Assembly (NCBI GenBank): GCA_002319925.1
Contig: DCFP01000094.1
Span: 13,839 to 39,987 of the forward strand
Origin: Holophagaceae bacterium UBA1801
GTDB lineage: Bacteria; Acidobacteriota; Holophagae; Holophagales; Holophagaceae
Direction: 5' to 3'
DNA: 26,149 nucleotides
In this document: positions 1-26,149 of the stretch, one piece after another
Layout: the number at the start of each line of letters is the position of its first letter
Position numbering within the stretch: position 1 is the stretch's first letter
Program-made: the position numbers and the translations under genes
The notes under the pieces: model-generated
Told to the model about the DNA's origin: nothing
Seen by the model: only the letters and a program-made list of their open reading frames with translations
The model's database searches: none

Positions 1-3
1 TTC

Positions 4-2685
4 GTGCACCAGGATCAGCGGGTGGATCTGCAGATAGGCAAGCCGAATATCATCCTTCTGCCTGCCACACCCGCCGATCATTCCGCGACGGCCTTAGCGA
101 CCGCTCGAGTTTTGTTGCAGCTCCGCCCAGTGGCGGATGCCAGCGCGCTCGGTACGGTCCGCGTGGCCGGTGTCACCTTGCGTGCCAGCCTCGCTTGCGT
201 GCCCGGCCAGCCCGCGTCGGTCACGTACGACTGGAGCAAGACGACTCCGGCCGATGTCGTGCTGGCAGGTTCTCCTGACGATCCGGGCCTGCGCGCCCTG
301 ATCGCCCTGGTGATCGGGAAGATCCACGGGGTCAATCCAGTAAGCATCGCCAACAATGCGGCATTCCGTTTCCTGTTCGGCGGCGGCGGGAACCTGGTTT
401 CCGCTGGACTCAATCTTGGCGGGACGGGGCAGGGGACGTGGGACCAGTTGAATCTTGCCTTCCTGGGAGCGAAGGATTGGGCCCTGGCACTGGGGCGGGA
501 TTACTTCCTCGCCAAGGTCCGCGAAGGAATGCGGGCCCGCTGGCATAGCCTGCCGCCGCCCTACGGTCCGTCGCCGGTCCTGCTCTCCGACCAGGTGGTC
601 TGCACGGCGGACATCTTCGGCCAGTGCATTGATCACTCGCGCCAGCTCGTCTACCTGGATCGTTTCGAGATTTCCCTCTGCCCTGGTTCCATCCTGTTCA
701 GTGGAACGGCACGGGCCGTGACGGAGGCCTGGTACGTTCCCGATGTGAGCGCCGATTTCTCGTTCACCTGCACCGTGAGCCTGGACACGAATCAGCAGCT
801 GGTGCTCACCATGGGCACCTCCCACATCGACTTCAACGAGTGGTACGCGCAGGTCTTCGATTGGCTCAGCTTCGGGGCCCTGCAGGATGTGGTGAAGAAG
901 GCCTTCCAGGAAGCCCTCCTTTCGGATCAATCCCAGCGTGAACTTTCGGGTCTGTTTTCTTCCAGTGTCATCGGTCAACTCGCAGCGATCGGCAAATCGG
1001 TGGATGTGACCACGACGCCGAAGGCCGATGGTGTGGCGGTTCTGGCCGATGCCGTCATCTTTTCTGGGTCCGTTTCGGTGGCTGATACTTCGCGATCTCC
1101 CGTCGCTGATCTGGTCGTGCTCCGCCGCGAAGGGGATCCCGATGTGCGTGTCTTCCTGGCGGGGGGCTCCTGGGCGCCCGGTGGGGACCTGATCGAGGTG
1201 GATTGGGATTTCGGCGATGGCACCACTCTCATTCAGCAGCATGATGATGTGCGGCTGGAGGTCGAACACCACTACCAGCCAGGCGAGTTCATGGCCAAGC
1301 TGCGTGCCGTGGACCGCACGGGCCGCACCTTTTCATGCAGCACCCTGGTCCGCGTCGGGCTCATGAGCATGACGTGTCCCTCGACGATCTTCGAGCGGAC
1401 CCAGTCACCGATTCCGATGGCATTCAACCTCGCGGAGGATGGCAACCCATTGGAAGGAGTCACAGTCACCCTTTCAGGCGGTAACTGGCAGACCTCGGGA
1501 ACGACCGGCCAGAACGGCGCGGTTTCACTCCTCGTCGATCCAGCCCGTTTCGTGCCCTTGGCGCAGCCCTACGCCAACAATGGCTGGTGGGTGACCCACA
1601 GCCTCACGACCACGGCCGTTAAAACCGGGTATCGCTCAGAAACCCTGACTCTGTTCCTCGCCGATCGGATGCTGCAGCTGCGGGGCGATTCGCTGATCGG
1701 TTCCGCCAAGGCCGCGAGTCTCAGCATCGAGGTCTACCAGGGGGATGCGCCGGTGGCGGGAGCTACGGTCGTGGTCACGGGAAAGGACAACTGGCAGACC
1801 CAGGCCTCGACGCCCGCCAACGGTTGGGTGCAGTGCGCCGTCGGCAGCGAACACTTCATTCCATTCAACGGGACCACGTCCATCGGCAATGGCTGTTACG
1901 CCTCGGCGTACGTGCTCGTGGATGCCAGCAAAGCGGGCTATCATCCCGCAGCGCAGAAGACCGTCTACATCGGCTTCGCACTGCCGGACAACCCCGTGTA
2001 CCAGGCCATACGCGAGAGATTCGAGAAATGGTGGCTCTGGTCCCTGGAGCTGAGCACCGCCATCGATCGCGGTGATCCCTTCGATTCAAGGGTGGTCAGC
2101 GCCTTGCCGGATGTGCTGGTTTCCGTCTCCGCCTTCAGGGACGCCCTGGTTTGGGAAGCGGATCCTTCCGCGCTGCCCGTGCTCTCGCTGGGCGAGATGC
2201 TCGGTGTCACGAGCGAAGTCGAGGGTGGCCTCGTGGGACGCATCGAATCCCTGGGCAGGATGCTGGAAAAGCAGCTCGTCCCCGTGAAGGAGGCGGCGGG
2301 TAAGCTGCGTCCACACGCCGAAATCCATCGAACAGCAGGACGGATCCGACCGATTGCGATGAAGGAGTCTTGGCCGGCACCGGCCATCGCCACCCGCTGG
2401 AGAGAGCGGAGCGATCGGCTGCTGGCCACCGCTGAGGTCACGGCCCGGCTTCGGCCATCGGCCGCAAACCTGCCTGACCGCTGCCGCGGACTCCTCGGTC
2501 TGTTCGCCAAGATATCCGCGCTCGAGCGGCTGCCCTCGCGCTTCCTGCCGATCGCAGAACTCCTGGGGATGGCGCGCCATATCTCCAGCGAGTCGCCGGC
2601 AAACCGGGTCGAGGAACTGCTCGTGATCGCCCAGAAGAATATTGATGCCCTCTCCGCGAATGAGAAACAGCAGATCCGGCGCTAG
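4..2685 (+). CDS. Large secreted or surface protein, 5' partial (runs off the window edge), with a PKD-like motif and repeated beta-sandwich (CarbopepD_reg-like) modules
   Basis: The ORF is open to the window start. It carries a PKD-type motif, VDWDFGDGTT. Two ~80-aa repeats share a TV.V..G.NWQT pattern: VTVTLSGGNWQTSGTTGQNGAVSL and ATVVVTGKDNWQTQASTPANGWVQ. G/C is favoured at codon third positions on the + strand. The antisense ORF 94..1272 has no motifs and is treated as a high-GC artefact. The Arg-rich C-terminal ~130 aa is atypical, so a frameshift cannot be excluded. Confidence 0.6.
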   Translation: MHQDQRVDLQIGKPNIILLPATPADHSATALATARVLLQLRPVADASALGTVRVAGVTLRASLACVPGQPASVTYDWSKTTPADVVLAGSPDDPGLRALIALVIGKIHGVNPVSIANNAAFRFLFGGGGNLVSAGLNLGGTGQGTWDQLNLAFLGAKDWALALGRDYFLAKVREGMRARWHSLPPPYGPSPVLLSDQVVCTADIFGQCIDHSRQLVYLDRFEISLCPGSILFSGTARAVTEAWYVPDVSADFSFTCTVSLDTNQQLVLTMGTSHIDFNEWYAQVFDWLSFGALQDVVKKAFQEALLSDQSQRELSGLFSSSVIGQLAAIGKSVDVTTTPKADGVAVLADAVIFSGSVSVADTSRSPVADLVVLRREGDPDVRVFLAGGSWAPGGDLIEVDWDFGDGTTLIQQHDDVRLEVEHHYQPGEFMAKLRAVDRTGRTFSCSTLVRVGLMSMTCPSTIFERTQSPIPMAFNLAEDGNPLEGVTVTLSGGNWQTSGTTGQNGAVSLLVDPARFVPLAQPYANNGWWVTHSLTTTAVKTGYRSETLTLFLADRMLQLRGDSLIGSAKAASLSIEVYQGDAPVAGATVVVTGKDNWQTQASTPANGWVQCAVGSEHFIPFNGTTSIGNGCYASAYVLVDASKAGYHPAAQKTVYIGFALPDNPVYQAIRERFEKWWLWSLELSTAIDRGDPFDSRVVSALPDVLVSVSAFRDALVWEADPSALPVLSLGEMLGVTSEVEGGLVGRIESLGRMLEKQLVPVKEAAGKLRPHAEIHRTAGRIRPIAMKESWPAPAIATRWRERSDRLLATAEVTARLRPSAANLPDRCRGLLGLFAKISALERLPSRFLPIAELLGMARHISSESPANRVEELLVIAQKNIDALSANEKQQIRR

Positions 2686-3616
2686 CTTCGGCCTCCCGCA
2701 AGGTCCTCGCGCCGGGGGGCGATTCCGCCTATCCATCTTCGGGTTATTCGCAGCCATTGAGTCCGTGGCGGTGCTTCTGTGTCTCTCGTTCTACCTGCAT
2801 TTGAAAGGCATCCACCCCAACGGACGCGCGCTCATCGGCTTCCTGTTGGTCGTTCCAATCGTCATCGTTGCTTCCCGGGGAGTCGGCCTCATTCGTCATT
2901 GGAAGGAGCTGCCCGGCCAGCGGGTGCAGCTCATCGCGAGGGTCGGGTTTCATTTCCATGGCGGCCTGATCGGCGGCATCGCCGCTGGCACTCTGGCTGC
3001 CTTGCTCATGGGCGTCGATGCCTTGGTCCTCTTCGACGGAGCTGCGTGGGGCCTCCTGCTCGGACAGAGCATCGGCCGACTCGGCTGCCTTCACAACGGG
3101 TGCTGTTATGGCAAACCGTCCAAGTCCCGATGGAGTATTGTGTACCGCGACTATCGCACTCGGGTCCTGCGAGTGCACCCCGAGTTGCACGGAATTAGAC
3201 TGCATCCAGCTCCACTCTACGATGCAATCCTGAGTCTGGCCGGCTTCATGGTGGCATCGATATGGGTGACGAGACCCATCGCGCCGGGAATCCTGGCGGG
3301 TGCGATTCTCACGTTTCTGGGCTGCAGCCGCGTGTTCCTGGAGGATTTCCGTTATGACATCCACGAAGGCGGCAAGCGCGATTGGACCACCGCGATCCTC
3401 GCTTGGATCTCAGTCGTCGCGGGAGGCTTGTTACTGACGAGTCGGCTGCTGCAGCAGGGACCATCCTTGCCCACCAGGCATCCGATGGGCCTTGATTCCT
3501 TCGCCAGCTCCGTGGCTGTCCACGCCAGTTGGTTGCTGCCTCTATGCACATTCACCTTTCTGACAGCCCTCCTTGCCTTTGGCGTCCGGCTGCGCCGGTC
3601 AATCCGCCGGGAATGA
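2642..3616 (+). CDS. lgt: Prolipoprotein diacylglyceryl transferase (Lgt) family membrane protein
   Basis: Multi-TM protein carrying the Lgt hallmarks in order: FHFHGGLIGG, then GRLGCLHNGCCYGKP (Gly-Arg-x-Gly...Asn-Gly motif), then LHPAPLYD (the HPxQLYE-like motif). The start is uncertain because 2642 overlaps the upstream ORF by 44 nt. An in-frame ATG at 2660 or GTG at 2762/2768 are alternatives. Confidence 0.65.
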   Translation: MMPSPRMRNSRSGASFGLPQGPRAGGRFRLSIFGLFAAIESVAVLLCLSFYLHLKGIHPNGRALIGFLLVVPIVIVASRGVGLIRHWKELPGQRVQLIARVGFHFHGGLIGGIAAGTLAALLMGVDALVLFDGAAWGLLLGQSIGRLGCLHNGCCYGKPSKSRWSIVYRDYRTRVLRVHPELHGIRLHPAPLYDAILSLAGFMVASIWVTRPIAPGILAGAILTFLGCSRVFLEDFRYDIHEGGKRDWTTAILAWISVVAGGLLLTSRLLQQGPSLPTRHPMGLDSFASSVAVHASWLLPLCTFTFLTALLAFGVRLRRSIRRE

Positions 3617-3764
3617 CCAGCCCTCACCCATTCGGCGGGCCTCTGCGACCGCTTGGCCTCTGGAAATCTCCGGACCGCCACCGGGTTCATACCGCCAGTC
3701 ATCGCGCAGTCGCGGAGCCCAGCAAGCGCGTCTAGAATGAAACCATCACGCACAAGGAGCCACC

Positions 3765-5816
3765 ATGCTCGCATGGATTTTCGACAATCCTGGATCGGCA
3801 GTGATGCTGGCGATCGGGGCCATCGCATTTCTGATCCTGCTTTCCAAGACCTTCCGCTATATTCCGAACACGCGGGTGGGCATCGTCGAGAAGCTCTTCG
3901 CTCCCAAGAAGGGATCCGTGGAAAAAGGCTTCATCGCCCTGAACGGCGAGGCGGGCTTCCAGCCGGAAGTGCTGCGCGGTGGCTGGCATCTGCTTTGGCC
4001 CTTCGTCTATCGCATCCACCGCATGCCCCTGGTGACCATTCCCCAGGGCAAGATCGGCTATGTGTTCGCCCGTGATGGTCACGACCTTCCCCCCACGCAG
4101 ACCCTCGCTTGCAACGTGACCGCCAATGATTTCACCGATACCCGCGCCTTCCTTATGAATGGCGGCACCAAAGGCCCGCAGCGCATGATCCTGCGCGAAG
4201 GCACCTACGCCATCAACCTGGTGCAGTTCGTGATCCTCACCGAAGACCAAATGTACTACCTGCCCACGGATGCCTCTAACCTGGAGACCTTCCAGAAGAT
4301 GAGCGCCATCATCGCCGAACGCGGCGGCTGGCGGCCCATCATCATCCGCGGCACCGACGACGCCGTGGGCATCGCCACGGTCCATGACGGTCCCAGCCTG
4401 CCCTCGGGCGAGATCATCGCGCCCACCGTGGGCGAGGATCCAACCAAGGCGGATACCTACCACAACAATTTCCAGGACGCCGACAAGTTCCTGCGGGCCG
4501 GTGGTCTCCGGGGCCGCCAGTACCAGGTGCTGGTGGAAGGCACGTACTATATCAACCGCCTCTTCGCCACCGTCGAGCCCATTCCCAAGACCGTCGTGGA
4601 GGTGGGCACCGTGGGCGTCGTGGTGAGCTACACGGGCGAGAAGGGCACGGACATCAGCGGCGCCGACTATCGGCACGGCGAGTTGGTGGCCAGGGGCCAG
4701 CGCGGTGTCTGGAGTGAACCCTTACTCCCCGGCAAGTACGCCTTCAATACCTACGCCGGCAAGGTGGCCATGGTGCCCACCACCAACTTCATCCTGAAGT
4801 GGACCCGCGGCGAGGTCGGAAGCCACAAGTTCGACGAGAACCTCACCGAAGTGAGCCTCATCACCAAGGATGCCTTCGAGCCCAACCTGCCGCTTTCCGT
4901 GGTGGTTCACATCGACTACCGCAAAGCGCCCCTCGTCATCCAGCGCTTCGGCGATATCAAGAAGCTGGTGGAACAGACCCTGGATCCGATGGTGTCGGCC
5001 TACTTCAAGAACATCGGCCAGACCCGCACCCTCATCCAGCTCATCCAGGACCGCAGTGCCATCCAGCTGCAGTCGAGTCAGGAGATGAAGGAGAAGTTCG
5101 CCCTCTACAACCTGGAGCTGCAGGAAGTCCTCATCGGCACGCCCACCAGCGGCGCCCCCGGTGGACAGATCGAACAGATCCTCATCCAGCTCCGCAGCCG
5201 CCAGATCGCCAACGAGCAGGTGGAAACCTACGAGCGCCAGCAGAGCGCGGCCGTGAAGGAACGGGAACTGCGCGAAGCCGAAGCCCGCGCCAAGCAGCAG
5301 ACCCTGCTCACGGAATCGGAAATCAGCATTTCCGTGCAGAGCAACCAGGGCAAGGCCGATCTTGCCAAAGCCCAGCAGCAGGCCAGCCAGATCCAGACCC
5401 TCGCTTCCGCCGAGGCCGAGAAGGTGCGCCTCATGGGCGAAGGCGAGGCCAAGCGGATCAAGGTCATGGCCGAGGCCCAGGCCGAGCAGGCCGCCCGCGT
5501 GGGCGTGGCCCAGGCCCTCGCCATTGAAGAACAGGTCCGCGCCTACGGCGGTCCGCAGTTCCAGCTGGTGCAGCAGGTCATGAGCCGCTTCGCGGAAGCC
5601 GTGGAGAAATCCCAGGTGGACGTGGTGCCCAAGATCAACATGGCCAGTGGCGCCCAGGGCGGTGGCAACCTCATCGAGACCCTGCTGGGCGTGCTCATGA
5701 GCGAGCGCGTCGGCCAGATGGTGGGCGTGGCGCCCACCTCGCCCCGGGATCCCATGGCGGAACAGCTCCGCAATGACATCAAGAACAAGATCATGGGCAG
5801 CGGCCTCAAAAGCTGA
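3765..5816 (+). CDS. Flotillin-like SPFH/band-7 family protein (YqiK/FloT type)
   Basis: AAGGAG Shine-Dalgarno sequence 8 nt upstream of the ATG. An N-terminal TM helix is followed by an SPFH-like core. The C-terminal region is a long Ala/Glu/Gln coiled coil with EAEA repeats (REAEARAKQQ...ASAEAEKVRLMGEGEAKRIKVMAEAQAEQAARV), typical of the flotillin domain. A Rho-independent terminator follows. Confidence 0.7.
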   Translation: MLAWIFDNPGSAVMLAIGAIAFLILLSKTFRYIPNTRVGIVEKLFAPKKGSVEKGFIALNGEAGFQPEVLRGGWHLLWPFVYRIHRMPLVTIPQGKIGYVFARDGHDLPPTQTLACNVTANDFTDTRAFLMNGGTKGPQRMILREGTYAINLVQFVILTEDQMYYLPTDASNLETFQKMSAIIAERGGWRPIIIRGTDDAVGIATVHDGPSLPSGEIIAPTVGEDPTKADTYHNNFQDADKFLRAGGLRGRQYQVLVEGTYYINRLFATVEPIPKTVVEVGTVGVVVSYTGEKGTDISGADYRHGELVARGQRGVWSEPLLPGKYAFNTYAGKVAMVPTTNFILKWTRGEVGSHKFDENLTEVSLITKDAFEPNLPLSVVVHIDYRKAPLVIQRFGDIKKLVEQTLDPMVSAYFKNIGQTRTLIQLIQDRSAIQLQSSQEMKEKFALYNLELQEVLIGTPTSGAPGGQIEQILIQLRSRQIANEQVETYERQQSAAVKERELREAEARAKQQTLLTESEISISVQSNQGKADLAKAQQQASQIQTLASAEAEKVRLMGEGEAKRIKVMAEAQAEQAARVGVAQALAIEEQVRAYGGPQFQLVQQVMSRFAEAVEKSQVDVVPKINMASGAQGGGNLIETLLGVLMSERVGQMVGVAPTSPRDPMAEQLRNDIKNKIMGSGLKS

Positions 5817-5837
5817 GCGTCCCTGATTAGAATGAAA

Positions 5838-5867
5838 GCGCCGGAGTTGATCCGGCGCTTTTCCTTT
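5838..5867 (+). terminator. Rho-independent terminator of the flotillin gene
   Basis: Perfect 7-bp GC stem gcgccgg/ccggcgc around a 7-nt loop agttgat, followed by ttttccttt, 22 nt after the flotillin stop codon. Confidence 0.6.
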
Positions 5868-5879
5868 GCAGGCGTGAAG

Positions 5880-6347
5880 ATGACCGAATCCGCTGAAGCC
5901 CTTTGGCGCCGCTATCTCGAAAGCCTGGGTGAGAGTGAGGACACCACATCGAGGACGTACACCGCCTGGCATTTCTGCGACAACGAAAAGGACGCCGATG
6001 AATTGGCGGAACTCGTGTGTGCAGGCCAGAAACGGGCTACGGCCAGTGCCTTGTGGGTCTACGAGCGAGAAAAGCAGCCTCTCCCGCAGATGGGTGATCT
6101 CAGTGTGATCCTGGACTGGAAAGGCGAGGCACGTTGCATCATCCAGACGACGCGCATCGATATCCTCCCCTTCGATGAGGTCTCCACCGAGTTCGCCTGG
6201 ACGGAAGGAGAAGGGGACCGCTCATTGGCCCACTGGCGAGAAGGCCATCAGCGCTACTTCACGAGGGAACTGGAAGGCATAGGAATGGCCTTCGCTCAGC
6301 ACATACCGGTAGTTTGCGAGCGCTTCGAAGTCGTGCTCCTCGCTTGA
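5880..6347 (+). CDS. ASCH (PUA-like) domain protein
   Basis: YTAWHFCDNEKDADELAELVCAGQKRATASALW matches the ASCH-domain N-terminal signature. I chose the start at ATG 5880 (MTESAEALW) rather than 5832, because the 5832 start would place the flotillin terminator hairpin inside the coding region. Confidence 0.55.
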   Translation: MTESAEALWRRYLESLGESEDTTSRTYTAWHFCDNEKDADELAELVCAGQKRATASALWVYEREKQPLPQMGDLSVILDWKGEARCIIQTTRIDILPFDEVSTEFAWTEGEGDRSLAHWREGHQRYFTRELEGIGMAFAQHIPVVCERFEVVLLA

Positions 6348-6387
6348 TGCTGGACCGCGAATCCCGAATCAGGAAAAGCATCCCATT

Positions 6388-6410
6388 CGCACAAGTGCGG
6401 AGCACTTTTC
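6388..6410. terminator. Weak hairpin plus T-tract in the convergent gap between ASCH and ltaE
   Basis: Palindrome cgcacaagtgcg (4-bp stem, 4-nt loop) followed by gagcacTTTT on the + strand. The stem is short, so this is marginal. Confidence 0.2.
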
Positions 6411-6444
6411 GCATCTTTCGCGGTTCGAATTTCAGAACGCAGTC

Positions 6445-7497
6445 TCAGATCATCGGCCGATCGCCTTCCCAGGTGATCAGCATCCGTTCCACCAGGGGCT
6501 CCATGCGCGCTAGGGCCTCGTCCACATCCCTTTCCGTGAGATCCCGGTGCGTGATGAATCTGAGGGCACTGCCCACGGGAAGCACCCGCACGCCTGCATC
6601 TTCCAGGGATTGCCTGGCGAGGTTCGCATCCACCACGGGGGCGAGCACGATGTTCGTCTCAGGCAGTTCCACGTTGAGGCCGAAGCTGCGAAGGCCCTCC
6701 GCGAGGCGTTTCGCCTTATTGTGATCTTCGGAAATCCGTGGCAGGTAATCCAGTGCCACGAGGCCCGCTGCGGCGACCACACCGCCTTGGCGTACGCCTC
6801 CGCCCAGCATCTTGCGGGTTCTGCGGGCGGCCTGGATGAAGTCCTTCGAGCCCGCGAGCACGGAGCCCATGGGTGCGCCGAGGCCCTTGCTGAGGCAGAC
6901 ACTCACGGAATCCGCGCCGGAGGCGAGAGCGGGCAGCGACTCGTCGAGGGCGGCAGCTGCATGCCAGAGCCGCGCGCCGTCCAGATGCACCTTGAGGCCG
7001 CGCTCGTGGGCGATGTCCGTGAGCTCCCGTGTCTCCTGGGTCGACAGGCAGATGCCACCGGCAAAGTTGTGCGTGTTTTCCAGGCAGAGCAGGGATGTGC
7101 GCAGAACGTAATAGGGACCGGCGCTGCCGATGGCCTTCCAGAGCTGCAGGGGCGAGCAGATGCCCGGGCCCACGTCCCAGCTCAAAGCTTCGGGCATGCC
7201 GCCCGCGAGCCAGGCTCCCGTGCCGAGCTCAGCGCTGAGCACGTGAGCCTGGGCGGGCGCCAGGAACCGGTCTCCCCGCTGCAGGTGCAGCATCAGCGCG
7301 ATGAGGTTGGCCATGCAGCCCGTGGGTGTCCAGAGTCCCGCCTCTTTGCCCAGGAGCTCCGCCACCCGGCGTTCCAGGGCGTCCATGGTGGGATCACGTT
7401 CGAGCACATCGTCGCCGACGGTTGCGGCGGCCATGGCGGCACGCATTTCCGGGGAGGGTTTCGTGACGGTGTCGGATCGGAAATCGAGCTGTCGCAT
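6445..7497 (-). CDS. ltaE: Low-specificity L-threonine aldolase (beta-eliminating lyase family, PLP-dependent)
   Basis: N-terminal MRQLDFRSDTVTKP and the internal CLSKGLGAPMGS PLP-lysine region are both characteristic of threonine aldolases. The start is set at the ATG at 7497 (MRQLDF). The ORF extends in frame to 7566 with no sequence support. Confidence 0.75.
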   Translation of the reverse strand: MRQLDFRSDTVTKPSPEMRAAMAAATVGDDVLERDPTMDALERRVAELLGKEAGLWTPTGCMANLIALMLHLQRGDRFLAPAQAHVLSAELGTGAWLAGGMPEALSWDVGPGICSPLQLWKAIGSAGPYYVLRTSLLCLENTHNFAGGICLSTQETRELTDIAHERGLKVHLDGARLWHAAAALDESLPALASGADSVSVCLSKGLGAPMGSVLAGSKDFIQAARRTRKMLGGGVRQGGVVAAAGLVALDYLPRISEDHNKAKRLAEGLRSFGLNVELPETNIVLAPVVDANLARQSLEDAGVRVLPVGSALRFITHRDLTERDVDEALARMEPLVERMLITWEGDRPMI

Positions 7498-7562
7498 GGG
7501 GAGCCCCCGGAAACCCGGCCTGCATTGGGTGCTACATGGTACGCCCGCCCGCCATCGGCGCG

Positions 7563-8249
7563 TCAAATCAAAGACGGACCTCGCTTGGCTTGGGGCGGTT
7601 TCCGCTGATAGATCTCCAGCGGATCCGTCGGCTGGCCGGGAAAGGCGAAGGGAATGTAGTTGATGAAGAGGGAGAACAGTTCCGCCTGGGAGCTGATGTC
7701 CAGCTTTCGGTAGATGTTCTTGCAGTGAATCTTGATCGTGCCTTGCGTCGTGGAAAGACGTTCTGCTGTCATTCCGGCAGAGTAGCCCCGGAGCATGTAG
7801 AACAGCACTTGCCGCTCACGCTGGGTCAGGAGGGAGCTGGCGAAGTGTTCGATGGTGCTCTGAACCCTGCTGTGGTTGGGATCCACGGCTTCCTTTTGCG
7901 ACGTTGAAGTGGTCAGTTGATGGTGCTTGTCCGATGCGGAAAAGATCAACGGCAGCACCAGATGGAGGGCAGCGAGATCCTCTCGGCGGAAGGCCGGGTT
8001 CCGCGTCCCGCGCTCCAGGAAGAAGAGGAGAGCGGAGGAACTATCGAGCCTCCACATGATGTCGATCTCGTCCGAGAGCCCGATGCGGGAATAGAACTGG
8101 TAGTAGTAATCGCTTTCCGTGAAGTTGTCCGACGCCACTTCGCGCAGCCAGAACGCCCCGTTGGGGATGCCCTGCAGAAACATGTGGTAGAGCGGATCCA
8201 GCGCGTAGGGTCCCGTGAGGTAGTAGTCCCTGCTGGCGAATCTTCCCAT
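7563..8249 (-). CDS. LuxR-family transcriptional regulator (C-terminal HTH_LuxR; N-terminal ligand-binding-like domain)
   Basis: The C-terminal LTQRERQVLFYMLRGYSAGMTAERLSTTQGTIKIHCKNIYRKLDISSQAELF is a LuxR/GerE-type helix-turn-helix. The N-terminal ~150 aa is rich in Tyr/Phe/Ile. The gene's GC content (~55%) looks lower than its neighbours. Confidence 0.7.
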   Translation of the reverse strand: MGRFASRDYYLTGPYALDPLYHMFLQGIPNGAFWLREVASDNFTESDYYYQFYSRIGLSDEIDIMWRLDSSSALLFFLERGTRNPAFRREDLAALHLVLPLIFSASDKHHQLTTSTSQKEAVDPNHSRVQSTIEHFASSLLTQRERQVLFYMLRGYSAGMTAERLSTTQGTIKIHCKNIYRKLDISSQAELFSLFINYIPFAFPGQPTDPLEIYQRKPPQAKRGPSLI

Positions 8250-8532
8250 CGACTACTCCGACGGCTTCCGGCGGCTCCTCTCGAACCGGGGCTTTGTGCT
8301 GATCCAGGCCCAGCGCTTCCCCGTGGTGGGCAAGATCACCATGAACACTTTCATGGTGGTGGATGTGACGGGCCATCCCGAAATCAAGTTTGGCGACGAA
8401 GCGGTCCTCTTCGGCAAGCGGGGCAAGGAGGAGATCGGCGTGGACGAGTTCTCCAAGCATTCCGACTGCCCGAGTTGGGACGAAATGTACACCAGCATCG
8501 GCAATCAGAATCCCAAAGTGCTGGTCAACTGA
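8227..8532 (+). pseudogene. alr: Alanine racemase C-terminal fragment (5'-truncated remnant)
   Basis: The frame is open from the stop codon at 8224-8226. The translation DGFRRLLSNRGFVLIQAQRFPVVGKITMNTFMVVDVTGHPEIKFGDEAVLFGKRGKEEIGVDEFSKHSDCPSWDEMYTSIGNQNPKVLVN aligns with the Alr C-terminal beta-domain (E. coli DGYPRALSNKG.VLVNGQRVPIVGRVCMDMLMVDL...GD.V.L.G). The ~270-aa N-terminal TIM-barrel part is absent, and the fragment's 5' end overlaps the LuxR gene start. Confidence 0.6.
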
Positions 8533-8568
8533 GATCGTTTACCAAAGCGGAATGACACGTTTTTCTTT

Positions 8569-8637
8569 TATCCCCTTTATCCCTTCCATCCCTGTTAAAA
8601 AGCTCTAATAGATGGATTAACAGGGATGAAGGGGATA
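8569..8637. repeat. Long imperfect inverted repeat in an AT-rich intergenic region
   Basis: tatcccctttatcccttccatccctgttaa [18-nt loop] ttaacagggatgaaggggata. The core arms catccctgttaa/ttaacagggatg are a perfect 12 bp, extended imperfectly to ~25 bp. They sit in a ~240-bp stretch of ~42% GC between the alr remnant and the ABC transporter. Confidence 0.5.
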
Positions 8638-8778
8638 TGGCCGTACGATCATCGATCATCCTCGAATTCATGATTCCTATTCCTTCTCTGGCACACTGGA
8701 TCTTTCCGCTGGAATTTGGATGGCAATGCCCGACCGTGACAGAGATATCAGGATTGCGCCGTTGATTCAGGTGCGCTC

Positions 8779-9525
8779 ATGATCCAGCTCTCGGACGTCA
8801 ACAAGGCCTTCCGCGTGAAGGACCGGAAGACGCGGGCCTGGAAGCGCATCGAAGCCGTGAAATCACTCTCCTTCCAGGTCCGCGCGGGTGAGATCTACGG
8901 CCTGCTCGGCCCCAATGGCGCGGGCAAGTCCACGACCTTGCGCATGATCGTGGGGCTCATGAAACCCGATTCGGGCTCCATCAGAATCTGCGATCTCGAT
9001 ACCCAGGAGAAGCCCGAGCCGTGCCGCTCCCTGGTGGGCTATCTCTCCACGGATATCAGCGTCTACACGCGCTTCACGCCGCGGGAACTGCTGCGGATTT
9101 TCGGGGAATTCCAAGGGCTGGATCCCCGGGTGGCCGAACGCCGCGGGATGGGGCTGTTGGAGAAACTGCAGCTCAAGGATTTCGCGGATATCCGCATGGA
9201 GGGCTTCTCCTCGGGCCAGAAGCAGAAGGTCTCCATCGCCAGGGCTCTGCTGCACGATCCGGTGGCGGTGATCTTCGACGAGCCCACCACGGGCCTCGAT
9301 GTCTTCACGGCCAAGACCGTGCTGGACCTGCTGCGAATACTGAAATCCGAAGGCCGCGCGGTGATTGTTTCCACGCACTTGATGCCCATGGTGGAGGAGA
9401 TCTGCGACCGCGTGGGCATCATCTTCGGCGGTGAACTGCACGGCGACGCCCCTCCAGCGGAGATGCTGGAACGCTGGAAGGTCCACAGCCTCGAGGAGGT
9501 CTTCTTCAAGCTGGCGGTCCCATGA
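8779..9525 (+). CDS. ABC transporter ATP-binding protein (NatA-like)
   Basis: Walker A GLLGPNGAGKSTT, ABC signature FSSGQKQKVSIARALL, and Walker B VIFDEPTTGLD. The stop overlaps the permease start by 4 nt (ATGA). Confidence 0.85.
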   Translation: MIQLSDVNKAFRVKDRKTRAWKRIEAVKSLSFQVRAGEIYGLLGPNGAGKSTTLRMIVGLMKPDSGSIRICDLDTQEKPEPCRSLVGYLSTDISVYTRFTPRELLRIFGEFQGLDPRVAERRGMGLLEKLQLKDFADIRMEGFSSGQKQKVSIARALLHDPVAVIFDEPTTGLDVFTAKTVLDLLRILKSEGRAVIVSTHLMPMVEEICDRVGIIFGGELHGDAPPAEMLERWKVHSLEEVFFKLAVP

Positions 9526-10739
9526 AGGGCACGCTGCTCATCTGCAAGAAGGAATTCCTGGAACTGTCCAAGGACAGACGGACCCTCTTCTTCTCCTTCG
9601 TGCTGCCGATCCTGCTCTATCCCGTGGTCTTCTTCATCATGGCTAGCCTGGGCCGCAATGATCAGACCCAGCGCGAGGGCCAGCCCAGCCGCGTACAGAT
9701 CGTGGATCCATCCCAGATCGTGGAACCCTGGCTGAAGTCCGATCCCAAGCTCTTCGAATGCAGCGATGGGAGGCCCGCGAATCTGCAGCAGGCCTTCAAG
9801 GATCACACCCTGGACCTCGCCATCGAAGTGGAAGCTTCCGCCGGGGCCAGGGTGAAACGCCAGGAACCCTACCGCATCCGCGTGTGGCTGGATGAGAGCG
9901 AGCCCGCCAGCGAACTGGCGCTGCAACGGATGCGTGATGCGGTGAAGGAACTGGACAAGCGGCAAGTATCCGAGCGGCTCGGCGCACTGGGCGCGTCCTT
10001 GCAGATCATCGAACCCAGCAGGATCCTCACGGAGAATGTGGCAGATCCCGGCCTCGCGCTGGGCAAGCTCCTGGGTTCATTTCTTCCCTACATCCTGATG
10101 CTGATGATGTTCCAGGGCGCCATGCAGCACGGCATCTACGTCACCGCGGGAGAGAAGGAGCGGGGAACCCTGCAGAGCCTGCTGGCCACGAGCCTGCCGC
10201 GCAGCCAGATCATCTGGGGGAAACTGATCTACATCTTCTGCATGGGCCTCATCGCCGCCGTTCTGAACTTGCTGAGCATGGGCATCTCCCTGGGGTTGGT
10301 GCTGGGGAGAGTGGCCGAGCACCCGGCGGGGAGCGCAGGCCTTGCCTCCGCGCATCTGGCGGCCATGACCAGTCCCGTGAATCTTTTGATCTGCTTCCTG
10401 CTCTTCGTGCCCCTGGGGCTCCTGTTCACGAGCTTCATTCTGTTCATGGGCATCCGGGCGAAGACCACCGCGGAGGCGGGCACCTCCCTCATGCCGGGGC
10501 TGTTCCTGATCATTACCCTCGGCGCCTTCTCCATGGCCCCGGGCATCGAGCGGATGCCGCTCCTGCCCTATGTGCCGGTCCTGAACGTGAGTCTTGCGAT
10601 CCGCAAACTTTTCGGCCAACAGAGCAGTTTCTTCGAGATCCTGATCGCGTTTTTCATGACCGCGGGCCTGGCGATCCTCATGACCTGGATCGCCACACGG
10701 CTTCTGGACCGGGAGTCGGCGATCTTCAAGCAGGGATGA
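9522..10739 (+). CDS. ABC-2 family transporter permease (NatB-like)
   Basis: An N-terminal TM helix, a large extracytoplasmic loop, and a C-terminal cluster of 5 TM helices, as in the NatB/ABC-2 architecture. Translationally coupled to the upstream ATPase. Confidence 0.75.
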   Translation: MKGTLLICKKEFLELSKDRRTLFFSFVLPILLYPVVFFIMASLGRNDQTQREGQPSRVQIVDPSQIVEPWLKSDPKLFECSDGRPANLQQAFKDHTLDLAIEVEASAGARVKRQEPYRIRVWLDESEPASELALQRMRDAVKELDKRQVSERLGALGASLQIIEPSRILTENVADPGLALGKLLGSFLPYILMLMMFQGAMQHGIYVTAGEKERGTLQSLLATSLPRSQIIWGKLIYIFCMGLIAAVLNLLSMGISLGLVLGRVAEHPAGSAGLASAHLAAMTSPVNLLICFLLFVPLGLLFTSFILFMGIRAKTTAEAGTSLMPGLFLIITLGAFSMAPGIERMPLLPYVPVLNVSLAIRKLFGQQSSFFEILIAFFMTAGLAILMTWIATRLLDRESAIFKQG

Positions 10740-10802
10740 CCCCTGCGACGGACTTGGATTTCTGCGCTATAGTGGGGTTTCAGTTACATCCTGAGGACAA
10801 GC

Positions 10803-11318
10803 ATGCCAACCAAAACGAAGACAGCCGGATCTGAACCTTCCAGCACTGCGACTTCGCTGGAGGCCATGTTTTCCGAAGCTCTCGCACTGGTGGACAAGAA
10901 GGATTTCAAGAAGGCCACCGAGGCACTGGAGGCGCTCCAGGCGGAGGCGAGCCGTCAGGGCCAGGTGGGCATGGCCCGTTCCGCCAGGAATTACCTCCTT
11001 GCCATCAAGGCTCAATCCGAGAAGAAACCGGAAGAACCCTCACGTCCCGAGCTGGCGGCTCAGCTCGCGCTGAATCGCGGCAAAGCGGACGAGGCCCTGG
11101 CGGTGCTGGAGCCGGCGCTGAAGGCGAAGCCCGATGACGCAAAGCTGCTCTATCTCAAGGCCAGCGCCTACGCCCAGAAGGATGAGGCCGAGGCCGCCGC
11201 CGAGTCCTTGAAGAAGGCGGTGTCGCTGAACCAGGATTTCCGTCACCAGTTCCGCATGGAGCGCGACTTCGATCACGTCCGTTCCTCGGCCGTCTTCATC
11301 TCCCTCGGCTTGGACTAG
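10803..11318 (+). CDS. TPR-like helical repeat protein (hypothetical)
   Basis: GAGGA Shine-Dalgarno sequence 5 nt upstream. Ala/Lys/Glu-rich helical repeats with TPR-like A..Y...G/A...L spacing (EALAVLEPALKAKPDDAKLLYLKASAYAQKDEAEAAAESLKKAVSLN). Confidence 0.5.
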   Translation: MPTKTKTAGSEPSSTATSLEAMFSEALALVDKKDFKKATEALEALQAEASRQGQVGMARSARNYLLAIKAQSEKKPEEPSRPELAAQLALNRGKADEALAVLEPALKAKPDDAKLLYLKASAYAQKDEAEAAAESLKKAVSLNQDFRHQFRMERDFDHVRSSAVFISLGLD

Positions 11319-11324
11319 GGCTCA

Positions 11325-12314
11325 GTGAAGGGCCAGCGCGGACTCCACTCCGATCAGCCGCTGAAGGTCGTGGCCATCGGAGGGGGCACGGGTCTCGCTG
11401 CGCTCCTGCGGGCTTTGAAGAACGAGGCCGGCCGCAGCCGCGACCCATGGAAGCTCACGGGTGTCGTGACGGTTTCGGACAACGGAGGTTCCTCGGGCAG
11501 GCTCCGCGCTGAGCTGGGAGGAATCCCGCCCGGTGATCTGAGGAACTGCCTATCCGCGCTCACGCAAGAGGAATCCGTTCTCTCCGACATGCTGAACTAT
11601 CGCTTCAAGGGCGAAGGGAACATGGCCGGGCACTCCCTTGGCAACCTCATGCTGCTCGCCATGGCGGATATCACCGGCGACTGGGTGCGCGCCATCCGCC
11701 AGCTCTCGGGCGTGCTGGTGACCGTGGGCAGGCTGTATCCGTCGACGGTCGTGCCTGTGACCCTTTGCGCGGAAGACTTCGATGGAACCAGGTACGTCGG
11801 CGAGACCTCGGTCAATTCCTGCAAACCTCCCGTCTCGCGCATATGGCTGGAGCCCCTCGACGCGGAGCCATTGCCGGAAGCGCTGCTGGCCATCATGCAG
11901 GCGGACCTCATCCTGCTGGCCCCGGGCAGCCTCTACACCTCCACCGTCGCGAACCTGCTCATCCCCGAATTGAGGATGACCATCGCCCGCACCGAGGCAC
12001 CCGTGGTCTACGTCGCGAACCTGATGACGGAACCGGGCGAGAGCTCGGGCCTGGACCTGGAAACTCATGTGGCCACGCTGCAGGCCTTCGGGTGTTTCCC
12101 CATCCACGCCGTTCTGGCCAACAGTGCCCCCCTGGCGGAACCCGTCCTCCGTCGGTACCTGGACGAAGGGGGCTCCCCCTTGAGTTCCACGCAACCGCTA
12201 CTGTGTGGGGTACCTGTATTTTCACAGCCCTTGCTTGACCCCGAAGCGCAACTGGCGAGACATCATCCAACCTTGTTGAACCAAGCTCTGAGAGAAGTCA
12301 TCGAATCCTTATAG
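11325..12314 (+). CDS. YvcK/CofD-like (UPF0052) gluconeogenesis-factor family protein
   Basis: The N-terminal KVVAIGGGTGLAALLRALK...VVTVSDNGGSSGRLRAELGGIPPGDLRNCL...GHSLGNLMLLAM matches the YvcK/CofD fold signature. The start is GTG. Confidence 0.75.
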   Translation: MKGQRGLHSDQPLKVVAIGGGTGLAALLRALKNEAGRSRDPWKLTGVVTVSDNGGSSGRLRAELGGIPPGDLRNCLSALTQEESVLSDMLNYRFKGEGNMAGHSLGNLMLLAMADITGDWVRAIRQLSGVLVTVGRLYPSTVVPVTLCAEDFDGTRYVGETSVNSCKPPVSRIWLEPLDAEPLPEALLAIMQADLILLAPGSLYTSTVANLLIPELRMTIARTEAPVVYVANLMTEPGESSGLDLETHVATLQAFGCFPIHAVLANSAPLAEPVLRRYLDEGGSPLSSTQPLLCGVPVFSQPLLDPEAQLARHHPTLLNQALREVIESL

Positions 12315-12374
12315 TTCGGCTCCCTCGCCGTCACGCCAAGACAACTTGACCAGTCAAGCCGTTCACCGGCATAA

Positions 12375-12425
12375 GGAGCCGCAGCAAAATCAACTGAACT
12401 GCAATTTTTATTTTGACGCGGCTCC
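12375..12425. promoter_or_regulatory. 8-bp inverted repeat (ggagccgc / gcggctcc) bracketing a 35-nt AT-rich box upstream of the PATAN gene
   Basis: ggagccgc-agcaaaatcaactgaactgcaatttttattttgac-gcggctcc. A second palindrome cttgac-ca-gtcaag lies at ~12345-12358. The locally low GC is consistent with a promoter/operator. Confidence 0.3.
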
Positions 12426-12520
12426 TAACTTTCCGAAGAGTAGGAAGGATGCCCTTGATCAGCAGGGCGAGGAATGGCTACGATTCGCCAAGTGAAGACT
12501 TCTGGAGGGAACAAACAGGC

Positions 12521-13645
12521 ATGGGTTTGATGGGTGATCTGACCACGATGGGACTGGAAGACATCTTCCAGTGGCTGGCCGTGGGCAAGAAAACCGGCGT
12601 CCTCGAACTCAAGGGATTTCTCCACACCAAGCGGGTCTTCTTCCACGACGGCAAGGTCACCAGCGTCTGGTCCTCGGACCCCCGCGAATACCTGGGTCAG
12701 TATCTCCTCGCCTACAACCGCATCAACGAAGAGCAGTTGCGGGAAGCCCTGGCCTCCCAGGAAGACGAGAACCAGCTCCTGGGCCGCATCCTCGTCAACC
12801 GCCAGCTCATCACGGAGACCGAGATCCGGCGCATCGTGCAGTTGAAGGTGGAGGAATCCATCTACGACACCTTCCTGTGGGACATCGGCTCCTTCGAGTT
12901 CCACGATGGCCAGACGCCTCCCCAGAAGACCATGCTGTTGAGCCTGGATGTCACGGGCATCGTGCTGGAAGGCGCCCGGCGCGTGGACGAGTGGAAGCTG
13001 ATCCGGAGCGTCATCAAGGGCGGCGATGCGGTACTGGTGGCCGTTTCCGAAGCCATCGCCGAGATGCTGCCCCTGGCCCCCGAAGATGCGGATCTATTGG
13101 GACGGTTGGACGGACACAAGACCATCGATCAAGTGGTCATCGAGATGCGCGCCCCGGAATTCAAGGTGCACAAGCTGGTCTTCGACCTCCATGAAAAGGG
13201 CATGGTGCGCATCATCCGCCCCGGCGGCAAGCTGGGCGACCGTTCCAGCTTGCAGCTCCAGCGGGCGCGGCAACTGGTGGAAAAGCAGAAGCTCCAGGAA
13301 GCCCAGGAAGAGCTGCGGCTCATCCTCCATGATCAGCCCAAGCTCCAGGAAGCCACCCGCATGCTCGAAGTGGTGGAGCACCTGCTGGAGGAAGTGACCC
13401 TGGATGAGTCCCTGATTCCCGAGCTGGCAGTGAGCATCGAAGAGCTCATGCAGGCCCAGTTGGGCCCTAATGAAGCGTTCCTCGCCACCCGCGTGAACTC
13501 CGTCTGGAGCATCAAGGACATCATCTCCATCTCGCCTTTTCCCCACGACGAGTGCATGGCCATCTTTGCCAAACTGCTCAAGCGTGGGATTCTCAAGGCA
13601 CAGAAACCCCACGCAGGAGGAGCCCAGCCCGGTCTGCGGCGTTGA
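12521..13645 (+). CDS. PATAN/DUF4388 domain protein
   Basis: The N-terminal MGLMGDLTTMGLEDIFQWLAVGKKTGVLELKG matches the DUF4388 (PATAN) start (G-L-x-x-x-L-x-D-L-Q-x-L-x-x-x-K-T-G-x-L). The rest of the protein is long and helical. The start is set at the ATG at 12521 (GGAGG 12 nt upstream) rather than the track's 12413, which lies inside the IR/AT-box. Confidence 0.6.
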   Translation: MGLMGDLTTMGLEDIFQWLAVGKKTGVLELKGFLHTKRVFFHDGKVTSVWSSDPREYLGQYLLAYNRINEEQLREALASQEDENQLLGRILVNRQLITETEIRRIVQLKVEESIYDTFLWDIGSFEFHDGQTPPQKTMLLSLDVTGIVLEGARRVDEWKLIRSVIKGGDAVLVAVSEAIAEMLPLAPEDADLLGRLDGHKTIDQVVIEMRAPEFKVHKLVFDLHEKGMVRIIRPGGKLGDRSSLQLQRARQLVEKQKLQEAQEELRLILHDQPKLQEATRMLEVVEHLLEEVTLDESLIPELAVSIEELMQAQLGPNEAFLATRVNSVWSIKDIISISPFPHDECMAIFAKLLKRGILKAQKPHAGGAQPGLRR

Positions 13646-13673
13646 GAGCCTCCTGAATCACGGAGGAACTCAC

Positions 13674-14375
13674 ATGCGCATGCTCGTTATCTGCACCTTG
13701 GCCGCATGGTTCGGTATCGCTCCGGCGATGGCGGCGCCCAAGGTGAAACCCCCCACGGTTGCGCAGCTCAAGACCCAGATCAAACAACTCACCCAGGAAC
13801 GGGACGACCTGAAGGACCGGCTCAAGGCCACGGAAGAACTGCAGCAGGACCTTGCCGCAGCCCAGAAGAGCCGGGACCTGGCACGGCAGAACGGCGATGC
13901 ACTGCAGAAGCAACTGGACGAGCTCAAGGCCTCCTTGGCGGAAAACCAGAGCGGCTCGGACGCCATCCTCAAGGAACTCCAGCAGGCCAAGGCCGATCTG
14001 GCCGCTTGCACCGTTGAGAAGGAAACCCTCCAGAAGAGTCTGGATGAAGCCACGGCCAAGGCCAATGCCCCGGCCGATCACCCGGTCGAACTGCCGGACA
14101 TCATCCCCGCCCGCGCCCTGAACCTCAACCGCGTGACGCCCAGCGTCCGGAACGTGAGCCGGGGCGTGGTGGTCGTCAACGTGCTCATCAACGAGAGCGG
14201 TGAAGTGCTCAACACCAAGCTCATCCAAGGCCTGCCCGGGAATGATATCGATGTGCAGAAGGCCAACGAGGCCTGCCTGGAAGCTGCCAAGCGCATTGTC
14301 TTCGACCCAGCCCGCTCCGCCGATGGCAAGACCAAGCTGAGGGTCTGGCAGGCCGTGGGCTTCCTGGTGAATTGA
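13674..14375 (+). CDS. Secreted coiled-coil protein with a TonB-C-terminal-like domain
   Basis: GGAGG 10 nt upstream of ATG. Signal peptide MRMLVICTLAAWFGIAPAMAAP, then ~110 aa of coiled coil (QLKTQIKQLTQERDDLKDRLKATEELQQDLAAAQ...), then a C-terminal ~90 aa resembling the TonB_C/energy-transducer fold (VVVNVLINESGEVLNTKLIQGLPGNDIDVQKANEACLEAAKRIVFDPARSADGKTKLRVWQAVGF). Confidence 0.55.
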   Translation: MRMLVICTLAAWFGIAPAMAAPKVKPPTVAQLKTQIKQLTQERDDLKDRLKATEELQQDLAAAQKSRDLARQNGDALQKQLDELKASLAENQSGSDAILKELQQAKADLAACTVEKETLQKSLDEATAKANAPADHPVELPDIIPARALNLNRVTPSVRNVSRGVVVVNVLINESGEVLNTKLIQGLPGNDIDVQKANEACLEAAKRIVFDPARSADGKTKLRVWQAVGFLVN

Positions 14376-14408
14376 TCCAAAGGCGACCTTTTCTATTGCG
14401 AGTCCTTA

Positions 14409-15302
14409 TCATGGTCCCGGCTGGATCGATCTCCGGACGTGTTCGAGAAAAGTCCTTTCGGCGTTTCCCAATTGCCTTCGCGGGTTCCACACGAGATGGG
14501 TGGCGAACTGGATCTCAGGGCCCTCCCAAGGGAGGGAAATGAGCCTTCCGGCGCGCAGCTCTTCCTCCACCGCCATCCGGGGCAAGGGCGCGATGCCGAG
14601 CCCCGCTTCAACACAACGCTTGATGGTCTCGACGCTCTGGAATTCCAGGCTCTGGCCAGGGTGCGCATCGGCGGCGATGAGCTGCCGCTCGAACTGATTG
14701 CGGTAGCTGCAGCCGAGGGCCTTGAGCAGCACCGACTCTCTCAGGAGGTCGTGGGCCGAGACACTTCGCGCCTTGGCCAGCCGGTGCGAAGGCGAGGCCA
14801 GGATCAGGATTTGTTCGTCCCTCAGCTTCTCCACGGCTAGCGTTTTGGAAGGAAAGGATTCCTCCAGGATGAAGGCCAGATCCACGACTCCTTCGAGCAC
14901 CTGACGCTTGAAATCCCGGACGAAGCCGGGAAAGAACTGCAGGCGCACATTGGGACATTGCTCCCTGAAGCCCATGAGGACGGGAGGCAGGAGATAGGTG
15001 CAGACCGTTTCCGGGGCCGTGAAGCGCAGGGTGCCGACACCCGCTCCATCCTCGGCCGAGAACGACTTGGCTTCCTCGACCAGGGCGAGGATGCGCTCCG
15101 CGTAGACCAGTAAACTCTCGCAGGGCTTGGCGAGCTCCAGGTGGTTCCCGACCCGGTTGAAGAGCAGGTAACCCAGGGACTCCTCCAGGTTCTTGATCTG
15201 GGTCGTCACGCTGGACTGAGCGTAGCCCAGGGATTCGGCTGCCCGGCTGAAGCTCAGCATGCGTGCGGCGGTGCTGAACGTGGACAGGGTGCGGATTTCC
15301 AT
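14409..15302 (-). CDS. LysR-family transcriptional regulator
   Basis: N-terminal wHTH MEIRTLSTFSTAARMLSFSRAAESLGYAQSSVTTQIKNLEESLG, followed by a LysR substrate-binding domain. Divergent from the MIO-lyase gene. Confidence 0.8.
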   Translation of the reverse strand: MEIRTLSTFSTAARMLSFSRAAESLGYAQSSVTTQIKNLEESLGYLLFNRVGNHLELAKPCESLLVYAERILALVEEAKSFSAEDGAGVGTLRFTAPETVCTYLLPPVLMGFREQCPNVRLQFFPGFVRDFKRQVLEGVVDLAFILEESFPSKTLAVEKLRDEQILILASPSHRLAKARSVSAHDLLRESVLLKALGCSYRNQFERQLIAADAHPGQSLEFQSVETIKRCVEAGLGIAPLPRMAVEEELRAGRLISLPWEGPEIQFATHLVWNPRRQLGNAERTFLEHVRRSIQPGP

Positions 15303-15384
15303 GGGACTAACCTCCGCCTTGCCTCCAATCCCTTTGCGCTCAACGCGACTCCCTCCGATTACATGGACGCGCCCCCAGTAGCAA

Positions 15385-15450
15385 ACAATTCGATTCCAGA
15401 TATCAAAACGATTCGCTTGTTCGATCCTCGATCCCGGATGACATTGGGAT
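15385..15450. promoter_or_regulatory. Candidate operator: four CGATYC direct repeats in the LysR / MIO-lyase divergent intergenic region
   Basis: cgattc appears at ~15391 and ~15419, and cgatcc twice at ~15433-15446, with a gatatc palindrome between the first two. They lie in the 219-bp divergent promoter region. Confidence 0.3.
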
Positions 15451-15521
15451 CATGGGCTGGGCTCTCTCGAAGCCCCGGTCTGAAAGAATCAAAGTTGGTG
15501 AATGAAATCTGGAGGCTGATC

Positions 15522-17150
15522 ATGCAGACCATTTCGATCGACGGCTTTTCCCTCACGCCGGAACTGGTTCTCCGGGTTGCCAGGCCTGAGCAGCCGGTGC
15601 AGGTGGTTCTGGCGCCCAGCGCGCGCAAGGCCCTGCAGGAGACTAGCGCGTTCATCGAGCGGACCTGGATGCACGACGAGGCGCCCCTCATGTACGGCTT
15701 CAACACAGGCGTGGGCCTGCTCAAGGACACCCGCGTAAAGGTCGAGCACATCGACCTCTTCCAGACCCAGCTTATCAATGCCCATGCGGCCGGGCTCGGC
15801 GAGCCCTTTCCCGAGGATGTCTGCCGGGCGGTGATGCTCCTGCGGGCGAACGCTTTGGCGAGCAATTTTTCCGGGGCCAGCGCCGACCTGCTGGATCGCC
15901 TGTTGGCATTCCTGAATGCCGGAATCCACCCGGTCATGCCGCAGAAGGGTTCGGTGGGAGCTTCTGGTGATCTCGCGCCCCTGGCCTATCTGGGAGCGGC
16001 CCTGGTGGGCTTCGAGGAGGCCGAGGTGATCTACCAGGGGCGGCGCATGTCCGCCCCCGAGGCGATCCGGGCGGCGGGCCTCTCCCCCGTCGTTTTCGAA
16101 CAGAAGGCCAAGGAAGCCTCGGCCATGATCAACGGATCTACGGTCTCCCTGGGGGTCGCTGTACTGTCCGCCTGGGATGCGCGCCACCTGCTGATGGACG
16201 CCTGCATTTCACTGGGGTTGACCCTCGAGGCCTTGCGGGCGGATCGCACGGCCTTCGATTCCCGTGTCCACAAGGCTCGCCCCCACAGAGGCCAGATCAA
16301 GACTGCGGATATCATTCGCAGGCTGCTCGAGGGTTCCACTCGCACCAGCCACGAGGCCCGCGCCGTCAAGCTGCCGGAGGAGCTCCGGCGCGCGGACCTG
16401 CCCTACACGCCCCGCATCCAGGACGTCTATTCCCTGCGCTGCTCGCCCCAGGTCTACGGCCCGGTCTTCGATGCCCTCGACCACATCGATGGCATCCTGG
16501 CGACGGAAATGAACTCCGCCACGGACAACCCGCTGATCTTTCCGAAGGAAGAAGGCGGTTTCGAGATCATGTCGGGCGGCAATTTCCACGGCCAGTACCT
16601 GGCCCAGGCCATGGACCTGATGGCCATGGCCATCGCTGATCTGGGCAGCATCTGCGAGCGGCGCATCGCGCGGCTCATCGATCCCTCGATGTCCTGGGGC
16701 CTGCCCCGCAACCTGATGTCCGGCGTTCCCGGCGTCAACACCGGCTACACGGTGGTGCAGTGTTCCATGAGCGCCCTCGTGATGGAGAACCGCACCCTCT
16801 GCATGCCCGGCAGCGTGGACAGCATCCCCGCCAAGGGCAACAGCGAGGACCACGTCTCCAACTCCACCTGGTGCGCCCGCAAGGCGTCCACGGTGATCGC
16901 CAATGTGCAGTACATCGTCGGCGTGGAGATGCTGCTGGCATCCCAGGGCATCACGATGACCGCGGCTCACCTCGAATCTTTCGTGCTCGGCAAGGGCATC
17001 CAGGCCGCCTACGACGAAGTGCGCAAACAGATTCCTGCTTGCCTGGAAGGCGACCGCTGGTACCACCGCGACATCGAAGTGGCGCGATCCTTCGTGCTGA
17101 CCGGGTCTGTGCGGAACGCTGTGGAATCGGTGCTAGGCAAGCTGGGATAG
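15522..17150 (+). CDS. MIO-dependent ammonia-lyase/aminomutase family enzyme (histidine ammonia-lyase-like)
   Basis: GGAGG 6 nt upstream of the ATG at 15522. The MIO-forming Ala-Ser-Gly triad sits in GSVGASGDLAPLAYL. The YGFNTGVG motif has an NTG as in HAL (PAL/TAL carry TTG). The length is 542 aa. Substrate specificity is not resolvable by eye. Confidence 0.8.
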   Translation: MQTISIDGFSLTPELVLRVARPEQPVQVVLAPSARKALQETSAFIERTWMHDEAPLMYGFNTGVGLLKDTRVKVEHIDLFQTQLINAHAAGLGEPFPEDVCRAVMLLRANALASNFSGASADLLDRLLAFLNAGIHPVMPQKGSVGASGDLAPLAYLGAALVGFEEAEVIYQGRRMSAPEAIRAAGLSPVVFEQKAKEASAMINGSTVSLGVAVLSAWDARHLLMDACISLGLTLEALRADRTAFDSRVHKARPHRGQIKTADIIRRLLEGSTRTSHEARAVKLPEELRRADLPYTPRIQDVYSLRCSPQVYGPVFDALDHIDGILATEMNSATDNPLIFPKEEGGFEIMSGGNFHGQYLAQAMDLMAMAIADLGSICERRIARLIDPSMSWGLPRNLMSGVPGVNTGYTVVQCSMSALVMENRTLCMPGSVDSIPAKGNSEDHVSNSTWCARKASTVIANVQYIVGVEMLLASQGITMTAAHLESFVLGKGIQAAYDEVRKQIPACLEGDRWYHRDIEVARSFVLTGSVRNAVESVLGKLG

Positions 17151-17383
17151 GTAGAGAGCGGACCCTCTAAAGCCCTTTCATCGCCAGGTTTGCAGCCTTA
17201 CCCCCCATGACCACTCCATGGGTGGCCCAGGATCTGTTTGACCAAATCGGAACGGGGCCGTGAAGAAGCTTCTGGGTCGCAGGTCGCTGGGACCCAACTG
17301 GTAAATGGACCTGTCCATGATCATCCACCACTGGGATGTACCACCACACCGCCCCGATCAACATGCTTTACTGGCTTCACTAG

Positions 17384-17746
17384 GCGCTGCGTCTGGTGCT
17401 TGATGAAGGGAAAAACAAGGTCTTTGCTCGCCACCTGGAATGTCGTGCACGCTTGGTCGACGGCTTGCAAGCTCTAGGCCTGAAGATGCTGGTGGAGCCC
17501 GCCTCGCGGCTGCCCATGCTCAACTCCGTGGTCATCCCGGAGGGAGTCGATGACGCGAAAGTCCACAGAGCCCTGCGCATCAAACACAACATCGAAATCG
17601 GTGGCGGGCTTGGTTCTCTGGCCGGAAAGATCTGGAGGATCGGGACGATGGGGCACACCGCGTGGCCGGAGAATGTCGACCGGATCTTGGCGGCGCTGCG
17701 CAGCAAACTCATGCATGGCCAAGAAGCTCTGCTTCGTAGCGCATGA
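17384..17746 (+). pseudogene. Class-V aminotransferase (serine-pyruvate / alanine-glyoxylate type) C-terminal fragment, 5'-truncated remnant
   Basis: The frame opens right after an in-frame TAG at 17381-17383. The translation VFARHLECRARLVDGLQALGLKMLVEPASRLPMLNSVVIPEGVDDAKVHRALRIKHNIEIGGGLGSLAGKIWRIGTMGH matches only the C-terminal small domain of AGXT/SPT-type aminotransferases. No frame in 17151-17383 encodes the N-terminal PLP domain. Confidence 0.6.
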
Positions 17747-17835
17747 TTCGGGTTGGGACTCGTCGAGAATCAGGAAGCGGTTCTCGATTCGTGGGGTCGT
17801 GGTGATGAGCACTTCCCTCTGAAGACCAAGCAATA

Positions 17836-18120
17836 TCAATCGACCCGGCAGCAGACCTCGCCCTGGGAATAGGTCTGGCACGCCAGGCGCTGGTTCTGTC
17901 TGGCCTTGAGGATCCGCAGAATCCGCGCTTCGACGGTTCCCACCGGGGAGAGCTGGTCCTGGCCCTCTTCGACGGTGACGAGGCAGGTCCCACAGCGGGC
18001 GTGGCCCCTGCAGCGCTGGGTGAGGGCGATCCCGGCCTTGTTGGCTGCCACCAGCAGGCTGTTCTCCTTCCCCAGTTCCACTTCCACCGCGACCTTGCCC
18101 CTGAATGTGACCTTGTACAT
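17836..18120 (-). CDS. Small 2Fe-2S ferredoxin-like protein
   Basis: 94-aa protein MYKVTFRGKVAVEVELGKENSLLVAANKAGIAL..CRGHARCGTC...LACQT with a plant/adrenodoxin-type Cys pattern (C-x5-C-x2-C...C) in a beta-grasp-like sequence. GAGG lies 4 nt upstream of the ATG at 18120. The track's longer 165-aa version has a low-complexity Gly/Arg/Ser N-terminus that I judge untranslated. Confidence 0.55.
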   Translation of the reverse strand: MYKVTFRGKVAVEVELGKENSLLVAANKAGIALTQRCRGHARCGTCLVTVEEGQDQLSPVGTVEARILRILKARQNQRLACQTYSQGEVCCRVD

Positions 18121-18161
18121 GCATCCTCGCGAAGCCGGCCTGCTGGCCGCACCTGTCAGTC

Positions 18162-18217
18162 TAGTGTAGCCCGCTGGAAATACGTGAATCATCCCTAGCT
18201 CTTTACCAGGGCTACAC
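18162..18217. promoter_or_regulatory. Inverted repeat tagtgtagccc / gggctacac(gtg) with a 36-nt spacer in the ferredoxin / SRPBCC divergent region
   Basis: The 9-bp arms gtgtagccc / gggctacac are perfect. Further GC-rich palindromes follow (cccccaggggg; cctctg-cggccgc-cagagg) within the 296-bp divergent intergenic region. Confidence 0.3.
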
Positions 18218-18416
18218 GTGGCAGGGGTCTGGAGGCACGGCAGTGCCCCCAGGGGGTGACAGGCCGTGGAGGCGCTGCCTCTGCGGCCGCCAGAGGGGCC
18301 TCGCCCCGATGGAGATGCACCCCGCCCGACCACTCAACGTTCGATGTAATCGACCCAGGCGGGGTGCATCAGGCCATGAATATGTAAACCCCAAACGATC
18401 GGGTAAACTGGTGAGT

Positions 18417-18833
18417 ATGTGGCACACCGAGCACACCCTTGAGACCACCACGGAGCCGGAGGCCATCTGGCGCCGCTACGAGGACGTCTGTGGCTGGCCG
18501 GACTGGGACGAGGGTCTGGAATGGGCGCGGCTGCTGGGTCCACTCAAGGTGGGCAGCGCGGGCAGCCTGAAGCGCAAGGGCGGGCTCCGTCAGCGATTCA
18601 TGGTGGTGGAGGTCAATGAGGGCCGGGGATTCACGTGCATCGGCCGGAAGCTGCTGACCCACATGCGCCTCGTCCACAGCGTCGAGCCCAGTTCCCTGGG
18701 CAGCCGCGTCACCCACCGGGTGGAAGTGCAGGGTCCCATGGCCTGGTGGCTGCAGCTCACCATGGCCCGCCGGATCCGCCAGACCTTGGCCCCCGCCGTA
18801 CGGAAACTGGCACGCATCGCCGGAAGACACTGA
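18417..18833 (+). CDS. SRPBCC superfamily (polyketide cyclase/dehydrase-like, START/Bet v1 fold) protein
   Basis: 138 aa, MWHTEHTLETTTEPEAIWRRYEDVCGWPDWDEGLEWARLLGPLKVGSAGS.... The N-terminal E.IW..Y.D...WP.W pattern is typical of Polyketide_cyc2/SRPBCC ligand-binding proteins. Confidence 0.55.
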   Translation: MWHTEHTLETTTEPEAIWRRYEDVCGWPDWDEGLEWARLLGPLKVGSAGSLKRKGGLRQRFMVVEVNEGRGFTCIGRKLLTHMRLVHSVEPSSLGSRVTHRVEVQGPMAWWLQLTMARRIRQTLAPAVRKLARIAGRH

Positions 18834-18834
18834 A

Positions 18835-19188
18835 TTGGCGGATGCGCAATCGACACCTGAAGTCGTGGTCCAGCGGCAGCTGGAGGCCTACAACCGTCAC
18901 GACCTGGACGCCTTCTTGGCCTGCTACGGCGAGGACGCCCGGGTCTACCGGATCCCGAATCCAGACCCAACGCTTGCGGGCCGTATTCGGATCGGGGTGC
19001 ACTATGCGGCCCATCGGTTCAATGTCCCTGAGTTGCGCGCCGAAATCCTGAGCCGGATGAAGCTCGGCAACAAGGTCATCGATCACGAACGGGTGACTGG
19101 TCTTCCCGATAGTCCGGTGGAAGTGGTTGCCATCTATGAAGTCGTGGATGGCCTGATCCAGAACGTCTGGTTCGTCCAGCCCCACTGA
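18835..19188 (+). CDS. SnoaL/NTF2-like fold protein
   Basis: 117 aa. VVQRQLEAYNRHDLDAFLACYGEDARVY is the classic SnoaL-like N-terminus. The TTG start sits 1 nt after the SRPBCC stop, so the two are translationally coupled. Confidence 0.5.
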   Translation: MADAQSTPEVVVQRQLEAYNRHDLDAFLACYGEDARVYRIPNPDPTLAGRIRIGVHYAAHRFNVPELRAEILSRMKLGNKVIDHERVTGLPDSPVEVVAIYEVVDGLIQNVWFVQPH

Positions 19189-19208
19189 TTCCGTATCCGG
19201 AGCCGATC

Positions 19209-19805
19209 ATGAAGTCCATCCGAAGCGCGATGCTGACCTCGATTCTTCTTGTGGGCACGGTCATCGCCCCAAGTTTCGCCCAGGAAATCCAGGCCAAGCC
19301 CCAGCCCTGCGACACCTGCTTGCCGGGCATCATCAACTTCGCCAAGGTGTCCGATGCGCTATGGCGCGGCGCCCAGCCCACGGTGGAGGGTTTCCAGAAC
19401 CTGGAGAAGATGGGCGTGAAGACCATCGTGAGCTTCCGCCACGACCACGACGATCTGGCCCTGATGAAGGGCACCCACCTGAAGTACCTGCGGATCTCCT
19501 CCCGCGCCTATCGTCCGACCAAAGCGAACGTGACCCACTTCCTCAAAGTGATGGAAGATCCGGCCAACTGGCCCGTCTTCGTCCATTGCGCCCAGGGCCG
19601 CGACCGCACAGGCTACAACACGGCGGCCTACCGCATGGTTTACCAGGGCTGGCAGGCCGAAGATGCGATCCAGGAAATGCACACCTTCCACTTCAACCGC
19701 ATCTGGTTCTGGGATCCCCACTTCGTCCGGGAGTTGAATTCGGGAGAACTCAAGGAACGGCTGAAGACGGAGCCGCAGCCTGTGTTCCAGAGCCCCGCGC
19801 CGTGA
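19209..19805 (+). CDS. Secreted protein-tyrosine/dual-specificity phosphatase family protein
   Basis: Signal peptide MKSIRSAMLTSILLVGTVIAPSFA|QE. Catalytic P-loop VHCAQGRDRTGY (CX5R[S/T]). Confidence 0.7.
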   Translation: MKSIRSAMLTSILLVGTVIAPSFAQEIQAKPQPCDTCLPGIINFAKVSDALWRGAQPTVEGFQNLEKMGVKTIVSFRHDHDDLALMKGTHLKYLRISSRAYRPTKANVTHFLKVMEDPANWPVFVHCAQGRDRTGYNTAAYRMVYQGWQAEDAIQEMHTFHFNRIWFWDPHFVRELNSGELKERLKTEPQPVFQSPAP

Positions 19806-20626
19806 CATCCAGTCGCAGGATTCTCTTCGTCAGCCTGACCGTGGTTCTGGGGATGATCGCCCTGGCAGGGGGCGGCGCGCTCGCTTACTATCTGCGCCAC
19901 AAAGCCACGGAAGTCAGCGCCGATGCCGGAGCGGATGTCTCCGAGGCCGATGCCGGTCCCGTGGGCCAGGTGTTTCCGGGCTTGAAGAGCGAAGAACTCC
20001 TGCCCAAGTTCAAGCCATCCATCGAGGGCGTGGATTGGGAACTCATGCTGGCCAAGCCTTTCCAGCAGTCCGGGAAAACCTATGCAGTGGCGGTCTTCGC
20101 CACCTACGATCTGGACGACCAGGGCAAACGGGTGGATGCACATGCCAACGGCGCAAACCTCTGCCCGGCCCTCTTCGTGCAGGAATCGAGCGGCGGGTGG
20201 CGCTGCCTGGAATTCAAGGACGACTTCACCCGCGCGGGTTCCTGGGGGAACTCGGGGGACGTGGAACTGGTCAGGTTGGGACCCGATCGATGGGGTCTTT
20301 CCGTGACCACTGGCTTCACGAATCAGGGCGTGACATCGTCCAGCGCCAGCTACTACGAGTTCGGACGCCTCCCTGAAACGGGTGCCACTCCGACCCTGCA
20401 ACTCAAGGATGTCCTGGATCTCACCAACTCCCTCGACAATGGCGGCGTGGTTGACGATGGGGACGCGGCCGAGAGTTGGGGAACGAAGACAGCTTTCCTG
20501 CCCAAGGTGGTGAACGAGCATTTCGTCATTTCCGTCCAGCCCGATGGTGAGCTACCCGAAGGTAGCGAAGCGCCTGTGGGAACATACGAATTCTCGCCAG
20601 CTGCTGGGATCTACAAGAAGCAATAG
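19802..20626 (+). CDS. Membrane-anchored hypothetical protein with an extracytoplasmic domain
   Basis: The GTG start overlaps the phosphatase stop (ccGTGA). An N-terminal TM anchor RRILFVSLTVVLGMIALAGGGALAYYL precedes a ~230-aa Gly/Asp/Ser-rich domain with no recognisable motif. Coding-like G/C at third codon positions. Confidence 0.45.
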   Translation: MTSSRRILFVSLTVVLGMIALAGGGALAYYLRHKATEVSADAGADVSEADAGPVGQVFPGLKSEELLPKFKPSIEGVDWELMLAKPFQQSGKTYAVAVFATYDLDDQGKRVDAHANGANLCPALFVQESSGGWRCLEFKDDFTRAGSWGNSGDVELVRLGPDRWGLSVTTGFTNQGVTSSSASYYEFGRLPETGATPTLQLKDVLDLTNSLDNGGVVDDGDAAESWGTKTAFLPKVVNEHFVISVQPDGELPEGSEAPVGTYEFSPAAGIYKKQ

Positions 20627-20633
20627 CGGATTG

Positions 20634-22364
20634 TCAGCGCCAGGTTGCGAAGGTCTTGCGGAATTCCTGCAACACTTCCTCCGCCGCCCTGAGTCCATGA
20701 TCCTGGGCCTCTTCGAAGAGGGCAAAGCCTGATAAGTCCGAGTGGGCGAAGTGGATGTTCTGGAAGGGCACTCGCGCTTTTTCGAGTACATCGCTCCACA
20801 TGAAGTGCGGTCGTGGGCGGATCATGGCGTGGGCCCAGCGCATGACGTCGATGCGCGAGATGCATGATTCGAGATCCGGATGGGCGATGCGCAGATCGTC
20901 CAGGATGAAGCGGACGCAATCGCGCCAAGAGACGCTGTAGAGCCGTTCCCAGTCGGAGCGGATATCCGCGCCCGCCAGGGCATGGTAGAAGGTCCAGACC
21001 GTGGGGCCGTGATCGCGCAGGCTCTGGTGGGTATCCACTACGTAGCCCAGGCCCTTGCCGTCCCGGATGACGTTGTCCCAGGCCATGGAGAAAAAATGTT
21101 CCTTGGGCCGTTCGCGCAGCGTCAGGTTGGACACGATCCAGGAGCTGGGCAGGAATTCCTGGAAGAAGGCTCGGCCCCGGGCGCGGGCCAATTCGGGAAT
21201 CACGCGGCCCGCCATGATCATGGAGCCCGCGAAGATCACGCGCTTGGCTGCGAAGCCGAGGGCGCACCGCTGGACGGCATCCCAGGCCAGGACCTTCACC
21301 TTGCCGTTCTCAGTGGTGATCCGCGTGACGGCGATGCCGGTGCGCACCTGCTCCTTGCAGCGCTCGTAGAGATGATTTACCAGGAAGCCGTTCCCCTCGG
21401 GCCAGGTGAGCACCGGGCGGGTCTCTTCCTTCGGATGGGATTTGCGCGCGGCGAAGTAATAGATGCCAGCCCAGGCGCTGGTGGTCTCGGGCCGCGCGCC
21501 GTAGTCGTCGCGGCAGGCGTAGTCCATGAGCCAACGGAGCCGCTTGGAGTCGAGGCCTCGCGCGTCGAGCCAGTCCTTGAAACTCATGGTGTCCAGCGCG
21601 CGCACCTCTGCGTCATCGGAACCCTTGGAACGGGGCACGGCAAAGGCCCTGTGGCCTTTGGCATCCCGCCAGAGCACCCATCGATCCACTTCGTCGAAGA
21701 AGGCCTTGTACTGACGGATGTCCTCGGGGCTTTCTCCGGCATGGAGATACAGGCCTTCCCACCACTGTCCCACGGCGAAGATGCGCTCCTCGGGACTCCG
21801 CACCAGGTGCTCCTCACCGAAGATGGGCTCGTCCTTGGCGTCGTAGCCCTCGATGACACCCGCTTCCTCCAGCAGCCGGATCATGGGCACGGTCTCGCGG
21901 GTGGGCGCCACCACATAGTGGGCAGCCAGCGGATAGGCGCTGACGCCGTTCCGCCCCGAGCGCGCCGTGCCGCCCACACCGGATTCCAATTCCAGCAGTG
22001 TGAAGTCCTCGAAGCCCGCGCCCTTCAAGCGCCAGGCCGCGGAAAGGCCCGCGATGCCGCCGCCTACGATGACCACATCGATGGGTTCGAAGGATGAAGG
22101 AGCGGGCAGATCGCCATCCCGCGCGGCATGACCGAGATCGACGGAAGGTCCGATCAGATCGCCGTCGAAGGTGAATTCTACTTTCTGGCTTTTGCAGGCA
22201 AGGTCCACGAGGGGAATCGCCGCGGAGGCAGCAAGGAAGGTTCGGCGCTTCACGTCAGGACCACCGGTTCCATTCACGGGGCCCCCTCCGTGATCGCAAG
22301 CCAACGGCGCAGCGGGAGCGGGAGCAAAGCACAGTGCGCTTTGCGATCGGGGGGTAGTCCACAT
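20634..22364 (-). CDS. Tat-signal FAD-dependent oxidoreductase (amine-oxidase / FAD-NAD(P)-binding superfamily)
   Basis: Twin-arginine motif KRRTFLAASAAI. Rossmann dinucleotide fingerprint DVVIVGGGIAGLSAAWRL. The ATG at 22364 lies 3 nt after the upstream gene's stop (TGAaccATG). An alternative GTG start at 22253 would put the RR motif at the N-terminus. Confidence 0.75.
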   Translation of the reverse strand: MWTTPRSQSALCFAPAPAAPLACDHGGGPVNGTGGPDVKRRTFLAASAAIPLVDLACKSQKVEFTFDGDLIGPSVDLGHAARDGDLPAPSSFEPIDVVIVGGGIAGLSAAWRLKGAGFEDFTLLELESGVGGTARSGRNGVSAYPLAAHYVVAPTRETVPMIRLLEEAGVIEGYDAKDEPIFGEEHLVRSPEERIFAVGQWWEGLYLHAGESPEDIRQYKAFFDEVDRWVLWRDAKGHRAFAVPRSKGSDDAEVRALDTMSFKDWLDARGLDSKRLRWLMDYACRDDYGARPETTSAWAGIYYFAARKSHPKEETRPVLTWPEGNGFLVNHLYERCKEQVRTGIAVTRITTENGKVKVLAWDAVQRCALGFAAKRVIFAGSMIMAGRVIPELARARGRAFFQEFLPSSWIVSNLTLRERPKEHFFSMAWDNVIRDGKGLGYVVDTHQSLRDHGPTVWTFYHALAGADIRSDWERLYSVSWRDCVRFILDDLRIAHPDLESCISRIDVMRWAHAMIRPRPHFMWSDVLEKARVPFQNIHFAHSDLSGFALFEEAQDHGLRAAEEVLQEFRKTFATWR

Positions 22365-22367
22365 GGT

Positions 22368-23912
22368 TCATGACCAGCGGTTCCATTCTTCTGCGTAGAG
22401 GTGCACCAGCACTTGGTTATCCAGGCGGTTCACCTCCACGGGCACGCGGTCCATGTCCTTGGGGAAGACGAACATGGATGCCATGGACTCGTCGGATAGG
22501 TGGCGCAGGTTCGGCAGAGTATGTCGTGGAATGTCGAAGGGCGCAGGGCTCGCGAGGACGAAGCCCCAGACGCTGAAGGAAGGCACGGCGAGGTGGTAGG
22601 GCCGTGCCTGGAAGCCCGCGGCTTCCACGGTGGCATCGATGCACCAGAAGGACTTCCTCGCCATGAGTGGCGAGGTGCACTGGATGGAGGCAACGCCATC
22701 CGGCGCGAGCTGACGCTTCAGCAGTTTGTAGAACCGCGTGGTGAACAGTTTTCCGACGGCGTAGGTGTTGGGATCCGGAAAGTCCACAATGGCGATATCG
22801 AAAGGCGGTTCGCCTTTTCGTTCCGCGATCCAAACCATGGCATCCGCGTTGATGACCTTCACGCGCGGGTCCAGCAGGGACCCGCCATTGAGTTCCCGCA
22901 GCAGCGGCATCTTCGTGGCCAGCTCTGTCACCAGTGGATCCAAATCCACCAGCACCACCTCCTTCACTTCGGGGTGCTTCAGGATTTCTCTCACGGCCAA
23001 GCCATCGCCACCGCCACACACGAGCACGCGCTGAGCGTGGGGTTTCACGGCGAAGGCCGGATGCACGAGGGCTTCGTGGTAACGGTATTCGTCCGCCGAC
23101 GAGAACTGCAGGTTGCCGTTGAGGAAGAGCTGGAAGCTGCCGCGGCCGCGGGTGAGCACGATGCGCTGGTACGGGGAATCCTTCGCGTAGACGATCTCGT
23201 CCGTGAAGATCTCTTCTTCCGCTGCGAGGGTGAAGCGATTCGCGCCGATCACGCCTGCGGCGAGGAATACAAGGACGACGGCGCTGCGGAGGCGCAGCCC
23301 GAAGGTCGGCCCGATCTGGGATTGCAGCAGGTACGTGGACCAGAGGCCCACGATGGCGTTCAGCATGCCGAAGGCGAGACTCGTGCGCACAAGGCCCAGC
23401 TTGGGCATGAGCAGCAGCGGGAAGAGCAGGGAGGCGGCCAGGGCACCGATGTAGTCGAGGGTCAGGACCTGGGCGATGAGATCCTTGAAGCGCACCTGGT
23501 GGCGCAGGATCCGCATGAGCAGCGGGATTTCCAGCCCCACCAGCACGCCGATGGCGACGACGATCCCGTAGAGGGAAGGGCGGAAGGCGTGGGTGCGCGC
23601 GAAGGAGAGGAACAGGATCGGCGCGGAAAAGCCGCCCACCAGCGCCACGGCCAGTTCCAGGTCCACGAAGCGTCGGGCGAGTCCCTTGTGGATGTGCTTG
23701 GAGAGGTAGGAGCCCAGGCCCATGGCGCTGAGGTAGACGCCGATCACCGTGGAGAACTGCATGACGGAATCGCCCAGCAGGTAGCTGGCCAAGGTGCCCG
23801 CCACCAGCTCGTAGACCAGGCCGCAGGCGGCGATGATAAAGACGCTGATGAAGAGGAGGGAGGCTTTCAGGGGCTGGCTGGAGCGCGTGTCCAGGACTTC
23901 CAGATCATCCAT
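22368..23912 (-). CDS. Membrane-fused polyamine aminopropyltransferase (spermidine/spermine synthase with a ~220-aa N-terminal polytopic TM domain)
   Basis: About seven predicted TM helices are followed by a SpeE catalytic core: VLVCGGGDGLAVREILKHPEVKEVVLVDLDP (the GGGDGG..RE motif), IVDFPDP and VKVINADAM. The start overlaps the upstream DUF350-like gene by 8 nt. Confidence 0.8.
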   Translation of the reverse strand: MDDLEVLDTRSSQPLKASLLFISVFIIAACGLVYELVAGTLASYLLGDSVMQFSTVIGVYLSAMGLGSYLSKHIHKGLARRFVDLELAVALVGGFSAPILFLSFARTHAFRPSLYGIVVAIGVLVGLEIPLLMRILRHQVRFKDLIAQVLTLDYIGALAASLLFPLLLMPKLGLVRTSLAFGMLNAIVGLWSTYLLQSQIGPTFGLRLRSAVVLVFLAAGVIGANRFTLAAEEEIFTDEIVYAKDSPYQRIVLTRGRGSFQLFLNGNLQFSSADEYRYHEALVHPAFAVKPHAQRVLVCGGGDGLAVREILKHPEVKEVVLVDLDPLVTELATKMPLLRELNGGSLLDPRVKVINADAMVWIAERKGEPPFDIAIVDFPDPNTYAVGKLFTTRFYKLLKRQLAPDGVASIQCTSPLMARKSFWCIDATVEAAGFQARPYHLAVPSFSVWGFVLASPAPFDIPRHTLPNLRHLSDESMASMFVFPKDMDRVPVEVNRLDNQVLVHLYAEEWNRWS

Positions 23913-24126
23913 GGATGGAGGCGGCGATGATCAGGGAGATACCCAGGATCAGGCTTCCCAGGACGATGCCAAGGGCGATGTTCTGGTCCACCTCCATCTC
24001 CTTGCGCAGCGAGAAGGGCAGGATCTTCACCATGATCGCCCACACGATGCCGAGGATGGCGAGACCCAGGATGCAGAATATCGAGGCCGTCAACAGCGGC
24101 CGCCAGAGCGTGGTCATTAGATCCAT
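23905..24126 (-). CDS. DUF350-like small two-TM membrane protein
   Basis: 73 aa, MDLMTTLWRPLLTASIFCILGLAILGIVWAIMVKILPF..EMEVDQNIALGIVLGSLILGISLIIAASIHG. It has two TM helices and an N-x-A-x-G-I motif. AGGAG lies 8 nt upstream. Its position directly 5' of the membrane SpeE matches the DUF350 context I recall from other genomes. The track's longer 132-aa version is a low-complexity extension. Confidence 0.5.
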   Translation of the reverse strand: MDLMTTLWRPLLTASIFCILGLAILGIVWAIMVKILPFSLRKEMEVDQNIALGIVLGSLILGISLIIAASIHG

Positions 24127-24178
24127 CACGTGTCTCCTCTGAATCCGGAAGGGAGAAAATACGGTTTGTGAATCGCGG

Positions 24179-24358
24179 CTACTTTCCGCCGCGGAAACCG
24201 TGGTTGTGCAGGAAGGTTCGGTAGCCGCCGGGAGTCTGCCGGACGCTGGGCGGGAGTTCCATGCGCTGGTGATCGCCGAAGAACTCGTGGCCGAGGAAGG
24301 CATTGGTGCCCAGGAATCCGAAGCTTCCCGCCAGGACGAGCAAATAGAAGGTGCGCAT
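24179..24358 (-). CDS. Unannotated 59-aa small protein: hydrophobic N-terminus (signal or TM) followed by a His-rich tail
   Basis: MRTFYLLVLAGSFGFLGTNAFLGHEFFGDHQRMELPPSVRQTPGGYRTFLHNHGFRGGK. The ATG overlaps the DUF4178 stop codon as TGATG (translational coupling). About 49 of 59 codons end in G or C, consistent with coding in this genome. The tail after the hydrophobic segment carries 5 His in 36 residues. Confidence 0.45.
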   Translation of the reverse strand: MRTFYLLVLAGSFGFLGTNAFLGHEFFGDHQRMELPPSVRQTPGGYRTFLHNHGFRGGK

Positions 24359-26148
24359 CAGTCGTCGTCTCCGGAGGAACTGCTGGAAAACGAGCTCTCC
24401 TGCCAGCGGCGGTTCTCGAAGGCCATGGCCCTGATCCAGGCCAGGACGGGAACCACGAGGATGCCGAGGGCCGCGAGAAAACCATAAAGCCATCGCGTGA
24501 TGCCGCTGCGCAGCTCCACGCTGAAGGTGGAGACCGGCGGGAGCTTGCCGTCCCACACGGGCGCGATACGCAGGACGTACCTGCCTGGAGGAACCGACGA
24601 GAGATACACCGTCTCCGAGGTGTTGCCCTCGGTCCAGGCTCCGTCTTCATCAGAGCCGTGGTAGTAGCTGGAGGCCACCTCGAACAGCTCAGTGGCACCC
24701 GTGGTCTCGCTCACCAGGGCACCCTCGATGCCGATCCAGTTGTTGTCCACAGGGGCGTTGAGGGTAACGGAGAAATTCTTGTGGCCATCCGCGATCTCGA
24801 AGGGTTCCGTGAAGAAGACTGGTTCGAGGGGATTCTCGGGAGCCGCGGCCGGAGGCGGAGTATCCGTTGCAGGGGCGGGTGCTGGCGCTGTTGCTGGCGC
24901 CTGACCCTGCGCAAGGGCCTTGAGGGCGGGCACCCGCTCGAAGATGTTGTAATCCTCTTTGTAGAGCAGCTTCTCGCGATGGGTGGCCACTTCCCAGGCC
25001 AGTGCGGTCACGAGCAGCGCGAAGGCCGCCACCATCCAGAGGCCCATCTGGCGCGCGGTCTTCCAGTGGGGATTGGGCTGATGGGGTGCGATGCCCTGGG
25101 GCGATGGCGGCGAGCCTTTGAGCTTGAAGGCCTTCCAGATCTCGCTGCCCTGCAGGTAGGTGCTCTTCGACCAGTTCACTTCCTCGCCACCGCCGGGTTG
25201 GCGCTGAATTTCCTCCGCGAGGCTGATGGGAGCTTTGACGTACTCCGTGACCTGGACCCGCTCACCCTGTTCCACCTTCCAGTAGAATTCGCCGTAGACG
25301 CCCTCCACCACGGCCTCCGTGTGCTGGAAGGCACGGTAGTGTTCGCCCTTGTATTCGATGGTCCGCCCACCTGCGCCGGTCCGGCGCAGATCGCCGAGAT
25401 TCATCGCTTCGGCCAGGCTCCAGTGGCCATCGCTTTCCACGAGCCACTTGAACCCGTGATGGGAATCGAGCATCAGGTACTCGCCCCAGGGATACCGTGT
25501 GCCCTCCACCGTACACGAGCGCAGCAGGTACCCGATGCACGTGAGCGGAATCCCGTTGAGTACGCCATCCGTGCCGAGGGGGATGAACATGCGCGGATCG
25601 GGTTGTTTCAGGGATTTCAGGTAAGTGAGGCGGCCCTCGGAGGCATCCAGCAGACTGCCGCAGGAGGCGCAGACCACATGCTGGGCCTGATCGGGTGCCC
25701 GCAAGGGCAGAGGGGCTGCGCATTTCGGGCAGGCCAAGCCCTGGGTCTTCAGTTTCGGCACCGGTGGCGGCCCGCTGGGGGGAAGCTTCAACTTCAAATC
25801 CTCGAAGGGAATTTCCCGGCCCACGAAGAAAAGTGGTGATTCCTCGGAGTAGTCGAGGGTCGCGAAGGCGCCGTTGGGTCCATTGAGATCCGCAAAGCGG
25901 TAGGATCCGCCAAGATCCACGGCCCAAGGGATTTCGCCCTCGGCCGAGGCGAAGGTTCCCTGACTCACCTCGGCGACCATCCAGAGGCCTTGATCGCCCA
26001 GGTTCACGGTGCCGCCTGCCAGCAGGCCTTCCGGTGCAGGAATGGCAGCCGTCACGGCGTGGGCAAAGGTCAGGTAGAAGCGGCCCTGGGCCTCCGCCAG
26101 CCAGCCCCAGCGGCCATCGTCGAGGGCCAGGTACCACTCGTCCCACAC
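24358..26148 (-). CDS. DUF4178-like two-domain membrane protein with a zinc-ribbon, 5' partial (N-terminus lies beyond the window end)
   Basis: The ORF is open to the window edge. CxxC...CxxC zinc ribbon CPKCAAPLPL..(14)..CASCGSLLD. Repeated ~130-aa modules are separated by a TM helix (LWMVAAFALLVTALAW) and a Pro/Ala-rich linker. A second TM helix sits near the C-terminus, followed by an acidic Ser-rich tail SSFSSSSSGDDD. The domain family is assigned from memory of the architecture and gene neighbourhood, not from a search. Confidence 0.55.
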   Translation of the reverse strand: MWDEWYLALDDGRWGWLAEAQGRFYLTFAHAVTAAIPAPEGLLAGGTVNLGDQGLWMVAEVSQGTFASAEGEIPWAVDLGGSYRFADLNGPNGAFATLDYSEESPLFFVGREIPFEDLKLKLPPSGPPPVPKLKTQGLACPKCAAPLPLRAPDQAQHVVCASCGSLLDASEGRLTYLKSLKQPDPRMFIPLGTDGVLNGIPLTCIGYLLRSCTVEGTRYPWGEYLMLDSHHGFKWLVESDGHWSLAEAMNLGDLRRTGAGGRTIEYKGEHYRAFQHTEAVVEGVYGEFYWKVEQGERVQVTEYVKAPISLAEEIQRQPGGGEEVNWSKSTYLQGSEIWKAFKLKGSPPSPQGIAPHQPNPHWKTARQMGLWMVAAFALLVTALAWEVATHREKLLYKEDYNIFERVPALKALAQGQAPATAPAPAPATDTPPPAAAPENPLEPVFFTEPFEIADGHKNFSVTLNAPVDNNWIGIEGALVSETTGATELFEVASSYYHGSDEDGAWTEGNTSETVYLSSVPPGRYVLRIAPVWDGKLPPVSTFSVELRSGITRWLYGFLAALGILVVPVLAWIRAMAFENRRWQESSFSSSSSGDDD

Positions 26149-26149
26149 G

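Follow-up and report, generated by a model that had tools for sequence, protein, structure and literature searches.

The window analysed here is a 26,149-bp stretch of Holophagaceae DNA, in which a LysR-type regulator gene, an MIO-dependent ammonia-lyase gene and the remnant of an aminotransferase gene are located between two conserved genes. Both the 542-aa lyase with its intact Ala-Ser-Gly MIO triad and the divergent LysR gene described in the original prediction are present. The features of the locus are:

13674-14375, + strand: left flank, conserved coiled-coil/TonB-C-like gene of the core genome (synteny)
14379-17835, no strand: lineage-specific mosaic insert, 3457 bp (blastn against five relatives)
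14409-15302, - strand: intact gene of a LysR-type regulator, 297 aa (Pfam HTH_1 and LysR_substrate)
15303-15521, no strand: divergent LysR/lyase control region, 219 bp (read from the sequence)
15389-15404, - strand: conserved operator motif of the LysR family, GATATCTGGAATCGAA (motif scan)
15522-17150, + strand: intact gene of an MIO-dependent ammonia-lyase with predicted HAL-type active site, 542 aa (PF00221)
17218-17746, + strand: pseudogene, C-terminal ~176 codons of an AGXT-family class-V aminotransferase (tblastn)
17836-18120, - strand: right flank, conserved 2Fe-2S ferredoxin gene of the core genome (Pfam Fer2)

Boundaries and reality of the insert

Comparison of the window with five sequenced relatives (L045, L046, L047, L050, and L051) by blastn demonstrated that homology ends at 14375-14378 and restarts at 17836, both edges being sharp and located at the stop codons of the flanking genes. 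In relatives, the site holds a PilZ gene, is filled by ~600 bp of unrelated DNA, or consists of a gap of just 7-130 bp, and gene calls in three further contigs revealed a PilZ gene only, or nothing. As the flanking genes abut in relatives and homology breaks at these positions, the entire LysR-lyase-remnant block is a lineage-specific insert, which confirms the predicted insertion and takes in the aminotransferase remnant as well as LysR and the lyase. The TonB-C-like gene on the left is syntenic in L045-L052 (62-69% amino acid identity), and the ferredoxin gene on the right is syntenic in relatives (60-71%); the window anchor gene shares 90-96% identity with Holophaga/Holophagaceae proteins. 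The two conserved genes flanking the insert are convergent. The ferredoxin, SRPBCC, and SnoaL genes that had been pointed out near the lyase do exist, but the first two do not mark a secondary-metabolism cluster because they are core neighbours in relatives without the lyase.

Over 14700-23141, a stretch that begins within LysR, takes in the lyase-remnant-ferredoxin junction and extends through the amine oxidase gene, the window is matched at 100% identity by a Logan assembly of independent origin (L001), demonstrating that this part is not an assembly chimera. The features of a mobile genomic island (integrase/transposase, tRNA target, and flanking repeats) were not observed: no recombinase domain (integrase/transposase) occurs among the annotated ORFs of the window, scans of the window for tRNAs and Rfam families gave no match, and the insert has no meaningful terminal repeats, either direct or inverted. 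A search of a plasmid database for a mobile copy yielded a best match of 47% identity, and no PilZ or aminotransferase remnants were detected in the ~600-bp gap of L051/L052 or at window positions 17747-17835. Codon usage and GC3 of LysR and the lyase are indistinguishable from those of host genes; composition therefore offers no independent sign of foreign origin, and an argument on this basis was abandoned.

The lyase and its clade

The lyase matches the Pfam profile PF00221 (Lyase_aromatic) with 534.6 bits over its full length (profile positions 1-466 of 466), and its N- and C-termini agree with the family. The MIO motif GSVGASGDLAPLAY corresponds to Ala147-Ser148-Gly149 (nt 15960-15968), which, together with Y58, R306, and N204, aligns to A142-S143-G144, Y53, R283, and N195 of P. 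putida HAL (PpHAL), so that the triad, the catalytic Tyr and the carboxylate-binding Arg/Asn of the MIO superfamily are all present. Y58, H88, A147-S148-G149, N204, Q300, Y303, R306, F355, and E442 are kept, and the catalytic and imidazole-binding residues of HAL are likewise conserved over 143 members of the clade; H88 and E442, the equivalents of the imidazole-binding His83 and Glu414, occur in 142 and 143 of these, respectively. The best NCBIfam model is TIGR01225 (hutH), for which the lyase reaches 505 bits where the cut-off requires 539.15; NF006871 gives 503 against 524, and the best PDB match is P. putida HAL (40% identity). Several pocket changes (S82A, M382P/T, and Q413S) and a 14-16-aa insertion ahead of the QDxYSLR motif are clade-wide features of this lyase family.

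The selectivity dyad of the lyase is Ala87-His88, which aligns to Ser82-His83 of PpHAL and which we take to be equivalent to positions 89/90 of RsTAL. Neither the His-Leu dyad of TAL nor the Phe-Leu dyad of PAL is found there. Published alignments place the dyad positions at RsTAL His89-Leu90 (Watts et al. 2006, cited in PMC9002059). Mutase, TAL, and PAL models gave 150-368 bits against cut-offs of 500-1250, including the aminomutase models TIGR03832 (368 against 501), TIGR04475 (346 against 800), and TIGR04473 (152 against 1250). Judged by its residues, the active site is HAL-type rather than that of a TAL, PAL, or mutase, and a histidase is the most likely function of the enzyme. With an Ala-His dyad, a conserved Glu414 equivalent and NCBIfam scores far below the cut-offs, the earlier suggestion of a TAL, PAL, or aminomutase was not upheld.

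The lyase belongs to a clade with 72-79% amino acid identity over the full length, annotated as 'HAL/PAL/TAL family ammonia-lyase / HutH2', whose members come from Noviherbaspirillum, Herbaspirillum, Glaciimonas, Massilia, Cystobacter fuscus, a Mesoterricola-labelled MAG, two metagenome contigs, and the window. In Oxalobacteraceae, the lyase gene comes second, after puuD (urate oxidase), in an operon within urate/purine catabolic clusters; in other loci it comes after an AllC-like M20 hydrolase gene, MarR contexts are also seen, and an OYE reductase gene precedes it in three loci outside Oxalobacteraceae, of which one is labelled Mesoterricola. DNA homology between the window and the OYE-lyase loci is limited to the lyase ORF (15538-17125), and no OYE remnant was found upstream of the window lyase. 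No hut-type domain is encoded by the main window ORFs, and hutU, hutI, or hutG was never found beside clade lyases in the loci examined, in line with the prediction that hut genes are missing nearby and that the lyase is not the histidase of a hut operon; the hutU/hutI/hutG(F) association of HutH is thus lacking in both the window and the homologous loci. On sequence and context, the clade is best described as a non-housekeeping, non-hut paralogue. The gene neighbourhoods of its other members (urate oxidase, M20 hydrolase, and OYE) are unlike histidine catabolism, and the true substrate may thus be something other than histidine.

Direct transfer of the lyase from Oxalobacteraceae to Holophagaceae was considered and dropped, as a neighbour-joining tree did not nest the window sequence within Oxalobacteraceae. 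Literature searches found no characterised member of the clade and nothing relevant on HAL-like enzymes encoded within purine clusters or on an OYE-type urocanate reductase. It might be speculated, with low confidence, that the clade represents a functionally distinct MIO enzyme and not a spare histidase, deaminating a non-canonical imidazole amino acid tied to ureide/glyoxylate metabolism or serving an OYE-lyase route from histidine via urocanate to imidazole propionate. Such a route would use an OYE-type and not a UrdA-type urocanate reductase, and if the enzyme is distinct in this way, the window lyase would be rewired under a glyoxylate-responsive LysR.

The regulator and the aminotransferase remnant

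The LysR gene product contains HTH_1 (57 bits) and LysR substrate-binding (180 bits) domains, as expected of a LysR-type regulator. Its orthologues were detected at 48 metagenome loci (54-78% identity), where they are divergent from genes for malate synthase, a glyoxylate carboligase-like protein, hydroxypyruvate isomerase, and lactate/glycolate permease. A class-V aminotransferase is found in the divergent operon of four of these loci (L068, L069, L071, and L074), and in some orthologue loci it follows the glycolate/lactate permease gene. Since this LysR family faces glyoxylate/glycolate genes and at times class-V aminotransferases, the window LysR is more likely to be a former partner of the aminotransferase than of the lyase. 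The aminotransferases of the LysR loci share only 22-29% identity with relatives of the window remnant; no locus was found in which LysR adjoins an aminotransferase from the same subfamily as the remnant, and no intermediate state combining LysR with the intact aminotransferase is known.

Within the 219-bp LysR/lyase control region no match to the sigma-70 consensus was observed, and a GGAGG ribosome-binding site (15511-15515) lies 6 nt ahead of the lyase ATG. The operator at 15389-15404 is the sole match in the window to GATNNNTGGAATCGRA, and the corresponding motif (two mismatches at most) occurs upstream of 20 of 33 LysR orthologues as compared with 2 of 584 control windows, in an orientation relative to LysR that is identical in the window and the orthologue loci. 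At the motif level, the divergent target and the conserved intergenic operator typical of LysR-type regulators are therefore both recognizable, and control of the lyase by LysR is suggested by position and operator motif.

The aminotransferase remnant was traced by tblastn with intact homologues, which matched 17330-17710 at 63-68% identity and, in another frame, 17218/17257-17337 (E values of 9.5e-5 to 0.026). Three stop codons (TGA at 17239-41, TAA at 17302-04, and TAG at 17381-83) and one frameshifting deletion (~17335-38) make it a non-functional pseudogene. The predicted truncation directly 3' of the lyase was thus correct and the remnant is dead, but its extent had been given as ~115 codons, whereas ~176 are traceable, with only the last 121 open. 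Homology begins ~67 bp past the lyase stop, and tblastn detected the N-terminal half of the aminotransferase nowhere in the window. A PLP-lysine motif 'SGPSKALSSPGLQP' (~17157-17198), read right after the lyase stop, was rejected, as the true tblastn frame starts near 17218 and reads 'GGPGSV*PNRNGAVKKL'. NCBIfam matches are confined to the C-terminal part of PLP transaminase models, and the expected position of the Schiff-base lysine reads His or is degraded, so the complete PLP fold, Schiff-base lysine and intact frame of a class-V aminotransferase are not found. Intact orthologues of the remnant reached at best 68% identity and were mostly short metagenome fragments without usable context.

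Origin of the locus and comparison with known systems

The best explanation, for which the chances appear roughly even, is a three-piece mosaic insert in which half of an aminotransferase gene was replaced by the lyase ORF, the lyase acting most likely as a histidase. As we infer the history of this assembly, a glyoxylate module consisting of LysR, its operator and the aminotransferase would have existed first; a gene-sized piece comprising the lyase ORF only would then have taken the place of the promoter-proximal aminotransferase half, so that the promoter under LysR control came to precede the lyase, and the 3' half left behind would have been decaying ever since. In the predicted reaction, the MIO electrophile derived from Ala-Ser-Gly would bind the substrate amine, Tyr58 would take the beta-proton, and His88 and Glu442 would hold the imidazole, releasing ammonia and leaving urocanate or a closely related imidazole-acrylate analogue.

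In the original prediction, a pre-formed cassette of LysR and lyase had been inserted into an aminotransferase gene resident at the site, which agrees with the divergent layout of the two genes, the truncated aminotransferase right 3' of the lyase stop, and the Oxalobacteraceae lyase operon that is likewise divergent from a LysR gene. However, the synteny check proposed with it found no aminotransferase at the site in the five relatives or, by gene calls, in the three further contigs, so no ancestral gene appears to have been interrupted there. The cassette itself also dissolves, because the lyase is present in none of the 48 LysR orthologue loci, the window LysR is absent from ~45 lyase loci, and LysRs near other lyase genes, including the one next to puuD-lyase in Oxalobacteraceae, are just 27-29% identical to it. 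This scenario is therefore largely refuted by synteny and has become very unlikely. The whole three-gene block might instead have arrived from an unsampled donor in which lyase and aminotransferase cooperated (e.g., in a ureide/glyoxylate-linked pathway), the latter being truncated on integration or decaying later. The sharp edges at both flanking stop codons, the purine-to-glyoxylate clusters of Oxalobacteraceae lyases (with an Aminotran_5 gene 7.6 kb from the lyase at L003), and the glyoxylate theme of the LysR family are compatible with such an origin, yet we regard it as rather improbable: no remnant-type aminotransferase lies within 8 kb in any of the ~45 lyase loci, where a relaxed re-search of all loci retrieved one distant class-V aminotransferase-like match (24% identity, at L017), the loss of the entire 5' half fits replacement better than decay, and the signatures of a mobile element (integrase, tRNA, and flanking repeats) were not found. 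That the junctions are chimeric joins is conceivable for a contig of a metagenomic, MAG-type assembly, but the chance is minimal in view of the identical L001 sequence; for LysR and for the anchor gene alike, the longest contig on record measures 50,236 bp, and it is presumably one and the same.

With regard to chemistry, there is a minor but appreciable probability that the lyase is not a histidase and accepts either an aromatic substrate (as a TAL, PAL, or aminomutase in secondary metabolism) or an imidazole amino acid that is modified or atypical and connected with urate breakdown or OYE-type reduction. The score under the hutH equivalog cut-off, the pocket changes and extra loop kept across the clade, and the conserved puuD, AllC-like M20 hydrolase, and OYE contexts in place of hut genes all favour it, whereas the dyad, the retained Glu414 and the low model scores argue against the aromatic option; the modified-imidazole option meets no contrary evidence, although nothing positive identifies such a substrate.

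The insert itself is ordinary genome tinkering that involves a lyase from an uncharacterised non-hut clade. It provides a clean, datable case of a flexible-genome hotspot building a new regulatory unit, in which a foreign ORF would have been placed behind an existing LysR-controlled promoter and the original target gene would have been lost, which is instructive rather than surprising. Of wider interest than the window is the well-populated, highly conserved HAL-like clade without hut context, whose genes systematically accompany those of OYE reductases, AllC-like amidohydrolases, or the urate oxidase PuuD. A new step in purine/ureide or histidine metabolism would be indicated should the clade act on something other than plain histidine, or should OYE-lyase pairs make imidazole propionate.

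Compared with known systems, the regulator resembles LysR regulators of divergent catabolic operons in its HTH_1 and LysR_substrate domains, divergent layout and shared intergenic operator, but it reaches no NCBIfam equivalog cut-off (best 142 against 250 bits), and the partner genes of its orthologues suggest glyoxylate/glycolate and not histidine. The last 121-127 codons of the remnant resemble alanine/serine-glyoxylate aminotransferases, being 63-68% identical to intact metagenomic PF00266 members, with BhcA, PhnW, and pyridoxamine-pyruvate transaminase as the nearest models, although nothing or only degraded sequence is left of the N-terminal half and its PLP-lysine region. With RsTAL, SgTAM, AdmH, and PAL the lyase shares MIO chemistry and overall fold (E values of 1e-82 to 1e-42), but differs in its Ala-His dyad, the retained Glu414, and model scores far under the cut-offs. 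HutH (P. putida HAL, PDB 1GKM/1B8F; TIGR01225) has the same PF00221 fold family and Ala-Ser-Gly triad, and the equivalents of its Y53, H83, N195, Q277, Y280, R283, F329, and E414 are kept in the lyase; the differences are the 40% identity, 505 versus 539 bits, S82A/M382T/Q413S, the 14-16-aa insertion, and the lack of hutU/I/G neighbours in the window and ~45 homologous loci. The insertion and pocket residues are shared with the HutH2 clade, whereas a glyoxylate-type LysR ahead of the lyase and a dead aminotransferase behind it occur only in the window.

Lineage-specific insert at a variable site

Comparison of the window with five relative contigs by blastn revealed that homology stops at 14375-14378 and restarts at 17836; therefore, the whole block 14379-17835 (3457 bp), which lies between a TonB-like and a 2Fe-2S ferredoxin gene, is a mosaic insert particular to this lineage, and the site itself varies from one relative to another. 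The block contains the following genes:

14409-15302, minus strand: LysR regulator gene, 297 aa (ORF map, Pfam scan)
15522-17150, plus strand: MIO lyase (PF00221), 542 aa (Pfam, 534 bits across the whole profile)
17396-17746, open frame of 116 codons: class-V transaminase C-terminus (ORF map, profile homology)

The lyase ATG is preceded by GGAGG (6 nt upstream), and the MIO triad (A147-S148-G149) lies within GSVGASGDLAPLAY at nt 15960-15968. The original prediction of a LysR-regulated MIO lyase inserted in front of a decapitated aminotransferase gene was thus borne out both in its gene content and in the insertion event, the block being missing from relatives; however, the aminotransferase is not ancestral to the site, as its remnant lies inside the insert and the site in relatives has no such gene.

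Gene calls of eight relative contigs (L045-L052 and the contig with protein P0242) had a common CofD-PatA_N-TonB-like order, and the DUF4388/PatA_N gene of the window (12413-13645) was 90-96% identical to proteins of Holophaga/Holophagaceae MAGs and 83-84% identical to those of Geothrix and Holophaga foetida. The TonB-like gene was followed in relatives by a convergent ferredoxin gene (gap of 7-130 bp), a PilZ gene or ~600 bp of unrelated non-coding DNA. In L046, the ferredoxin gene beside this hotspot appeared to be frameshifted (11874-12156; two tblastn pieces and no gene call). Ferredoxin and SRPBCC genes are also kept in relatives that have no lyase, so these neighbors do not constitute a secondary-metabolism cluster. 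A chimeric right junction was ruled out by an independent assembly (L001) with 100% identity across 14700-23141. No tRNA, Rfam element, integrase or terminal repeat was found to mark the insert. Codon usage, a measure that does not discriminate origin here, was host-like for LysR and the lyase and showed the lowest adaptation for the remnant.

The conserved SRPBCC and amine-oxidase genes enclose a second variable patch (18834-20633), in which the SnoaL gene and a 274-aa ORF have no counterpart in relatives and the sole counterpart of the PTP-like gene (in L045) is 48% identical. Beyond it, the block 20634-26148, containing a flavin amine oxidase, a 514-aa spermine/spermidine-synthase-domain protein and a DUF4178 protein (accompanied by DUF350 in relatives), is conserved with relatives and could represent a polyamine-related module that has nothing to do with the insert.

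Regulator, pseudogene and origin of the insert

Representative search and a metagenome scan identified 48 loci orthologous to the window LysR (54-78% identity), whose divergent partners were malate synthase (A-like), a glyoxylate-carboligase-like TPP enzyme, hydroxypyruvate isomerase (above the NCBIfam cut-off), Ldh_2 and a lactate/glycolate permease. In the divergent permease operon of four loci (L068, L069, L071 and L074), the same strand also encodes a class-V aminotransferase (BhcA/PhnW/AGXT superfamily). An operator-like motif, GATNNNTGGAATCGRA, was present in fixed orientation upstream of 20 of 33 LysR orthologues, compared with 2 of 584 control windows. Its single match in the window (15389-15404) falls in the LysR-lyase intergenic region in the same orientation as in the orthologues; LysR thus brought its putative operator along, and the lyase now fills a slot held elsewhere by a glyoxylate-pathway gene. 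In other loci, this LysR and the lyase are not found side by side, and hence do not constitute a cassette as had been proposed.

The aminotransferase is a pseudogene, whose extent was traced by six-frame translation and tblastn with intact homologues as queries. Nt 17330-17710 are 63-68% identical to intact homologues, the closest of which reach only this level. Further upstream, homology continues in a second frame (17218/17257-17337), which reads 'GGPGSV*PNRNGAVKKLLGRRSLGPNW*MDLSMIIHHW' and aligns with '...PPGLSPVTFGPAAVKAL..RKTPV.SWYLDLSM..YW' (tblastn, E 9.5e-5 to 0.026); therefore, the pseudogene spans ~17218-17746, or ~176 codons out of some 380. It carries the following lesions:

17239: TGA
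17302: TAA
~17335-38: frameshifting deletion
17381: TAG

Decapitation is thus confirmed, although the remnant is longer and more damaged (three stops and one frameshift) than the ~115 codons originally predicted. The N-terminal half was not detected anywhere in the window by tblastn with intact homologues. All four disabling lesions fall within the first ~55 codons, and the reading frame is open over the last 121. A rough chance estimate for such uneven decay is (55/176)^4, or ~1%, and the Logan gene call here is an 86-aa ORF.

The likeliest history, an inferred one, is that an older glyoxylate module consisted of LysR and an AGXT-type aminotransferase, and that a gene-sized lyase segment then took the place of the 5' half of the aminotransferase gene, a replacement that would have captured the LysR-controlled promoter. 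None of the loci searched had LysR beside an intact aminotransferase from the same subfamily as the remnant, so that en-bloc import of LysR, lyase and aminotransferase from a donor not yet sampled is still a serious rival to such stepwise assembly.

The lyase clade and its partner genes

The clade of HAL-like proteins to which the lyase belongs is tight (72-79% identity to the window lyase) yet taxonomically patchy, including many Oxalobacteraceae, Cystobacter fuscus, a Mesoterricola MAG and further metagenome contigs. In a NJ tree, the window lyase pairs with the protein P0031 outside the Oxalobacteraceae group, whereas the Cystobacter lyase (L018 and L040; 77-78% identity), which has a MarR regulator and a FAD monooxygenase upstream, is nested within Noviherbaspirillum sequences and seems to have crossed between phyla in a separate event. 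The assignment as a non-hut enzyme held: urocanase, imidazolonepropionase and formiminoglutamase-type domains were not detected by Pfam scans in the remaining main ORFs of the window (26 kb), and the lyase-clade loci examined contained no hut genes, window-type LysR or remnant-type aminotransferase. A relaxed search of these loci gave one distant class-V aminotransferase-like match (24% identity, L017). Three pairings recur:

puuD-lyase: among L005-L041, e.g., L049 6777-9629; L003 6596-9623
M20 hydrolase-lyase: L002, L024, L029, L033, L037, L039, L043, L044; L137 5633-8614
OYE-lyase: L004 844-3581; L135 7904-10689; L136 1690-4435

In ~28 Oxalobacteraceae loci, the lyase gene comes second in an operon with puuD, which encodes a membrane cytochrome-c urate oxidase. 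The operon is divergent from another LysR (27-29% identical to that of the window) and lies near PuuE, an OHCU-decarboxylase/AllC fusion, xanthine dehydrogenase and HIUase, i.e., in purine-catabolic clusters; no published explanation for this pairing was found. In ~9 loci, the gene immediately before the lyase encodes an AllC-like M20 'Zn-dependent hydrolase'. A GntR regulator usually accompanies the pair, and L002 and L029 have a polar-amino-acid ABC transporter as well. Lyase relatives with 45% identity on Agrobacterium vitis plasmids are paired with such a hydrolase too, and this pairing suggests that an N-substituted histidine-like compound is catabolised. In three non-Oxalobacteraceae contigs (L004, labelled Mesoterricola; L136, syntenic with L004; and L135, like L136 a metagenome contig), an OYE-family (Oxidored_FMN) reductase immediately precedes the lyase (4-bp gap or overlap), and may form with it a pair that converts histidine via urocanate to imidazole propionate, with a non-UrdA reductase. 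A XerC/D-like tyrosine recombinase adjoins the pair in L136. DNA homology between the window and these loci (78-80%) does not extend beyond the lyase ORF (15538-17125), and this comparison revealed no OYE remnant beside the window lyase.

The lyase is intact and, judged from its residues and profile scores, HAL-type. Its top NCBIfam model was hutH (505 bits, under the 539 cut-off), and its top PDB match was P. putida HAL (40% identity). Alignment of 143 clade members showed that all HAL catalytic and substrate residues are kept (Y53, H83, A142-S143-G144, N195, Q277, Y280, R283, F329 and E414). It is not of the suggested TAL, PAL or aminomutase type, as scores against these models were far under their cut-offs and the selectivity dyad is Ala-His, in contrast to Ser82-His83 in HAL, His-Leu in TAL and Phe-Leu in PAL. 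Compared with HAL, the clade is distinguished by S82A, M382P/T, Q413S and a 14-16-aa insertion before QDxYSLR. The insert itself is a new instance of already known kinds of things, and a stronger lead is provided by this uncharacterised clade, together with the conserved pairings of its lyases with PuuD, M20 and OYE.

Follow-up and report, generated by a model that had tools for sequence, protein, structure and literature searches.

A conserved five-gene operon in a Holophagae genome combines a membrane-fused aminopropyltransferase with a Tat-signal flavin oxidase

Our analysis of a 26,149-nucleotide stretch of a Holophagae (Acidobacteriota) genome, referred to here as the window, revealed five co-directional minus-strand genes whose arrangement is kept among relatives far beyond chance. 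In operon order they encode a DUF4178 protein, a 59-aa membrane peptide, a DUF350 protein, an aminopropyltransferase fused to seven transmembrane (TM) helices and a Tat-signal protein of the flavin amine-oxidase family. We see about an even chance that these genes form the core of a widespread, envelope-bound operon for aminopropyl transfer and amine oxidation, rather than part of the housekeeping spermidine pathway; the topology, the order of the reactions and the nature of the substrate in this proposal are what we infer.

Gene organization and conservation of the operon

All five open reading frames were found on the minus strand, to which the coordinates below refer, as the first-pass annotation had described, and HMM searches matched the proteins to PF13785, PF03994, PF01564 and PF01593 together with NAD_binding_8. 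Two of the proposed junctions could be read directly in the sequence: the ATG of the small ORF overlaps the stop codon of the DUF4178 gene (TGATG), and the DUF350 and SpeE genes share the 8 nt ATGGATGA. The small ORF and the DUF350 gene are separated by a 52-nt spacer with a GGAG ribosome-binding site. A 3-nt gap had been reported between the SpeE and oxidase genes; this was an artefact of choosing the longest ORF, which reaches 22364. Gene calling of the parent contig takes GTG 22277 as the oxidase start, every homologue starts 1-10 residues ahead of the RR motif, and GGAGG is found 7-9 nt upstream of this GTG. Since these three observations agree, we place the start at 22277, and the gap therefore measures 90 nt. 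A sequence scan for internal signals of separate transcription detected no promoter-like site within the five-gene cluster and two terminator-like sites, below the 3.1 expected.

The surroundings of the operon were less in line with earlier suggestions. A PspA-like gene had been thought possible past the right window edge; on a 50-kb JGI parent contig no PspA or LiaI gene is present there, and the operon is followed by a divergent MFS transporter gene and then by unrelated genes. The flotillin at 3765-5816, 15 kb away, had also been mentioned alongside the operon, to which it appears unrelated. It is a Band_7 protein adjoining lgt and gives no match to the SPFH family (Band_7_1 plus Zn ribbon) whose gene lies directly upstream of the operon in 20 of 60 relatives' loci. 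An AdoMet decarboxylase gene is absent from the window and from up to 10 kb on the parent contig.

Conservation was assessed in a forward census of 80 genome loci anchored on SpeE and a reverse census of metagenome loci anchored on the oxidase. Each covers the 80 closest relatives, the whole family comprising 1,278 clusters at E≤1e-30, and denominators are the judgeable loci. In the forward census, SpeE is accompanied by the oxidase in 56/68 loci, by DUF350 upstream in 68/77 and by DUF4178 in 66/75; DUF4178, DUF350 and the oxidase occur together and in the same order in 49 of 65. Conversely, SpeE lies upstream of the oxidase in all 61 loci of the reverse census, with DUF350 in 48/50 and DUF4178 in 36/37. 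The order spans about seven phyla (Acidobacteriota, Myxococcota, Planctomycetota, Pseudomonadota, Leptospiraceae, Elusimicrobia and Gemmatimonadales). An independently gene-called and Pfam-annotated case encodes AdoMet_dc, DUF4178, a 60-aa ORF, DUF350, Spermine_synth and Amino_oxidase in this order. Among relatives, an AdoMet_dc gene is found immediately upstream in 32 of 63 and 20 of 34 loci, and the sequences of these operonic decarboxylases lack a signal peptide. Both censuses thus bear out the DUF4178/DUF350/membrane-SpeE triad that the first-pass annotation had described as conserved across phyla and, together with the domain assignments, its view of a conserved, experimentally uncharacterised envelope/polyamine-type module. 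Its statement that comparative genomics of Psp systems had flagged such neighbourhoods without giving a mechanism was traced to a published study (PMC11237479).

Features of the five proteins

The DUF4178-family two-TM protein (24358-26149; PF13785, 80.6 bits) has its 5′ end outside the window, which holds 596 of 678 codons; the full 678-aa product was obtained from the 50-kb parent contig. A Zn-ribbon, CPKC...CASC (25660-25731), recognized by its CxxC pairs and faint Zn_ribbon_LysW matches, precedes the second DUF4178 domain (25150-25575). Hydropathy delimits a TM1-periplasmic-TM2 region (24433-25041) with TM1 at 24985-25041 and TM2 at 24433-24489. The segment between them (24490-24984; about 165 aa, a Pro/Ala linker and a beta-rich part) is predicted to be periplasmic, because K/R residues flank the presumed cytoplasmic side of both helices. 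An orthologue from a relative (locus L002) consists of Zn-ribbon, DUF4178, Zn-ribbon, DUF4178, TM helix, periplasmic domain and TM helix.

The 59-aa membrane peptide (24179-24358), assigned by homologues and position, carries a hydrophobic helix at its N-terminus and a conserved tail, PPSVRQTPGGYRTFLHNHGFRGGK, ending in Lys. Its 30 homologues, among them that of Holophaga foetida, share 64-93% identity. Across phyla, at least 61 of 69 loci have a positional and architectural equivalent between DUF4178 and DUF350. All 61 equivalents end in K, 51 of them in GGK, and the rest of the tail is divergent; just 5 of 11,940 small ORFs elsewhere showed the same features. The label His-rich given to this ORF fits poorly (4 His in 59 residues; 3.8% His in the 61 orthologue tails), and the defining trait is the invariant C-terminal Lys. 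The orientation of the peptide by charge is ambiguous. With a net charge of +3.4, the tail would favour the cytoplasm; at locus L007, the peptide has a lipobox (AFSGC), and in Shewanella the protein at the corresponding position carries a lipoprotein annotation and a low-complexity tail, which would therefore lie outside. The adjacent DUF350 (YjfL-family) protein (23905-24126; PF03994, 42.3 bits) has 73 aa and two TM helices and covers profile positions 2-66 of 133, half of the Pfam model.

The SpeE-like polyamine aminopropyltransferase (22368-23912, 514 aa) comprises a TM domain (23244-23873) and a catalytic domain (22371-23207). It matches NCBIfam NF002956/PRK03612, the membrane-fused polyamine aminopropyltransferases, with 658 bits (cutoff 472) and Spermine_synth PF01564 with 124.9 bits, stays under the speE equivalog cutoff of TIGR00417 (138.8 vs 249.55) and reaches 44.7 bits against NF037959 ("fused MFS/spermidine synthase"). 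An AF2 model (pLDDT 95) has seven TM helices, in keeping with the fusion of a GGGDG catalytic domain to an N-terminal domain of about seven helices proposed from the sequence. The GGGDG motif lies at 23001-23015 and the catalytic Asp motif DFPDP at 22770-22784; the former and the catalytic aspartates are both conserved. Among 83 homologues Q249, E280, D325 and D357 are invariant, and conservation of at least 90% is seen for D303, D377 and D380 and, inside the TM helices, for E35, E128 and D153. An acidic side chain in GxG(D/E)G is the hallmark of enzymes that bind decarboxylated AdoMet (PMC10349129). Across the 83 homologues, mean K+R counts are 2.1 at the N-terminus and 2.4, 3.1 and 3.4 in loops 2-3, 4-5 and 6-7, and 0.17, 0.31 and 0.18 in loops 1-2, 3-4 and 5-6. 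With seven helices, this bias suggests an N-terminus inside and a C-terminal domain outside, so that by the positive-inside rule, the sole basis of this assignment, the catalytic domain would be periplasmic and beside the oxidase.

The flavin amine-oxidase-family protein (20634-22277, 547 aa; PF01593 and PF13450, NAD_binding_8) has the twin-arginine signal and the FAD-binding Rossmann motif (GGGIAG, 22047-22064) noted before. The Tat-type signal (22194-22277) consists of KRRTFL, a hydrophobic stretch and DLAC, with RR at 22242-22247 and Cys28 at 22194-22196; in 57 Holophagae homologues both arginines are at least 90% conserved and Cys28 is invariant. The oxidase is very probably exported, as had been claimed: across lineages, 58 of 63 orthologues have the RR motif and 32 of 63 a lipobox-type Cys. 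The best Foldseek matches of its AF2 model (pLDDT 86) are MAO, putrescine oxidase and spermidine dehydrogenase, and protoporphyrinogen oxidase is also among the fold matches. Identity to characterised amine oxidases is only 15-19%.

Comparison with known systems

Ravi, Anantharaman, Aravind and Gennaro (mSystems 2024, PMC11237479) described PspA-associated "spermine synthase" operons without giving a mechanism and suggested "aminopropylation of other substrates". Like our locus, Shewanella oneidensis SO_3762-3767 in their study (PMC11237479) encodes a 7-TM-fused Spermine_synth, a YjfL/DUF350 protein and DUF4178, with a small signal-bearing low-complexity protein immediately upstream of DUF350. 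In contrast to those operons, the locus studied here lacks the CesT/Tir-PspA pair, the RHH regulator and DUF4247/DUF2617, begins with DUF4178 and ends with the oxidase, and its DUF4178 protein is a 678-aa, double-domain, two-TM form. In E. coli, yjfIJKLMC also combines a DUF350 protein (YjfL) with polyamine chemistry and a membrane-stress context. However, YjfL is the full-length four-TM form and DUF350 here a half-length two-TM form; the partners in E. coli are a PspA homologue, an ATP-grasp GSP-synthetase-like ligase, DUF1190 and DUF2491, and SpeE, DUF4178 and the oxidase are missing.

Work by Li, Kurihara, Kim, Liang and Michael (Biochem J 2019, 476:2579) reportedly dealt with clusters of a class 1b AdoMetDC, a membrane(MFS)-SpdSyn fusion and DUF350, and is said to have proposed an acceptor other than putrescine. 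The membrane-fused SpdSyn-like protein and DUF350 are common to those clusters and ours, as is AdoMetDC in 32/63 relatives, whereas the window copy lacks this gene. Given its 44.7 bits for NF037959 against 658 for PRK03612, the window SpeE may represent a sister subfamily of these fusions, with seven TM helices instead of 12.

Among solved structures, the catalytic domain comes closest to Thermus thermophilus SpeE (1UIR, 3ANX; E=3e-36, 32% identity, rmsd 2.3 Å), with which it has the motifs GGG(D/E)G and D..DP in common. The Thermus triamine/agmatine aminopropyltransferase is, however, a soluble, cytoplasmic protein of 314 aa without a TM domain and acts on free polyamines or agmatine. The fungal enzyme NHMT (AN4663, PMC10349129) resembles the window enzyme in architecture, with seven TM helices in an N-terminal domain of about 215 aa before a SpdSyn fold. 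It is the N-terminal-histidine methyltransferase of LPMOs and works on secreted proteins in the ER, on the non-cytosolic side (PMC10349129). In NHMT, Ile replaces the acid of GxG(D/E)G and the group transferred is methyl, donated by AdoMet, whereas the window protein retains Asp. The oxidase shares the MAO-like two-domain flavoprotein fold of Pseudomonas aeruginosa SpdH (7D9F-J) and Rhodococcus putrescine oxidase (2YG3) at Foldseek E ~1e-21, TM score ~0.6 and 15-18% identity, with sequence-level similarity restricted to the FAD-binding segments. Both of these enzymes act on polyamines, and SpdH additionally binds haem.

Discussion

In the reading that we favour, the SpeE-like enzyme would use decarboxylated AdoMet, supplied by an AdoMet decarboxylase of the same operon in about half of the relatives, and would transfer the aminopropyl group, at the surface of the membrane, to an amine that is not bulk putrescine, with its catalytic domain facing the periplasm. 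The 7-TM domain with its intramembrane acidic residues probably hands a cationic ligand, donor or acceptor, to the catalytic domain. The oxidase would fold with FAD in the cytoplasm before Tat export, would be lipid-anchored in many lineages and could act on an amine on the same side, for which the aminopropylated product is the simplest candidate. The Lys-terminated peptide, DUF350 and the two-TM DUF4178 protein would be fixed membrane subunits; the DUF4178 protein could connect both sides, because its Zn-ribbon/DUF4178 domains appear cytoplasmic and a further domain periplasmic. Of the membrane-embedded polyamine synthesis proposed at first, the membrane enzyme is retained, and the positive-inside statistics of the 83 homologues make bulk spermidine or spermine as its product doubtful.

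The ordinary alternative, which we consider unlikely, is a cytoplasm-facing membrane spermidine or spermine synthase combined with a periplasmic Tat oxidase that degrades or back-converts exported polyamines, a synthase-oxidase pair as in the first-pass annotation, for which DUF4178 would provide the scaffold under envelope stress. Decarboxylated AdoMet occurs as a metabolite of the cytoplasm, and the operonic AdoMetDC has no signal peptide; we know of no exporter for this metabolite and of no precedent for a periplasmic bacterial enzyme that depends on it. Moreover, the catalytic domain has a genuine SpdSyn fold, complete with every motif for the use of decarboxylated AdoMet, and enzymes acting on polyamines rank among the top structural matches to the oxidase. 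However, this orientation would put K/R-rich loops (~9 K+R) outside and 0.66 K+R inside, contrary to the positive-inside rule, and the protein falls short of the speE equivalog cutoff. A related membrane-SpdSyn fusion studied by Li et al. 2019 reportedly yielded no spermidine and failed to rescue an E. coli speE mutant, and the host bacteria are said to lack spermidine.

Less likely still is a peptide acceptor, where the C-terminal Lys of the small peptide would be aminopropylated and the oxidase would process N6-aminopropyl-lysine, in a periplasmic hypusine-like or scaffold-peptide chemistry. The invariant Lys of this near-universal peptide, the rarity of its features among other small ORFs and the lipoprotein features at L007 and in Shewanella are in favour of such a role, and NHMT provides an example of a 7-TM SpdSyn-fold enzyme capable of modifying a protein amine/imidazole on the non-cytosolic side. 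On the other hand, the charge of the tail would favour the cytoplasm, the operon encodes no protease or release enzyme, and the peptide could be a structural subunit whose C-terminal Lys touches lipids or a partner protein. We regard as improbable that an envelope lipid or polymer (a phosphatidylethanolamine head group, an ornithine/lysine lipid or peptidoglycan Lys/DAP) is aminopropylated, altering the charge of the cell surface under stress, while SPFH, DUF4178 and DUF350 would organise a microdomain in the membrane. This would suit a membrane-embedded enzyme with conserved charged residues inside the membrane, the co-operonic SPFH-Zn-ribbon gene of some relatives and the link of related operons to PspA membrane-stress genes (PMC11237479), but the operon has no conserved lipid-metabolism gene and the role of the oxidase would be left without explanation. 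Chance adjacency or separate transcription, which the spacers ahead of the oxidase and DUF350 genes might suggest, is hardly credible given the order kept across phyla in both census directions, two overlapping junctions and internal promoter- or terminator-like signals not above expectation.

Overall, since the cluster type has been described by Ravi et al. 2024 and reportedly by Li et al. 2019, our locus joins an already known type. To this type our analysis adds a strong positive-inside bias that points to a periplasmic catalytic domain, acidic residues conserved within the SpeE membrane domain and a near-universal Lys-terminated peptide which, speculatively, may be an aminopropyl acceptor.

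Results

Organization and boundaries of the operon

Five minus-strand ORFs lie head to tail from position 20634 up to the right edge of the window, which bears out the co-oriented five-gene cluster described in the first-pass annotation, and Pfam or NCBIfam assignments were obtained for four of them. All profiles proposed there for searching (PF13785, PF03994, PF01564 and Amino_oxidase/NAD_binding_8) found a match. In order from the right edge, the cluster comprises a DUF4178 gene (24358-26148, minus strand; PF13785, 80.6 bits against a gathering score of 25, in two stretches), a small ORF of 59 aa (24179-24358, minus strand) for which neither Pfam nor NCBIfam gave a family match, a DUF350/YjfL gene (23905-24126, minus strand; PF03994, 42.3 bits, gathering score 26), the gene of a membrane-fused aminopropyltransferase, here called the SpeE fusion (22368-23912, minus strand; PF01564 Spermine_synth, 124.9 bits; NF002956/PRK03612, 658.5 bits), and a gene for a Tat-signal flavin oxidase, whose longest ORF spans 20634-22364 on the minus strand and matches Amino_oxidase (PF01593) and NAD_binding_8.

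The sequence confirms both the TGATG junction between the DUF4178 gene and the small ORF and the 8-nt overlap of the DUF350 and SpeE genes (ATGGATGA); the DUF350 gene is preceded by 52 nt that include a GGAG. The reported 3-nt gap between SpeE and the oxidase did not hold. All 24 aligned oxidase homologues begin 1-10 residues ahead of the RR motif, the gene caller of the parent contig gives a product of 547 aa, and a GGAGG is located 7-9 nt upstream of a GTG at 22277. Since these three lines agree, we place the oxidase start at GTG 22277, which leaves a true spacer of 90 nt (22278-22367). This spacer is open in the oxidase frame and therefore gave the apparent 3-nt junction in a longest-ORF reading. 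Two close relatives (L002 and L003) do not have it, and the gap there measures 7-10 nt. Separate transcription from internal promoters and terminators, which had been raised as an objection to an operon, found no backing in a consensus scan of the region, with no promoter-like and two terminator-like sites against 3.1 of the latter expected.

An identical SpeE protein is encoded on a 50-kb JGI metagenome contig, the parent contig, which reaches past the window edge. There the DUF4178 gene has its full length of 678 codons, 596 of which are inside the window, and the next gene upstream is a divergent MFS transporter, followed by unrelated genes. Because of this divergent gene and because the genes downstream of the oxidase converge on it, the unit is bounded at five genes. 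Beyond the right edge, where a PspA/LiaI-like gene had been considered earlier, the parent contig has none, and both PspA and CesT/Tir-like chaperone genes are absent from the window and from the 10 kb upstream on the parent contig. The proposed link to a flotillin (3765-5816) was rejected for want of evidence: this is a Band_7 protein beside lgt and does not belong to the operon-linked SPFH family.

The two genes converging on the oxidase (19209-20626) encode a secreted dual-specificity/tyrosine phosphatase-like protein (19209-19805) and a 274-aa protein without a family match. A separate small gene cluster at 14409-19200, between the operon and the remaining window, contains a LysR regulator (14409-15302, minus strand), an aromatic amino-acid ammonia-lyase (15141-17150), a 2Fe-2S ferredoxin (approximately 17836-18333, minus strand), a Polyketide_cyc2 protein (18243-18833) and, according to the parent contig, a SnoaL_2 protein. 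It may represent a small aromatic or secondary-metabolite pathway.

Conservation of the gene neighbourhood

A search with the SpeE fusion among 1.84 billion proteins yielded 1,278 representative clusters (50% identity) at E<=1e-30. An alignment of 83 of these served to retrieve 80 genome loci (51-75% identity), which were scanned as six-frame ORFs with custom-built HMMs; for the reverse census, 80 metagenome loci were anchored on the oxidase alignment. Counts refer to loci with sufficient flanking DNA, and both censuses cover the nearest relatives, with the Mycobacterium and Shewanella forms outside the sample. Among the genome loci, Acidobacteriota are represented by Holophagae, Pyrinomonadaceae, Thermoanaerobaculia, Bryobacterales, Terriglobales and Vicinamibacteria, and the other hosts are Myxococcota, Planctomycetota, Beta- and Gammaproteobacteria, Leptospiraceae, Elusimicrobia and Gemmatimonadales.

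The neighbourhood proved to be conserved rather than a chance adjacency. The oxidase directly follows SpeE in 56 of 68 genome loci, DUF350 is found in 68 of 77 and DUF4178 in 66 of 75, and the three occur together in 49 of 65. From the oxidase side, DUF350 is present in 48 of 50 metagenome loci, DUF4178 in 36 of 37 and SpeE upstream in 61 of 61 (58 adjacent, 3 at ~0.9 kb). Since SpeE accompanies every one of these oxidases, the subfamily is, on the evidence of gene context, dedicated to the operon as a partner of its other products. One gene-called, Pfam-annotated contig independently shows the identical gene string.

De novo clustering of neighbouring ORFs revealed further recurrent partners. 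A class 1b AdoMet decarboxylase (AdoMetDC; PF02675) lies directly upstream of DUF4178 in 32 of 63 genome loci, with an upstream AdoMetDC in 20 of 34 metagenome loci; an SPFH/Band_7_1 gene with a Zn ribbon (YdjI-like) precedes it in 20 of 60; and a polytopic membrane protein of ~366 aa follows the oxidase in 18 of 54, the window being without such a gene. This last protein has several conserved His residues (e.g. L050 13201-14304, L038 13177-14277, L002 13156-14646) and gave no match in Pfam or NCBIfam. Neither PspA nor CesT/Tir-like genes emerged as recurrent neighbours across the 80 loci, and the loci without partner genes (L015, L041 and L060) likewise showed no PspA and no other recurring context. 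In one of these, from a Candidatus Contendobacter MAG (L041, 5194-7044), DUF350, DUF4178 and the oxidase are all missing and SpeE is directly followed by a 616-aa PNP_UDP_1 protein of the nucleoside phosphorylase/methylthioadenosine nucleosidase superfamily, a domain that could handle the methylthioadenosine by-product.

Individual loci also revealed rearrangements. In the complete genome of Geothrix sp. PMB-07 (L001, CP132333, 730-8208), the operon is disrupted by mobile DNA: an island encoding a resolvase, a phage integrase and two RVT_1 reverse transcriptases takes the place of the DUF4178 gene and small ORF, and an inserted PDDEXK_3 gene separates DUF350 from SpeE, while DUF350, SpeE and the oxidase are still intact. 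Two MAG contigs labelled 'uncultured Clostridia' (L017) and 'Candidatus Saccharimonadales' (L073) carry an operon layout and a peptide nearly identical to those of Acidobacteriota, which suggests that the host labels are wrong through mis-binning.

No AdoMetDC gene was found for the window organism, parent contig included. The only Holophagales locus with one is that of a Holophagales MAG (L021, 18357-18707), 7 kb downstream of SpeE. It scores 103 bits against the profile of the operon-linked AdoMetDC, compared with 175-200 for the others, and may thus be a housekeeping paralogue. A search with this protein gave named matches from Holophagales and Thermoanaerobaculia, with Geothrix and Holophaga not among the best 120.

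The membrane-fused aminopropyltransferase

The NF002956/PRK03612 match of the SpeE fusion covers residues 11-513 and lies well above the cutoff of 472 bits. An AF2 model (pLDDT 95) has seven TM helices (14-46, 49-73, 78-106, 110-136, 142-195 with two spans, and 204-222), and seven hydropathy peaks are seen in the N-terminal domain as a mean over the 83 homologues. For the catalytic domain (residues 236-514), the nearest solved relative is SpeE of Thermus thermophilus (E=3e-36, 32% identity, rmsd 2.3 A). Its active-site motifs, GGGDG (residue 300) and DFPDP (residue 377), are conserved in the family; among 83 diverse homologues no substitution occurs at Q249, E280, D325 or D357, and conservation of D303, D377 and D380 reaches 90% or more.

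A defence function was rejected, since PADLOC gave only generic matches at the level of the fold, to the methyltransferase fold (mad2, 62 bits) and to the Rossmann motif (desaturase model, 23 bits), and no match for the remaining three operon proteins. An AdoMet methyltransferase resembling the fungal 7-TM N-terminal-histidine methyltransferase NHMT would share the membrane architecture. In this comparison the acidic residue in GxG(D/E)G divides users of decarboxylated AdoMet from methyltransferases such as NHMT (PMC10349129). The methyltransferase type needs a non-acidic residue, and we rejected it on the retained GGGDG with its conserved D303. Because this acidic residue and DFPDP are kept, the catalytic domain looks like that of a working aminopropyltransferase, and its aminopropyl donor is very probably decarboxylated AdoMet. 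A canonical soluble SpeE was also rejected, given the 7-TM domain, a catalytic domain predicted to be extracytoplasmic, and scores below the equivalog cutoffs for spermidine synthase (TIGR00417, EC 2.5.1.16, 138.8 against 249.55 bits; PRK00811, 164 bits, cutoff 260).

The prediction of topology comes from charge statistics. Over the 83 homologues, the mean number of K+R is 2.1 at the N-terminus, 2.4 in loop 2-3, 3.1 in loop 4-5 and 3.4 in loop 6-7, compared with 0.17 in loop 1-2, 0.31 in loop 3-4 and 0.18 in loop 5-6. By the positive-inside rule the N-terminus would therefore be cytoplasmic, and with seven spans we infer a periplasmic catalytic domain. If correct, the enzyme and the exported oxidase would share one side of the membrane, which raises the question of how decarboxylated AdoMet gets there. 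Longer members of the SpeE family showed no extra Pfam domains that would fix the topology, and none of the solved relatives covers the 7-TM domain. E35, E128 and D153, acidic residues that lie buried in TM helices 1, 4 and 5, are at least 90% conserved among the 83 homologues (34-55% identity). This hints at a membrane domain that, beyond serving as an anchor, binds or conducts a cation.

The Tat-signal flavin oxidase

The twin-arginine signal and FAD Rossmann motif previously noted in the last gene are supported by the motifs themselves and by their conservation. The N-terminus carries the Tat-type motif KRRTFLAASAAIPLV followed by a hydrophobic stretch, and a GGGIAG motif of the GxGxxG type represents the FAD site. 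Among 57 homologues from Holophagae, RR is conserved to at least 90% and Cys28 (LAC), 16 residues downstream of it, is invariant; the closest named relatives are from Holophaga and Geothrix, which assigns the window to an acidobacterium of the Holophagae. Across many phyla, RR-x-[FL]-[LIV] is kept in 58 of 63 loci and a lipobox-type Cys ([LVI][ASTVI][GAS]C at the end of the signal peptide) in 32 of 63, with Terriglobia and Bryobacterales forms lacking the Cys. As read from the sequences, this is the signature of a cofactor-containing Tat-exported protein that is lipid-anchored in many lineages. Lipidation of the window oxidase itself is uncertain because of the Asp at position -3 of its lipobox (D-L-A-C).

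The protein matches PF01593 end to end (53.2 bits, gathering score 19.8). Its AF2 model (pLDDT 86, pTM 0.88) found as best Foldseek matches (E 1e-23 to 1e-21, TM score ~0.6, 15-19% identity) the monoamine oxidases MAO A/B, a bacterial MAO crystallised with putrescine, putrescine oxidase of Rhodococcus and the spermidine dehydrogenase SpdH of Pseudomonas; sequence similarity to solved enzymes is limited to the FAD-binding segments. Fold and profile matches identify the oxidase as a divergent member of the flavin amine oxidase superfamily whose substrate is not readable from sequence.

Small peptide, DUF350 and DUF4178 proteins

Homologues of the small ORF were found in 30 cases, Holophaga foetida included; they are 59-60 aa long, 64-93% identical, and have a hydrophobic but variable N-terminus and a nearly invariant tail, PPSVRQTPGGYRTFLHNHGFRGGK. 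In other phyla, the slot between DUF4178 and DUF350 is nearly always filled by an ORF of 46-67 aa with a like build: a basic N-terminus, one hydrophobic helix, and a Gly/Ser/Arg/Tyr-rich tail with a C-terminal Lys. A strict script recognised an equivalent in 61 of 69 loci, several others being recognisable by eye, and only 5 of 11,940 other small ORFs at the same loci answered to the same description. All 61 end in K, 51 of them in GGK. Judged by this pattern of conservation, the small ORF is a real gene. The label 'His-rich' is unfit for the family because His makes up only 3.8% of the tails. The gene at the same position of a Shewanella operon is annotated 'LipoSIG+Ctha_1186+Low-comp' (PMC11237479) and a lipobox is present in one myxobacterial copy, which together suggest that the tail is located outside the cytoplasm; the charge balance of the peptide is ambiguous.

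The DUF350 match spans profile positions 2-66 of 133, corresponding to a half-size two-TM form. For the DUF4178 protein, the full-length orthologue from a close relative (L002) shows the layout Zn-ribbon, DUF4178, Zn-ribbon, DUF4178, TM, intervening segment, TM and acidic tail, the segment between the TM helices consisting of a Pro/Ala linker and a beta-rich part (~165 aa together). Judged by the charges on either side of the two TM helices, this 165-aa segment would be periplasmic and the N-terminal domains cytoplasmic; no solved relative of this protein was found. Bryobacterales, Terriglobia and some other lineages have the gene split into two adjacent ones for products of ~210 and ~450 aa (L025, L028, L043, L044, L046, L057, L067-L076 and others), and genes for AdoMetDC and the SPFH-Zn-ribbon protein are usually present at such loci as well.

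Discussion

Our comparative analysis confirms the earlier observation of a five-gene operon with two corrections and partly supports its interpretation as a membrane-embedded polyamine module with a periplasmic amine oxidation step. Operons with a 7-TM Spermine_synth protein, YjfL/DUF350, DUF4178 and a small lipoprotein, together with a CesT-PspA pair, were described by Ravi et al. (mSystems 2024, PMC11237479), who proposed that these systems monitor polyamines or 'aminopropylation of other substrates'. In contrast to their group 2 Psp operon, the window operon lacks both the PspA and the CesT/Tir-like chaperone genes. The cluster type is thus already known and still uncharacterised, and the window copy is a minimal member without PspA and without AdoMetDC. 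Our literature search found no experimental study of this cluster type.

Bacteria that have AdoMetDC and a membrane-SpdSyn fusion and nevertheless lack spermidine have reportedly been described by Li et al. in 2019, and the fusion is said to have failed in the same work to complement an E. coli speE mutant. In our best reading, which we consider an even call, the operon carries out aminopropyl transfer to a membrane-surface amine followed by periplasmic amine oxidation, with fixed membrane subunits. Decarboxylated AdoMet would donate aminopropyl groups to a surface amine other than bulk putrescine, the exported flavoprotein would next oxidise an amine on the periplasmic side, and the fixed subunits would be the small peptide, DUF350 and the DUF4178 protein with its two TM helices.

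A more specific version, which we regard as improbable, would locate the whole chemistry at the periplasmic face of the inner membrane. In that case the aminopropyltransferase domain, lying outside the cytoplasm, would receive decarboxylated AdoMet across the membrane by way of the 7-TM domain and would modify the invariant C-terminal lysine of the co-encoded, small membrane-anchored peptide, and the Tat-exported flavoprotein would oxidise the resulting aminopropyl-lysine. If true, bacteria would for the first time be seen to use decarboxylated AdoMet beyond their cytoplasm, and at least seven phyla would share a polyamine modification that is new, peptide-borne and hypusine-like.

Since 2019, work on bacterial polyamines has faced the question of what the membrane-fused SpdSyn-like enzymes act on. 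With 1,278 clusters at 50% identity they are very common, and in many bacteria, pathogens included, their genes adjoin Psp and SPFH membrane-stress genes. The comparative work narrows the search for the substrate, without an answer from the window locus itself: the oxidase is a dedicated partner, decarboxylated AdoMet is very probably the donor, and the catalytic domains of SpeE and of the oxidase are both predicted to face the periplasm. Cultivable carriers of the same operon, namely Acidovorax, Corallococcus, Pyxidicoccus, Archangium and Holophaga foetida, make experiments feasible, and the near-universal Lys-terminated peptide provides a concrete candidate acceptor that can be checked by mass spectrometry.
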